Below are positions 1-64,000 of a stretch of DNA of 64,000 bases, piece after piece. Position 1 is the first letter of the stretch, and each line of letters starts with the position of its first letter. The stretch spans positions 3,488,001 through 3,552,000 of the forward strand of contig OY969474.1 of NCBI GenBank assembly GCA_963700145.1, given 5' to 3'. This stretch comes from an uncultured Acidobacteriota bacterium (lineage in GTDB: Bacteria > Acidobacteriota > Thermoanaerobaculia > Multivoradales > UBA5704). Under the pieces are notes generated by a model, which saw nothing but the letters and a program-made list of their open reading frames with translations, made no database searches and was not told the origin of the DNA. A program made the translations under genes and the position numbers.

Positions 1-885
1 GACGAACTCCTCCGGCAGCCGCTCGGCGCGCATCTCGGCGGCGAGCGCTTCGTGGTCGTAGGGCAGCGGCACGAGCTCGACGTCGAGCGCCGCCTCGCCC
101 GCGCCCGCCGCGACCAGCGCGTACCAGACCTCCGTCCGCCCGTCGTTGGCGGGCCGGCCGAGGGCGCCGACGTTGACGACCTCGCGGCCGGAGGGGAGGC
201 GGCGGTGCCAGTGCAGGCCGGTGTGGGTGCAGAGGACGGCGTCGCAGCGGTTCTGCGCCGCCAGCAGCTCCAGGAACGGCACCGGCGCGGTCGAGGCGAA
301 GAGGAACTCGTTGACCCGCCGCGGCGAGCCGTGGACCAGGAGCAGCTCGCGCCCGCCGACCCGCACCCGCCGCCGCTTCGGCAGCGTCCCCATCCACGCC
401 TTGAAGGCCGGCGTGCAGTGCCGCTCGGTGTAGTGGTAGGAGAGCTCGGCGAAGTGGTTGTCGCGCGGGTCGGTGTAGCCGCAGTTGCAGTCCTCGCGGC
501 CGGCAGCGAGCGACTCCTCGTAGTTGCCCTGGATGGCGCGCACGCCGCCGCGCTCGAGGAGCGGCCAGACCTTTTCAGGGGACGGGCCGAAGCCGCCGAG
601 GTCGCCGAGGCAGTAGACCGCCTCGGCGCCGCGCCGCGCGGCGTCGGCGAGGAGCGCCGCCAGGGCGTGGTGGTTGCTGTAGACGCCGCCGCAGACGGCG
701 ATCTTCGCGAACGGCCCCTCGACGGGCGTGGGATCGGCGAACGGCGCGCCGTAGGCGGCGGCGGCTGCGGCACGCTCCGGTTCCGGCAGCGCGCGGCCGG
801 CCCGCGCCGCCGCGGCACGGAAGTCGCCGAGCGGCACCAGCCGCTCGCCCCACGTCGCCAGGCCGCGGTGCGTGGTAAGCCCCAT
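1..885 (-). CDS. Metallophosphoesterase family protein (YfcE/MJ0936-like), 3' end beyond the window
   Basis: My translation from ATG 885: KIAVCGGVYSNHHAL...YCLGDLGGFGP...IQGNYEE...DCNCGY...LLVHGSPRRVNEFLF. GD, GN and HG motifs are present. Absent from the ORF track because there is no stop in the window. Confidence 0.8.
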   Translation of the reverse strand, partial: MGLTTHRGLATWGERLVPLGDFRAAAARAGRALPEPERAAAAAAYGAPFADPTPVEGPFAKIAVCGGVYSNHHALAALLADAARRGAEAVYCLGDLGGFGPSPEKVWPLLERGGVRAIQGNYEESLAAGREDCNCGYTDPRDNHFAELSYHYTERHCTPAFKAWMGTLPKRRRVRVGGRELLLVHGSPRRVNEFLFASTAPVPFLELLAAQNRCDAVLCTHTGLHWHRRLPSGREVVNVGALGRPANDGRTEVWYALVAAGAGEAALDVELVPLPYDHEALAAEMRAERLPEEFV

Positions 886-887
886 CG

Positions 888-1782
888 TCAGGTCCGGCAG
901 CTCACGCCGTAGACGTGGCAGGTCCAGCAGGCGGAGTGGGCGAGCGGGAAGGGGCCGAGGGTGTCGGCGAGCGTCTCGCCCATCCTGGCCCGACGGCTCG
1001 TTGACCAGGATCGGGCAGACCCACACCCCCTGGTCGGTCGCCATGCGGCAGCCGCTGCACTGCAGGTGGTCCCAGCTCCCGTCCGGGGCGTCGCCCTCCG
1101 ACAGCCGCTGCCAGCTCGCGTAGGCGCCGCCGCGCTCGGCCTCGGCGCCGATCTGGAAGACCGGCAGGACCTTGAGGCGCGGCTTCGCGATGCCCAGGTC
1201 GCGCAGCAGCGCGAAGAAGCGCGCCTTCCCTTCGACGGTCGCGGCGTCGCGGCAGACCTCGGTGACGGTGATGACCGGGTTGAGCCCGGCCGCGTGCAGG
1301 TTGCGGACGCCCTCCAGGATGCGTTCGAAGGTGCCGGCGCCGCGGATCGGGTCGTTCGTCGCGGCGTCGTAGCCGTCGAGCGAGACGCGCAGGTCGAGCG
1401 AGTAGGGCGTGGCGTCGGCGAGCGCCGCCAGGCGGGCGCAGCGGCGCGGGTCGAGGAGGAGGCCGTTGGTCAGCACGCTCGCCGGCCCGACGCGCAGCGT
1501 CGCTTCGAGGATCGCCTCCATCTCCGGGTTCAGGAACGGCTCGCCGCCGGTGAAGTAGTACTCGCGCACGCCGAGCGCCGCGGCCTCGGCGAGGTAGCCC
1601 TCGACCTGCGCCAGCGTCATGAGCTCGTGCGTGTGGTTGGTCGGCGAGCAGGAGATGAAGCAGTGGGTGCAGGCCAGGTTGCAGACCGTGCCGCCGACCT
1701 GGAACCAGAGGGTGTCGAGCGCGCGCAGCTCGACCCGCGGCACGGGGCGGTCGGTCGGAGAGCTTGCGGACAAGTCGGTCAC
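888..1782 (-). CDS. Radical SAM protein (related to the ArsS/rSAM-selenodomain group), one apparent +1 indel near 990
   Basis: GTG 1782; LDTLWFQVGGTVCNLACTHCFISCSP (CxxxCxxC), FTGGEPF, VLTNG, VSLDG. Cys-rich tail QCSGC..VCP..ACWTCHVYGVSCRT ends at stop 888 in the shifted frame. Confidence 0.8.
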
Positions 1783-1869
1783 GGCGTTCGATCCAGACGA
1801 CGGCGGCCTCGATGCACGACACCGAGGTCGTCAAACTCGGCGTGCGGCGCGCGGGCCGCGGGGACGGGA

Positions 1870-2625
1870 TCAGAAGGGCAGGAGCGGCGGCGGCGCGCGG
1901 GCGGGGAGTGGCGAGGAGGCGGCGAAGGCCGGCAGGTCCAGCCGTCGGGGCCGCGCCGGGCGCGCCAGCGCGGCGAGCGTGCGGGCGAGGAGCGCGCGCC
2001 AGAGCGCCAGGCGCTCGCCGCCCGCGTCGGCCCCGCCGTCGCCCAGCCAGCCGGCGAGGTCGGCCGGATCGTCGAGGTCGGCGAGCGGCGGCAGCAGCTC
2101 GACCGGCCGCCCGGCGGCGCGCAGCGCGGCGAGGAGGCTCGCCAGCGCGTCGGCGCGGCACCAGCGGACCGCGGCAAGGTCGGAGATCGGGCCGGCCGCC
2201 GCGAGGAGGTAGAGCCCGCCGTCCGGGCTCGGGCCGACGACGACGGCGTCGGGCCGGACGGCGAGGAGCGCCAGCGCGCGCTCGACGTGCGCCGCGGCGA
2301 GCCCCGGGGTGTCGGCGCCGACGACGACGAGCGGCGCCGCGCCGCCGGCGAAGGCCTCGGCCATCGCCGCCTCCAGCCGCGCGCCGAACGGGCCCTGCCG
2401 CTGCGGCAGCTCGCGGTCGGCGTCGAGGCCGAGCGGCGCCGGCGAGCAGACCGCGGTCGCCAGCCCCGCGGCGCGGCCGGCGGCGAGCGCCGCCTCGGCG
2501 CAGGCGCGGCGCATGCCGACCTCGAGCGCCGCCAGCCGCCGCGGCAGGAGCGGCCGGCGGGCGCGCTCCGCCGGAGCGCCGAGCGTGAAGACCAGCAGCG
2601 TCGGAGTGCCTGCGATCGAAGACAT
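1870..2625 (-). CDS. DUF2064 / TIGR04282-like glycosyltransferase-A-fold protein
   Basis: QRQGPFGARLEAAM, VVVGADTPGL, VVGPSPDGGLYLL and LADLDDPADL motifs typical of DUF2064. Confidence 0.8.
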   Translation of the reverse strand: MSSIAGTPTLLVFTLGAPAERARRPLLPRRLAALEVGMRRACAEAALAAGRAAGLATAVCSPAPLGLDADRELPQRQGPFGARLEAAMAEAFAGGAAPLVVVGADTPGLAAAHVERALALLAVRPDAVVVGPSPDGGLYLLAAAGPISDLAAVRWCRADALASLLAALRAAGRPVELLPPLADLDDPADLAGWLGDGGADAGGERLALWRALLARTLAALARPARPRRLDLPAFAASSPLPARAPPPLLPF

Positions 2626-2771
2626 GCCTTGCGGCTCTATACGGCGCCCGCGCCGGCCGCGGATGCCGCGCCGGCGCGCGTTTCGGCAAGAGCGCGAGGA
2701 AGTCTAGCGCAAGCCGCGGCGTGCTACGCTGGCGCCCCGCTCGCCGGCCGCGGGCGGCGCGTGGACCCCGC

Positions 2772-3823
2772 TTGAAGATCGCCGCCGTCGGCAAGGCCCT
2801 CCCCCCGCACTACTACGACCAGGACACTCTCCTGGAAGCCCTGCGCCAGCGCTGGGCCGACCGCCACTACAACCCCGGCCGCCTCGAGCGGCTGCACAAG
2901 AACGTGCTGGTCGGCGGCCGCCACCTGGCGCTGCCGATCGAGGAGTACGCCGGCCTCACCACCTGGGGCAAGGCCAACGACGCCTGGATCCGCGTCGCGC
3001 AGGAGGTCGGCGAGGCGGCGGTGCGCGACGCGCTCGGCGCGCGCGGGCCTCGACCCCGAGGCGATCGACGCCCTCATCTTCGTCACCGTGACCGGCGTCG
3101 CCACGCCCTCGATCGACGCCCGGCTGGTCAACCGCCTGGGGCTCTCGCCGCGCGTCAAGCGGATGCCGATCTTCGGCCTCGGCTGCGTCGCCGGCGCGGC
3201 GGGGATCGCGCGCGCCGCCGACTACGTCCGCGCCTTCCCGGACCAGGTGGCGGTGCTGCTCTCGGTCGAGCTCTGCTCGCTCACCCTGCAGCCGGAGGAC
3301 CTCTCGATCCCCAACCTGATCGCCTCCGGCCTCTTCGGCGACGGCGCCGCGGCGGTCGTCGTGGTGCGGCGACGAGCGGCCGGCCGACGGCCCGCGCATC
3401 GTCGCCACCCGCTCGATCTTCTACCCCGACTCCGAGCGCGTCATGGGCTGGGACATCTCCGAGAGCGGCTTCCAGATCGTGCTCTCCGCCGAGGTGCCGC
3501 AGGTCGTGCGCGACCACCTGCGCGCCGACGTCGACACCTTCCTCGCCGACCAGGGCCTGGCGCGCGGCGACATCGCCACCTGGATCTCCCACCCCGGCGG
3601 CCCCAAGGTGCTGGAGGCGATGGCCGAGGCGCTGGAGCTCCCCGAAGGCGCGCTCGACGTCACCTGGCGGAGCCTGCAGGAGGTCGGCAACCTCTCCTCG
3701 ACCTCGGTCCTCCTCGTCCTCCGCGACACCCTCGACTCCCACCGCCCGCCCCCCGGCAGCTACGGCCTGATCTCCGCCATGGGCCCCGGCTTCTGCTCCG
3801 AGCTGGTGCTGCTGCAGTGGTGA
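2772..3823 (+). CDS. Type III polyketide synthase (chalcone synthase-like), frameshifted in this sequence
   Basis: Three ORF pieces give catalytic GLGCVAGAAG (Cys), VELCSL, LFGDGAAA, SHPGGPKVL (His), GNLSS (Asn) and AMGPGFCSELVLLQW. Confidence 0.9.
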
Positions 3824-4421
3824 GCGCCGGCGCCGACACGCGGCTCCTCTTCACCCTCCTCGTCGTCGCCGCGGCGCTCGGGCGCGGCGTCGAGCTGCGT
3901 GATCGCCGAGCGCCACCGCCGGCGGCTGCTGGCGAACGGCGCCGTCGAGACCGGCGCCGGGCACTACCCGTGGATGGTGGCGTCTCCACGCCGCGCTTGC
4001 TCGTCGCCGCGCCGGCTGGAGGTCTGGCTCCTCGACCGGCCCTTCCTGCCCTGGCTCGCCTTCCCGATGCTCGCGCTCTTCGCGCTCGCGACGGCGCTGC
4101 GCTGGTGGGTGATCGCCACGCTCGGCGAGCGCTGGACGACGCGCATCCTCGTCCTGCCGGAGGCGCCGCCGGTCACCGGCGGGCCCTACCGCTTCCTCCG
4201 CCACCCCAACTACCTGGCGGTCGTCCTGGAGCTCGCCGCGCTGCCGCTCGTCCACACCGCCTGGCTCACCGCCCTGGCCTCGCCGCCGTGCCGAACGCCG
4301 CGATCCTCCGCGTGCGCATCCGCGCCGAGGAGCGGGCGCTCGCCGGCGCCTCCGACTACGCCGCGCGCTTCGCCGGCCGCCCGCGCCTCGTGCCGGGCGC
4401 GCCGCCCGCCGGACGCGATGA
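3820..4421 (+). CDS. Isoprenylcysteine carboxyl methyltransferase-like membrane methyltransferase (SrsB/BpsB type), frameshifted
   Basis: LRWWVIATLGERWTTRI...GGPYRFLRHPNYLAV...RIRAEERAL, directly after the type III PKS. Confidence 0.85.
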
Positions 4422-4677
4422 CCCGCGCCGCCGATCCTGGACGGGATCGCCGAGGTGGCGCGGCGCCACCTCGGCTGGCAGGGCGCGCTGACGCCGGCGA
4501 TGCGCCTGGTCGAGGACCTCCGGCTCGACTCGATCCGCCTGCTGACCCTGGCGGCCGAGGTGGAGAACCGTTTCCGCGTCATCCTGGACGAGGAGGACGA
4601 GCTGCGCCATCGAGACCGTCGGCGACCTGGTCGCCCTCGTGGCCGTGAAGCTGCAAGCCGGTTGACCTGCCCCGTGA
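4418..4677 (+). CDS. Acyl carrier protein, frameshifted; end approximate
   Basis: RLVEDLRLDSIRLLTLAAEVENRF contains the phosphopantetheine attachment DS motif. Confidence 0.8.
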
Positions 4678-6470
4678 GCGATTCGCCGCCCGCCGCCACC
4701 CTCCTCGACCTCCTCGCGCGCGGCGGGCGCCGCCCGGACGGCGGCCTCCGCTTCCTCGACCGCGACGAGCGGGCGACCTGGGTCGGCTGGGCCGAGGTGC
4801 GCGAGCGGGCGCTGGCGGTCGCGCGGCGGCCTGCAGCGCGCTCGGCGTCGGCGCCGGGCGACCGGGTGGCGCTCGTCTTCCCCACCGGCCCCGAGTTCTT
4901 CGACGCCTTCTTCGGCGCGCTCGCTCGCCGGCGCGGTGCCGGTGCCGCTCTACCCGCCGGTGCGGCTCGGGCCGGCTCGACGAGTACCTCGAGCGCACCG
5001 CGCGCATGCTGGAGGTGGCCGGCGCCCGGCTGGTGCTCGCCGACCGCCGGGTCAAGGCGCGTGCTCGGCGAGGTCGTCGCCGCGCGCCCGCCCGCGCCTC
5101 GGCTGCCGCACGCTCGGCGAGCTGCCGGCGCGAGCGCGCCGAGCCGCCGCCGGTCGCGCCGAGCGACCTGGCGCTCGTCCAGTTCTCCTCCGGCACCACG
5201 GTCGAGCCCAAGCCGGTCGCGCTCTCGCCACCGCGCCGTCGTCGCCCAGGTGCGCAGCCTGAACAGCTTCCTGGCGGCGACACTCCGAGAGCTGCGCGAC
5301 AGCGGCGTCTCGCTGGCTGCCGCTCTACCACGACATGGGGCTCATCGGCTGCGTCTTCCCGGCCCTCGCCCGCGACGCCAGCCTCACCCTGATCGGCCCC
5401 GAGCACGTTCGTCGCCCGCCCGGCCCTCTGGCTGCGCGCCCTCTCGCGCTACCGCGCGCACGATCTCGCCGGCCCCGAACTTCGCCTACGCCCTCTGCGC
5501 GACGCGCATCCGCGACGCCGAGATGGAGGGCGTCGACCTCTCGTCCTGGCGGCCTCGCCCTCAACGGCGCCGAGCCGGTGGCGCCGCCGGTGCTGCGCGC
5601 CTTCGCCGAGCGCTTCGCCCGCTGGGGCTTCCGGCCCGAGGCGCTGACCCCGGTCTACGGCCTCTCCGAGGCGGCGCTCGCCGTCACCTTCTCCGCGCTC
5701 GACCGGCCGTTCGCGAGCCGGCGGTTCGAGCGCGAGGCGCTGGCGCGCGAGGGGCGGGCGCGTGGACGACGCCGAGGGGCGCGAGATCGTCTCGGTCGGC
5801 CGGCCGGTGCCCGGCTTCCGCCTGCGCGATCCGCGACGAGGCCGGCCGCGACGCTGCCCGAGCGCCGGGTCGGACGGCGTCTGGATCGCCGGGGCCGTCG
5901 CTCATGGAGGGCTACCTCGACGACCCCGAGGCCACCGCCGCGCGCCCTGCGCGACGGCTGGCTCGACACCGGCGACCTCGGCTTCCTCGCCGACGGCGAG
6001 CTGTACCTGACCGGCCGCGCCAAGGACGTCGTCATCCTGCGCGGCCGCAACTACGCGCCGGAGGAGATCGAGCGCGCGCGTCGACGGCGTCCCGGGCGTG
6101 CGCACCGGCTGCGCGGTGGCGGCGAGCTGGCTGCCGGAGGACGCGCCACGGCGAGGCGCTGGTGCTCTTCGTCGAGCGCCGGCGCGGGCGCCGGCCGCCG
6201 AGGAGCTCGCGGCGCTGCCCGAGGCCTGCCGCGCGGCCGTGCTGCGGCGCCACCGGCCTCGCCGTCGACGAGGTCGTCGTGCTGCCGCCGGGGACGCTGC
6301 CGCGCACCTCGTCCGGCAAGCTCCGCCGCGCCGAGGCGCTGCGGCTCTGGCTGGCCGGCGAGCTGGCGCCGCCGGAGCCGGTGACGCCGCTGCGCCTGGC
6401 CGACGGCCATGGCGCGCTCGGCGCTCGCCTACGCGCGGCTGCGCGGAGGCGCGGAGGCGACTCGGAGTGA
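4674..6470 (+). CDS. Fatty acyl-AMP ligase (FAAL), multiple frameshifts
   Basis: Pieces give [61 protein letters not shown] and LPRTSSGK. Confidence 0.85.
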
Positions 6471-7593
6471 CGCTCCGGCCGGCGTCCTGGACGTCCTGGT
6501 CGTCGGCGGCGGCCCGGCCGGTCTCGCCACCGCCATCGACGCGCGCCGCGCCGGCCTCTCGCGTCCGCGTCCTCGACCGCGCCCGGCCGCCGATCGACAA
6601 GGCCTGCGGCGAGGGGCTGATGCCCGACGCCGCCGCCCACCTGCGCCGAGCTCGGCGTCGAGCTCGCCGCCGGCGCCGGCCTCCCCTTCCGCGGCATCCG
6701 CTACCTCGACGGCGCCGCTCGTCGCCGAGGGCGACTTCCCGCGCGGCGGCGGCCTCGGCGTCCGGCGGCTCGCCCTCCACGCCGCGCTCGTCCGCCGGGC
6801 CGAGGAGGCCGGCGTCGCGCTCGCTGGGGAGTACGACGCGTGCGCGGCCTGCGGCCCGGACGGCGTCGAGACCGACCGGGGGCCGCTCCGCGGCGCGCTG
6901 GATCGTCGGCGCCGACGGCCTGCTCTCGCGGGTCCGCCGCTGGGCCGGGCTCGACGGCGCCGCCGGCGCCGCGCCGCCGCTTCGGCGTCCGCCGCCACTT
7001 CGCGCATCGCGCCCTGGAGCGACTTCGTCGAGGTCTACTGGGGGCCGGGCTGCGAGGCCTACGTCACGCCGGTCGCCGCCGGACCTGGTCGGCGTCGCCA
7101 TGCTCTGGAGCGGCGCGACGGCCGGCTTCGACGACCTCCTGGCGCGCTTCCCGGCGCTCGCCGCGCGGCTCGCCGGCGCGCCCGACGCCTCGCGCGACCG
7201 CGGCGCCGGGCCGCTCGCACCAGCGGGTCCGGGCGCGTCGCCGCGGGCAACGTGGCCCTGGTCGGCGACGCCGCCGGCTACCTCGACGCCATCACCGGCG
7301 AGGGGCTCGCCGTGGCGCTCCACCAGTCCGCGGCGCTGGTCGAGGCCCTGCCGCGGGCGACCTCGGCGCGCTACGCCGCGGCCCACCGCCGCATCGACCG
7401 GCTGCCCAACGCCATGACCCGCCTGGTGCTCGCCCTGGAGCGGCGCCCCCGGCTGCGCGCCCGGGCGATCCGCGCCCTCGCCGCCGAGCCCGCGCTCTTC
7501 TCGCCGCCTGCTCGGCATCCACGCCCGCACCCTGCCGCCGCGCGCCCTCGGGGCCGACGGGGCGCTGCGCTCTCTCGCCTGGCGGGCGGCTGA
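6467..7593 (+). CDS. FAD-dependent oxidoreductase/monooxygenase (geranylgeranyl reductase-like), frameshifted; start approximate
   Basis: DVLVVGGGPAG, DKACGEGLMP, IVGADG and LVGDAAGYLDAITGEGL motifs. Confidence 0.85.
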
Positions 7594-7640
7594 CCGGAGG
7601 CCGGGAGAACCGCGCGGGGCCGAATCCGCACTTACCGTCC

Positions 7641-8220
7641 ATGACCAGGCGCCAGCGCACCCTCTCCGTCGCGGCGGGCCTCGCCCTCGCCCTCCTCCCC
7701 GCCGCGCGCGGCCTCACCTTCGAGCTCGATCCCAGAAGAGCCGCATCCTCTTCGCTTCGGCGCCACCCTGCACGAGGTGCACGGGACGATGGAGATCGAA
7801 GAGGGGCGCCTCCAGTACGACCCGGCGACCCGCGCCGCCGACGGCCGGGTGGTCGTCGACCTGACCAGCGCCACGACCGGCAACGAGCGGCGCGACGAGA
7901 AGATGCACGAGAAGATCCTGGAAACCGGCCGCTACCCGCAGGCGGTCTTCACCGTCGAGCGGATGACCGGCGCCTACAACGCCATCGGCCGGAGCGACCT
8001 CCAGGTCCACGGCACGCTGGACATCCACGGCGCCACCCACCCCGTCACCTTCCCGGCGGAGGTGCGGACCGAAAACGACCGCGTGACCGCCCGCGGCCAC
8101 CTCACCATCCCCTACGTCGAATGGGGGCTCGACGACCCGAGCTTCCTCGTGTTCCGGGTGGCCAAGACGGTCGACGTCACCCTCGAAGTCGCCGGCACCC
8201 TCCGCCCCTCGCCCGTGCCG
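7641..8220 (+). CDS. YceI family lipid/polyisoprenoid-binding protein; frameshifted, stop not seen
   Basis: Signal-like N-terminus, then ATLHEVHG...TGNERRDEKMHEKILET..YP..GTLDIHGATHPV. Confidence 0.8.
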
Positions 8221-8250
8221 GGCCGCCCCGGCGTACAATCAGGGTTTGCG

Positions 8251-9819
8251 ATGAAGAAGCCCGCGCCCCACGACTGGTCCTCCCGCCGCGCCGACGAGCG
8301 CCCGGTCGAGCCGTTCCGCCCCACGGGCGGTACCGGCTGGCCCTCGCCTACGCGAACACCTACCACGTCGGCATGTCGAGCCTGGGCTTCCAGCGCGTCT
8401 ACGAGCTGGTCCACCGGCGGCCGGACTGGTCGTGCGAGCGCTTCTTCACCGACGGCGCCGGCATGCCGCTCTCGGTCGAGAGCGGGCGCCCGCTCGACGA
8501 GTTCGGCTGCGTCGCCTTCTCGGTCTCCTTCGAGGAGGACTACGTCAACCTCCTCCAGATGCTCGACCGGGCGCGCATCCCGCTGCGGCGCGAGGCGCGG
8601 CGCCCGTGGGACCCGCTGATCGTCATGGGCGGCTCCTGCGCCGTCGATCAACCCGCTGCCGATGGCGGAGTTCGTCGACGTCTTCGCCCTCGGCGCGGCC
8701 GAGAACGTCCTGCCGGCGCTGCTCGCCGCCCTCGAAGAGGAGGACGACCGCGAAGCGGTCATCGAGCGGCTCGCGGCGCACCCCGGCTTCTACGTCCCCG
8801 CCCTCCACCGCCCCGAGGAGGACGGCGACGGCCTCGCCCAAGCTGCGACAAGCTGGAGCTCACCGAGGAGCAGATGCACGCGCCCGGCCACCTGCCGACG
8901 ACCGCCATCGTCACCCCGCGCACCGAGTTCGCCGAGAAGTTCCTGATCGAGATGTCGCGCGGCTGCCCCGAGAAGTGCCGGTACTGCTGGGCCACCTTCG
9001 GCATGGGCCAGTTCCGCTGGCACCCGACCGAGTACATCCTCGGCTCGCTCGACCGCGCGCGCCCGGTCACCGACCAGCTCGGCTTCGTCGCCACCGCCGT
9101 CGGCGACCACCCGGACATCGAGAAGATCCTGCGCGAGGCGAACGGGCTCGGCTTCCGCACCTCGGTCTCCTCGATCCGCATCCCGGCGGTGACCGAGGGC
9201 GTGCTCGACGCGCTCCACGCCTCGGGCGACCGCTCGATCACCCTGGCGCCCGAGACCGGCACCGACGAGCTGCGGGTCAAGATGGGCAAGCCGATCCCCA
9301 ACGCCTTCCTGCTCGAGAAGGTCCGGCTGATCTTCCGCCACGGCTTCACCCAGCTCAAGCTCTACTTCATCATCGGCCTGCCCGACGAGACGATGGAGGA
9401 CGTCCAGGGCATCCTCGAGCTCGCCGCCCGCGCCGCGCCGTCATGCTCGAGGAGGCGGCGAAGACCGGCGTCATCGGCCACGTCCACCTCGGGCGTCAAC
9501 GTGCTGGTGCCGAAGCCCTACACCCCCTGGCAGCGCGAGCCGATGGACGACGAGCGGAGCCTCAAGGAGAAGATCGCGGTCCTCAAGAAGGGCGTGGCGC
9601 GGCTGCCCAACGTCTCGATGGGCTCGATCTCGATCCGCCAGGCGGTCTGGCAGACCTACATCAGCAAGGCCGGCAGCGACGCCGCCGACGCCATCGAGCT
9701 GGCCGCCCGCGGCGAGCACCTCTCGGCCCTCCTCCGCCGCTTCGCGCCCGCAGATCCACCCGGAGGTCTTCCGCCCCCTGGAAGGCGACCTCCGCTGGCA
9801 CTTCATGCGCACCGGCTGA
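8251..9819 (+). CDS. Radical SAM protein with N-terminal B12-binding-like domain (TIGR03960-related), frameshifted
   Basis: LAYANTYHVGMSSLG, FSVSFEEDY, IEMSRGCPEKCRYC (CxxxCxxC), ITLAPETG, LKLYFIIGLPDET and VPKPYTP. A TACAAT -10-like box lies at 8234. Confidence 0.85.
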
Positions 9820-9830
9820 ACCCCGGCGCC

Positions 9831-10118
9831 ATGAGCGAACCCGTCCAGCCCAAGAACGAGCCGATCCACCCCGGCCGCCAGTGGGTGGGCAAGCTCGCGA
9901 AGACCGGCCTGCCGGTCCTGATCGCCCTCTGGGCCTGGCCCGCCGTGCGCGGCCTCCTGGAGGGCTGGGCGGAGCGGGGGGAGGGGGCGGGGCTCGAGCG
10001 CCTGCTCCTCTTCGCGGCCATTGCTTTAGCGCCTTGGCTCCTCAAGTGGCGGACCCAGCGCGCGGCGAAGCCGGCGACGACCGGGCCGGACCCTACGAAG
10101 CCTCTCGAACCCTCCTGA
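9831..10118 (+). CDS. Small hypothetical membrane protein
   Basis: ATG 9831; two hydrophobic segments (LPVLIALWAWPAV and LLLFAAIALAPWLL). Confidence 0.6.
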   Translation: MSEPVQPKNEPIHPGRQWVGKLAKTGLPVLIALWAWPAVRGLLEGWAERGEGAGLERLLLFAAIALAPWLLKWRTQRAAKPATTGPDPTKPLEPS

Positions 10119-10131
10119 AGCCCCCAAGATC

Positions 10132-10152
10132 CTCCGGCGGCACCCCGGGATA
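10132..10152. repeat. 21-bp exact direct repeat, copy 1 (copy 2 at 11844-11864)
   Basis: ctccggcggcaccccgggata occurs at both positions. Confidence 0.85.
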
Positions 10153-10166
10153 AGGCCGGGGCGGCG

Positions 10167-10205
10167 GCGTGGTAGGCATCGACTCCGAACGAGCGGGCAT
10201 CCCAA
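10167..10205 (-). repeat. 39-bp exact duplicate of an internal segment of the SRPBCC gene (14362-14400)
   Basis: gcgtggtaggcatcgactccgaacgagcgggcatcccaa at both positions; encodes WDARSFGVDAYHA on the minus strand. Confidence 0.9.
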
Positions 10206-10313
10206 CCGCGCGGTCCCGTCCGCTCGACCCTGCCCGGCGGAAAGGCCCGGCAATCCAGGCACGTCGGGGGCACTTGCGCCGCTCTGGCGCGTCGGATCCC
10301 TGCGCCGTGGTAG

Positions 10314-10544
10314 TTATGGGCAGCCAGTTGAACAACTGGGAAGGCACGCGCCCATGCACTGGTTATATGCTTCCCAATTGTAAGGGTTAACCGGCGGTTG
10401 CTGGCAAGCGAGCCAGCAGTTATTAGCACACTCTTGGTCGTCCACGCAGCTTGCAGCCGGTCTGGGCGGAATCAGCATTGCCGCTATGAAAAGGACTCCC
10501 AGGATTCCAATCCTGCAGAGTGCGTAGGGAGTCTTAGTTCTCAT
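10314..10544 (-). CDS. Small secreted cysteine-rich peptide (8 Cys in the mature part)
   Basis: Strong SD TAAGGAGGTG just before ATG 10544; signal-peptide-like N-terminus; mature region SCVDDQECANNCWLAC...CMGACLPSCSTGCP. Confidence 0.75.
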   Translation of the reverse strand: MRTKTPYALCRIGILGVLFIAAMLIPPRPAASCVDDQECANNCWLACQQPPVNPYNWEAYNQCMGACLPSCSTGCP

Positions 10545-10713
10545 AAACACCTCCTTATGTTGGCAGAGCTCAATTGCTCCGCCCAGCCGCTGCTTCTACG
10601 GAATGGATGACTCTCGCACGCAGCACGCGGAGATCCTTCGACTGTCCGCATATGGTCCTGTTCGGCAAACCGGTGCAGACCCAACAGATGCCTTCCTCCC
10701 TATAAGCTACGAG

Positions 10714-10749
10714 ATGATAACAGCGAAGGAGTTCAAACGCAAATGCGAC
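10714..10749 (-). promoter_or_regulatory. Putative sigma70 promoter for the Cys-rich peptide, with GTCGCATTTGCG overlapping the -35
   Basis: Minus strand TTGCGT-N17-TATCAT with an extended -10 TG. Confidence 0.5.
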
Positions 10750-10989
10750 GCCCTAGCGCGATGTTCGCGGTTCGTCGTGGCCCGGGCCAAGGCTTAGACC
10801 TGGGCCGTGGGCTTCCGAGCGTCGCGGGGGACGACGCCTCGGCCCGGCGATTGCCGGGTGCCCCGGCCGGCCGGTTTCGATGCCGCAGTTTTCCGTTGAC
10901 TGGAGCGGGAAGCAGCTGATAGCGTAAGTTCGGCGTAGGGGAGAATCGCAGAGCGCGTAAAGCCGGAGCCGAGTCTCGGGCCGAGAGGT

Positions 10990-11066
10990 GAAAGCGGGCA
11001 CGACAGAGTTGCAGCTCTGCCGCGCCCTCGACCAGACAGGAGGGTCTAGCTCCATGTCCAGCCGTG
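10990..11066 (-). ncRNA. Putative SymR-like antisense antitoxin RNA
   Basis: Antisense -10 TGcTACACT at 11073-11081. The RNA would cover the symE-like start and SD and end in the hairpin GGGCGCGGCAGAG-CTGCAA-CTCTGTCGTGCCC (10996-11027). Confidence 0.5.
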
Positions 11067-11422
11067 ACACGAAGTGTAGCAACCGCCGTCTGTCGGCCCA
11101 GGCCGGCCCCTTTTCCGGCCCCTACATCCCTTACCCCGATCCGTTTTCCGCCGAGGACCACCGGCTGCTCGAGCTCCACGAGCGGGCGGCGGAGACCGCT
11201 GCGCTCCACGAGGAGGCGCGGGGGGAGGAGCTGAGAGAGCGCCGCCGGCGGGCGCGGGCGGCGGGGCGGAGGGCCGGGACGGTGTCGGCGCGGTGGCAGC
11301 CGGCGGGGGCGGCGCCCTACTTGCGGCTCTCCGGGAGGTGGCTGCTGGCGGCCGGGTTCGAGATGGGGCGGGGAGTCGAAGTCGAGGTGCGCTCGGGGAA
11401 GCTGGTAATCCGGGCGGTTTGA
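11054..11422 (+). CDS. SymE family type I toxin
   Basis: C-terminal PYLRLSGRWLLAAGFEMGRGVEVEVRSGKLVI matches the SymE AbrB-fold signature; AGGAGG lies upstream. Confidence 0.8.
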   Translation: MSSRDTKCSNRRLSAQAGPFSGPYIPYPDPFSAEDHRLLELHERAAETAALHEEARGEELRERRRRARAAGRRAGTVSARWQPAGAAPYLRLSGRWLLAAGFEMGRGVEVEVRSGKLVIRAV

Positions 11423-11454
11423 GTCCCGCGCGGACGGGAAGGGTCGCCGCGAGA

Positions 11455-11840
11455 CCGGCGGCAGGCGCCGCGGGGCTGGCGGTGGACGCCTTTCGGACGG
11501 CGGCGGTCGCCTTTCGGACCGCGGCGCACGCCTTTCGGACGGCGGCGATCCCCGCGGGCTCGGCGGCAGGCGCCGCGGGGCTGGCGGTGGTCACCTTTCG
11601 GACGGCTGGCGGTCGCCTTTCGGACCGCGGCGTACGCCTTTCGGACCGCGGCGGTCGCCGCGGGCTTGGCGGCGAGCGCCGCAGGGCCGGCGGCGGTCTG
11701 TTTTCGGACCAACGGGCAGGTTTTCGGACGGCGGCGGTCGCTTTTCGGACGGCGGCGCCCGCTTCGGGCTTGGCGGCGCGCCCCGCGGGAGCGGAAGGTG
11801 GTCCATTTTCGGACGGCGGCGGTAGATTTTCGGACCGCGG
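11455..11840. repeat. Degenerate tandem array of 21-nt units (core TTTCGGAC-[GC]-GCGGCGGTCGC) with interspersed GC blocks
   Basis: tttcggac recurs in runs at 21-nt spacing. cggcggcaggcgccgcggggctggcggtgg occurs twice (~11457 and ~11561). Confidence 0.85.
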
Positions 11841-11854
11841 ATGCTCCGGCGGCA

Positions 11855-12185
11855 CCCCGGGATATCGCCGGAGCGGCGGAAAACGTTTCCACGTCCTCTG
11901 AGGAGGTCACCGGAAGGCCTGAGGATGCTCCTCCGGGGCCCGAGGATGTCGTATCAGAGCCTGAGGATATCGCCGGAAGCGCTGAGGATATCGCCGGAAG
12001 CGCTGAGGATGTATCCGGAAGCGCCGAGGATCTATCCGGAACGCCTGAGGATGTATCCGGAAGCGCTGAGGATGTTGTAATGCCTGAGGATAGATCCGGA
12101 AGCGTTGAGGACTATCTGAAGCCGTGAGGATCTATCCGGAACGCCTGAGGATAGATCCTCAGCGCTCGCTCCCTTATCCTCAGGC
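11855..12185. repeat. Degenerate tandem array of 21-nt units (consensus CTGAGGATATCGCCGGAAGCG)
   Basis: gaggat recurs every 21 nt; the + frame reads heptads EDIAGSA/EDVSGSA. Confidence 0.85.
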
Positions 12186-12261
12186 GTTGCTACGGCATCT
12201 CCCGCCGCTCCGGGAACGTCCTGGAGCTCCGCTCCAACAACCGGCGGAGCTCAGGGGGTGT

Positions 12262-13356
12262 TCACAGGTCCCGAAGCTGCCGCTGGAGCGACTGGAGCAC
12301 CTCCCGGAGCAACGTGGCGTCGGCGGCCGGGGCGACGGCGAGACCCTCGAGCGCGAAGTCGGCCGCCGGCGCGGCCTCCGACGCCTCGGCCTGCGCCGCG
12401 ACGGCCTCCAGGCCGGCCAGCGTCGCCTGCTTGTCCTTCAGCACGGCGTCCGCGGCGTTCGGGTCGCCCGGATAGAGCGTTCGCAGCCCCTCGATGTCGC
12501 CGGGCGAGAGATCCTGGCCGTTGCCGTCCGGAGCGCAGCCGCTGTTCGGGGTCCGGTAGAAGAGAGGCGGGAACCGGTAGAGCATCACCGACCTGCGGTC
12601 GAACACGCCCTCGACCACGGCCGCCCCGCTGGTGGGCCGGAGGTTCTGGTCGACCTTGCTCTTCGACCAGAAGTTCTGCGCTCCCGAGAGATAGGTGTAG
12701 ATGCCCGGCCGCCGTCCGGCGGAGTCCGAGATGAAGACGCCGCTCGGGTTGCGCGTCGGGACGTAGCCGGGGTCGTCCTCGAACCGAAACGCCTCCTGAC
12801 AGGGTCCCCGCAGGTTGACGTGCTCGTGGTGGAACCCGAGCGCGTGGAGGAACTCGTGCCGCACTGTGCCGCGCCAGGCGCTCGGCAGCTCGATGTCGAA
12901 GCCGCCGAGATTCAGCGAGCGCTGCCCGGGGCGGCCGCCGACGGGCCCGTCGGGCATGCCGAGGTTGGGGGAAATCGAGTCGGTCCCGACGAGAGAGAAG
13001 AAGCCGCGCTGGTCGAAGCTCACCCGGATCTCCGCGGTGTAGTCGGTGTCCTCGACGCTCCACATCCTGTGGGTCCCCGCGGCTTCGTCGTGGCCGAAGT
13101 CGAGGGTCAGGTTGCACTCGTTGCCGATCTGCTGGGCCGCGTCGTGGATCTTTTCGTGAAGGTCGGTCGAGCCGCCCAGGAATGCCACGCGCACGGTGCT
13201 GCCCGGCAGCCAACGCCGCACGTTCTCGATGACGAACTCCAGCCCGCCGGCCGTGTTGCCCAGCGCCTGCAGGGCTCGATCGCGCGCCTCGAGGGTGGCC
13301 TGGACGTCGTCCGGCATAGCTTCCAGGACGATAGGTTCTTCCGGTTCCTCCGGCAT
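12262..13356 (-). CDS. Metzincin metallopeptidase (M12A/astacin-like)
   Basis: HEFLHALGFHHEH zinc motif, FDRRSVMLY Met-turn and LSPGD; SD TAAGGAGG upstream. Confidence 0.85.
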   Translation of the reverse strand: MPEEPEEPIVLEAMPDDVQATLEARDRALQALGNTAGGLEFVIENVRRWLPGSTVRVAFLGGSTDLHEKIHDAAQQIGNECNLTLDFGHDEAAGTHRMWSVEDTDYTAEIRVSFDQRGFFSLVGTDSISPNLGMPDGPVGGRPGQRSLNLGGFDIELPSAWRGTVRHEFLHALGFHHEHVNLRGPCQEAFRFEDDPGYVPTRNPSGVFISDSAGRRPGIYTYLSGAQNFWSKSKVDQNLRPTSGAAVVEGVFDRRSVMLYRFPPLFYRTPNSGCAPDGNGQDLSPGDIEGLRTLYPGDPNAADAVLKDKQATLAGLEAVAAQAEASEAAPAADFALEGLAVAPAADATLLREVLQSLQRQLRDL

Positions 13357-13543
13357 GTTACGACCTCCTTAAAGACGTCTGCGCCGCGCAGACGCCTCAG
13401 CCGGTGAGACGGACACGGGGTCGCGACTTCTCCCGGCGCTGGCGATCCGGGCGTTAGCCGCGGCCTAGTCGGGAAGGGTCACCGCGGGGCTCAGAGGATG
13501 CCAACCGCGATCGAGCCGAGGCCAAGGGCGAGACCGAGCAAGG

Positions 13544-14090
13544 TCAATGGACCTGCAGGATGGCTGCTACGTCTCCCAGGATGCGGGCTTTAAGCGCTTC
13601 ACCGGCGGCTTCCTGCGCCAGGGCAAAGGTGTAGCGCAACTTGACGAAATGGTCATTGATGCTCAGCACGTAGAGATAGGAGCGCTGCGGGACACCCTTT
13701 TGGTTGAACGCAAAGCTCGCTGCCATCGTGGGACGGCCACCAAGGACCAGGGAACTGTCGCTCAGATGGCGGACGTCTTGCCAGTGGGGCACAACAGCCA
13801 CATGGCGCTTAGCCCATTCAAACTGGGGTGGTGACGAGCTCCGGGCGGTTGTCGGGGATCTGCCGAAAGCCGCCCGTATAGACGAAGATGGACAAGACGA
13901 TGTCGTCGGCCTTGTAGGTAAGGCCGATGCCGAGAGCGGGATTGGGAAACTCCTCTGTCTTGGTGAGAGGCAAGCCGGCAAGCTCCGGCGGGAATGACAG
14001 GTGGCTGGGGCTGTGGCGGTAGCCAGCCGTTGCCGTGGAACAGCATGCGGCGGTCAACCACACGGCGACAAACGCTCGCATTGCCTTCAT
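13544..14090 (-). CDS. Hypothetical exported protein, one frameshift near 13825
   Basis: ORFs 13818-14090 and 13544-13981 join into one protein with a signal-like N-terminus. Confidence 0.55.
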
Positions 14091-14186
14091 TCAGGCACTC
14101 AATCCCTGGAGCTCACGGCGGCGACAACCGCCCGTGCAGTCTACGGCCATCGCCGTCGATCTCGCAAAAGAGAACCAGGTGGCGGT

Positions 14187-14676
14187 TTAAGCAGCGGGAG
14201 GGTAGCGACCGTGTGCTTGGACCCCGAGCGCCTCAAGCCAGGCTTGGTGACCTCGGTACATTCGGTTCGGCAAAAATCGCTTCTGGAGCCTCGCGAGGGA
14301 GCCGTGTTGCGCTTCCTCCGTCAGAACATGGCACCCTCGGGGTGTCTCGCGCAGAACCCACGCGTGGTAGGCATCGACTCCGAACGAGCGGGCATCCCAA
14401 GCGATGCGCTCCTTCGGAATGAATCCCACCACTTCAGATTCGATCGTGCCCCAAAGGTCTTCCATCTGAAGCGAGTTCCAGCTTCGAGGTCCGGCCCTGT
14501 TCCGTTACGAAACCGCACGTTGGCGGAATTGCAGTACCAGGTCGGCCAGAGCTTCGCTCGATCAGCCAAGCCCAAACATAGTCTACGGAAGTTGGTATGG
14601 ACTCATTCCGGACGTGAACAGGCGCGTTCGCTGGCGCGAAATAGTCTGGCCATCTGACACCGTCAACAGTCGTCAT
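14187..14676 (-). CDS. SRPBCC/polyketide cyclase-like protein, frameshifted
   Basis: Pieces APVHVRNE..VWAWL..WPTWYCNSANV..GTRFRWKTFG..AWDARSFGVDAYHAW..LTEEAQHG. Confidence 0.7.
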
Positions 14677-14818
14677 GAAGTGTCCCGTTTGAGCTGGGAA
14701 GGCCCTTCAGCGAGCCGCCTACTCCAAAGAGACGGACCAACCTGGGGTTTCACTCAAGCGCCTGTGCGGACCATCATCCCGTGATGGGCCTGTGAGTTTT
14801 TGACGGTGGCTGCGATCA

Positions 14819-15168
14819 TCATTTGATCTCCACGAAATACGTAACCAACCGCTTGATCTTGCCGCGTTGCATGACGAAGACGTCGCAAAACACTGCGCTC
14901 AGGAAGCCGCCGGCCCGTCTCTGGGAGCGCACCGAGCCTTCCGCGACGACGACATCGTCCTCTTCGGTCATTCGCGTGACGGTGATGGTCGGGCTGCCGA
15001 CGAACGCAGCGTTCTCGATTTCCTTGTCGAAGGCTTCCTTGCCAATCAAGTGGAGTACACGGGCATCTCCCATTCGATGTCATCAGTCAGGCAAGACAAG
15101 ATCAGCTCATGGTCGCTTCGCCTGAAGCCGTCCATGTACTTCTCCACCGTTCTTTTGTTCTCGGTCAT
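14819..15168 (-). CDS. NTF2/SnoaL-like protein, one frameshift
   Basis: MTENKRTVEKYMDGF..ILSCLTDDIEWE..EEDDVVVAEG..FCDVFVMQRGKIKRL. Confidence 0.75.
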
Positions 15169-15171
15169 GGG

Positions 15172-15585
15172 TCAAGGCGGATCGACCGAGTCCGCGGGCA
15201 CCATCGCGATATCGACGGGAGCGCCCGGGTTGTGGCTTCGGATGACGAATTCGTCGTCGTCGAGCGTCAGGATGTCGACGCGATACGGAATGGACTCCTC
15301 GACCATGACGAGGCCGTCTTCCGTTCGGACCAGGACCCGACCATGGGCTTGTTGCCCGGCGACGTGATCACGAGGGTGCCGTCCGAGAGGAATGCGTCGA
15401 GGGTGCCTCCGCGACCGCCGATGAGCGGGCGACCCGCCAGACGCGGTCGACAAAGCTGCCGGGCGCTCCGAAGCGCGGGGGGCCGGTGGCGCGACCGGAG
15501 GAGGAGGATCGGGCGGTCGAGAGCAAGCCAGGACGGCCAGTAGGCCGAGTGCCGTAACGAAGCGCCGGCTCGACCGGATCGTCAT
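15172..15585 (-). CDS. Hypothetical lipoprotein, frameshifted
   Basis: ATG 15585, lipobox-like LAVLAC and a Pro-rich linker. Confidence 0.55.
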   Translation of the reverse strand: MTIRSSRRFVTALGLLAVLACSRPPDPPPPVAPPAPRASERPAALSTASGGSPAHRRSRRHPRRIPLGRHPRDHVAGQQAHGRVLVRTEDGLVMVEESIPYRVDILTLDDDEFVIRSHNPGAPVDIAMVPADSVDPP

Positions 15586-15840
15586 GCCGCGGCGTCGGCG
15601 AACCTCCCGGCCTGGGAAGACCAGGACCCCCGGATGGCACTTGAGCGCTCGAGCAAGGACCTTGGCGCGCTCCACGCCGAGGCGGACGCGGTCGTTTTCG
15701 ATGGCCGAAATGGTGGCCTGGGAGATCCCGGTCAGCCGGGCCAGCTGGTTCTGGCTCAGCTCCTGAAGCTCCCGAATGATGCGCACCGACTCGCCGAAGG
15801 CGCCGTGAATTCGCTTCTTGGCAGGGGAGTACCTTTTCAT
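15582..15840 (-). CDS. XRE/HigA-like HTH protein (apparent orphan antitoxin)
   Basis: GESVRIIRELQELSQNQLARLTGISQATISAIENDRVRLGVERAKVLARAL. The likely true end ADAAA-stop is in a shifted frame overlapping the next ATG. Confidence 0.8.
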
Positions 15841-15897
15841 CCGAGCCTCCGGTAACCGTGAGCGATGGTAAGGGGCGACACACTCAGCGGTCTCTAT

Positions 15898-16228
15898 CTA
15901 AGTGCCGCGCCGTTCGGGGAGTAGCCGCAGGACGATCCTGACCCCCGTGCCGTCGGGGGACAGGGTGCCGGGGCGGACGCGGAAGCTGGTCGTCCCCTCC
16001 ACCCAGTCGCGCACGGTGTAGGTGGCGTTGCCTACCTTGCTGCCCGGGCAGGAGTAGAGGCAGACGACGCAGCCGGAGTGCCACTCGGGGAGGTTGGCCC
16101 AGTGGCCGCCGAAGCGCATGGCGAAGCCGCGGCGGCCGGGGGTCTTCGAGGACCTCGGCGAGCCCGTGCTCCGGCGCCCGGGAGCGCGGGTTCTCCCGCT
16201 CGTCCCACGTCTTCATCCCCAGCGCGCG
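15898..16228 (-). pseudogene. Displaced, internally deleted 3' half of the YdjY-like gene at 19247-19945
   Basis: WDERENPRSRAPEH..[gap]..LAEVLEDP..FAMRFGGHWANLPEWHSGCVVCLYSCPGSKVGNATYTVRDWVEGTT, nearly identical to the intact copy. Confidence 0.85.
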
Positions 16229-16254
16229 GCGATGCGGCCGCCGAGTGACGAGTC

Positions 16255-16902
16255 CTACCGGATGACGTTCAAGAGTTCGCGGGGCGAAGAGATAATCGCG
16301 TCGCAGGTCTCCAGACCTGGCCGAAGCCAAATGCCGCGCCCACGATGGCAAGGCCGGCAGCCCGCGCGGCTCGAACGTCCGCCTCTGTGTCACCAACGTA
16401 TACTGCCTCGCTAGCGGGAACAGCAAGGCGCTCGAGGGCCGAGGAGTAGGTCCGGCGCAGGTTTGTACCTAACGCCGTCGTCACCCGTAACGATTACCTC
16501 GAAGATACCAGAGTCCAGGCCAACAGTCCGCAGGAAGAGATGCGTTGTCGCCCGTCGCTTGTTCGTGGCCACCCCGAGCCTCTTTCCACGACTTCGGAGG
16601 TCAGCGAGGGTCTCTCTCATTCCCGGAAAAGCCTCAAGGCGCGAAACTCCACCTCCGTCGTACATTTTACGTCTGAAGGCGCTGCGGAATCGCTCGCCGA
16701 GCGAGGGGTCCGTGCCCACAGCGAGCATGGCTATCTCGTCAGCAGGCTTTCCGATCATGGCCAGTAGCTCTTCTCGAGGAGGGGGCTCCCTTCCGAGGTC
16801 CACCAGCGCTTGCCCGATAGCGTAGATATGGGCCTCCCCAGAATCCACCAACACGCCATCGACATCGAATAACACCGAACTTACTACACAGGGCAGTCCC
16901 AT
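16255..16902 (-). CDS. HAD-superfamily phosphatase (phosphoglycolate phosphatase-like), two apparent indels
   Basis: VLFDVDGVLVDS (motif I), GVATNK (II), KPAPD (III) and YVGDTEAD (IV). Reconstructed tail DAIISSPRELLNVIR-stop at 16255. Confidence 0.85.
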
Positions 16903-16952
16903 TATCGCCGCCTCGCGTTCACTATAGTTGCTTCCTTTGGGCGCCTTGAACT

Positions 16953-18824
16953 TTAATACCGCCCGCCGAAAGCACTGGGCATCAGGCCCAGTTCACGTAG
17001 CCCGTCCCCCACTTCCTGACCAACGTCGAACAAAAGACCCAGCGCGAGTCTTGCCTTGGATGAAGCGTGCCATTTTCCGGAGTACGAGACACCGTCATGC
17101 TCTCCAAGTTCTATCTCGTCAGTCGCCATGAGCTGTTGCAGAGACCCTATTCCCCAACTCGGGAGGAGATGAGGGGGGACCATTAGGTTCTCGGCCCGAT
17201 GTTCCGCCGAATTCCAACGGGCGTAGGCCTCATTGGCCGTGGCGTCAACCCACGTGATCGCGAGGAAATTGGCAGCAATACTACTCGCCTCGACAGCCAA
17301 GGCGAGAATGAATGTCCGCGATTCATCTAGGTCCAGGTCAAGCTCCTCTTTGGCGCCGCGCTGAAGGGCATGGAAGACACTTTTATCGCCGTTCGATTTG
17401 CGCCTTGGGTTCTCGTATGCCGAGTTGACGTGAGGAGCATTCGCCTGCTCTTCAAAGGAAGCTGATATCCGCCCAATCTGGTTGTCCACATTTGTCCGCC
17501 GGTTGAGAAGCACTTTGTTGTCAGAGGTAATGACTAAGCCGTGGTTGCCTATGTGGTGTGGAAACTGAACAGCATCCTGCAATGACGTCAGCTCGCGAAC
17601 CGAGTGCCAGAATTCGTCAGCCACTTGCGAATCCTCACCCAGTCTCGACTGTGTTCCATGAATCAAGGCCCACGTCGTAAGAGCTAGAGAGCAATTCAGA
17701 TTACCTCCAGTCTGCCTGAAGGCAAGGAGGCGGTACTTCGGACTGTCGCGGTGCCCCTTTTCGCGAAAGTTGCGGACCATGTCGCTTTCGAGGCGTTCGA
17801 GCAACGAGTTCGGCTGAGGAGTGAAGAACTCGGGAGTTGGCTGCCAGAGCACCTCTTCGTTTCGCCATCCCATCAGCCGAGATCGCGCCACACGACAAGT
17901 AAGAACTATAGTCTCGCCGATTGCCAAGTGTTGAAGATCCGGCGGAACAGTGGCGGCCGGGCGAAGCCCCGGAGCCTCTGGGTCAGGTACGGCTGTGCGA
18001 AGACCGCGAACCCGACTCCGGAGAGATTGCAGAAGCAAGGGAAGCTCAGCATGATCGCCATAGCGGATCGTCTGTATGTTGTATTCTTTCCAGAGTTCTT
18101 CCTCGCGCTCGGGACTCTCGGAGCCTTGAGGTGACGCGACCAGGGCGAAATGGGGTCGCGTGTGTCCCTCGAAGATTGCGGCAGCATACCTAAATTGCTC
18201 GAGAACGTAGGGGTCGGAGAGGCTGAAGCCGATAAAGAGAATGCTGTGCTGAAAGAGAATGCTCTGGTAGGCAATTTGATAGGCTTTCTCTCGATAGAGT
18301 CGTTCGTAGTCGTCGGAGGCCAAGCACCACGTCTCGGGGTTCTCGATCGTGCCGTGCAGCTTGAGGAGGAGTTTTTCGCCTTCACGGCGCTCGGCCCAGT
18401 ATGCCAAGCCAGCCGGTGTAGGAAGAAGTGTCTTAGCGTGCGGGGTGACGGCCGTCTCGAGGCACGTATCGATGTTCGATGTCATAACGAGAGGAGGCTC
18501 CAGTGCCCAGATGAGCTGCTGTCCCTCAAGAAGAGCTGCGGAAGGCTGGGGTGCCAGCTTGTCTTCCACAAAGCGCCTGTATCTGTTCAGGCCGAGTTCT
18601 TGCCTGGCTTCCTGGATAGCCTGAAGGTAATTCCCCTTTAGCTGATGTCCAAGAGCAAGGTGCCAGTTGAGTTGTTCAATCTTAAGCATGTCAATTAGAC
18701 CAGATAAGAACTGCTTCCAAGATGGGAAGCCCGCGGGTATTGAGATACCAGTGCCAACGAAGGGTATGCAGTGATGCTCCGAAAGCGCCCGCGTTAGCGT
18801 CCCAGGTATCTCGAAATCGGTCAT
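16953..18824 (-). CDS. SIR2-like (SIR2_2) domain protein fused to a C-terminal Nudix-like domain
   Basis: N-terminal FVGTGISIPAGFPSW, MTSNID, LKLHGT and LFIGFSLSDP. C-terminal GLVITSDNKVLLNRR and ALQRGAKEELDL (degenerate Nudix box). Visibly lower GC than the core genes. Confidence 0.8.
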   Translation of the reverse strand: MTDFEIPGTLTRALSEHHCIPFVGTGISIPAGFPSWKQFLSGLIDMLKIEQLNWHLALGHQLKGNYLQAIQEARQELGLNRYRRFVEDKLAPQPSAALLEGQQLIWALEPPLVMTSNIDTCLETAVTPHAKTLLPTPAGLAYWAERREGEKLLLKLHGTIENPETWCLASDDYERLYREKAYQIAYQSILFQHSILFIGFSLSDPYVLEQFRYAAAIFEGHTRPHFALVASPQGSESPEREEELWKEYNIQTIRYGDHAELPLLLQSLRSRVRGLRTAVPDPEAPGLRPAATVPPDLQHLAIGETIVLTCRVARSRLMGWRNEEVLWQPTPEFFTPQPNSLLERLESDMVRNFREKGHRDSPKYRLLAFRQTGGNLNCSLALTTWALIHGTQSRLGEDSQVADEFWHSVRELTSLQDAVQFPHHIGNHGLVITSDNKVLLNRRTNVDNQIGRISASFEEQANAPHVNSAYENPRRKSNGDKSVFHALQRGAKEELDLDLDESRTFILALAVEASSIAANFLAITWVDATANEAYARWNSAEHRAENLMVPPHLLPSWGIGSLQQLMATDEIELGEHDGVSYSGKWHASSKARLALGLLFDVGQEVGDGLRELGLMPSAFGGRY

Positions 18825-19101
18825 GTAGAGAGCCCCTTCTCGTTACAGAAGTGCGGAGTCGTAATGGAGGCCCCGGCCAAGGTACAGTCGGAGTGGAGCC
18901 GGGGAGCGCGATTCAGGCTCTCGCGTACCGGCTGCTACCTCTGCTGATTGATACAGCGCAAAGAACAAGGGCCAGGGGCGAGTTCGCAGTCCTAGCAATC
19001 GTTGGGCATGTGGGCTTGGTCGCCCGTGGTATGCAAGGCCGCCTGATGGCCTGCTCAGCTGGGCAGCATCCAACCGTCGGACTCTTCGTTTCTATACGTA
19101 G

Positions 19102-19137
19102 ACCATAGCAGGGCAGGAGCGGCTGCGCAAATGCGAC
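19102..19137 (-). promoter_or_regulatory. Putative sigma70 promoter for the SIR2-Nudix/HAD operon, with GTCGCATTTGCG overlapping the -35
   Basis: Minus strand TTGCGC-N17-TATGGT with an extended -10 TG. Confidence 0.5.
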
Positions 19138-19246
19138 CACGCCGTGCGTCGTGGGCGGATCTCGAGTTTACACGGTACCCGCTAGCCGGCGCCGGTTCCG
19201 CTGCGCGAGGGTGACAGACGCTTCGCCCTAGCGAGCAGCGGGCCGA

Positions 19247-19945
19247 TCACATCGCTCGGTGTCGCAGCCGCAAGACGATCGTGACCGGCGTGCCGTCCGG
19301 CGGCAGCACCCCCCGCCGAACTTGGAAACGGGTCGTCCCCTCCACCCAGTCGCGCACGGTGTAGGCGGCGTTGCCGACCTTGCTGCCCGGGCAGGAGTAA
19401 AGGCAAACAACGCAGCCGGAGTGCCACTCCGGGATGTTGGCGCGGTGGCCGCCGAATCGCATGGCGAAGCCGCGGCGGCCTGGGTCTTCTAAAACCTCGG
19501 CTAGCCGGAGCGGTTTCCTTCCCGGCACCTTCACGAGCACCTCGACCGGCGGCCCTGCGATCACTTGCTCCGGCGCATGGGAGTGCGTGTCCTCCCGCTC
19601 GTCCCAACTCTCCATCGCGAGCGCGTTCCCCGGCTTCGCGCCCAGTGACTCCAGCGCATCCAAGACCTGCACGTCGTTCACCGCGGCGCGGAAGAGCGCC
19701 GCCGGCGCCGCGCTGCCGCCGCGCCAGACGACCAGGTGATAGCCCGGCATCCCGAGCACGCGCCGGTGGAAGGCGCCGGCGTGCACCGTCGCCGGAAAGG
19801 AGACGGCGCGCGCCGCCCGGTCCACGGCGACCCGCCCCGGCGCCTCCTCGGCGCCCCCCGGCGCGCAGCCGGCGAGGAACACGACCGCGACCAGCGCCTC
19901 AACTCTCAGACTTGGCCGACAGCGCCTCGGAGCCACTTTTGCCAC
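19247..19945 (-). CDS. YdjY-like lipoprotein; start uncertain
   Basis: Lipobox FLAGC and the FGG..SGCVVCLYSCP..GN motif of the YdjY family. Confidence 0.7.
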   Translation of the reverse strand: MAKVAPRRCRPSLRVEALVAVVFLAGCAPGGAEEAPGRVAVDRAARAVSFPATVHAGAFHRRVLGMPGYHLVVWRGGSAAPAALFRAAVNDVQVLDALESLGAKPGNALAMESWDEREDTHSHAPEQVIAGPPVEVLVKVPGRKPLRLAEVLEDPGRRGFAMRFGGHRANIPEWHSGCVVCLYSCPGSKVGNAAYTVRDWVEGTTRFQVRRGVLPPDGTPVTIVLRLRHRAM

Positions 19946-20011
19946 AGCGCCAGCGTACCGTAGACGGCGCGGCCGGCGGGTCGCGCCGGCGCCCTTGCTA
20001 CAATGTCCTCG

Positions 20012-20251
20012 ATGAGCACCGTCAGTCCAAAAGAGCTTCAACGCGACGCGGATGCCCTCTTGGACCGCGTCGAGGCCGGGGAACACCTCGTCGTGGTCCG
20101 CGACGGCCGCGCGGTCGCCGAGCTGCGGCCCGTTCCCGCGGCACAGTCCGGTCCGCGACCGTTCGGCCTCTCCGCCGGGGCGTTCGCGGTCCCGGGCGAC
20201 TTCGATACGCCGCTGCCTGAGGAAGTCCTGAGGCTGTTCGAAGGCCGGTGA
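20012..20251 (+). CDS. Phd/YefM family antitoxin
   Basis: LLDRVEAGEHLVVVRDGRAVAELRP..VPGDFDTPLP; overlaps the PIN toxin gene. Confidence 0.85.
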   Translation: MSTVSPKELQRDADALLDRVEAGEHLVVVRDGRAVAELRPVPAAQSGPRPFGLSAGAFAVPGDFDTPLPEEVLRLFEGR

Positions 20252-20640
20252 GGCTGCTCCTCGATACCCACGTCTTCCTCTGGTACATCACCGCCGACCC
20301 GAAGCTCCCGGCCGCGTTCCGGGAGGCCATCCGGGACCAGGCCAACGAGGTCTACCTGAGCGTCGCCTCGGTCTGGGAAGCGATCATCAAGTCCCACCTC
20401 GGCAAGCTTCCGCTCCCGGCGCCGCCAGCCGACTACCTGTCGCGGCAGCGGGAGGCTCACGGGATCGCCAGCCTGCCGATCGACGAGGGGGCGATGTCGC
20501 ACCTGGCCGGTCTGCCGGCTCTCCATGGCGACCCGTTCGACCGGCTACTGATCGCCCAGGCGCTGCAACACGGGCTGACTATCGCTACCGTCGATCCGGA
20601 GATTGCGGCGTATCTCGTCCCTTTGCTTCCGGCGGCCTAA
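20248..20640 (+). CDS. vapC: VapC PIN-domain toxin
   Basis: LLLDTHVFLW, SVASVWE and HGDPFDRLLIAQA. Confidence 0.9.
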   Translation: MRLLLDTHVFLWYITADPKLPAAFREAIRDQANEVYLSVASVWEAIIKSHLGKLPLPAPPADYLSRQREAHGIASLPIDEGAMSHLAGLPALHGDPFDRLLIAQALQHGLTIATVDPEIAAYLVPLLPAA

Positions 20641-20652
20641 CGGCCCGGGAGG

Positions 20653-22794
20653 TCACGCCGCCCCTCCCACCCGGATCCTCGCGTCGAGCGCCACGGCGTT
20701 CCCCCGCTCGGGCGCCGCGAGGAAGGGGTTGACGTCCAGCTCCTGGATCGACGGGTGTCTCTGCACCAGTTGCGCGATGCGGAGGACGACCTCCTCTAGC
20801 ACTGCCAAGTCGGCGCCCGGCTCGCCGCGGACGCCGGCCAGGAGCGGGAACCCCCGGATGCCTCGCACCAGGTCGTGCGCCTCGTGCGGGGCCAGCGCCG
20901 GCACGGCGAAGCGGACGTCCTGGAAGACCTCGACGTACTTGCCGCCGAGGCCGAACATCAGGAGCGGTCCGAAGCGCGGGTCGGTCGAGACGCCGAAGAT
21001 GACCTCGTGGCCGCCGCGGACCATCGGCTGGACCACGTACCCTGCGAGCCGGAGCCCGGCCGCCGCCAGGCGCTCGCGCATCTCCGCCGCCGCGGCCGCC
21101 ACCGCGGCGGCGTCCTCCAGGCCGAGCCGCACCGCGCCGACGTCGCTCTTGTGCACCAGCCCGGGCGCGATCGCCTTGAGCGCCGCCGGGAACCCCAGCT
21201 CGCCCGCCGCGGCGGCGGCCTCCTCGGGAGTCACCGCCACGCGCCAGGGGGCCACCGGCACGCCGTAGAGCTCGAGCACGCGGAAGGTCTCGGCCGGGTC
21301 GAGGTAGCCACCGGGCTCCCGCCGCTCCGCCGCCGCAAGGATCGCCGCCACCGCGGCGTCGTCGGCCGGGAACTCCGGCGTCGGCTCGTCCGCCGGCCGC
21401 CGGCGCCAGGCGGCGTAGCGGGCGAGCATCGCCAGCGCCCGCGCCGCCGGCTCCGGGAAGTGGTAGACCGGCGGCAGGTGCCGCCGCTCGCGCGCCGCCG
21501 CGTAGAACTCCTCGGTCGCCATCATCACCGCCAGCACCGGCTTGGCGCGCGCCGCCGCCACCCGCCCGGCCTCCTCCAGGACGCCGATCGGGTTGGCGAG
21601 GAGCGGCGTGACGTTGATGACCATCGCCAGGTCCACCTCGGGGTCGTCGAGCACCGCTTCGAGCGCCGCGCCGTACTGCTCGACGGTCGCCGAGGCGATC
21701 ATGTCCACCGGGTTGGCGAGGCTCGCCGCCGGCGGCAGGAAGGCGGCGAGGCGCTCGCGCGTCGTCGCCGCCAGCTCGGCCATCCGCAGCCCCTGGTTGA
21801 CGCAGGCGTCGGTCGCCATGATCGCCGGCCCGCCGGCGTTGGTGACGATGCCGACCCGGTTGCCCTCGGGCAGCGGGCAGCGGTCGAGGGCCAGGGCGAC
21901 GTCGAACAGCTCCTCGATGCTGTTGGCGCGCAGCACGCCGCACTGGTCGAGGAAGGCCGAGACGGTGACGTCGGCGCCGGCGATGGCGCCGGTGTGGCTG
22001 GTGGCGGCGCGGGCCCCCTCGATGGTGCGCCCCGACTTGACGACCAGGATCGGCTTCTTCCGCCCGACGCGCTTGGCGATCTCGGTGAAGCGGCGCCGGC
22101 GACCCGCGTCGTCGCCATGTACCTGGAGTCGTTCGGCAACCCGCGGTCTTCCTCCCAGTGCTCGAGCAGGTCGTTGCCCGAGACGTCGGCCTTTGTTGCC
22201 CATCGAGACGAACTGCGTGAGGCCCATGCCGAGCTGCCCGGCGACGTTGAGGATGGCGACGCCGAGCGCCCCCGACTGGCTGACGAAGCCGATCGAGCCG
22301 GCGCGGGCGGGGACCGGCGCGAAGGTGGCGTTCATGTCGACGCCCGCCTGGGTGTTGATGACCCCCATGCAGTTGGGGCCGATCATCCGCGCCCCCGCCG
22401 CGCGCACCGTGTCGCGCAGCCGGCGCTCGAGCGCTGCCCCCTCCGGGCCGGTCTCGGCGTAGCCGGCGGTGATGACCACGAGCCCGCGCACGCCGCGCGC
22501 GAGGCAGGCCTCGACCACCTCCTGCACCAGCGGCCGCGGCACGACGATGATCGCCAAGTCCACCGGGTCGGGGATCTCCGCCACGGTGGCGTAGCTGCGC
22601 AGCGAGTGGATGGCGCGGGCGAACGGGTTGACCGGGTAGATCGCCCCCTTGAACTCGTTGACCACCAGGTTGTGGAGGAGAGAGAAGCCGATCGAGTCGC
22701 GCTGCCGCGAGGCGCCGACGACGGCGATCGAGCGCGGCGAAAAGATCGTGTCGAGCGGACGCGGCGGCAGCGGCGCGGAGACGGGCTCGCTCAA
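20653..22794 (-). CDS. Acyl-CoA synthetase (NDP-forming) / acetate-CoA ligase family; internal ~50-bp inversion
   Basis: IAVVGAS, GPNCMG, SQSGA, ATSHTGA (phospho-His), NAGG, NPVD, HKSDVGAV and ELDVNP. Confidence 0.9.
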   Translation of the reverse strand: MSEPVSAPLPPRPLDTIFSPRSIAVVGASRQRDSIGFSLLHNLVVNEFKGAIYPVNPFARAIHSLRSYATVAEIPDPVDLAIIVVPRPLVQEVVEACLARGVRGLVVITAGYAETGPEGAALERRLRDTVRAAGARMIGPNCMGVINTQAGVDMNATFAPVPARAGSIGFVSQSGALGVAILNVAGQLGMGLTQFVSMGNKGRRLGQRPARALGGRPRVAERLQVHGDDAGRRRRFTEIAKRVGRKKPILVVKSGRTIEGARAATSHTGAIAGADVTVSAFLDQCGVLRANSIEELFDVALALDRCPLPEGNRVGIVTNAGGPAIMATDACVNQGLRMAELAATTRERLAAFLPPAASLANPVDMIASATVEQYGAALEAVLDDPEVDLAMVINVTPLLANPIGVLEEAGRVAAARAKPVLAVMMATEEFYAAARERRHLPPVYHFPEPAARALAMLARYAAWRRRPADEPTPEFPADDAAVAAILAAAERREPGGYLDPAETFRVLELYGVPVAPWRVAVTPEEAAAAAGELGFPAALKAIAPGLVHKSDVGAVRLGLEDAAAVAAAAAEMRERLAAAGLRLAGYVVQPMVRGGHEVIFGVSTDPRFGPLLMFGLGGKYVEVFQDVRFAVPALAPHEAHDLVRGIRGFPLLAGVRGEPGADLAVLEEVVLRIAQLVQRHPSIQELDVNPFLAAPERGNAVALDARIRVGGAA

Positions 22795-22801
22795 CCGCGC
22801 C

Positions 22802-23821
<1,020 letters not shown>

Positions 23822-23985
23822 GTCGGAATTGTATGCCGCCCTTGTAGGACGGCCTCGCACGGCGCGCGTCCCGCAGTGGATGACAGCGAAAACGGAGCGC
23901 CGCCGATGAGACGCCCGCGACCCTCGCCCTAGCCTGCACCTGCGGCCGGGACAGCCCCGGAGCCGCACGCCAGGAGGCGAGGACC

Positions 23986-25497
23986 GTGAGCGCTCGAGCC
24001 ATCATCCGCACTCTGTTCATGCTGCTCATCACGCTGGCCGCCGTGCCGCTTTCGGCCGCCACGTACGTCATGCCGAGCGACGAGACGCTGGCCGACCAGG
24101 CCGCCGTCATCGCCGCGGTGCGGGTGACCGACTCGGGGCCGGCGCCCCTGCGCGCCGGCATCGCCACCGACTACGTGGTCGTGGTGGACGAGGTGGTCAA
24201 GGGCGACCTCCCGGGCAGTACGGTCGTCGTGCGGGTGCCGGGCGGCGAGATGGAAGGGAACTTCGAGCTGCGGGTCTCCGGTGCGCCCCGCTTCGCCCCG
24301 GGCGAGCGGGCGCTGCTCTTCCTGGTGCCCAACCGCGACGGCAGCTACGGCGTCCTCCACCTCTTCCTGGGCGCCTTCCACGCCGTGCGCGAGGGCGGCC
24401 GGACGCTGGCCCGGCGCGACCTGGCCGAAGGTCGGCCGCTCGCGCCGGCCGCCGACCCGCCGCGCGACCTCGCGCGCTTCAGCCGCTGGCTCGCCGACCG
24501 CGCGGCCGGCATCGAGGCGGAGGGCGATTACCTCGTCGCCGGCGGCGGACCGCGAGCCGCGGCCGAGGCCTTCACCGCGATGCCGACGCCGGACCGCGTG
24601 CCGATGCGCTGGTTCCGCTTCGACGGCGGCGGCAGCGTGAGCTGGCGGCTCAACACCTCGCTCCCCGCCGGCGTCGGGGCGGAGGCGACCGCCGCGGCCC
24701 TGCGCGCCGCGCTCGCCGCCTGGAGCGACGACCCGACCAGCCGGATCGGCTACGCCTACGGCGGCACGACGAGCGCGAGCGGCGGCTTCCTCCGCGGCGA
24801 CGGGACCAATGGCGTGCTCTTCGAGGACCCGGGCAACGCGCACGTGCCCGGCAGCTACAACTGCGCCAAGGGCGGTGTCGTGGCCGTCGGTGTCGCCTTC
24901 ATGGACACCAAGACGCGCAGCCTGGGCGGGAAGGCCTACCACGAGATCGTCGAGGGCGACGTCGTGACCAACGACGGCAGCGCCTGCTACTTCCGCGACA
25001 ACCCGGCCGGCGCGGCCGAGGTCTTCGCCCACGAGCTCGGGCACACGCTGGGCTTCGGCCACTCGACCGTGCGGGAGGCGCTGATGTTCGGCGTCGCCCA
25101 CAAGGACGGGCGCGGCGCGCGGCTCGAGCACGACGACCGGCTGGCCGCCAACGCGGTCTACGGCGCGGGGTCGCCCCCGCCCGTGCCGACCACGCCGCCT
25201 CCGCCTCCCGCGCCGGCAGCGCGCCCGGCGGCCCCGGCCGGGCTAGCCGGCAAGGCCGTGGCGCCGACGGCGATCGAGCTCACCTGGCGCGACGTCTGCG
25301 CCCACGAGCTCGACTTCCGCGTCGAGCTGAAGGTGGGCAAGAAGTGGCGCGAGGTGCTCGTCGTCCCGGCCGGCGCGACCTCGGCCAAGCTCACCGGTCT
25401 GCGCCCAGACACCGCCTCGACCTACCGCCTGCGCGCCCGCAGCGCCGCCGGCTACTCGCCCTACAGCAACGCGGTGACGGTGAGGACGCCGCGCTAG
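23986..25497 (+). CDS. Secreted matrixin-like (M10) metallopeptidase with C-terminal FN3 domain
   Basis: Signal peptide; [15 protein letters not shown]; Pro linker; FN3-like tail LTW..YRLRA..YS. Confidence 0.85.
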
Positions 25498-26018
25498 GTG
25501 GCGTCTGGATCCGTGCCGAAGCCAATCAGGCGGCGCCCTCCCCGCCGCGGCGGCGCCATCAGCTCGCGGATCGCGTCGAAGACAACCTTGAACTGGTGGT
25601 CGTACCGGCGCTCGAGATCGTCCAGCTTGGCCGCGAGCTCCGCATGGGCGCCCAGGATCCGCCGCATCCGCACGAACGTGCGCATGATCTCGATGTTCAC
25701 CCGCACCGCCCGTTCACTGCGGAGTACCCCGGAGAGCATCGCAACGCCGTGCTCGGTGAAGACATTAGGGCGGTAGCGGCGGCCGCCGTGTGCATTTGAG
25801 GTCGCAAATTGCGACCTCAAGAGCGCGGTCTCGCTGCGGCTCAACTGGAACATGAAATCACGCGGGAAGCGCTGGCGGTTCCGCTTCACTGCCTCGTTCA
25901 GCCGCTTGACGCTCACTCCGTAGAGGGTCGCGAGGTCTTCGTCCAGCAAGACCTTTTCGCCGCGAAACAGCAGGATCGCCCGCTCGATCCGCGCCGCCGG
26001 TAGGAGGGTCTTTCCCAT
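25494..26018 (-). CDS. ORF6N (KilA-N-like) DNA-binding domain protein
   Basis: [56 protein letters not shown]. Confidence 0.9.
25796..25820. repeat. Perfect 25-bp palindrome inside the ORF6N gene
   Basis: ttgaggtcgcaa-a-ttgcgacctcaa, with 12-bp arms. Confidence 0.9.
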
Positions 26019-26116
26019 GTGCGCGCCTCCAAGTCCCCTTCTCCCGGAGAAGACGGAAAACGGCGGCCCGCGCATGGCAGCAGCTACCCCGCCGCCGCAG
26101 AATGGGGGGCGACCGG

Positions 26117-26710
26117 CTAGGCCCGCGACAGCCGGTTAAGGCTCGACCGCAGCAGCTCGTGAAAGGCCGCCCCGGGCCGGTCGCGGCGCGCCTCGGCCAC
26201 CGCCCGCTCCGCCTGCGCCGCCTTGTAGCCCAGGTTGACCAGGGCGGAGACCACGTCCTGGTCGGCGGGGGCGGCGCGGCCGGGGAGCTCGGCCGCCAGC
26301 TCCTGCATCTTCTCCTTGAGCTCGAGCACCATCCGCTCGGCGGTCTTCTTGCCGATGCCCGGGATGGTGGCGAGGCGTGCCACGTCGCCGGCGGCGATGG
26401 CGCCGAGCAGGTCCTCCGGCGCCAGGCCGGAGAGGATTACCCGCGCCAGGCGCGGCCCGATGCCCGAGACCCCGATCAGCCGCTCGAAGAGGAGCTTCTC
26501 GCGCTCGGTCCAGAAGCCGAAGAGGGCGATGCCGTCCTCGCGCAGGTGGGTGTGGATGTGGAGGCCGATGGGGCCGCCGGCGCCGCGGCTCTTCTCCACC
26601 TCGTACCAGGTGGAAAGCGGCACGTGGACCTCGTAGCCCACCCCCTGGACGTCGAGCGTCAGGCGGTCGGGGGTGGCCTTGAGCAGCGTCCCCTTGAGGT
26701 AGCCGATCAA
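26117..26710 (-). CDS. ruvA: Holliday junction branch migration protein RuvA
   Basis: [53 protein letters not shown]. Confidence 0.97.
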
Positions 26711-26729
26711 GGCGCGGCGGCGGGCGGCG

Positions 26730-28679
26730 TCAGCTCGCCTGCGCCTCGGCGGTGATGCCGAGGGCCTCGAGCAGTTCCTGGTTGTAGCGCAGGTCGAGGT
26801 CGCGCCGGCGCTGCTCGATGAGCGCCTGCATCAGGCGCCCCACCTGGTCGCGCTCCAGCCGCTCGCGGGTCGCCGCCTTGGCCTTGGCGAACTCGGCCGG
26901 GTCCCAGCGCTTGCGCTCGACGACCTGGAAGAGGATCGCGCCTTGGGCGTCGGCGACCGGCCCGCCGACCTGGCCGACCTCCATCTCCAGCGCCGCCTTG
27001 GCGAGCTCCGGGCTGGTGCCCAGGCCGGTGATGACGCCGTCGCGCCCGAACTCGCCGCTCTCCTCGACGCTGAGGCCGAGCTCGGCGGCCACCTCGGGGA
27101 AGGTCTTCCCCCGCGCGATCTGCTGCTTGGCCTGGGCCAGGCGCTGCCGCGCCGCCTCCTTCTGCTTCTCGGCGAGGAGGGCCGCGCGCACCTGCGGCTC
27201 GGTTTCCGCCAGCGCCGGCACCCGCGACTCGACGACGTCTTGCACCCAGACGACCGCCCAGCCGCCGGGCACCTGCACCGCCTCCGACACGCCGCCCTCC
27301 TCGACCGCGAAGGCGGCGGTGTTGAGGGCCGGGGCGCGGCCGAGGCCGGGGACCGGGTCCTGCGGCCCGATCGGCGGCGCCGTGCCGAAGCGCACCGCCG
27401 GGTCGCCGCCGACCAGGGCCTGCACGTCCTCCGGGCGCTTCGGGCCCTTCTCGCGCAGCTGCCGGGCCAGCTCCTCGGCCCGGGCGCGGGCGAGCGCCTG
27501 CACCTTGTCCGCCGACAGGCGGGCCTCGATCAGCGGCCGCACCTCGGCGAGCGGGGTCTTGCCGGCGGGGCGCTTGTCCTGCACCTCGAGCAGGTGGTAG
27601 CCGAACGAGGTCTTGACCGGCCCGACCAGCTTGCCCGGCGCGGCGCCGAACGAGGCGTCCTCGAACTCCTTGACCATCCGGCCGCGGCCGAAGAACCCGA
27701 GGTCGCCGCCCCGGTCCTTGTTCGAGGCGTCCTCGGAGACCTCGGCGGCCACCTTGGCGAAGGGCTCGCCGTCCTCGATCCGCCCCCGCGCCGCTTCGAC
27801 CTTGGCTTTGGCGGCCTCCTCGGGGGTGTCGTCGTCGACCATCACCAGGATGTGCCGCGCCCGCACCTCCTCCTCGTGGGCGTACTCGTCGGCGTGCTCG
27901 TCGTAGTAGCCGCGCACCTCCTGCTCGGAGGGCTTCGCGCGCTCCGCGAGCTTGGCGGCGTCGGCCAGCAGATAGGCGATCTGCCGCTGCTCGGGCAGGC
28001 GGAAGCGGTCCTTGTTGCTCTCGAAGTAGGCCCCGAGCTCCTGCGGCGTGACCGGCAGCTCGCCCTCCATGCCGCGCTGCACGCGGACGTAGCGGACCTT
28101 CGCCTTCTCGACCTCGTCGCGGTAGGCGCGCTCGACGTCCTTGTCGCCGACGTAGACGTTGGCCTCGAGGGTCTTCTGCAGCTTCTGGAGGACGATCGAG
28201 TCGCGGATGTCCTGCTCGAAGGTGGCGGGGTCGAGCCGCATGCGGCGGAGGGTCTCGGCGTAGCGCTCCTCGCCGACGAAGGCGCCGGTCTCGTCCTGGA
28301 AGGCGCCGATGTCGAGGATCGCCTTGCGCACCTCCGCGTCGGTGGCGGCCAGGCCCAGCTCGCGCGCCTCGGCGAGCAGGATCTTCTGCCCGACCAGGTC
28401 GTTGAGGATCTGCAGCGGCAGACCCATGTTGCGCATCATCTCGGGGTCGAAGCGCTCGCCGAGCATCTCGCGGTACTGGCGCTCGGCGTTGGCGTAGGCG
28501 CTGCGGAACTCGTTCATCGTCACCCGGTGCGGCCCGGCGGTGGCGGCGTTGTCGCCGCCGTCGGCGGCGGTGGTGCTGATCGAGCCGAAGTCGTAGAAGA
28601 TGGCGAGGACGAAGACGGCGATGACGATCCAGAGGACCGGAGAGAGCACCTTGAGGTTGGCGCGGAACGTCTTGAGCAT
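26730..28679 (-). CDS. PpiD/SurA-like membrane-anchored peptidyl-prolyl isomerase
   Basis: N-terminal TM, SurA N-domain and parvulin motif VRARHIL..SED..GGDLGFF..MVKEFE..GPVKTSFGYH. Confidence 0.9.
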   Translation of the reverse strand: MLKTFRANLKVLSPVLWIVIAVFVLAIFYDFGSISTTAADGGDNAATAGPHRVTMNEFRSAYANAERQYREMLGERFDPEMMRNMGLPLQILNDLVGQKILLAEARELGLAATDAEVRKAILDIGAFQDETGAFVGEERYAETLRRMRLDPATFEQDIRDSIVLQKLQKTLEANVYVGDKDVERAYRDEVEKAKVRYVRVQRGMEGELPVTPQELGAYFESNKDRFRLPEQRQIAYLLADAAKLAERAKPSEQEVRGYYDEHADEYAHEEEVRARHILVMVDDDTPEEAAKAKVEAARGRIEDGEPFAKVAAEVSEDASNKDRGGDLGFFGRGRMVKEFEDASFGAAPGKLVGPVKTSFGYHLLEVQDKRPAGKTPLAEVRPLIEARLSADKVQALARARAEELARQLREKGPKRPEDVQALVGGDPAVRFGTAPPIGPQDPVPGLGRAPALNTAAFAVEEGGVSEAVQVPGGWAVVWVQDVVESRVPALAETEPQVRAALLAEKQKEAARQRLAQAKQQIARGKTFPEVAAELGLSVEESGEFGRDGVITGLGTSPELAKAALEMEVGQVGGPVADAQGAILFQVVERKRWDPAEFAKAKAATRERLERDQVGRLMQALIEQRRRDLDLRYNQELLEALGITAEAQAS

Positions 28680-28738
28680 GTTGGTTGAATCTCCTCCCCC
28701 GCCGGCCGGCGAGGACGGAGCACTCTAGCACGCCGTGA

Positions 28739-31354
<2,616 letters not shown>

Positions 31355-31399
31355 CCCCGCGAGGTGCTGGGCCGGGGCGCCGCCGAACGGGCCGACACC

Positions 31400-32245
31400 G
31401 TGAGCGAGCGCGGCACCGTCTGGCTCCTCACCGCCCTGCTCGTCGGGCAGCTCGTGCTGCTCGCCGTCCAGGTGCCGGGGAGCGGCGGCGCCGACAACGC
31501 TCTCGAGTCCTTCGGCCTGCGCGTCGTCGGGCCGGTGGCGCGCCTGGTCACCGGCGCGGCCGCGAGCGTCACCGGCACGCGCCAGCGCGTCCGCCTCCAG
31601 GAAGACCTGCTGGCCGAAAACCGGTCGCTCGAGCACGAGGTGGAGCGCCTGCGCCTCGAGCTCCTCCGCCTGCGCGACGTCGAGTCCGAGATGCAGCGGC
31701 TCGCCGCCGCGCTCGACTACGCCGCGCCGCCGGTCGGGCGGGTGCGGGCGGCCGACGTCGTCTACGTCGACCACACCTCCTGGCTGCGCACGCTCGTCGT
31801 CTGGGTCGGCGAGGGCAAGGCACGGCCCGACCAGCCGGTGCTGGCGCCGCAGGGCCTGGTCGGGCGGGTGGTGCGGGTCGCCGGCCCCTACGCCAAGGTG
31901 CAGCTCGTCACCGACCGCGCCGCCGCCGTCGGCGCGCTCGTCGCCCGCACCCGCCGCCAGGGGGTGGCGCGCGGCAGCGGCACGGGCGCCCTGGTGCTCG
32001 ACTACGTGCCGCTGCAGGTGGACGTGCGCCCCGGCGACCGCGTGCTCACCGCCGGCATCGACGGCGTCTACCCGCGCGGCATCCCGGTGGGGACGGTGGT
32101 CGCCGTCGAGGCCGGCGGCCAGCTCTTCCACCAGATCCGCGTCGCCCCGGCGGTGGACTTGGGGAGCCTCGACCGGGTCTACCTCCTCGAGCACGAGCCG
32201 CTCCCGCCCGACCTCAAGGAGACGCAGCCGGGTGCGCGCCCTTAA
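31400..32245 (+). CDS. mreC: Rod shape-determining protein MreC
   Basis: Coiled coil ENRSL, GLVGRV and TAGIDGVYPRGIPVG; follows mreB. Confidence 0.92.
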   Translation: MSERGTVWLLTALLVGQLVLLAVQVPGSGGADNALESFGLRVVGPVARLVTGAAASVTGTRQRVRLQEDLLAENRSLEHEVERLRLELLRLRDVESEMQRLAAALDYAAPPVGRVRAADVVYVDHTSWLRTLVVWVGEGKARPDQPVLAPQGLVGRVVRVAGPYAKVQLVTDRAAAVGALVARTRRQGVARGSGTGALVLDYVPLQVDVRPGDRVLTAGIDGVYPRGIPVGTVVAVEAGGQLFHQIRVAPAVDLGSLDRVYLLEHEPLPPDLKETQPGARP

Positions 32246-32741
32246 GCTCGGCGCCGCGCTCGGCGTGGCCCTCCTCGTCCACTTGGTCGGCTCGCGCCTC
32301 TGGGCCGACTTCCCGCGCCTGGTGGACCTCTTCGTCGTCGTCGTCGTCCTCCACGCCCTCGACGGCGAGACGCTGCCGGGGATGTTCGGCGGGCTCGCCG
32401 CCGGCCTCCTCCACGACGCGCTGTCGGGCGGCCTCTACGGCCTCTACGGCTTTGCCGACACCCTCGTCGGCTACGGCACGGCGCGCATCGCCCAGCGGCT
32501 GGTCATCCAGCGCTCGACCGGCGTCTTCGGCGTCGCCGCCTTCGCCGCCGCGGTGCAGCAGGCGGTGCTCGTCCTGCTGGCCTTCCTCTTGCGGACCGAC
32601 CCCGGGCTGCCCCAGCCCGGCGGGGTGGCGGTGCGCGCGCTCATCTGCGGCGCCGCCGGCATGGCCGCGCACCTCGCGATCCGCAGCTGGCACCGCGGCG
32701 TCGAGAGCCGCCGCAGCGGCCGGATGCGCCGCCTGCGCTGA
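32232..32741 (+). CDS. mreD: Rod shape-determining protein MreD
   Basis: Hydrophobic protein with GLLHDALSGG; lies between mreC and mrdA. Confidence 0.85.
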   Translation: MRALKLGAALGVALLVHLVGSRLWADFPRLVDLFVVVVVLHALDGETLPGMFGGLAAGLLHDALSGGLYGLYGFADTLVGYGTARIAQRLVIQRSTGVFGVAAFAAAVQQAVLVLLAFLLRTDPGLPQPGGVAVRALICGAAGMAAHLAIRSWHRGVESRRSGRMRRLR

Positions 32742-32766
32742 TAGAGGTGGGTTCGATCGAGCGTGC

Positions 32767-32805
32767 TCCCTCCACCGCGTAGCGGGGGAGGGCCGGGGAG
32801 GGGGT
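32767..32805. repeat. REP-like GC-rich palindromic intergenic element
   Basis: ctccctccaccgcgtagcgggggagggccggggaggggg: a hairpin followed by a G-rich tail. Confidence 0.55.
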
Positions 32806-32889
32806 ATCGAAGTCAATGCAGTAAAGGTGGCCCGAGGCGAGGTACTTCGCAAGCCCAGCCGCTCACAAGTGGCGTAAACTCTTCCTGCT

Positions 32890-34692
32890 ATGAAGGTTGT
32901 TCGGGAGCACAGGGCGGATCTCGTCGGGCGCGTCGGGATCATGTCGACGGTCGTCTCCGCCCTCCTCGTGGCGATCGCCGTCGGCTTCTGGTTCGTCCAG
33001 ATCGTCCACGGCGAGTACTACCGCGAGCTGGCCGAGAACAACCGCCTGCGCAAGCTCCCGATCGAGGCCCCGCGCGGCCTGATCCACGACCGCAACGGGC
33101 GTCTGCTGGTCGAGAACATCCCGAGCTACAACCTGCTGATCGACCGGAGCCGCACCAAGGACCTCGGGCGCAGCCTGCGCTTCGCCGCCGAGGTGCTGCG
33201 CCGGCCGCTGCCCGAGCTCCAGGCGCTCGTCGACGGCTACCGCGCGATCCCCGAGTTCAGGCCCGTGCTCCTCGCCGAGAGCCTCACCCTCTCCGAGGTG
33301 GCGCGGATCGGCGTCGCCGGGCTCGAGTACCCGGAGCTGGAGGTCGAGGTGCGGCACCTCCGCCTCTACCGCCACGGCGAGCAGACGGCGCACGTCATGG
33401 GCTACCTGGCCGAGGCCACCGAGGCGGAGATCGCGGCGGCCAACGGCGACCTCCAGCCGGGCGACCTGGTGGGGAAGAAGGGGATCGAGGAGGCCTACGA
33501 CACCGAGCTGCGCGGCCGCGACGGCGAGCGTGTGGTGGTCGTCGACAGCCACGGCCGGCCGTTCGAGGAGTTCGGCCACTCGAGGGCGCAGCCGGGCAAG
33601 GACCTCACTCTGACGATCGACCTCGACCTCCAGCAGGAGGCGGTGCGCTGGTTCCAGGGGCCGGAGGGCGTGGGGTCGGTGGTGGCCCTCGACCCGCGCA
33701 ACGGCGAGGTGCTGGCCCTGGTCTCGGCGCCGGCCTACAACCCCAACCTCTTCGCCCGCCGCCTGCGCAAGGGGGAGTGGCAGGCGCTGCTCGACGCGCC
33801 CAACCTGCCGCTCACCAACCGCGCCATCCAGAACACGTTCTCGCCGGGGTCGGTGTTCAAGATCGTGATGCTGACCGCCGGGCTCACCGAGAAGGTGGTC
33901 GACGAGCACAGCCGCGTCTTCTGCCCCGGCGCGACCGTCATCTACGGCCGCCGCTTCCGCTGCTGGCGCCCCGGCGGCCACGGCTGGGTGGACGCGCGGC
34001 GCGCGCTCCAGGTTTCCTGCGACGTCTACTTCTACCACCTGGGCAAGAACCTGGGGATCGAGCGCATCGCCCGCTACGCGCGGATGTTCGGGCTCGAGGT
34101 GCCGACCGGCATCGACCTCTCGGGCGAGAAGCCGGGGCTGGTCCCCGACGCGGCCTGGAGCCTGCGGGCGCGCAAGGCCAAGTGGTACCCGGGCGAGACG
34201 ATCTCGGTCGCCATCGGCCAGGGGCCGATCCTGCTGACGCCGATGCAGATGGCGGTGATGACGGCGATGGCGGCCAACGGCGGCAACCCGGTGACGCCGC
34301 ACCTGGTCAAGGGGGCGCAGCGGCGCACCCGGCCCGACGTGCCGCTCGACCCGCACGCCTTGAAGGTAGTGCGCGAAGGGCTCTGGGCGGTCGTCAACTC
34401 CCCCGGCGGCACCGCCCACTGGTCGGCCTACGTCCCCGGCATCGACATGGCCGGCAAGACCGGCACCGTGCAGGTCGTGGCGCAGAGCGCCCGCACCAAG
34501 TCCGAGAGCCTCCCCTTCCGCTTCCGCGACCACGCCTGGTTCACCAGCTTCGCGCCGGTCGGCGACCCGCGCCTGGTGGTCGTGGTCTTCGGCGAGCACG
34601 GCGGCGGCGGCTCGCGGACGGCGGCCCCCATCGGCAAGGCGGTCCATGAAAAATATTTTGCGCCCGCTCTCCAGCGCGCTGCCGCTCGCTGA
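32890..34692 (+). CDS. mrdA: Penicillin-binding protein 2
   Basis: APRGLIHDRNG, PGSVFK (SxxK), SCD (SxD variant), AGKTGT and DHAWF. Confidence 0.95.
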   Translation: MKVVREHRADLVGRVGIMSTVVSALLVAIAVGFWFVQIVHGEYYRELAENNRLRKLPIEAPRGLIHDRNGRLLVENIPSYNLLIDRSRTKDLGRSLRFAAEVLRRPLPELQALVDGYRAIPEFRPVLLAESLTLSEVARIGVAGLEYPELEVEVRHLRLYRHGEQTAHVMGYLAEATEAEIAAANGDLQPGDLVGKKGIEEAYDTELRGRDGERVVVVDSHGRPFEEFGHSRAQPGKDLTLTIDLDLQQEAVRWFQGPEGVGSVVALDPRNGEVLALVSAPAYNPNLFARRLRKGEWQALLDAPNLPLTNRAIQNTFSPGSVFKIVMLTAGLTEKVVDEHSRVFCPGATVIYGRRFRCWRPGGHGWVDARRALQVSCDVYFYHLGKNLGIERIARYARMFGLEVPTGIDLSGEKPGLVPDAAWSLRARKAKWYPGETISVAIGQGPILLTPMQMAVMTAMAANGGNPVTPHLVKGAQRRTRPDVPLDPHALKVVREGLWAVVNSPGGTAHWSAYVPGIDMAGKTGTVQVVAQSARTKSESLPFRFRDHAWFTSFAPVGDPRLVVVVFGEHGGGGSRTAAPIGKAVHEKYFAPALQRAAAR

Positions 34693-35788
34693 GGAGCGGC
34701 CGCCGCTCAAGGCCCTGTCGTCGCTCGACGGCGGCCTGGCGATGGCGACCCTGCTGCTCGCCGCCATCGGCCTCGCCACGGTCCACAGCGCCAGCTCCGA
34801 GCTCGCCCTCGACTACCTGCCGCGGCAGGCGATGTGGGTGGCGGCCGGCCTGGTGCTGATGATCGTGGCGATGTCGATCGACTACCACGTCCTGCTCGAC
34901 TTCTCGCCCGTCTTCTACCTGCTCGGCTTGGCCGGGCTCGTCGCGGTGCTCTTCTTCGGCGTCGAGCGCGGCGGCTCCAAGAGCTGGTTCGAGATCGGGC
35001 CGGGGCAGATCCAGCCCTCGGAGTTCGCGAAGCTCGCGACCGTCCTCTTCCTCGCCCGCTTCCTGGCCGGGCTCAACCGCCGCATCCTCGACCTGCCGCA
35101 GATCGCGGCGGCGATCGGCATCGTCCTGGTGCCGATGGCGTTGGTCGTCGTCGAGCCCGATATGGGAGGCGCGGCGCTCTTCGTGCCGCTGGTGGCCGGG
35201 ATGCTGCTCATCGCGGGCGTGCGGGTGCGGCTGCTGGCGGCGGGGGCGCTCCTCGTGCTGGTCCTCGGGGCCGGCATCTGGAGCTTCGGCATGCAGCCCT
35301 ACCAGCGGCAGCGCGTCGTGACCTTCCTGCAGCCGGAAAGCGACCCGCTGGGCGCCGGCTACCAAGTGCGGCAGAGCAAGATCGCCGTGGGCTCCGGCCA
35401 GCTCACGGGCAAGGGCTACCGGCAGGGGAGCCAGAGCCAGCTCCGCTTCCTGCCGGCCCGCCACACCGACTTCATCCTCGCCGTCCTCGCCGAGGAGTGG
35501 GGGTTCATCGGCGTCGCCACCGTCCTCGGCCTCTACGGCCTCTACATCGTCAGCGCCGCCCGAGTCGCCCAACGCGCCCGCGACCGCCCCGGAATCCTCC
35601 TCGTCGTGGGGCTCCTGTCAGTCTTCTGCTTCCACGTCCTCTACAACAGCGCCATGGCGGTGGGGTTCCTGCCGATCACCGGGATCCCCTTGCCCTTCCT
35701 CTCCTACGGGGGGTCGTTCACGCTGTACAACTTCCTGGCGACTGGGATCATCCTCGGGGTGGATCTGCGGAGGTACGTGAACCGGTAG
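34646..35788 (+). CDS. rodA: Rod shape-determining protein RodA (SEDS family)
   Basis: IQPSEFAK, EPDMG, GYQVRQSKIAVGSG, HTDFI..EEWG and TGIPLPFLSYGGS. Confidence 0.95.
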   Translation: MKNILRPLSSALPLAEERPPLKALSSLDGGLAMATLLLAAIGLATVHSASSELALDYLPRQAMWVAAGLVLMIVAMSIDYHVLLDFSPVFYLLGLAGLVAVLFFGVERGGSKSWFEIGPGQIQPSEFAKLATVLFLARFLAGLNRRILDLPQIAAAIGIVLVPMALVVVEPDMGGAALFVPLVAGMLLIAGVRVRLLAAGALLVLVLGAGIWSFGMQPYQRQRVVTFLQPESDPLGAGYQVRQSKIAVGSGQLTGKGYRQGSQSQLRFLPARHTDFILAVLAEEWGFIGVATVLGLYGLYIVSAARVAQRARDRPGILLVVGLLSVFCFHVLYNSAMAVGFLPITGIPLPFLSYGGSFTLYNFLATGIILGVDLRRYVNR

Positions 35789-35801
35789 GCGGCCTCTGCT
35801 G

Positions 35802-36191
35802 TCACGCTACGGCCGTTACATCCGTCCGCGCGAAGTCATCGCCCTTGAACAGGAGGGGCTCCCCCGAGGAGTGTGCCAGGGCGTAGCTGCAGCAGTCCCC
35901 CAAGTTGAGAGCGGCGGGATGATGCCCTTTGCCATACCTCTCATAGGCCGCGCGGGCGCCTAGAACCTGCTCCGCGTCGAGGCTCACGATCGTCACGCCG
36001 GCGGCGTGGAGGAGCAGATCCAGCTCGCGAACCCCCGCCGGCCCCTTGCGCGCGTGGATCACGATCGCCGTCTCGAGCGCCGAGACCGAACTCGCCAACC
36101 GGCGTGGGTCCAGTGCGACGAGGCGGGCGAAGCGATCGGCCTCCGGCTCCCCTAGCAGGATGGCGAGCAGCGCGGACGAGTCGATGACCAT
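35802..36191 (-). CDS. vapC: VapC PIN-domain toxin
   Basis: MVIDSSALLAIL..YGKGHHPAALNLGDCCSYALA..LLFKGDDF. Confidence 0.92.
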   Translation of the reverse strand: MVIDSSALLAILLGEPEADRFARLVALDPRRLASSVSALETAIVIHARKGPAGVRELDLLLHAAGVTIVSLDAEQVLGARAAYERYGKGHHPAALNLGDCCSYALAHSSGEPLLFKGDDFARTDVTAVA

Positions 36192-36445
36192 CAGCGGAAG
36201 GCGCCGATCTCGTCGTAGCCGAGGATCTCCTCGGCGCCGCGGCGGTCGAGGTCGGGCAGAGAGCTGCAGCGGCGACTGATCGCCATCAGGGTCTCGACGA
36301 GATCCGGGGCGGACCGGCGGCCCTTGAGCCGTTCGAGACGCTCTTCCAAGGCATGGGTGATCGCCTCCGTCAGGCCCTCCCCCGTTTCCGCCGCCACCTC
36401 CCGCGCCAAGCGCTCGGCCGTCTCGTTCTTGATGCTCAGAGCCAT
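36191..36445 (-). CDS. vapB: VapB-type antitoxin (PSK transcription factor-like)
   Basis: MALSIKNETAERLAREVAAETGEGLTEAI..ILGYDEIG; coupled to vapC. Confidence 0.9.
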   Translation of the reverse strand: MALSIKNETAERLAREVAAETGEGLTEAITHALEERLERLKGRRSAPDLVETLMAISRRCSSLPDLDRRGAEEILGYDEIGAFR

Positions 36446-36541
36446 GGGTGCCGCCTCGCAGGGTATAGAATTATGGGGTCATTCTAGAATGGATGGGCGG
36501 TGGGGCAACCCTCTGCACCGACAAGAGCTGAGGAACCTCGC

Positions 36542-36793
36542 GTGACGAAGAAGTACTCCATGGCCGAAGCCCGAGCCAATTTCTCCGGTCTGGTCCACGA
36601 AGTGGAGGGTGGGGGTCGCGCCGAGCTGACGCGGCGGGGCAGGCCCGTGGCGGTGCTCATGGGAATCGAGGCCTACGAACGGCTGGTCGAAGGCCGGCAC
36701 GACTTCTGGGAGGCCTACGAGGAGTTCCGGAGCCGGTTCGACCTCGCCGAGCTCGCGATCGATCCGGAGGAGATCTTCGGCGGCCACGTGTAG
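36542..36793 (+). CDS. Phd/YefM family antitoxin, no adjacent toxin downstream
   Basis: YSMAEARANFSGLVHEVEGG..LTRRGRPVAVLM. Confidence 0.85.
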   Translation: MTKKYSMAEARANFSGLVHEVEGGGRAELTRRGRPVAVLMGIEAYERLVEGRHDFWEAYEEFRSRFDLAELAIDPEEIFGGHV

Positions 36794-36805
36794 CATGCCC
36801 CCTTC

Positions 36806-38305
36806 ATGATCAACAAGATGCTCATCGAGAGCGACCCGCACCAGACGCGGATCGCGGTGCTCGAGAGCGACCGGCTGACGGAGGCCTTCGTCGAGCGGCA
36901 CCGGCACCGGGGCTGCGTCGGCAACATCTACAAGGGGCGGGTGACGCGCGTCCTGCCCGGGATGCAGGCGGCGTTCGTGGACATCGGGCTCGAGCGCGAC
37001 GCGTTCCTCTACGTCAGCGACGTGGCGCCCGACCTCGACGCGCTGGAGGACATGGAGAGCGAGGAGCCGGCCGACGAGCCGCCGGCGCAGCACCACCACG
37101 CCACGCCGTCGATCGACGACCTGCTCAAGCCCGGCCAGGAGATCATCGTCCAGGTCATCAAGGACCCGTTGCCGGGCAAGGGCGCGCGGATCTCGACCCA
37201 CGTCACCCTCCCCGGCCGCTACCTCGTTCTCCTCCCCACCGTCCGCCACTTCGGGGTCTCCCGCCGCATCGAGGAGGAGCCCGAGCGCGAGCGGCTCCTC
37301 GCCCTCCTCGCCGAGCTACCGCTCGCCGCCGGCGGGCTCATCGTGCGCACCGTCGGCGAGGGGCGCGGCAAGGACGAGTTCGCGACCGACCTCGAGTACC
37401 TCGTCCGCCTCTGGGAGAAGGTGCGGCAGCGCGCCGGCAAGGTGTCGGCGCCGACCCTGCTGCACCAGGACGTGGACCTGGCGCTGCGCGTCGTGCGCGA
37501 CCTGCTCAACCAGGAGTACGCCGTGCTCTGGGTGGACGGCGAGGACACCTACGCGCGCATCGTCGAGTTCCTCGACCTGGTGCAGCCGGCGCTGGTGGGG
37601 AAGGTCAAGCTCTTCCGCCAGGAGGCGACGCTCTTCGAGCAGTTCGGCATCGAGGAGCAGATCGAGGCGGCGCTCAAGAGCAAGGTGTGGCTCAAGTCCG
37701 GGGGCTACATCGTCATCAACCCGACCGAGGCGCTGGTGGCGATCGACGTCAACACCGGCCGCTTCGTCGGCCAGCGCACGCTCGAGGACACGGTCCTCCA
37801 GACCAACCTCGAGGCGGTGCAGGAGATCGTGCGCCAGATCCGGCTGCGCGACCTCGGCGGGATCGTCGTCATCGACTTCATCGACATGATCGAGAAGGAG
37901 CACCGCGAGGAGGTCTTCGCCGCGCTCGGCGCCGAGCTCAAGAAGGACCGCGCCAAGAACAAGGTGCTCAACATCTCGGAGTTCGGCCTGGTCGAGATCA
38001 CCAGGAAGCGCAGCCGCGCCAACCTCGAGCGGCTGCTGACCCAGCCATGCCCCTACTGCGGCGGCCGCGGGCGGGTGAAGTCGACGACGACGATCTGTTT
38101 GAACCTCCGCAAGCAGCTCCTGCGGCAGGGCCGGCGCGCCGGCCAGGCGGAGCTGCTGCTGCGCGTCCACCCCGAGATCGCGCGCGCCCTGCAGGAGGAG
38201 GAGCGGGCGATCCTCGCCGAGATCGAGCGCTCGCTCGGGGTCAACATCCTGCTCCAGAGCGACCCCGCGCTCCACCACGAGCGGTTCGACGTCGTCGAGG
38301 TCTAG
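36806..38305 (+). CDS. rng: Ribonuclease G/E family (Rng)
   Basis: GNIYKGRV..PGMQAAFVDIG, VAIDVNTG, NLEA..RQIRLRDLGGIVVIDFIDM and CPYCGG. Confidence 0.95.
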   Translation: MINKMLIESDPHQTRIAVLESDRLTEAFVERHRHRGCVGNIYKGRVTRVLPGMQAAFVDIGLERDAFLYVSDVAPDLDALEDMESEEPADEPPAQHHHATPSIDDLLKPGQEIIVQVIKDPLPGKGARISTHVTLPGRYLVLLPTVRHFGVSRRIEEEPERERLLALLAELPLAAGGLIVRTVGEGRGKDEFATDLEYLVRLWEKVRQRAGKVSAPTLLHQDVDLALRVVRDLLNQEYAVLWVDGEDTYARIVEFLDLVQPALVGKVKLFRQEATLFEQFGIEEQIEAALKSKVWLKSGGYIVINPTEALVAIDVNTGRFVGQRTLEDTVLQTNLEAVQEIVRQIRLRDLGGIVVIDFIDMIEKEHREEVFAALGAELKKDRAKNKVLNISEFGLVEITRKRSRANLERLLTQPCPYCGGRGRVKSTTTICLNLRKQLLRQGRRAGQAELLLRVHPEIARALQEEERAILAEIERSLGVNILLQSDPALHHERFDVVEV

Positions 38306-38312
38306 CGGGCGC

Positions 38313-40445
38313 GTGAGCGACCCGCGCGAAGTCGAGCCCTTCGAGGTCGAAGGCTTCCGCGGCGAGGTCGAGCCGCGCTTCCGCCCGCCGGACCTCGCCG
38401 CCGCGGTCCGCCGCCTGACCGACCCCGGCGCCGCCGACAAGACCCTGCACTGGGGACGCAACTACATCTACCGCACGACGCTCGACACGGTTGAGGGCCC
38501 CGTGCCGGTGGCGGTCAAGCAGTTCCGCGGCGGCGACGCGCGCGAGCGCTTCCGCCGCCGGCGCGGCGAGGGGAAGGCGGCGCGGAGCTGGCGGGCGGCG
38601 CGGGGGATGGCGGCGGCCGGGGTGCCGACGCCCGAGCCGGTGATGCTGCTGGAGTCGCTCGACGCGGGCGGGCCGTCGTTTTACGTCTGCCGGGCGATCG
38701 AGGGGGCGATCGAGGCGCGCTACCTGCTGCGGGCGGCGAACGCCGGCGAGGAGCGCGAGCGGTTTCCGGAGGTGGACTTCGCGGGGTTTCTGGAAGAGCT
38801 GGGTAGGGAGATCAGACGGCTGCACGACGCGGGCTTCTGGCACCGGGACGTCTCGGCCGGGAACGTGTTGTTGCGGCCGCGCGGCGCGGGGCAGCCGCCC
38901 GAGCTGTGGCTGCTCGATCTGAACCGCACGCGGCGGCGTGGTCGCCTGAGCGTCGCGCAGCGCAGCCGCGACCTCTCGCGCCTGCCGCTCCGCCGGCCGG
39001 AGCACCGCGCGCTGCTCCTCGAGTCGTACTGGGGGGCTGCGCCGGGGGCGGCCGCGCGCGGCGCTTACCTCGCCCATCACCTCGGGTTCCGCTGGAAGAA
39101 CCAGGCGAAGGACCGGCTGCGGGGCGTGAGCCGCCGCGTGAAAGCCCTGCTCGTGCCGCGCGGGACCCACGCCCACATCCCGCCGCCGCCGGCCGCGGCC
39201 GCGGTGCGGGACCGCGTCGTCTGGGACCACCTCTCCGACCAGCCGCACCAGCACGCCGGCCGGCTCGCCAAGCTCGGCGTGCGCTTGGCCGACGCGCGCG
39301 CCCACCTCGAAGAGGGTGCGGTCGTGACCGCGGCGCTGCCGCGGATCGGCCGGCGTTACCGGACGCTCGTCCGCGAGCTCTACGCGCGGCCGGTCGCGTG
39401 GGGCGGCGTCGGCGTCGCCCTCCGCCCCTGGCCGGAGGACCCCGACGGGCTGCTCGCCGCGGTCGAGGAGCTGGGCGTGCGGCATCTGATGCTGCGCCTC
39501 CATCCCTGGCAGGACGACCACACCGCCGAGGAGGCGCTGGCGCGCGAGCTGGCGACGCGCGGGCACGAGCTGGCCTTCGCGCTGCCGCAGAACCGCGAGC
39601 TGGTGCGCGACCCGGCGCGCTGGCGCGCCGCGGTCGAGGAGCTGGCGGCGCGCTTCACCCCCTACGGCCGCCACTTCCAGGTGGGGCAGGCGATCAACCG
39701 CAGCAAGTGGGGGATCTGGAGCCTGGGCGAGTACGTGGAGCTGGCGGTGGCAGCGGGCGAGGCGCTGCGCCGCTACCCCGGCGTCGAGGTGCTGGGGCCG
39801 GCGGTCATCGACTTCGAGTACCACGTCGCCGCGGCGGCGCTCAACCTCCACCGCCCCGGCCTCCGCTTCGACGCCGTCTCCGCGCTCCTCTACGTTGATC
39901 GCCGCGGCGCCCCCGAGAACGCGCAGGCCGGCTTCGACACGCCGCGCAAGCTCGCGCTGCTCAAGGCCATCGCCGACACCTCGCGCAACGGCGCGCCGCG
40001 CTGCTGGATCACGGAAGTGAACTGGCCGCTGCGCGAGGGCCCGCACGCGCCGGCCGGGCGCGGCGTGGCGGTCGACGAGGAGACGCAGGCCGACTACCTG
40101 GCGCGCTACTACCTCCTGGCCCTGGCGAGCGGCATGGTCGAGCGCGTCTACTGGTGGCAGCTCGTGGCGAAGGGGTACGGCCTCATCGACCCGACGGGGC
40201 TGCGCCGCCGCCCCGCCTTCCACGCCTTGGCGACCCTTGCCCGCACGCTCGAAGGCTGCCGCTTCGAGCGCCGCCTCCCCGGCCCGCCGGGAGCCTGGCT
40301 GCTGCTCTTCTCGAAGCCGGACGGCGGCGAGCTGGTCGCCGCCTGGAGCGCGGCGGGGAGGCTTGAGGTGGACCTCCCGCGTGCGTCCAGGATGTCCGTA
40401 CTCCTCGGCCCCTCGCCGACCTACTACCTCCTGGATCGCGAATAG
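38313..40445 (+). CDS. Fusion of an LPS/Kdo kinase-like domain and a TIM-barrel glycoside hydrolase-like domain
   Basis: N-terminal VAVK..PTPEP..HRDVSAGNVLL..LLDLNR; C-terminal QVGQAINRSKWG..WITEVNW..YWWQL..GYGL. Confidence 0.7.
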   Translation: MSDPREVEPFEVEGFRGEVEPRFRPPDLAAAVRRLTDPGAADKTLHWGRNYIYRTTLDTVEGPVPVAVKQFRGGDARERFRRRRGEGKAARSWRAARGMAAAGVPTPEPVMLLESLDAGGPSFYVCRAIEGAIEARYLLRAANAGEERERFPEVDFAGFLEELGREIRRLHDAGFWHRDVSAGNVLLRPRGAGQPPELWLLDLNRTRRRGRLSVAQRSRDLSRLPLRRPEHRALLLESYWGAAPGAAARGAYLAHHLGFRWKNQAKDRLRGVSRRVKALLVPRGTHAHIPPPPAAAAVRDRVVWDHLSDQPHQHAGRLAKLGVRLADARAHLEEGAVVTAALPRIGRRYRTLVRELYARPVAWGGVGVALRPWPEDPDGLLAAVEELGVRHLMLRLHPWQDDHTAEEALARELATRGHELAFALPQNRELVRDPARWRAAVEELAARFTPYGRHFQVGQAINRSKWGIWSLGEYVELAVAAGEALRRYPGVEVLGPAVIDFEYHVAAAALNLHRPGLRFDAVSALLYVDRRGAPENAQAGFDTPRKLALLKAIADTSRNGAPRCWITEVNWPLREGPHAPAGRGVAVDEETQADYLARYYLLALASGMVERVYWWQLVAKGYGLIDPTGLRRRPAFHALATLARTLEGCRFERRLPGPPGAWLLLFSKPDGGELVAAWSAAGRLEVDLPRASRMSVLLGPSPTYYLLDRE

Positions 40446-40451
40446 CCCCTT

Positions 40452-40538
40452 GTCATCCTGAGCGCAGCGAAGGATCTGGGGGCGGGTCTTTTTCGCGCCA
40501 CTCGCCCGCCCAGATCCTTCGCTCCCGCTCAGGATGAC
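40452..40538. repeat. REP/MITE-like inverted-repeat element, copy 1
   Basis: gtcatcctgagcgcagcgaaggatctggg...cccagatccttcgctcccgctcaggatgac; a similar copy lies at 49919-50005. Confidence 0.85.
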
Positions 40539-40570
40539 GTGCGGCGCCGTCCGTATACTTCTCCGCTCCT

Positions 40571-41866
40571 ATGCGCCGTTCGTCACTCGTCTTCTCTCCC
40601 CTAGCCCTCTTCCTGGCCCTGTCCGCGCCGGCATTCGCCCAGCCCCCCTCCCGCCGCACCCCCGTCGTCGAAGTCGTCGAGCGCGTCGGCCCGGCCGTCG
40701 TCAACATCGCCGCCGAGGCGATCGTTCGCGATGTCGACCCCTTCTTCGGCCTTTTCTTCGGCCCGCGCAGCCGCCGCGCCCAGTCGCTCGGCTCGGGGCT
40801 GATCGTCGAGCCCTCCGGGATCGTCGTCACCAACGCGCACGTCATCGAGGGGGCGTCGCGGATCGTGGTGACGACCCGCGACGGGCGCGAGCTGGAGGCC
40901 GAGGTGCTGGGCTCCGACCGCGAGTCCGACCTGGCCGTCCTCAAGGTCGAAGGGCGCGGGCTCCCCGCCGTGCCGCTCGGCAGCAGCGCCGATCTCCTGA
41001 TCGGCGAGACGGTCATCGCCATCGGCAACCCCTTCGGGCTCTCGCACACCGTCACCGCCGGGGTGCTGTCGGCGCGCGGCCGCACCGTCCCCTCCGAGCG
41101 CGGCGAGCGGCTCTTCACCGACTTCCTGCAGACCGACGCCTCGATCAACCCCGGCAACTCCGGCGGCCCGCTGGTCAACGTCCTGGGCGAGGTGATCGGC
41201 GTCAACACCGCCATCGTCTCCGGCGCCTCCGGCATCGGCTTCGCGATCCCCGCCGACCGCGCCAAGCGCGTCGTCGACGAGCTCCTCCGCTTCGGCGCCC
41301 TGCAGCCCCTCTGGACCGGCCTGCGCCTCCTCACCGTCGATCCCGAGCTGGCGCGCCGCTACGAGCTGCCCGTCACCCGCGGCGCACTCGTCTACCGCGT
41401 CTGGCCGGGCTCTCCGGCCGCCGCCGCCGGCCTGCGCGAGGAAGACGTCATCACCGCCGCCGCCGGCCGCCCGGTAGCCGCCCGCGAGGACGTGACCACC
41501 GCCATCTCCACAGTGCCGGCCGGCACGCCGGTGCGACTGACGGTGCGTCGCGGCAGCCAGACGTTGGATCTCTCCCTCCGCGCCGAGCGCCCGCCGCAAG
41601 GGCTCGGCCTCGAAGTCCTCGAGCGGAGCCTCGGCCTGCAAGTCGCCGCCGCCGGCCAGGGCTTGGCGATCGAGCAGGTCGCTCCCGGCTCCGCGGCCGC
41701 CGAGCGCGGCCTCCGCCGCGGCGACGTCGTCCTCGCCGCGAACGGCCAGCGCGTCAGCAGCGCCGAGGAGCTGGGCCGCGAAGTCCTCCGCGCCCTGGAC
41801 CGCGGCGGGCTGCTGCTGGCCGTGCAGCGCGGGCGGTACGTCTACAATTTGGACCTTCCGCTTTAG
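40571..41866 (+). CDS. HtrA/DegP-type serine protease with two PDZ domains
   Basis: LGSG, TNAHV, DLAVLK and TDASINPGNSGGPL. Confidence 0.95.
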   Translation: MRRSSLVFSPLALFLALSAPAFAQPPSRRTPVVEVVERVGPAVVNIAAEAIVRDVDPFFGLFFGPRSRRAQSLGSGLIVEPSGIVVTNAHVIEGASRIVVTTRDGRELEAEVLGSDRESDLAVLKVEGRGLPAVPLGSSADLLIGETVIAIGNPFGLSHTVTAGVLSARGRTVPSERGERLFTDFLQTDASINPGNSGGPLVNVLGEVIGVNTAIVSGASGIGFAIPADRAKRVVDELLRFGALQPLWTGLRLLTVDPELARRYELPVTRGALVYRVWPGSPAAAAGLREEDVITAAAGRPVAAREDVTTAISTVPAGTPVRLTVRRGSQTLDLSLRAERPPQGLGLEVLERSLGLQVAAAGQGLAIEQVAPGSAAAERGLRRGDVVLAANGQRVSSAEELGREVLRALDRGGLLLAVQRGRYVYNLDLPL

Positions 41867-41881
41867 ACTCCATTGCAGCCC

Positions 41882-43168
41882 ATGGCCAGGACGACCACGC
41901 CGGTCGGCATCCTCTGCTGCGGCCTGCTTGCCGTTGCGGCGGCGCGAGCGCAGGAGAAGACGGCGGCTCCAGCACAGATCGCCGTCAAGGCGCAGCGCCT
42001 CCTCGACGTGCGCACCGGCACGCTGGTGAACGACGCCGTGATCCTTGTCGAAGGCGATCGCATCAAGGCGGTCGGGCCGGGATTGGCGATCGAGCCCGGC
42101 GCCATGGTGATCGATCTCGGCGCGGCGACGCTCCTCCCCGGCCTGATCGACGCCCACACCCACCTGATGGCCGCCGCCGAGGACGGTTACGCCGAGATGC
42201 TGCTGACGAAGTCGCAGGCCTACCGCGCGCTGGAAGGGGCGGCGCACGCGCGGCGGACGCTCCACGCCGGGTTCACCACCGTGCGCGACACCGAGAACGA
42301 GGGCTCGGGCTATGCCGACGTGGCGTTGCGCGACGCCATCGCGCGCGGACTCGTGGAGGGGCCGCGGATGCTCGTCTCGACCCGCGGCATCGCCGCGGTC
42401 GGCAACTATCAGCCGTTCGGGGTCTCCTCCGACCTGCCGGACTTCCCGCACGGCGCGCAGATGGTCAGCGGCGTCGAGGACTGCCGGCGCGCCGTGCGCG
42501 AGCAGATCGGCCAGGGCGCGGACCTGATCAAGGTCTACGCCGACTGGGAGCACCCGACGCTGACCGTCGAGGAGCTGCGCGTCGTCGTCGAGGAGGCGCA
42601 CAAGGCCGGCCGGCGTGTGGCGGCGCATGCCACCACGGTCGAGGGGATCCGCAACGCGGTCGCCGCGGGAGTGGATTCCATCGAGCACCTCCTCTTCGCC
42701 GACCGGCCGACCCTCGAGCTGCTGGCTGAGAAGGGCGTCTGGCTGGTCCCCACCCTCAGCCCCTTCGTGTACCAGCTCGCCGGGGTGACCGACGAGGCGC
42801 GCCGCCAGCGAGGGGAGGAGTTCGTCCGCTCCATCCAGGAGAGAGTGCGCACGGCGAAGGAGGTCGGCGTCAAGATCGCCGCCGGCTCCGACGCCTCGGA
42901 GGGCGACCTCCACGGCACGAACGCGCGCGAGATCGTCGCCCTGCACGAGGCCGGGCTGTCCACCCTGGAAGCGATCCGCGCAGCGACCACCACGGCCGCG
43001 GAGCTGCTCGGCCTGCAGGACGAGATCGGCGCCCTCGAGCCCGGCAAGCACGCCGACGTCATCGCCGTCGCCGGCGACCCGCTCACCGACATCCACGCCC
43101 TTGAACGGGTGGTGTTCGTGATGAAGGGCGGCGCCGTCGTGAAGCGGGAGGGTGGAGCGCTCCCTTAG
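41882..43168 (+). CDS. Secreted metal-dependent amidohydrolase (prolidase-like/Xaa-Pro dipeptidase group)
   Basis: PGLIDAHTH, GFTTVRD, DLIKV, AAHA, SIEH, GSD and GALEPGKHAD. Confidence 0.9.
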   Translation: MARTTTPVGILCCGLLAVAAARAQEKTAAPAQIAVKAQRLLDVRTGTLVNDAVILVEGDRIKAVGPGLAIEPGAMVIDLGAATLLPGLIDAHTHLMAAAEDGYAEMLLTKSQAYRALEGAAHARRTLHAGFTTVRDTENEGSGYADVALRDAIARGLVEGPRMLVSTRGIAAVGNYQPFGVSSDLPDFPHGAQMVSGVEDCRRAVREQIGQGADLIKVYADWEHPTLTVEELRVVVEEAHKAGRRVAAHATTVEGIRNAVAAGVDSIEHLLFADRPTLELLAEKGVWLVPTLSPFVYQLAGVTDEARRQRGEEFVRSIQERVRTAKEVGVKIAAGSDASEGDLHGTNAREIVALHEAGLSTLEAIRAATTTAAELLGLQDEIGALEPGKHADVIAVAGDPLTDIHALERVVFVMKGGAVVKREGGALP

Positions 43169-43174
43169 AGGAGA

Positions 43175-43750
43175 CTCCCCGCTGCCGAGGGAAAGCTCTT
43201 GGACGCTCCGGGAAAGCTCCCGAGCGTGCGGGGTGAGCTCTCGTGCGCCTGCGAAAATCTCCCCGATGCCGGCTGCGGGCTCCCGCGTGCCCGGCGAAGG
43301 CTCTGCGACGCCGGGTGAAAGCTCTGCGCCGCACCCGGATGACTCCCCGACGCCGGCGGAGGGCTCTTCGACGCGTCCGGAGGGCTCTGCCGGACGGTGG
43401 GAGCGGAAACTTTCACGCACGGAGAAGGCCCGGACCTCGCCAGCAAGCTCTCCCGCGGCGCCGGCCGACTCCTCCGGAGCGCCAGCGGGCTTCGCCGCTC
43501 GGAGAAGGAGCTTCGTCGGACGGAGCGAAGGCTCCGGAAGGCCGGGAGAACGCTCCCCGCGTCCGCGGGAACGCTCCCCGGACGTGCGGGAGCTTTTCCT
43601 CGCTCGCCGGGAGTATTTCCTCGGCGCCGGGAACACTCCCGGGCGAGCTGGGCGCATTCCCTGAGCGTGCGGGAGCTTTCCTCGCGCCGCGGGCGCATTT
43701 CGCTGCTCTCCGGGAACGCTCCCCGGCTCGCCGGGAGAATTCTGAGGTCT
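43175..43750. repeat. Degenerate 21-nt-period array (core GAAAGCTC/GAGCTC-like)
   Basis: gctc recurs at 21-nt spacing; the + frame reads heptads RESSWTL RESSRAC GVSSRAP GEGSATP GESSAPH AEGSSTR. Confidence 0.7.
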
Positions 43751-43782
43751 GCCGGGGTCTGACCCTGCGCTAGCATCCGAGG

Positions 43783-44409
43783 ATGCCCCACCGCATCGCG
43801 CTCCTGGTGACGGGGGCCTCCGGGATGCTGCTGCCGCGGCATCTGCTCCGCCGACTGGCGGAGCATCCGGAGATCGAGCGCGTGCACTTGGTCGTCTCGG
43901 CCGGGGCGAGCCAAGTGCTGCGGCACGAGCTGGGGGCGGAGGCGACTGGTGCCGAGGACCTGGTCGAGGCGGCGGGATTGGGCGCGGAGGCGCGGGGAAA
44001 GGTGCGGGTGCACCGAGACCGCGAGCTGGACGCGCCGATCGCCTCGGGGTCGTACACGCTAGCCGGTGCGGCGGTCCTGCCGTGCAGCGCCGCCACCCTG
44101 GGGGCTCTCGCCATCGGCGCCGCCCGCACGCTCATCCACCGCGCGGGCGCCGTGGCGCTCAAGGAAGGTTGGCCGCTCGTCCTCGGCTTCCGCGAGACGC
44201 CCTACAGCCTGGTGCACCTGGAAAACATGCGCCGCGTCCACCTCGCCGGCGCCACGCTCCTGCCGCCGGTGCCGGCCTTCTATGTCGGCGGCGAAGACAT
44301 CGAGCGCTTCCTCGACCACTACGCCCTTCGCGTCCTCGACCGCTTCGGCCTCCGCGACCCGGGCGAGCCCGGGTTGCGCTGGGGAGAGCTAGCGGCGCCC
44401 GGAGAGTAG
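43783..44409 (+). CDS. ubiX: Flavin prenyltransferase UbiX family
   Basis: VTGASG, APIASGS, PCS..TL, LIHRA..ALKE..RETP..HLENM and PVPAFY. Confidence 0.9.
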   Translation: MPHRIALLVTGASGMLLPRHLLRRLAEHPEIERVHLVVSAGASQVLRHELGAEATGAEDLVEAAGLGAEARGKVRVHRDRELDAPIASGSYTLAGAAVLPCSAATLGALAIGAARTLIHRAGAVALKEGWPLVLGFRETPYSLVHLENMRRVHLAGATLLPPVPAFYVGGEDIERFLDHYALRVLDRFGLRDPGEPGLRWGELAAPGE

Positions 44410-44413
44410 GGGG

Positions 44414-44665
44414 CTACGGAGCGACTCGCTGTCCTGCCGCGAGCGTCGAATGCAGAGCGTCGGGTGCCAGGTCGGCGCCGGTCGGCCAGCAGATCACGCC
44501 GAACTCGTCGATCGACACGGCGCGAAAAACGGCGAGGTCGCGAAGAGGCTCGAAGACCGGGCCGAAGAGCCGATCGGCGAGATCGATCTCACCCCGGAGG
44601 CCGTCCTCGAACTCCACCGCCAACCGGTACCCTTCGAGGGGATGTACTGCGGTAACCCGATACAC
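44414..44665 (-). CDS. DUF2442 family protein (putative antitoxin)
   Basis: VTAVHPLEGYRLAVEFEDG..GPVFEPL..ICWPTGADLAPDAL. Confidence 0.85.
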   Translation of the reverse strand: MYRVTAVHPLEGYRLAVEFEDGLRGEIDLADRLFGPVFEPLRDLAVFRAVSIDEFGVICWPTGADLAPDALHSTLAAGQRVAP

Positions 44666-44667
44666 GG

Positions 44668-44928
44668 CTAGTCCAGTGGCGCGATGGCGACCAGGGGCTG
44701 GTGAGCCTCGGTGCGACGCCAATTCTCCTGCAGCTCGTGCCGGTGGGCGAAAGCCCACTCGAGAACCAAGGACAATGCCCGGCGGGGAAGCTGGCCCTCG
44801 AGTACGGTGAGGGTGTCGATCGCCACTTGCGCCGCGTCGCCTCCGTAGTAAGCGTGGAAGTGCGGGGGAGGGTGATCGTCGTAGTACATGCGAATCGTGA
44901 TCCCGAAGAACTGCGACACCGTGGGCAC
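44668..44928 (-). CDS. DUF4160 family protein (putative toxin)
   Basis: MPTVSQFFGITIRMYYDDHPPPHFHAYY..EWAFAHRHELQENW..IAPL. Confidence 0.9.
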   Translation of the reverse strand: MPTVSQFFGITIRMYYDDHPPPHFHAYYGGDAAQVAIDTLTVLEGQLPRRALSLVLEWAFAHRHELQENWRRTEAHQPLVAIAPLD

Positions 44929-44993
44929 TCAGCTCGCCTCCGGGAACCCCTTTGCCACTCGTGTGATTCTAGCTCCGGCAGCGGCCCATGCCG

Positions 44994-45809
44994 CTACTTC
45001 GCGATCAGCGCCGCCGCGCGCAAGGTGGACTCGACGACGGCTTTGATGAGGGTGACGCGCAGGCCGCCTTCCTCGAGGGTGAGGAGGCCGTCGATGGTGC
45101 AGCCGGCGGGGGTGGTGACGGCGTCCTTGAGCAGCGCCGGGTGCTCGCCGGTTTCGAGGACCATCTTGGCGGCGCCGAGGCAGGCCTGGGCGGCGAGCTG
45201 GGTGGCGATGGCGCGCGGCAGGCCGACCTTGACGCCGCCCTCGGCGAGCGACTCGATGACCACGTAGACGAAGGCGGGGCCGCTGGCCGACAGCGCTGTG
45301 ACCGCGTCGAGGTGCTTCTCGTCGAGCACCAGGGTGCGGCCGACGGCCGCGAAGAGCGACTCGGCGAGCGCCAGGTGGCCGGCGTCGGCGTGGCGGCCGG
45401 CGCAGAGCACGGTCATGCCGGCGCCGACCAGCGCCGGGGTGTTGGGCATCGTGCGCACCACCGGCGAGGGGTGCGAGAGCTGCCGCTCGATGAGGTCGGT
45501 GGTGGCCGAGGCGACGATCGAGACGAGGAGCTGCTCGGGAGCGAGCGCCGGGGCGATCACGCCGAGCACCTCGGCGAGGGCCTGCGGCTTGACGCAGACG
45601 AGGACCACGTCCGCTCCCGCCACCGCCGCCGCGTTGTCGGTCGTCGTCTCGACCCCGAGGCGGGCGCCGATCTCGCGCGCGTTGTCGGGGTGGCGGGTGG
45701 TCGCCACGACCTGCTCGCGCCGCAGCGTCCCCGCCTCGAGCAGGGCGCGGATGAGCGTCGAGCCCATCTTCCCCGCGCCCACGACCGCGAGTCTCTCGAT
45801 CTGCCGCAT
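44994..45809 (-). CDS. proC: Pyrroline-5-carboxylate reductase
   Basis: VVGAGKMG, VKPQ, RTMPNTP, TALSASGPA and VTTPAGCT. Confidence 0.95.
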   Translation of the reverse strand: MRQIERLAVVGAGKMGSTLIRALLEAGTLRREQVVATTRHPDNAREIGARLGVETTTDNAAAVAGADVVLVCVKPQALAEVLGVIAPALAPEQLLVSIVASATTDLIERQLSHPSPVVRTMPNTPALVGAGMTVLCAGRHADAGHLALAESLFAAVGRTLVLDEKHLDAVTALSASGPAFVYVVIESLAEGGVKVGLPRAIATQLAAQACLGAAKMVLETGEHPALLKDAVTTPAGCTIDGLLTLEEGGLRVTLIKAVVESTLRAAALIAK

Positions 45810-45867
45810 GTCCGCCTCCCGCGCTCGACGATAGCCGAAGCGACGCTCTTGTAGGCTTTCGGCCCTC

Positions 45868-47214
45868 ATGGCCGAGACCGACCTCGTCGTCCGCAGCCGG
45901 CAGGCTGTGCTTCCGGACGGAGTCCGGCCAGCGGTGGTGCACGTGGCGGGGGGGCGGATCGCGGCGGTGGCGGGGTTCGACGAGGTGCCGGAGGGGGTGC
46001 CGGTCTTCGACGCGGGGGAGGCGGCACTGCTACCTGGCGTGGTGGATACGCACGTCCACGTCAACGAGCCGGGGCGGACGGAGTGGGAGGGGTTCCGGAC
46101 GGCGACGCGGGCGGCGGCGGCGGGCGGGATCACGACACTCGTGGACATGCCGCTCAACAGCGTGCCGGCGACGACCTCGGCGGCGGCGTTCGAAGAGAAG
46201 CGGGCGGCGGCGGCGGGGCGGTGCTGGGTCGATGTCGGCTTCTGGGGGGGTGTGGTTCCGGGTAATGAAGGAGAGCTGAGCGCGCTCTGGGAGGCGGGGG
46301 CGCTGGGGTTCAAGGCGTTTCTGGTGCCCTCGGGTGTCGAGGAGTTTCCCTCCGTTGAAGAGTCCGATCTGGCGAGCGCGTTGCCGATCCTTGCCGGCCT
46401 CGGCGCGCCGCTCCTGGTTCACGCCGAGCTGCCGGGGCCGATCGAGGCGGCGGCCGCGCAGCTCGCCGCTGCCGACTGGCGCTCTTACCCCACTTGGCTC
46501 TCCTCCCGTCCGCCGCAGGCCGAGGTCGAGGCGGTCGAGCTGCTCGTCCGGCTGGCGCGCGAGCACGACGCGCGCGTCCACGTCGTTCACGTCGCGGCGG
46601 CGGAGGTCCTGCCGCTCGTGGCAGATGCTCGCGCGGCGGGAGTCGCGTTCACCGCCGAGACCTGTCCTCACTACCTGTTCTTCCGCTCCGAGGAAATCCC
46701 CGACGGCGCCACCGAGTACAAGTGCGCGCCGCCGATTCGTGACGGGGCGCATCGCGAGGCGCTCTGGCTCGGGCTCGCCGACGGCACGCTCTCCCTCGTG
46801 GCTTCCGATCACTCCCCCAGCCCCCCTGCGATGAAGAGCGGCGACTTCCGCGAGGCGTGGGGCGGGATCGCCTCGCTGCAGGTCTCGCTGCCCGTCGTCT
46901 GGACGGAGGCGCGCCGGCGCGGCCACGGGCTCGCCGCCCTCGCCGAGTGGATGAGCCGCGCGCCCGCGGCGCTCGCCGGTCTTGACGAGCGCAAGGGGGC
47001 GATCCGCGCCGGGCTCGACGCCGACCTCGTGGTCTTCGATCCGGAGGCGGAATTCACGGTGGACGGCGCCCGGCTCGAGCACCGCCATCCGCTCATCCCC
47101 TACCAGGGCCGCCGCCTCGCCGGCGTCGTGCGGCAGACCTTCCTGCGCGGCGAGTTGGTCTACGATGGCGGCCGCTTCCCGCCGCAGGCCATGGGACAGC
47201 TCCTCCGCCGATGA
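45868..47214 (+). CDS. allB: Allantoinase
   Basis: DTHVHVNEPGRTEWEGF, DMPLNS, GFKAFL, ETCPHYL, KCAPPIR, SDHSP and AWGGI. Confidence 0.95.
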   Translation: MAETDLVVRSRQAVLPDGVRPAVVHVAGGRIAAVAGFDEVPEGVPVFDAGEAALLPGVVDTHVHVNEPGRTEWEGFRTATRAAAAGGITTLVDMPLNSVPATTSAAAFEEKRAAAAGRCWVDVGFWGGVVPGNEGELSALWEAGALGFKAFLVPSGVEEFPSVEESDLASALPILAGLGAPLLVHAELPGPIEAAAAQLAAADWRSYPTWLSSRPPQAEVEAVELLVRLAREHDARVHVVHVAAAEVLPLVADARAAGVAFTAETCPHYLFFRSEEIPDGATEYKCAPPIRDGAHREALWLGLADGTLSLVASDHSPSPPAMKSGDFREAWGGIASLQVSLPVVWTEARRRGHGLAALAEWMSRAPAALAGLDERKGAIRAGLDADLVVFDPEAEFTVDGARLEHRHPLIPYQGRRLAGVVRQTFLRGELVYDGGRFPPQAMGQLLRR

Positions 47215-48698
47215 CCGACGCCCCCGCGCTGGTGGACCTCGCCGCCGAGCGGCTGGGGGGCGCCGTCCTCGCCGCCAACGACGAGTTCTTCGCCGAGAAG
47301 GAGAACCTGGTGCGCGAGGCCGAGCCGGTCTTCGTGCCCGACCGCTACACCGATCGCGGCAAGTGGATGGACGGCTGGGAGACCCGCCGCCGCCGCACAC
47401 CGGGGCACGACTGGGCGGTCGTGCGGCTCGGGCTTCCCGGGGTCCTGCGGCAGGTCGTCGTGGACACCAGCCACTTCAAGGGGAACTACCCGGAGTCCTG
47501 CTCGCTCGACGCGCTGGCATCCGATGGCGGCATCGAGGACGACGCGCCGTGGGTTGAGGTGTTGCCGCGTACGCCGCTCGCAGGGGACGCGCGCAACGCT
47601 TTCGCCGTCGCCAGCTCGTACCGCTGGAGCCACTTGCGGCTCAACATCTACCCGGACGGCGGCGTTGCCCGCCTGCGGGCGCTCGGGGAGGTGGTGGCCG
47701 ATTGGCGCGACGCCGAGGGCGCGGTGGACCTCGCGGCGCTGGCGCGCGGCGGGCGGGTCGTGGACGTCAGCGACCGCTTCTTCGGCACCCCCGACCGGCT
47801 CCTCCTCCCCGACCCGGCGCGCGGCATGCACGACGGCTGGGAGACCCGCCGCCGGCGCGGCCCCGGCAACGACTGGGTGATCGTGCGGCTCGGCGCGGAG
47901 GGGGAGGTCGAGAGCGTGGAGGTGGACACGTCCTTCTTCAAGGGGAACGCGCCCGGGAGCTGCGCGCTCTGGGCCTGCGCGAGCGACGAGGAGGTGCCGC
48001 CGGCCGATGCCGCATGGCGCCAGCTCCTGCCCGAGACGCCGCTTTCACCCGACGCGCGGCACTGCTTCCGCGATGAGCTGCGCCGCGGCGGGCCCACAAC
48101 CCACGTGCGGCTCGACATCTTCCCCGACGGCGGCGTGGCGCGCCTGCGCGTCGTCGGCTTGCCGACGCCCGCCGGCCGGCTCGCCGCCGGCCTGCGCTGG
48201 CTCGACGCTCTGCCGCCGGACGAGGCCGAGCGGGAGCTGCTCGCCGTCTGCGGCGCGCGGGAGTGGGCGCGGCGGATGGCCGCGGCGCGCCCCTTCGCGA
48301 GCTTCGACGCGCTCGCCGCCGCCGCCGACGCGGTCTGGGCCGGGCACGCTCCGGCCGATCGGATCGAGGCGCTGAACAGCCACCCGCGCCTGGGCGAGCC
48401 GCCGCGCGGCGCGGATGCCGAAGCGCGCTGGGCGGCGGCTGAGCAGTCCGGGACGGCCGCCGCCGGCGGCGACGCGCGGGCGCGCCTGGCCGAGGCCAAC
48501 CGCCGCTACGCCGAGCGCTTCGGCTGGACCTTCGTCGTCTGCGCCACCGGGCGGAGCGCCGAGGAGATGCTGGCCGCCTTCGAGCGCCGCATCGGGAACG
48601 ACCCGGAGACCGAGCTCGCCGTCGCCGGCGAGGAGCAGCGGCGGATCATCGGGCTCCGCCTGGCGAAGCTCCTCGGCGCGACGGCAGGAGGGAAGTGA
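47211..48698 (+). CDS. alc: Allantoicase fused to a C-terminal OHCU decarboxylase domain
   Basis: Two DGWETRRRR and PDGGVARLR repeats, then WARRMAAARPF..SHPRLG..EQSG..YAERFGWTFVVCATG..EQRRI. Confidence 0.92.
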   Translation: MTDAPALVDLAAERLGGAVLAANDEFFAEKENLVREAEPVFVPDRYTDRGKWMDGWETRRRRTPGHDWAVVRLGLPGVLRQVVVDTSHFKGNYPESCSLDALASDGGIEDDAPWVEVLPRTPLAGDARNAFAVASSYRWSHLRLNIYPDGGVARLRALGEVVADWRDAEGAVDLAALARGGRVVDVSDRFFGTPDRLLLPDPARGMHDGWETRRRRGPGNDWVIVRLGAEGEVESVEVDTSFFKGNAPGSCALWACASDEEVPPADAAWRQLLPETPLSPDARHCFRDELRRGGPTTHVRLDIFPDGGVARLRVVGLPTPAGRLAAGLRWLDALPPDEAERELLAVCGAREWARRMAAARPFASFDALAAAADAVWAGHAPADRIEALNSHPRLGEPPRGADAEARWAAAEQSGTAAAGGDARARLAEANRRYAERFGWTFVVCATGRSAEEMLAAFERRIGNDPETELAVAGEEQRRIIGLRLAKLLGATAGGK

Positions 48699-48699
48699 G

Positions 48700-49041
48700 A
48701 TGGCCGGCCTGAGCACGCACGTCCTCGACCTCGCGACGGGCCGCCCGGCGGCCGGCCTGCAGGTGGCGCTCGAGACCTGGTCGGACGGCGGCTGGGAGGT
48801 GCTCGGCACCGCCCTGACCGACCCCGACGGCCGCGTCCGCGAGCTGCTGCCCGGCGGGCGCAGCCTCGACACCGGCCTCTTCCGGCTCACCTTCGCCGCC
48901 GGCGACTACTTCCACGCCCGCGGCGTCGAGAGCTTCCACCCCGAGGTCGCGGTCGTCTTCCAGGTGCGCGACCCGCTCGTCCACCACCACGTGCCGCTGC
49001 TGCTGGCGCCGTGGGGCTACACCACCTACCGGGGCACCTGA
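48700..49041 (+). CDS. uraH: 5-hydroxyisourate hydrolase (transthyretin-like)
   Basis: LSTHVLD..GRPA..TDPDGR..HHHVPLLL..YRGT. Confidence 0.95.
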   Translation: MAGLSTHVLDLATGRPAAGLQVALETWSDGGWEVLGTALTDPDGRVRELLPGGRSLDTGLFRLTFAAGDYFHARGVESFHPEVAVVFQVRDPLVHHHVPLLLAPWGYTTYRGT

Positions 49042-49901
49042 TGAACGTCACGCTCGCCGACAACAACTACGGCAAGGAGCGCGTGCGGCTGGTCAAGGTC
49101 GAGCGCGGCGCGGGCGGCCGCCACACGCTGCGCGACCTCACCGTCTCGCTGCGGCTCACCGGCGAGTTCACGGTGGCGCACGTCGCCGGCGACAACGCCG
49201 AGATCCTCCCCACCGACACGATGCGCAACACCGTCTACGGCTTCGCCGCCGAGGGGCCGCTCGGGGCGAGCGAGGAGTTCGCGGCGCGGCTCGCCGAGCA
49301 CCTCCTGGCGAGCGGCCCCGAGGTGACCGGGGCGCGGGTCGCCGTCGAGGAGCGGCCGTGGCGGCGGCTGGAGGTCGGCGGTGCGGCCCACCCGCACGCT
49401 TTCGAGGCCGCCGCCGAGCGGCACACCGCCGAGGCCTGGCGCGGACGTGACGGCGGCTGGACCGAAGGCGGCCTCGCCGACCTGGTGCTGCTCAAGACCT
49501 CGGGCTCCGGCTTCGCCGGCTTCCGGCGCGACCGCTGGACGACGCTGCGCGACACCGCGGACCGCATCCTGGCGACGCGGCTCGCGGCGCGCTGGCGCTA
49601 CGCCGCGCCGGCGGACGGCGAGCAGATCGACTACGCCGGCAGCCACCGCGTGGCGCGGCGGCTCCTCGTCGACACCTTCGCCGCCCACCGCAGCCGCTCG
49701 CTCCAGCACACGCTCTACGCGATGGCCGAGGCGGTCCTCGAAGGGCGGCCCGAGCTGAGCGAGATCCACCTCTCGCTGCCCAACATCCACCACGTGCCGT
49801 TCGACTTGTCGCCGCTCGGGATGCAGAACCGCGACGAGGTGTTCGTGGCGCTGCCGGAGCCGCACGGGTTGATCGAGGCGACGGTGCGGCGGGCGGGGTA
49901 G
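49041..49901 (+). CDS. pucL: Factor-independent urate oxidase (uricase)
   Basis: NNYGK, PTDTMRNTVY, LKTSGSGF, DRILAT, SLQHTL, PNIHH and PHGLIE. Confidence 0.92.
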   Translation: MNVTLADNNYGKERVRLVKVERGAGGRHTLRDLTVSLRLTGEFTVAHVAGDNAEILPTDTMRNTVYGFAAEGPLGASEEFAARLAEHLLASGPEVTGARVAVEERPWRRLEVGGAAHPHAFEAAAERHTAEAWRGRDGGWTEGGLADLVLLKTSGSGFAGFRRDRWTTLRDTADRILATRLAARWRYAAPADGEQIDYAGSHRVARRLLVDTFAAHRSRSLQHTLYAMAEAVLEGRPELSEIHLSLPNIHHVPFDLSPLGMQNRDEVFVALPEPHGLIEATVRRAG

Positions 49902-49918
49902 CGCGCACCAAGAGCCTT

Positions 49919-50005
49919 GTCATTCCGAGCGGAGCGAGGAATCTGGGGGCAGGGTCTTCGTGCCGGCTTCCCCCCGCCCAGATCCTTCGCTGCGCTCAGG
50001 ATGAC
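49919..50005. repeat. REP/MITE-like inverted-repeat element, copy 2
   Basis: gtcattccgagcggagcgaggaatctggg...cccagatccttcgctgcgctcaggatgac; supplies the stop codon of the convergent ORF. Confidence 0.85.
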
Positions 50006-51447
50006 GGTGGGGGTGGTTGCAGGGCTGCCGTGAGGACGAGCATCCCGCCGAGGTCGTCCGGCACCTCGACCCGCCAGGCGAGCCGCACCGGCCAGCCGCG
50101 CACGGCGAGGACCCGCCCGCGCTCGACCCGTGCCGGCACCGGCACGACGCGCGCGACGAGCGACGGCAGATTGATCTCGCGCATCAGCTCACCGGCGCCG
50201 AGCGGCAGCTCGGCGCGGAAGCGCAGCCGCCGGCGGAGGACGGTCGTCTCCACCTCGTAGGGGATCTGCAGGCCGCCGGCGTCGACCGCGAAGCCCACGC
50301 CGCCGCCGCGCTCGACCAGGGCGAGCGGCAGCACGGCCTCGAGCGCCGGCCGCACCCGGATCGGCGCCGAGAAGCCGACGCCGTAGAGGGTGCCTTCGAG
50401 AATGCCGGCGCACTCGCCGGTCATCGCCGCGTGCAGCGTCATCCGCCCCTGCCGCACGTCGAGCCGGCAGCGGGTGACGTCGAGGTGGCCGGCGAAGTCG
50501 GCGAGGTCCACGGCGCTGGGCAGGTCCGCGCCGAGGAGGCGCGACGGGCGGGTCCAGACCCGCGGCAGGCGATCGATCGCGAGTTGCACGTCCTCGCGCG
50601 GCGCAACCGCCTGCGCGAGGAGGTCGGCGAGGAGGGTGCCGCGCACGGCGAGGCGGAGGTCGCTGCGGCGGTACGGCGGCGGCGGCGCGCGGACGGCGAG
50701 CGGCGCGGCGCCGGCGCTGTCCACGACCAGCCCGACCCACTCCGGCGTCGCCAGTGCCCGCACCCGGCGGCTGCCGAAGCTCCAGGTGCGCGGCGGCACG
50801 ACGATCTCGATGCGCCCCCCGGCGAGGCGCCGCCGCACCGGCCGCGAGCGGGCTGGCGCCGCCATCCCGGCCGGCAGCCGCAGGTCGGGGATCTCGAGGC
50901 TCTTCTGCATGCGCAGCGTCAGGATCGGCGCCAGCGCGCGATTGAGCAGCGGCCAGCGCGCCAGCGTGCGCACCGAGGCGACGCGGAAGTACAGGGCGCA
51001 GGCGCCGTCCGGCGAGGCGCGCGAGAAGGCGAGGTAGCGGACGGCGATCGGGCCGTGGTAGAGGCCGAGCCGCCAGTCGAAGTCGGCGCGGGCGGAGACT
51101 TCGGCGTAGCCGTCGCGGAAGCGGGTGTCGATGTGGGTGATGCGGAAGCGGTTGCCGCGGCGGGTGAGCTGCTCGTAGCCGGCGAAGCGGCCGAGGAGCT
51201 CGCCGACGAGGCGGCTGGAGAGGGCGATCGCGAGGTCGTGGCGGCCGCCGGCGAGCCGCGCCTCGGCCTCGCGGCTGGCGGCGCGCGAGCCGGCGATGAG
51301 CGCCTGGAGGTCGCGCTCGCGTCGGACGAGCTCGCGCGCGGCGCGCCGGTGGAGGAGGGTGAGGGCGCCGGCCGCGGCGAGGAGCAGGACGGTGAGGGCG
51401 AGGACCGCGCCGCGTAGGGTCCGCCGGCGGAGCGGGTGGCGCGCCAC
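49996..51447 (-). CDS. Hypothetical membrane-anchored protein
   Basis: 483-aa ORF with an N-terminal TM helix, immediately downstream of the DUF6986-like gene; no recognised motif. Confidence 0.6.
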   Translation of the reverse strand: MARHPLRRRTLRGAVLALTVLLLAAAGALTLLHRRAARELVRRERDLQALIAGSRAASREAEARLAGGRHDLAIALSSRLVGELLGRFAGYEQLTRRGNRFRITHIDTRFRDGYAEVSARADFDWRLGLYHGPIAVRYLAFSRASPDGACALYFRVASVRTLARWPLLNRALAPILTLRMQKSLEIPDLRLPAGMAAPARSRPVRRRLAGGRIEIVVPPRTWSFGSRRVRALATPEWVGLVVDSAGAAPLAVRAPPPPYRRSDLRLAVRGTLLADLLAQAVAPREDVQLAIDRLPRVWTRPSRLLGADLPSAVDLADFAGHLDVTRCRLDVRQGRMTLHAAMTGECAGILEGTLYGVGFSAPIRVRPALEAVLPLALVERGGGVGFAVDAGGLQIPYEVETTVLRRRLRFRAELPLGAGELMREINLPSLVARVVPVPARVERGRVLAVRGWPVRLAWRVEVPDDLGGMLVLTAALQPPPPSS

Positions 51448-51453
51448 GGCGAA

Positions 51454-52806
51454 TCAGCCGTGGGCGCGCGCGAGGATGGCGACGAACGAGCGGGTGGCGA
51501 GCGCTTCGCGCGGCAGGCCGGTGCGCGCCAGCACCTCCTCCTCGTCGAGGGCGCCGCAGCCGAGCGCGCGCAGGAAGTAGTTGAGGAGGCCCTGGCCGGT
51601 CGCGGCGTCGTCGAAGACGTCGCCGACCAGCGTCGCCTGCGCCGCCTTGGCGAGGAAGTTGCGCAGCCGCTCCGTCGCCGCCTCCAGGCCTTCGAGGAAG
51701 AAGGTGTAGACCGCGGCGTAGCGCACGGGGAGCTGCGCCGGGTGGAGGTCCCACCCCTGGTAGTAGCCCTGGACCAGCGAGCGGCGGACGTGACCGTAGT
51801 GCAAGCGCCAGGCAGCGTGGACGGCGCGGTGGTTCTCTTCGGTTTGCGCGTCGGTGAGCGCCTGGCCGTCGCGCGCTCGGTGCGGCGCCACCGGCAGCAC
51901 GTTCGTCGCGCCGTCGGAGAGCTCGACGCCGGAGCCGGCGAGCCCCACCTGCATGACGTGCTTGGCGAAGTCGCAGACCGGGTGGTCCATCGTCTGGTAG
52001 GCGGCGGTGATCTCGCACAGCGCGGTGTAGTCGTAGGTGCCGAAGTGGGCGGCGGCGCAGCGGCCGCCGGCGGCCTCGACCAGCCGGCGGACGTTGGCGC
52101 GCCCGTCGGCGTCGAGAATCGCCTGCGGCGTCTCGATCATCAGCTCGAGGCGGAGCGCGCCGGCGGCGAGGCCGAGACCGCGCTCGAGGCGCCCGAGGAG
52201 GTCGGCGAGCGCCGCGACCTGCTCCGGCGCTATCACCTTCGGCAGCGTCACGACGAAGCCGTCCGGCAGCCGCCCGCCGGTCGCGCGGCAGAGCGCCGTC
52301 GTGAAGAGGTCGAGGGTGCGCAGGCTGCGCGCCGCGAGCTCGGCCGAGAAGGGCTTGATGCGGATGCCGACGGCGGGCGGCAGCGTGCCGGCGGCGAGGC
52401 CGGCGGCGACCTCGCGCGCCGCGCTCGCGGCGTGGCCGTCCTCCTCCTCGTCGGGGCGGACGCCGTAGCCGTCCTCGAAGTCGATGCGGAAGTCCTCGAC
52501 CGGCTCGCGCTCGAGCTTCGCCGTGACGCGCGGGTAGACCGGCGCCATCAGCGCCGGCTCGACGCCGAGCGCCGCAGCGAAGCTCGCCGCGTCGGGCGCG
52601 TAGACCGAGAGCGCGCGCAGCGCCAGGGCACCGAGCTTCGCCGCGGAGTCGGCGGCGAAGAGGTGGGCGCCGCCGTAGACGGTGTGGACCGCCTGCCGCC
52701 GCCCCCCGGCGCCGGGGTACTGCCGCGCCAGGCCGCGGGCGACCTCGCCGAGCCGGGCGAGGACGTCGCCGGCGTCGCCGAGGGTCGTGGCCGGCGCCTC
52801 GCTCAC
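51454..52806 (-). CDS. DUF6986 / HpcH-citrate lyase beta-like (PEP-kinase fold) enzyme
   Basis: VHTVYGGA, FRIDFEDGYG, GIRIK, TLPKV, MIETPQA, HFGTYDY, LSDGATN and YQGWDLHPAQL. Confidence 0.8.
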   Translation of the reverse strand: MSEAPATTLGDAGDVLARLGEVARGLARQYPGAGGRRQAVHTVYGGAHLFAADSAAKLGALALRALSVYAPDAASFAAALGVEPALMAPVYPRVTAKLEREPVEDFRIDFEDGYGVRPDEEEDGHAASAAREVAAGLAAGTLPPAVGIRIKPFSAELAARSLRTLDLFTTALCRATGGRLPDGFVVTLPKVIAPEQVAALADLLGRLERGLGLAAGALRLELMIETPQAILDADGRANVRRLVEAAGGRCAAAHFGTYDYTALCEITAAYQTMDHPVCDFAKHVMQVGLAGSGVELSDGATNVLPVAPHRARDGQALTDAQTEENHRAVHAAWRLHYGHVRRSLVQGYYQGWDLHPAQLPVRYAAVYTFFLEGLEAATERLRNFLAKAAQATLVGDVFDDAATGQGLLNYFLRALGCGALDEEEVLARTGLPREALATRSFVAILARAHG

Positions 52807-53672
52807 ACCGCGCCTCCCGCGGCTCCCGCGGCTCCAAGATCGAGCAGCATGCGCCGCACCACCCGCCCCAGCGCGAAGCGGCGGTAGTCGGCGGTCGAGC
52901 GGACGTCGTCGATCGGCGCCACCTCGCCGGCCGCCGCGGCGGCCGCGCGCTCCGCGGTCTCGGCGCCGAGCGGCCGGCCGGCCGCCGCCGCTTCGGCGGC
53001 GCGGAGGCGCACCGGCACCGGCGCCACGCTCCCGGCCGCCAGGCGGATCTCTGCGATGGCACCGCCCTCGACCCGCGCCGCCAGCGCCACCACCACTTTG
53101 CTGATCGATTGCGCCTCGCGCGTCCCCACCTTGCGGAAGGCCTGCACCGTGCCCGGCGCCGGCCGCGGCAGGCGGACGCGGGCGACGATCTCGCCCGGCG
53201 CCAGCGCCGTCTTCCGGTAGCCAACGTGGAACTCGCCGTAGGGGAGCGTGCGGGTACCGGCGGGGCCGGCGAGGACGAGCGCCGCGTCGAGCACCAGGAG
53301 GACCGGCAGCGAGTCGCCGGCCGGGCTGGCGTTGGCGACGTTGCCGCCCAGGGTGGCGCGGTTCTGGATCTGCCAGCCGCCGACGACGCGCGCCGCCTCG
53401 GCGAGCGCCGGGAAGAGGTCGCGCACGAGCGGCGAGTCGCCGATGGCGCGGAAGGTCGTCGCGGCGCCGATCTCGACCGCGCCCTCGACCTCGCGGATGC
53501 CGGCGAGCTCGGGGATGCGCGTCAGGTCGAGCACGCGCTCCATCGCCAGCCGGCGCAGCGGGTCGTCCGCCATCAGGTCGGTGCAGCCGGCGATCGGTAC
53601 GAGCTCGGGGTCGGCGGCGAGCGCGGCGACCGCGGCGTCGAGCGAGCGCGGCGAGAGGGCGGCGTCGCTCAC
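52803..53672 (-). CDS. Xanthine dehydrogenase family FAD-binding subunit
   Basis: PIAGCTDL, QIQNRATLGGNVANASPAGD and PIDDVRSTADYR. Confidence 0.92.
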   Translation of the reverse strand: MSDAALSPRSLDAAVAALAADPELVPIAGCTDLMADDPLRRLAMERVLDLTRIPELAGIREVEGAVEIGAATTFRAIGDSPLVRDLFPALAEAARVVGGWQIQNRATLGGNVANASPAGDSLPVLLVLDAALVLAGPAGTRTLPYGEFHVGYRKTALAPGEIVARVRLPRPAPGTVQAFRKVGTREAQSISKVVVALAARVEGGAIAEIRLAAGSVAPVPVRLRAAEAAAAGRPLGAETAERAAAAAAGEVAPIDDVRSTADYRRFALGRVVRRMLLDLGAAGAAGGAV

Positions 53673-54154
53673 CGCGCGGCCTCCTCCGTCTCCTCGCCGC
53701 CCGCGTCCACCGCCAGCGCGCGCAGGATCCCCTCGTAGCCGGTGCAGCGGCAGAGGTTGCCGGCGAGGGCGTCGCGCACCGCCTCGACGTCCGGCCGCGC
53801 CTCGCGCTCGAGGAGCGCCCAGGCGGTGACGATGATCCCCGGCGTGCAGGCGCCGCACTGCACGCCGCCGGCGGCGACGAAGCGGTCGAGGAAGGCGCGC
53901 GCCCGCGGCGCGGCGGCGATCCCTTCGACCGTCTCGATCCGCCGCCCGTCGCACTGCGCGAGCGGCACCAGGCACGACAGCACCGGCTCGCCGTCCATGA
54001 GCACGGTGCAGGCGCCGCACTCCCCCTCGCCGCACCCTTCCTTCGTGCCGGTCAGCTCGAGCGACTCGCGCAGCACGTCGAGGAGGCGCGCCATCGGGTG
54101 CCCGGCGAGCGGGCGCTCCTCGCCGTTGAGGACGGCGCGGACGGTGACGCTCAC
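53669..54154 (-). CDS. Xanthine dehydrogenase family (2Fe-2S) subunit
   Basis: GTKEGCGEGECGAC, QCGACTPG and GNLCRCTGY. Confidence 0.95.
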   Translation of the reverse strand: MSVTVRAVLNGEERPLAGHPMARLLDVLRESLELTGTKEGCGEGECGACTVLMDGEPVLSCLVPLAQCDGRRIETVEGIAAAPRARAFLDRFVAAGGVQCGACTPGIIVTAWALLEREARPDVEAVRDALAGNLCRCTGYEGILRALAVDAGGEETEEAAR

Positions 54155-56442
54155 CCGCCCACCCGCCGCCCGTCGCGGTCGCGCTCGTAGAGCCGCTCGG
54201 GGGTGATCGGCAGCTCGTCGATGTCGAGGCCGGTGGCGTTCTCGACCGCCTGCGCCACCGCCGGCGCGCCGCCGTCCATCGGCAGCTCGCCCATCCCTTT
54301 GGCGCCGAACGGGCCGCCCGCCCACGGGCGCTCGAGCAGGTGGACGTCGATGCGCGGCGTGTCGCGCACCGTCGGGATGATGTAGGTGGCGAGGCGGTCG
54401 TTGAGGTAGCGCCCCTCGCTGAGCTTCACCTCTTCGAGCAGCGCCCAGCCGACGGCCTGCAGCGTCCCGCCCTCGACCTGGCCGGCGCAGAGGAGTGGGT
54501 GGATGGCGCGCCCGACCTCGCAGACGGCGGTGACGCGCACCGGGTGGACGGCGAAGGTGTCCGGGTCCACCTCCACCTCGGCGACGTCCGCGCCCCAGGA
54601 GAAGGTGGGGTAGGCGGCGCCCTGGTAGCGCTCGTCGTCGAACTGCTGCTCCTCCGGCGGCTCGTGGCGGACGACGACCTCGGCCGGCTCGCCCGCCGCG
54701 ACGTAGCGCGCCGCTGCCGCGCGGAAGGCGCCGGGCGTCTCGCCGCGCGCGGCGAGCCACTCGTCCACCCGCCGGCGCAGCTCGCCGACGGCGCTGGCGA
54801 TGGCGCCGCCGACGATCATCGTCGTGCGCGAGGCGACGGTCGGCCCGGAGTCGGGCACCTCGGCGGTGTCCGGCTCGGCGAAGACCAGGTCCTCCGGGCC
54901 GACGCCGGCGGCGGCGGCGGCGATCTGCGGGAAGACCGCGGCGCACCCCTGCCCCATGTCGGTCATCGCGGTGAGCACTTCGATGCGGCCGTCGGCGAGG
55001 AGACGCGCCGCGACCGGCGAGCGCATACGCCGCTCGCCGTTGCCGGTGAACCCGGCACCGTGGAAGTAGAGCGAGAGGCCGACGCCGCGCGCCGGCTTGC
55101 GCCCCTCGGCACCGTCGCCGAATCGGACACTGCCGTCGCCGAAGCGGACGCCGCGCTCGCGCTCGAGCTCCCGCCAGCGGGCGCTGAAGCCGGTCCGCCG
55201 CTCGACCTCTTCGAGGCAGAGTCGTCCGCCGGCGCTCTCGTCGAGCACCTGCCCGGTCGGCAGCTCGTCGCCCGGGCCGGCGACGTTGCGCGCGCGGATC
55301 GTGTACGGGTCGAGCCCGAGGGCGCGCGCCGCGCGGTCCATCTGCCGCTCCATCGCGAACTGCGTTTGCGGCGCGCCGAAGCCGCGGAAGGCGCTGTTGG
55401 GCGCCGTGTGGGTGGCCAGGACGCGGCCGCGCACCCGCACGTGCGGGCAGCGGTAGGGACCGCCGGCGTGGAGCGCGGCGCGCGACAGCACGACCGACGA
55501 GAGCGTGCGGTAGGCGCCGCCGTCGAGGAGGACCTCGACGTCGACCGCCGTCAGCGTGCCGTCGCGGCGGAGGCCGGTGCGGTGGCGCACCTCCGCGGGG
55601 TGGCGCTTGGTGGTGGCGACGATGTCCTCGTGCCGGTCGTAGGCCAGGCGCACCGGTCGGCCGGCGGCGCGCGCCAGGAGGGCGGCGTGCAGCGCGATGA
55701 GGCTCGGGTAGTCCTCCTTGCCGCCGAAGCCGCCGCCCACCACGGTGGCGCGCACGCGCACGCCGTCCGCTGGCAGCCCGAAGGCGTGGACCAGCGACTT
55801 GTGCACGTAGTACGGGCACTGCATCGAGCCGGCGGCGACGACGACGCCGTCCTCCTCCCAGGCGGTCATCGCCTGGCACTCGATGTAGATGTGCTCCTGG
55901 TGGCCGGTGCGGTAGGTGCCCTCGACGACGACGTCGGCCGCGGCGAGCGCCGCCTCGACGTCGCCGTAGGCGATCTCGACCGTGGCGAGCGGCGGCGCCT
56001 CGGCGGCCTCGGCCTCGGCCATCGTCAGCACCGCCGGCAGCGGCTCGTACTCGACCGTGAAGGCCGCGAGCGCCTGGCGCGCCGCGATGCGCGTCGGCGC
56101 CGCCACCAGTGCCACCGCCTCGCCGACGTGGCGCACGACGCCGTCGGCGAGGACCGGCCACTCGTCGTCGATGAGCTGGACGCCGTTGGGGCCGGGCAGG
56201 TCGCGCGCGGTGACCGCCACCGTTCCCGCGGGGGCCCGCGCCGGGTCGAAGCGCAGGGCGGCGATCCGCGCGTGGGCATGGGGGCTGCGCAGGGTGGCGC
56301 CGAACCAGAGGCCGGGGAGGACGAGGTCGTCGGCGAAGACCGCGGCGCCGGTCACCTTGGCGAGCCCGTCCGGCCGCGGCGGGCTGGTGCCGATCGGCCC
56401 CGGCCCGCTCCGCACCTCGCTCGTCGGTGTGTCCGTGCGCAA
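54151..56442 (-). CDS. Xanthine dehydrogenase family molybdopterin-binding subunit
   Basis: GGGFGGK, AFRGFGAPQ, TVASR, GQVEGG and AKGMGE. Confidence 0.95.
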   Translation of the reverse strand: MRTDTPTSEVRSGPGPIGTSPPRPDGLAKVTGAAVFADDLVLPGLWFGATLRSPHAHARIAALRFDPARAPAGTVAVTARDLPGPNGVQLIDDEWPVLADGVVRHVGEAVALVAAPTRIAARQALAAFTVEYEPLPAVLTMAEAEAAEAPPLATVEIAYGDVEAALAAADVVVEGTYRTGHQEHIYIECQAMTAWEEDGVVVAAGSMQCPYYVHKSLVHAFGLPADGVRVRATVVGGGFGGKEDYPSLIALHAALLARAAGRPVRLAYDRHEDIVATTKRHPAEVRHRTGLRRDGTLTAVDVEVLLDGGAYRTLSSVVLSRAALHAGGPYRCPHVRVRGRVLATHTAPNSAFRGFGAPQTQFAMERQMDRAARALGLDPYTIRARNVAGPGDELPTGQVLDESAGGRLCLEEVERRTGFSARWRELERERGVRFGDGSVRFGDGAEGRKPARGVGLSLYFHGAGFTGNGERRMRSPVAARLLADGRIEVLTAMTDMGQGCAAVFPQIAAAAAGVGPEDLVFAEPDTAEVPDSGPTVASRTTMIVGGAIASAVGELRRRVDEWLAARGETPGAFRAAAARYVAAGEPAEVVVRHEPPEEQQFDDERYQGAAYPTFSWGADVAEVEVDPDTFAVHPVRVTAVCEVGRAIHPLLCAGQVEGGTLQAVGWALLEEVKLSEGRYLNDRLATYIIPTVRDTPRIDVHLLERPWAGGPFGAKGMGELPMDGGAPAVAQAVENATGLDIDELPITPERLYERDRDGRRVGG

Positions 56443-56484
56443 GGCGGGGATTATAGCGGCGGGCTCCGCGCCCGCCGCGCCGCG

Positions 56485-57027
56485 TCAGCCGGCGGCCGGG
56501 GCGAGGAACTTGGCGCGGAACTTCGCCAGCTTGGGGCCGACCACCGCCCGGCAGTAGGGCTGGTTGGGGTTCTGCCGGAAGTAGTCCTGGTGGTAGTCCT
56601 CGGCCGGGTAGAACGTGTCGAGCGGCCGCACCTCGGTGACGATCGGGGCGTCGAAGAGCTGCTCTTCGGTGAGCTCGCGCACCAGCGCCTCGGCCGTGGC
56701 CTGCTGCTCGGGCGAGTGGGTGTAGATCGCCGACCGGTACTGCGTGCCGACGTCGCCCCCCTGGCGGTTCGGGGTCGTCGGGTCGTGGATGCCGAAGAAG
56801 ATCTGGAGCAGGCGCTTGTAGGAGACCTGCTCGGGATCGAAATGCACCTGCACCACCTCGGCGTGGCCGGTCGTGCCGGAGCAGACCTGCTGGTAAGTCG
56901 GGTTGGGGGCGTGCCCGCCGGCGTATCCGGACACCACCCGCTCCACCCCCGTCACCTCCTGATACACCGCCTCCAGGCACCAGAAGCACCCACCCGCGAG
57001 CGTCGCGACTTCGGTTCTCTTGGCCAT
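56485..57027 (-). CDS. msrA: Peptide methionine sulfoxide reductase A
   Basis: AGGCFWC, GHAEVV, QGGDVGTQYRS and AEDYHQ. Confidence 0.97.
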   Translation of the reverse strand: MAKRTEVATLAGGCFWCLEAVYQEVTGVERVVSGYAGGHAPNPTYQQVCSGTTGHAEVVQVHFDPEQVSYKRLLQIFFGIHDPTTPNRQGGDVGTQYRSAIYTHSPEQQATAEALVRELTEEQLFDAPIVTEVRPLDTFYPAEDYHQDYFRQNPNQPYCRAVVGPKLAKFRAKFLAPAAG

Positions 57028-57099
57028 GGTGCGGAGTGTACGCGCCCGGAGGGCGGGCGGTTCAAGCGGTCCGGGGATGCGGTATCCTGGGCCCCTGCC

Positions 57100-59016
57100 G
57101 TGAAGTCCGCCGTCCTGCTCTTCGTCCTGGCCGTTGCCGCGGTGCCGTCGACCGCCGGCGCGGAGCCGCGCTGGGAGCCGTTGCCGCTCTGGGGGGGCGT
57201 CGTCGAGGTCGCGGCGGCGTCGCACGGGCAGGGGCCGGTCTATGCCGCGACCGCCTCCGGGGAGCTCTACCGCTCGCGCGACGGCGGCCGTACCTGGGGG
57301 CTGGCCGGCCGCGGCCCCCGGGGTCTGCCGCTGCACGACCTCGCCATCGACCCTCACGACACGCGCCGGCTGTTCGCCGTCGCCCGCCGGTTCGACGTCA
57401 ACGAGGGCCTGGTCCGCAGCTTCGACGGCGGCAGGTCCTGGCGGCCCGCCGGACGCGCCTTCGCGCGCTTCGAGCTGAGCGGTCCGGTGGTCTTCGATCC
57501 GGCGGTCGCGGGGCGGGTCTACGCCGCGACCTGGGGCGGCCTCTACCGCAGCGTCGACGGCGGGGCGACCTGGCAGCTCCTCGCCTTTCCCGGCCTGATC
57601 GTCGAAGCGGTCGGCGTGGTGCCCGGCGCCGCGCCGGTGGTGCTCGCCTCGACCCGCGACCTGCGCACCGAGGCTTTCGCCATCCACCGCAGCCTCGACG
57701 GCGGCGCCACCTTCGTGACCGACGACGACGGCCGGGCGATCGGCTTCGCGGCCGATCCGAGCCGGCCGGGACGGGTCTACGGCTTCGAATATTCCGCGCT
57801 GGCGCGCAGCGACGACGCCGGCGCCACCTGGGTCGCCTTCACGCCCCACCCGCCGATCTACTTCGGCGCTCTCGCGGTGACGCAGGCCGGCACCGCCCTC
57901 GCCGGCAGCCTGCTCAATGGGGTCTGGCGCAGCCTCGACGGCGGCGCGACCTGGGCGATGGCGAGCGAGGACGGCCGCCCGCGGCCGTGGGACCCCGTGA
58001 GCTCGCTCGTGCCGCTCCCCGACGGCGTCGTCGCCGGCGGCGAGCGCGGCGTCTGGCGCGGCGGGCCGGAGGGCCTCGGCTGGCGGGCGTCGAGCGACGG
58101 CCTGCGCGCGCACGTGGTCACGCCCGTCGTGGTCGCCGGCGACTCGACGCTCTGGGCCGGCGTGCCCCGGAGCAGCGTCTTCCAGAGCGGCGACGGCGGC
58201 GCCAGCTTCCGCGCCGTCTTCCGCGGCCGTCCCGCCTACTTCAGGCGCCTCGCCGTACACGCCGGCGATCCCGCCGTGCTCTACGGCTGGGGAGGCGGCA
58301 GCCTGATCTCCAGGACGGACGACGGCGGGCGCTCCTGGCGAGCGCTCCGCTACCCGGGCGCCCAGCGCGAGTTCAAGGTGCTCGAGGTGGATCCGGTCGA
58401 TCCCGACGTCGTCTACGCCGGCGGCGCCTGGGAGCCGCACTCCTCGCCCTGCACCGCGGTGCGCAGCCGCGACGGCGGCGAGAGCTGGATCTGCTTCGGT
58501 CCGGGCCGCGCGATCTTCGACTTCGACTGGCTGGAGATCGACCCCCGCGACCGGCGCCGCCTCTACGCCGGCTTCAACGGCGTCCCCCACCGCAGCCGCG
58601 ACGGCGGGGACAGCTGGCAACCGCTGCCGGCGCGCGGGCTCCCGGGGCTCGTGTCGGCGCTGGCCGTCGATCCGCTGCTGCCGGGCCGCCTCTTCGCCGC
58701 CGCGGAGGGCGGGATCTTCCGCAGCGACGACGCCGGCGCCTCCTGGCGGCGGACGAGCCGCGGGCTGCCGCCGGGCGCCGGCGTCACCCAGCTCCTGATC
58801 GATGCCGACCGGCCCGATCGGCTTTACGCCCTGCTCTCGGACGCCGGCGGCGTCTTCACCACCGCCGACGGCGGCGAGACCTGGCGCGACCTCAGCGCCG
58901 GCCTGCCCGCCGGCGTCGCCCTCACCGAGCTGGCGCTCGACCCCCGCGACCCCGGGCGCCTGTACGCCGGGACCGAGGGCCGCGGGCTCTACCGCCTCGA
59001 TCTCGACCCGCGCTAA
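57100..59016 (+). CDS. Secreted BNR/Asp-box repeat beta-propeller (sortilin/VPS10-like)
   Basis: Many SxDGGxTW repeats after a signal peptide starting at GTG 57100. Confidence 0.85.
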   Translation: MKSAVLLFVLAVAAVPSTAGAEPRWEPLPLWGGVVEVAAASHGQGPVYAATASGELYRSRDGGRTWGLAGRGPRGLPLHDLAIDPHDTRRLFAVARRFDVNEGLVRSFDGGRSWRPAGRAFARFELSGPVVFDPAVAGRVYAATWGGLYRSVDGGATWQLLAFPGLIVEAVGVVPGAAPVVLASTRDLRTEAFAIHRSLDGGATFVTDDDGRAIGFAADPSRPGRVYGFEYSALARSDDAGATWVAFTPHPPIYFGALAVTQAGTALAGSLLNGVWRSLDGGATWAMASEDGRPRPWDPVSSLVPLPDGVVAGGERGVWRGGPEGLGWRASSDGLRAHVVTPVVVAGDSTLWAGVPRSSVFQSGDGGASFRAVFRGRPAYFRRLAVHAGDPAVLYGWGGGSLISRTDDGGRSWRALRYPGAQREFKVLEVDPVDPDVVYAGGAWEPHSSPCTAVRSRDGGESWICFGPGRAIFDFDWLEIDPRDRRRLYAGFNGVPHRSRDGGDSWQPLPARGLPGLVSALAVDPLLPGRLFAAAEGGIFRSDDAGASWRRTSRGLPPGAGVTQLLIDADRPDRLYALLSDAGGVFTTADGGETWRDLSAGLPAGVALTELALDPRDPGRLYAGTEGRGLYRLDLDPR

Positions 59017-59060
59017 GCAGCCCCCCGCTTGCCTGACGGCGGTGTCCGTCACCGCCTTGC

Positions 59061-59108
59061 TTGACGCCCTTCATCGCCCGGTGGTACCGTTTTCATGAAA
59101 ACGTTTCC
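59061..59108 (+). promoter_or_regulatory. Putative promoter and LacI-family operator
   Basis: TTGACG-N18-TACCGT, followed by TGAAAACGTTTCC (central CG palindrome typical of LacI sites), upstream of the LacI gene. Confidence 0.65.
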
Positions 59109-59131
59109 GCCTTGGCCTCGAAAGCCCAGCG

Positions 59132-60190
59132 ATGACCGTCTCGATCCGCGACGTGGCGCGCGAGGCGGGGGTTTCGGCGGCTACCATCTCGCGGGTCCTC
59201 AACGGCCACACGGCGGTGGCGGAAGAGACCCGCCGCCGGGTCGCCGAGGCCGTCGAGCGGCTCAACTACGTGCCGCACGGCGGCGCCCGCAGCCTCATCA
59301 CCCGGCGCACCGAGACCGTCGGCGTCCTCCTCCCCGACCTCTACGGCGAGTTCTTCTCCGAGCTGATCCGCGGCATCGACCAGACGGCGCGCCGGCGGGG
59401 CTACCACGTCCTCGTCTCGGGCGCCCACAGCGACGCCGCCGAGGTCGAGGCGGTGCTGCGCGCCCTGCGCGGCCGGGTGGACGGCCTGATCGTGATGTCG
59501 CCCGACGTCGACACCTCGCCCGCCCTGGCGCGCTATGGCGGGGCGCTGCCGATCGTGCTCCTCGACTCCGTCGCCGAGGGGATCGACCTCGACGCCATCA
59601 CCATCGACAACTACGGCGGCGCACGCTCCATGGTGCGCCACCTGTTGGGCCTCGGGCACCAGCGGATCGCCCTGCTCGGCGGCCCGGCGCACAACCGCGA
59701 CGCCCGCGAGCGCGCCCGCGGCTGGCGCGAGGCGCTGGCCGAGGCGGACCTGCCGGCGCCCGCGGAGCTGGTCTTTCCCGGCGACTTCAGCGAGGCCTCG
59801 GGACACGCCGCCGGCCGCTGGCTCGCCGAGCTGGCGCCGCGGCCCACCGCCGTCTTCGCCGCCAACGACGCGATGGCGGTCGGCTTCCTCTCCGCCCTGC
59901 GCGAGATCGGCCTCGCGGTGCCCGAGGACGTGGCGCTCGGCGGCTTCGACGACATCCCGATCTCCCGCTACCTGAGCCCGCCGTTGACCTCGGTGCGGGT
60001 GCCGATCGCCGAGCTCGGCAGCCGCGCCATGCAGCACGTCCTGTCGCTCCTCGAGAGCCGTGACGAAGCGGCCCCGCCCGCCGGCAGCCGGCGCGACGTG
60101 GTCGCCACGAAGCTGATCGTCCGCGCCTCCTGCGGCGCCCTCCGCGCGCGGACGCCAACCCCATCAACCGAATGGAGGCCAGAACGATGA
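59132..60190 (+). CDS. LacI family transcriptional regulator
   Basis: SIRDVAREAGVSAATISRVLN, FAAND and GFDDI. Confidence 0.95.
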   Translation: MTVSIRDVAREAGVSAATISRVLNGHTAVAEETRRRVAEAVERLNYVPHGGARSLITRRTETVGVLLPDLYGEFFSELIRGIDQTARRRGYHVLVSGAHSDAAEVEAVLRALRGRVDGLIVMSPDVDTSPALARYGGALPIVLLDSVAEGIDLDAITIDNYGGARSMVRHLLGLGHQRIALLGGPAHNRDARERARGWREALAEADLPAPAELVFPGDFSEASGHAAGRWLAELAPRPTAVFAANDAMAVGFLSALREIGLAVPEDVALGGFDDIPISRYLSPPLTSVRVPIAELGSRAMQHVLSLLESRDEAAPPAGSRRDVVATKLIVRASCGALRARTPTPSTEWRPER

Positions 60191-63156
60191 GACCCGCACC
60201 GTCCCGATCCCCGCTGGGCGGCCTCGCCCTGCTGCTCGCCGCCGCGCTCTGCTTCGCTCCGGCAGCGGCGGCGCAGAACACCACCAGCTCGATCCGCGGC
60301 GTCGTCCGCGACGAGAACGGACCGATCGCCGGCGCCAAAGTCGTCGCCGTGGATGCCGCGAGCGGTTTCTTCCAGGAGGCCACCTCGGGCGCCGACGGCA
60401 GCTTCGCCCTCCAGGGCCTCCGCCCCGCCACCTACGACGTCACGGTCTCCTCCGAGGCCTACGGGCCGCAGAGCCGCAGCGTGCAGGTGCTGCTCGGCCA
60501 GGACGTCGAGGCCGACTTCGTGCTCTCGGTCAACGCCATGTTCACGGAGGAGGTCGTCGTCATCGGCGAGGCGACGCAGCTCCTCGTCGACACCCGCAGT
60601 CCCGAGGTGGCGACCAACGTCACCACCCAGCAGATCGAGCAGCTCCCCCAGAACAGCCGCAACTTCCTCTCCTTCGCGGCGCTGGCGCCCGGGGTGCGCT
60701 TCACCGAGAACGAAGACGAGCAGGGGAAGTCCTTCCGCAGCGGCGGCGCCGAGGCGCGGCAGGTCAACGTCTTCGTCGACGGCCTCTCCTACAAGAACGA
60801 CCTCTTGAAGGGCGGCGCCTTCATGCAGGACTCCAGCCGCGGCAACCCCTTCCCGCAGAACGCGGTGCAGGAGTTCCGGGTGCTGACGCAGAACTACAAG
60901 GCGGAGTACGAGAAAGCGGCGGCGGCGGTGATCACCGCGGTCACCAAGTCAGGTGGGAACGAGTTTCACGGCGACGCCTTCTACCTCTTCCAGGACGAGG
61001 GGCTCCTGACCCAGGACGACTTCGCCAAGGCGCGCGGCGACGAGGAGCCGGAGGTCGAGCGCATCCAGAGCGGGATCTCGATCGGCGGGCCGATCCGCGA
61101 GGACGTCCTGCACTTCTTCGCCTCCTACGAGCAGAACGACCAGGACCGGCTGAGCAGCGTCTTCCGCGGCGGCGGCTTCGGCCGCGCGCCGGCCAACGTC
61201 CAGAGCTTCCTCGGCGGCTTCGAGACCGGGGTGCTGGTCGCCCCGCTCGAGTCGAAGCTGCTCTTCGGCAAGCTCTCCTGGCAGCCGGCCTCCGGCCAGT
61301 CGTTCGACGCCAGCTACTACTGGCGCGACGAGCAGGAGATCCGCGGCTTCGGCAGCCTGCGCACCAAGGACGGCGCCGAGAGCTTCGAGGTCGGCAGCGA
61401 CGCCCTCGTCGCCAAGCACCAGCTCGTCCTCGGCAACTCGCTCAACGAGGCGAGCGCCACTTACCAGAAGCTGCAGTGGGCGCCGACCGCCATCGCCTCC
61501 GACACCCCGCGGCTCAACTACATCGACATCCTCGACGTCGGCGGCAAGGACGCGACCCAGGACTTCCAGCAGGACAAGATCGGCCTGCGCGACGACTTCT
61601 CGTTCTTCAAGGAGTGGCGCGGCAGCCACTCGCTGAAGGCCGGGGTCGGGGTCAACTGGCTGGACTACAAGGTCACCAAAGAGCTGTTCGGCAACGCGCT
61701 GTTCGAGTTCCGCTCCGACGAGCAGTGGCAGTTCCCCTTCCAGGCGCGCCTCGGCTTCGGCAATCCCACCTTGGACTTCAGCAACACCCAGCTCGGGCTC
61801 TACCTGCAGGACGACTGGCAGGTCGCGGAGCGCCTCAGCCTGAGCCTCGGCGTGCGCTGGGACTACGAGTCCAACATGATCAACAACGACTACACGACGC
61901 CGCCGGAGCTGGTGGCGGCGCTGTCGAGCGCCTGCCGCACCTACGGCCAGCCGGTCGGCGGGCAGAGCACCTGGTGCCTGCGCGACTTCCTCGACCTCGA
62001 CCGCTACACCACCAGCGGCGACGACCGCGACGACTACTTCGGCATGGTGCAGCCGCGCCTGGGCTTCTCCTGGGACGTCAAGGGGAACGCCAAGACCGTG
62101 GTCTTCGGCGGCTGGGGCAAGTACTACGACCGCGTCATCCTCAACGACATCTTCGACGAGCAGTACCGCCAGCAGTACAAGATCTTCAGCTTCTGCTTCT
62201 CGGCCGACGGCAGCCCGGCGCCGAACTGCGGCGTGCCGGCGATCGCCTGGCAGCCGGGGTTCCTCTCCGCCGAAGGGCTGGCGGGGCTGGTCGCCCGCGG
62301 CCAGGCGCCGGGGCCGGAGGTCTTCTTGGTCGCCAACGATCTGCGGCCGCCGCGCTCGGACCAGTGGACGCTCGGCGTGCGGCAGCAGCTCGGCAACTGG
62401 ATCGCGGCGTTGACCTACGCCGGCTCGCGCGGCCACAACGGCCTGATGTACTTCTTCGGCGACCTGCCGCCGGGCACCGCCTTCAACGACCGCTTCGGCG
62501 GCAACGTCGGCGTGCCGGGCTACGCGCGCGTCTTCACTACCTCGACGGCGCGCCAGTGGTGGTACGACGGCATCTTCCTGACCCTCGACAAGCCGATCGC
62601 GGCCGGCGCCAAGTGGGGCTTCAACCTCGCCTACACCTACGCCGAGTCCGAGCAGACCGGCACCGACAACCGCGACGAGGGGGTCGCCTTCGGCGCCTTC
62701 GACTACTCCGGCCCGGACGCCCTCTTCAAGTTCCCCGGCACCAACGACGAGCGGCACCGGGTGGTGGCGAGCGGCATCGTCGCCCTGCCCTTCAGCTTCC
62801 GCTTCTCCTCGATCATCACGCTCGGCTCGGGCGTGCCGTTCACCATCTTCGACGACTCGACGGCGCCCTTCACCGTGCGCTGGAACGAAGGGCGGCCGCC
62901 GAAGGACGACTTCATCATCCCCGACGCCTGGGCCTACCGCAGCGTCGACGCGCGCCTGGAGTGGGAGGCGCCGCCGATCGCCGACCGGGTGCGCGTCGGT
63001 CTCATCGGCGAAGGGTTCAACCTCTTCGACCACGACAACGGCGGCTGCTTCGAGTCCTTCAAGCCGCGGCTGCCGAACGTCAACGCCCGCTTCGGCCAGC
63101 CGAACTGCGAGTTCAACACCCGGCGCTACCAGGTCGGCGCCCGCGTGAGCTTCTGA
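60187..63156 (+). CDS. TonB-dependent receptor (Oar-like, with carboxypeptidase-regulatory-like N-domain)
   Basis: Signal peptide, AVQEFRV, AVTKSGGNEFHG, YLQDDW, QPRLGFSWD and C-terminal F. Confidence 0.92.
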   Translation: MRPAPSRSPLGGLALLLAAALCFAPAAAAQNTTSSIRGVVRDENGPIAGAKVVAVDAASGFFQEATSGADGSFALQGLRPATYDVTVSSEAYGPQSRSVQVLLGQDVEADFVLSVNAMFTEEVVVIGEATQLLVDTRSPEVATNVTTQQIEQLPQNSRNFLSFAALAPGVRFTENEDEQGKSFRSGGAEARQVNVFVDGLSYKNDLLKGGAFMQDSSRGNPFPQNAVQEFRVLTQNYKAEYEKAAAAVITAVTKSGGNEFHGDAFYLFQDEGLLTQDDFAKARGDEEPEVERIQSGISIGGPIREDVLHFFASYEQNDQDRLSSVFRGGGFGRAPANVQSFLGGFETGVLVAPLESKLLFGKLSWQPASGQSFDASYYWRDEQEIRGFGSLRTKDGAESFEVGSDALVAKHQLVLGNSLNEASATYQKLQWAPTAIASDTPRLNYIDILDVGGKDATQDFQQDKIGLRDDFSFFKEWRGSHSLKAGVGVNWLDYKVTKELFGNALFEFRSDEQWQFPFQARLGFGNPTLDFSNTQLGLYLQDDWQVAERLSLSLGVRWDYESNMINNDYTTPPELVAALSSACRTYGQPVGGQSTWCLRDFLDLDRYTTSGDDRDDYFGMVQPRLGFSWDVKGNAKTVVFGGWGKYYDRVILNDIFDEQYRQQYKIFSFCFSADGSPAPNCGVPAIAWQPGFLSAEGLAGLVARGQAPGPEVFLVANDLRPPRSDQWTLGVRQQLGNWIAALTYAGSRGHNGLMYFFGDLPPGTAFNDRFGGNVGVPGYARVFTTSTARQWWYDGIFLTLDKPIAAGAKWGFNLAYTYAESEQTGTDNRDEGVAFGAFDYSGPDALFKFPGTNDERHRVVASGIVALPFSFRFSSIITLGSGVPFTIFDDSTAPFTVRWNEGRPPKDDFIIPDAWAYRSVDARLEWEAPPIADRVRVGLIGEGFNLFDHDNGGCFESFKPRLPNVNARFGQPNCEFNTRRYQVGARVSF

Positions 63157-64000
63157 GGCGGGGGATCGGAGCGGCGGCGCTGCTGCTCGCGGCGTGCGCC
63201 GCTCCGGCACCGCGGGCGGCGGCGCCTCCACCGCCCGCGGCGGACGAGGCGCTCCTCGACGAGATCGAGGAGCGCACCTTCCGCTTCTTCTGGGAGCGGG
63301 CGCACCCGGCGACCGGCCTGATTCCCGACCGCTGGCCGACGCCGTCCTTCGCCAGCATCGCCGCCACCGGCTTCGGCTTGACCGCCTATCCGATCGGCGT
63401 CGAGCGCGGCTGGGTGGGACGGGCGGAGGCGGCCGAGCGGGTGCGCGCGACGCTGCGCTTCCTGGCCGCGGCGCCGCAGGGGCCGGAGCCGGCCGGGCGC
63501 GCCGGCCACCACGGGCTCTTCTACCACTTCCTCCACCAGGACACCGGCCTGCGCTTCGAGCAGGTCGAGCTGTCGACGATCGACACCGCGCTGCTCTTGG
63601 GCGGCGTCCTCTTCTGCCGCAACTACTTCGACCAGGACGACCCGGTCGAGGCCGAGGTCCGCCGCCTGGCGACCGCGCTCTACGAGGCCGCCGACTGGCG
63701 GTTCGTGCAGCCGCGGCCGCCGCGGGTGGCGATGGGGTGGTTTCCGGAGAAGGGCTTCCACCACCTCGACTGGACGGGCTACAACGAGGCGATGCTCCTC
63801 TATGTCCTCGCCCTCGGCTCGCCGACTCACCCGGTCGAGCCGGCGGCGTGGGAGGCGTGGACCTCGACCTACCGGGTCGCCGAGTTCCACGGCCAGCGCT
63901 ACCTCCTCTTCGCGCCGCTCTTCGGCCACCAGTACTCCCATATATGGATCGACTTCCGCGGCATCCGCGACGCGGCGATGCGCCGGCTCGGCTTCGACTA
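63153..64000 (+). CDS. GH144-like (glucoamylase-like, probable endo-beta-1,2-glucanase) lipoprotein; start uncertain, truncated at the window end
   Basis: My translation: LLLAAC..ERTFRFFWE..GLIPDRWPTPSFASIAATGFGL..GLFYHFL..ELSTIDTALL..WTGYNEAM..PLFGHQYSH. Confidence 0.85.
   Translation, partial: MRRGIGAAALLLAACAAPAPRAAAPPPPAADEALLDEIEERTFRFFWERAHPATGLIPDRWPTPSFASIAATGFGLTAYPIGVERGWVGRAEAAERVRATLRFLAAAPQGPEPAGRAGHHGLFYHFLHQDTGLRFEQVELSTIDTALLLGGVLFCRNYFDQDDPVEAEVRRLATALYEAADWRFVQPRPPRVAMGWFPEKGFHHLDWTGYNEAMLLYVLALGSPTHPVEPAAWEAWTSTYRVAEFHGQRYLLFAPLFGHQYSHIWIDFRGIRDAAMRRLGFD

Follow-up and report, generated by a model that had tools for sequence, protein, structure and literature searches.

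One gene of the window (the whole stretch of 64,000 nucleotides that was analysed) joins a NADase-type SIR2 domain to a NUDT22-like Nudix module, and this SIR2-Nudix fusion is a real architecture without a name and probably an enzyme system of biological conflict or defence. To the reading that its halves are two enzymes, a NADase and a pyrophosphatase, of one conflict (probably anti-phage) protein, we assign slightly less than an even chance.

The gene (16953..18824, minus strand) is an intact open reading frame of 623 residues, and its translation agrees with the preliminary description in length and in every motif quoted there (GTGIS, TSNID, KLHG, GFSLSDP, VITSDNKVLLNRR and RGAKEELDL). Alignments with homologues of 637-655 residues run over the full length of the protein, and its gene occurs only once in the genome; the host is a soil bacterium. 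The SIR2_2 domain (about residues 5-270; 18015..18812, minus strand) holds GTGIS, TSNID (N117, D119) and KLHG (H157). That it is intact, as described earlier, is borne out by the match of PF13289 (SIR2_2) to residues 112-253 (E 1.2e-26; 94 bits vs the Pfam gathering score of 24.5) and by the TxN(I/F/Y)D and K(L/V)HG columns, which are kept in 7/7 SIR2-bearing relatives; the Asn and Asp of TSNID and the His of KLHG are presumably catalytic, in the roles familiar from work on ThsA and DSR2. Among the defence models of PADLOC, those nearest to the SIR2 half are LmuA (6.4e-23), ThsA (5.6e-22) and Dsr1, while the remaining sequence matches belong to STAND proteins in which a SIR2 domain is joined to NB-ARC or NACHT. 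The matches in PADLOC and NCBIfam are confined to the SIR2 part, in keeping with the earlier statement that the architecture was not recognised as a named system, and no paper on the SIR2-Nudix architecture was found (the supplementary candidate tables of defence-discovery papers, which lay outside the search, could list it).

The C-terminal half, previously called Nudix-like, is a true Nudix fold and specifically a NUDT22-like one, by fold as well as by profile. This two-lobed module (about residues 300-615; 16980..17927, minus strand) was modelled as a domain from 52 sequences with a pLDDT of 94.1, and all top matches in the fold comparison are Nudix proteins. The domain model replaced a full-length AF2 model built from 3 sequences, which was unusable (pLDDT 39.8). 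The module profile reaches NUDT22 at E 2.5e-6, and the NUDT22-like layout of an N-terminal lobe and a Nudix lobe is present; among the sequence searches, only the profile made this link, and a phmmer search of PDB sequences with just the C-terminal part as query gave no match at E up to 10. PF00293 matches eight of the 47 module relatives, six of them above the gathering score.

The canonical Nudix box reads GX5EX7REUXEEXGU. The box found here (SASFEEQ...GD-x8-RGAKEELDL) follows a family pattern, GD-x8-RGxxEE(L/F)G, that departs from this consensus: the spacing is one residue longer, and Gly replaces the Glu of 'RE' in 52/52 family sequences. Judged from the alignment, the box is an invariant, family-specific variant and not a product of random degeneration, so the word 'degenerate' in the preliminary description has to be given up. 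D435, E458, E459, R489 and E494 are invariant in all 52 module sequences, while conservation reaches 90% or more at D480, G490, E493, E512 and E545, and this pattern argues for retained metal-dependent chemistry. Because of the uniform 'RG', catalysis by the module is not assured, and this substitution counts against the two-enzyme reading. According to PMC10101856, NUDT22 converts UDP-glucose to UMP and glucose-1-phosphate, and an NDP-sugar pyrophosphatase activity is predicted for the module by homology.

The module family comprises 51 representatives, of which 47 were scanned for domains; the conservation alignment holds 52 sequences. Fusions among the 47 are to SIR2_2 (6), TIR (5), EAD7 (3) and EAD8 plus TIR (1), along with single fusions to a trypsin-like protease, a deaminase and a metallophosphoesterase. 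One relative with a TIR domain, P0012, matches the query as closely as the SIR2 versions do (38% identity, E 7e-47), and thus the TIR and SIR2 NADase domains are interchangeable on the module. Such swapping, together with the EAD, protease and deaminase fusions, amounts to a conflict-system signature, and these domain partners mark a rare Nudix clade without a name as a putative conflict-system module. According to Kaur et al. (2020, PMC7159879), EAD7 and EAD8 are adaptors that recruit effectors, and Nudix is listed among the effector domains acting on NAD+/ADPr.

A further five of the 47 fusions are of DNA-binding type (HTH in two, Trans_reg_C in three), and these HTH and winged-helix partners fit ligand sensing better than an effector role. 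They bear on an alternative that is possible, if on the unlikely side, namely a sensor-effector arrangement as in ThsA, in which the module would be a receptor of nucleotide or NDP-sugar type that switches on the SIR2 NADase; with the same reserve, the ligand may be made or altered by the SDR partner (see below) or by the phage, and the module may also degrade it. The constancy of the C-terminal module behind varied N-terminal outputs suits this arrangement, and ThsA, whose model matches the SIR2 half, itself combines SIR2 with a nucleotide-binding domain at the C-terminus. Nevertheless, the family keeps the acidic residues of its box region without exception, and in this it would differ from sensor-only Nudix domains. 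The cassette also holds no signal-producing enzyme (TIR, cyclase), and two EAD7-Nudix proteins that carry no further domain (P0040, P0044) resemble the adaptor-recruited effectors described in PMC7159879.

The gene lies in a cassette of ~3 kb with a GC content of 0.54-0.59 over 16500-18999, against 0.67-0.74 in the flanks. Direct repeats enclose it, one pair at 15923-16141 and 19266-19484 (219 nt, 86%) and another at 16158-16226 and 19557-19625 (69 nt, 81%), and their sequence is that of a YdjY-domain gene's 3' part (NF040466 in NCBIfam, E 7.2e-23). The complete gene stands at 19247..20086 (minus strand), its 3' part (19266-19625) being the right repeat, while the left repeat is a partial, diverged 3' end at 15898..16226 (minus strand) in which 56 nt of the full copy are missing. 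The left copy shares 85.5% identity with the full copy and 86-89% with same-genus orthologues; orthologues of the gene occur in 13/30 relatives. Identity to the genus orthologues was also tried as a guide to which copy is native, and as both score 86-89% it does not discriminate. An apparent junction of 19330 to 15988 may represent a circle or a tandem copy. Two genomes of the same genus lack the cassette at the syntenic site. The lower GC content, the position between two copies of the 3' part of a host gene and the discreteness of the cassette, all claimed in the preliminary description, are therefore upheld. It was acquired horizontally, at a variable site next to the YdjY-domain gene, and is adjoined by a PIN/Phd pair. 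The putative promoter of its own is not confirmed: a simple sigma-70 scan found no sigma-70-like site in the leader of 420 nt that separates the YdjY-domain gene from the SIR2 gene (18825..19246, minus strand), and over 15800-19400 the scan gave one site, which lies inside the gene, with 0.8 expected by chance.

The HAD phosphatase reported beside the SIR2-Nudix gene is indeed there, 48 nt downstream on the same strand, as a gene of HAD-IA type (16255..16902, minus strand). In the assembly it is split into pieces at 16411..16902 and 16269..16484 (both minus strand), which match HAD_2 at E 5.5e-24 and 1.2e-6, respectively; the HAD_2 score is 85.7 bits and motif I (DxD) is present in translation as FDVDGV. 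The assembled reading frame passes from 0 to 1 and back to 0, with the true stop at 16255-16257, whereas a contig from the public run X1 (depth about 4) has three extra letters that make the frame continuous at 216 aa. Its classification as a decayed pseudogene was dropped, as the frame changes vanish in that contig, and the gene may be intact. The closest NCBIfam model is phosphoglycolate phosphatase, below cut-off. No orthologue was detected in 30 relatives, and the gene was thus apparently co-acquired with the SIR2-Nudix gene.

On this neighbour, the preliminary description had built a two-gene system in which SIR2-Nudix and HAD destroy ADP-ribose and so oppose NAD+ reconstitution by phage NARP1. 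The closeness of the two genes within one lower-GC island, the co-acquisition and the probable intactness of the HAD gene (continuous in the X1 contig) all suit such a system; furthermore, ADP-ribose is an NDP-sugar and the module is of the NDP-sugar hydrolase type. Nevertheless, the model is improbable, because the HAD gene does not accompany the homologues: it was found downstream in 0/3 loci with downstream sequence, its domain in 0/47 scanned architectures, and tblastn gave no match in five related loci (L002-L006). The HAD frame is also interrupted in the assembly, and a different enzyme is the conserved partner. HAD is therefore of doubtful importance to the SIR2-Nudix system and not one of its conserved parts.

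The place of conserved partner belongs to an extended SDR (PF01370, 'epimerase/dehydratase'), which 5/5 foreign loci carry; the neighbourhood statistics rest on these five, as the scans yielded two loci from genome contigs and three from metagenome contigs. The SDR lies directly upstream of the SIR2-Nudix homologue at L002, L003 and L005, begins about 5 nt downstream at L004 and is fused to the module in L006/P0018. Its catalytic S/T, YxxxK and TGxxGxxG motifs are intact in 4/4, and its closest NCBIfam similarity, below cut-off, is to ADP-glyceromanno-heptose 6-epimerase. Given this constancy, the canonical unit would be SDR plus SIR2-Nudix. By tblastn, neither an SDR nor an SDR remnant was detected in the window, leader included, and no close SDR was found in the own genome (best 31-33% identity vs 42-53% among cognate SDRs). 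This genome thus seems to carry a variant in which the SDR is missing and an HAD-IA phosphatase was co-transferred.

The absence of the SDR weighs against the two-enzyme reading, and owing to it the system may be incomplete in this copy. In its strongest form, which we consider highly improbable, the argument would make the cassette an incomplete remnant, in which an obligatory SDR was lost in transfer and the system no longer works while the SIR2-Nudix frame has stayed open. Apart from the missing SDR, the decayed gene fragment that flanks the cassette and the HAD frame broken in the assembly would agree with decay; on the other hand, the 623-aa frame is full length with all invariant residues, and the HAD breaks disappear in the public-run contig.

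The module is sporadic, occurring in 3/401 genomes sampled from the phylum, own genome included (a second count also gave 3/401); the phylum search around G425 took in 6 genomes. Of the three close loci with long flanks, one (L002) has a defence-like neighbourhood, being flanked by DUF4062-NACHT and TIR-NACHT proteins; L003 and L005 lie among housekeeping-type genes. A distant family member adjoins a serine recombinase, a D12 methyltransferase and a TrwB-like protein. A PADLOC scan of 26 neighbour proteins returned no system match, generic HTH apart, and no relative was found in viral contigs; these results, like the single defence-like neighbourhood, speak against the two-enzyme reading.

Housekeeping or niche metabolism is a quite unlikely explanation, in which SDR, Nudix and HAD would be the steps of a sugar-nucleotide or NAD-turnover route (an NDP-sugar is modified, cleaved to a sugar-phosphate and then dephosphorylated) with an accessory, NAD-linked SIR2. 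All three partners (an SDR epimerase/dehydratase, a NUDT22-type hydrolase and an HAD of sugar-phosphatase type) are sugar-nucleotide enzymes, and a PMT_2 glycosyltransferase and a GNAT protein near L003 and a LacI regulator near L005 suit such a route. However, a distribution as sporadic as that seen here, the exchange of SIR2 for TIR, the EAD, protease and deaminase fusions, the foreign cassette beside a PIN/Phd pair and a SIR2_2 domain closest to defence SIR2 models all argue against it.

Among the effectors of bacterial immunity, SIR2 and TIR NADases hold a central place, and the answer of phages is to rebuild NAD+ from ADP-ribose. Under the preferred two-enzyme reading, a trigger would lead the SIR2 domain to cleave NAD+ to nicotinamide and ADP-ribose, and the Nudix module would split ADP-ribose or a related NDP-sugar into an NMP and a sugar-phosphate, which would render the loss of NAD+ irreversible; HAD could dephosphorylate the sugar-phosphate or the NMP. 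Domain content, fold, family architecture, linkage to the SDR and foreign origin are established by the analysis, while NADase activity, the substrate of the Nudix module, the reaction order and a role in defence are inferred. If this holds, an NDP-sugar pyrophosphatase hard-wired behind a NADase would be a host counter-move against phage NAD+ rebuilding, an idea consistent with the SDR sugar-nucleotide enzyme that usually accompanies such proteins, and the poorly understood NUDT22 fold would gain a bacterial function. The conflict-marked Nudix clade can be searched for directly. A bolder and rather unlikely proposal is that SDR plus SIR2-NUDT22-like (with HAD replacing SDR here) constitutes a new class of NAD+-directed immunity that processes beyond ADP-ribose. 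A breakdown product of NAD+ would then undergo oxidation or epimerisation by SDR, pyrophosphate cleavage by Nudix and dephosphorylation by HAD, ending in a dead end for phage NAD+ reconstitution or in a modified sugar or nucleotide that is itself antiviral, and the module would act as a portable cartridge for the second step behind SIR2 and TIR NADases.

Among known systems, Thoeris ThsA resembles the query in uniting, within a single chain, a SIR2_2 domain of NADase type at the N-terminus and a nucleotide-related domain at the C-terminus. The PADLOC ThsA model matches residues 10-254 of the query (E 5.6e-22), and ThsA models align only to residues 10-260; the C-terminus is SLOG/STALD there and a NUDT22-like Nudix module here, and no ThsB/TIR gene was detected when ORFs and Pfam domains were scanned over 12-23 kb. 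Dsr1/Dsr2, SIR2-HerA and Lamassu LmuA-SIR2 have the SIR2 effector domain in common with the query and give weak to moderate matches to that domain only, whereas the query lacks their long sensor region. Dsr1 (NCBIfam NF041818) scores 24.1 bits vs a cut-off of 1400, the match to LmuA takes in only positions 8-252 of a model of 433, no HerA, LmuB or LmuC occurs among the neighbours here, and PADLOC gave no LmuB match among 10 window neighbours. The conflict systems of EAD-coupled and vWA/STAND type, which use Nudix, TIR and SIR2 effectors (PMC7159879), resemble the query through module relatives that carry EAD7, EAD8 or TIR, while the query protein and its cassette are without an EAD or NTPase core. 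NrtR-type Nudix sensors give a much weaker fold match than NUDT22 does; their domains are ordered differently, and the module described here keeps its acidic residues. Human NUDT22, a UDP-glucose/galactose pyrophosphatase, is 16-18% identical to the module, which differs from it in being bacterial and fused to SIR2, and in its family-specific RGxxEE box and SFEEQ motif.

The SIR2-Nudix fusion gene (16953..18824, minus strand) is an ORF of 623 aa, in which all the motifs quoted in the preliminary description were found and in which Pfam places the claimed SIR2_2-type domain at residues 112-253 (E 1.2e-26). What had been observed there was confirmed, except for the gene's own putative promoter, since a simple promoter scan of its 420-nt leader found none.

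For the C-terminal half, a word-based search returned only two full-length homologues (39% and 33% identity), and an exhaustive HMMER search with query residues 290-623 gave a Nudix-module family of 51 representatives at E <= 1e-3. The structural model of this half (52-sequence alignment) is confident (pLDDT 94.1, pTM 0.92), and its top Foldseek ranks are six human NUDT22 chains (best E 6e-14). The family profile also matches NUDT22 by sequence (E 2.5e-6); the single C-terminal sequence, used without a profile, gave no such match. Because of these fold and profile matches and a family-own invariant Nudix box (WSxSFEEQ...GD-x8-RGxxEE(L/F)G), the domain earlier termed Nudix-like is a true Nudix domain of the NUDT22 type. 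The same evidence indicates, at the level of sequence, that the box is a conserved variant and not the "degenerate" one supposed: the Glu of the canonical "RE" is Gly in 52/52 family sequences, and E458, E459, R489, E494 and D435 are invariant. According to the abstract of PMC10101856, NUDT22 splits UDP-glucose into UMP and glucose-1-phosphate.

Domain partners were identified by a Pfam scan of 47 of the 51 representatives (omitting the query, P0002, which was already assigned SIR2_2, and fragments of 157 and 80 aa). Pfam NUDIX matches the module region in eight of these, six above the gathering score. Joined N-terminally to the module are SIR2_2 (6/47), TIR (5/47), EAD7 and Trans_reg_C (3/47 each), HTH (2/47) and, in one representative each, EAD8 plus TIR, a trypsin-like protease, a cytidine-deaminase-like domain, a metallophosphoesterase and HNH (weak, below cut-off); in P0018, likewise 1/47, an SDR "Epimerase" domain precedes SIR2. 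The Nudix module of one TIR-bearing member is as near to the query as those of SIR2-bearing members (E 7e-47), which argues that SIR2 and TIR, unrelated NADase domains, are interchangeable ahead of it. According to passages of PMC7159879, EAD7 and EAD8 serve as adaptors bringing effectors to NTPase-based conflict systems, and Nudix is one of the domains that act on NAD+ or ADP-ribose. The fusions with HTH, along with NrtR precedents, fit the main rival account of the module, in which it acts as a receptor and, on binding its ligand, switches the N-terminal output; that account is possible but somewhat doubtful.

A further partner is an extended short-chain dehydrogenase-type "epimerase/dehydratase" gene (SDR, PF01370), found beside or fused to SIR2-Nudix in 5/5 foreign loci. 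In L002, L003 and L005 the SDR gene precedes SIR2-Nudix and ends 0-40 nt before it, and in L006 the two are fused (P0018). In L004, the closest homologue having sequence context, the SDR starts ~5 nt past the SIR2-Nudix stop with a typical N-terminus (VLVTGGAGFLGSHL), after which the contig ends. These SDRs are 42-53% identical pairwise, retain TGxxGxxG, the catalytic Ser/Thr and YxxxK, and score best as ADP-glyceromanno-heptose 6-epimerase, below cut-off. The favoured, if tentative, reading is one of serial enzyme activities: the SIR2 domain would yield ADP-ribose, the NUDT22-like module, with its acidic residues all conserved, would split ADP-ribose or another NDP-sugar, and the SDR would normally supply a third activity beside them. 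The window holds neither an SDR nor an SDR remnant, and its genome's best SDRs are only 31-33% identical to the cognate ones; that the protein is a non-functional remnant deprived of its SDR is very improbable.

The SIR2-Nudix protein is probably a conflict-type, putatively anti-phage enzyme. This is favoured by the type of effector that SIR2 represents, by the exchange of SIR2 and TIR and by the EAD, protease and deaminase fusions, by a sporadic and foreign distribution, and by the STAND/TIR neighbours in L002 and the mobile-element setting of a distant member. In L002, the SDR and SIR2-Nudix pair stands between DUF4062-NACHT and TIR-NACHT-FGE-sulfatase proteins (3447-5780, 10094-13084). A 411-aa distant Nudix-clade member in genome G303 (L032, 7700-8935) has as neighbours an HTH gene and genes for a large serine recombinase, a TrwB-like coupling protein and a D12 adenine methyltransferase, a setting that is probably an integrative conjugative element. 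Counting against a defence role, the neighbourhood is defence-like in just 1/3 long-flank loci, of 26 neighbouring proteins scanned with PADLOC only a generic HTH matched a model, and no relatives were found in viral contigs. A metabolic role is improbable.

One inference of the preliminary description was that Nudix and the HAD phosphatase could destroy the SIR2 product and block phage NAD+ reconstitution (NARP1). A HAD-IA gene does lie 48 nt downstream of SIR2-Nudix (16411..16902 and 16269..16484, minus strand; HAD_2 E 5.5e-24 and 1.2e-6), its frame in the assembly running 0 -> 1 -> 0 to a stop at 16255-16257. One public run covers the cassette stretch (contig depth ~4); its contigs match the SIR2-Nudix gene gap-free over the covered parts and carry three extra letters in HAD, at 16317 and 16440/16441. 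As these restore a single ORF of 216 aa, the frame breaks reflect errors in the assembly or else a difference between strains (single contig, low depth). As a conserved partner, HAD did not hold up: it is fused to the module in 0/47 representatives (Pfam), has no tblastn match in L002-L006 and stands among the downstream genes in 0/3 loci with sequence there, the genes in L002, L003 and L005 being a 231-aa protein without family, a GNAT, and a 158-aa ORF or opposite-strand LacI, respectively. The 231-aa ORF of L002 overlaps the SIR2-Nudix stop codon. Thirty relatives hold only HAD paralogues of 34-36% identity, which indicates that the HAD gene arrived together with the SIR2 gene; the HAD-centred model is decidedly improbable.

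The lower-GC cassette was borne out (0.54-0.59 across 16500-18999 vs 0.67-0.74 alongside), as was its position between two copies of one gene's 3' part: a complete YdjY-domain gene (19247..20086; NF040466, E 7e-23) and a diverged partial copy of its 3' end (15898..16226). One direct repeat measures 219 nt (86%) and the other 69 nt (81%), with a 56-nt gap between. The two copies share 85.5% identity with one another and 86-89% with genus orthologues, and neither can be taken as native. Two same-genus genomes have the gene order HTH, YdjY, RuvB without window 16227-19263. Both also lack 19892-22795, which points to a second insertion adjoining the cassette, from the YdjY gene to RuvB, with a Phd-type antitoxin (20003-20251), a PIN toxin (20248-20640) and a 713-aa ADP-forming acyl-CoA synthetase-like gene (20653-22794). 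The cassette site is variable within the genus, since same-genus G004 carries ~1.3 kb of unrelated DNA there (L027, 8295-9590; ORFs without Pfam match). The Nudix module was found in 3/401 sampled phylum genomes, its own included (the other two weak, E 4e-9 and 4e-5), and a search with the profile again gave 3/401.

A run contig (depth 4.3) links 19330 to 15988 via 35 shared letters (15988-16022 and 19331-19365), so joining the right repeat to the left one in the order HAD, hybrid repeat, SIR2 gene leader. An excised circle or a tandem copy formed between the repeats would show such an order; an assembly-graph artefact is possible, because the overlap barely exceeds the assembler's word length. 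Elsewhere, a second lowered-GC stretch (13250-15250; 0.58-0.64) has short ORFs only, with one SnoaL-like fragment; after it comes an XRE-type HTH protein (15172-15840) with weak PADLOC HTH/CapH model matches. At 12003-12152, a 21-nt CTGAGGATGTATCCGGAAGCG-like unit recurs in five to six copies, with inverted partners, upstream of or within a repetitive acidic ORF (SAEDV/SGSAED repeats).

With respect to known systems, the LmuA, ThsA and Dsr1 models of PADLOC and the Dsr1 model of NCBIfam match no further than the first ~260 residues, and the last of these scores far under its cut-off. No named system in PADLOC or NCBIfam matches beyond the SIR2 domain, in agreement with the preliminary description, which did not recognise the architecture as a named system, and literature searches (supplementary tables outside their scope) yielded no published description of a SIR2-Nudix, TIR-Nudix, NUDT22-like or related arrangement. 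We rate as new both the partner module and the conserved SDR companion of this putative SIR2-effector conflict protein.
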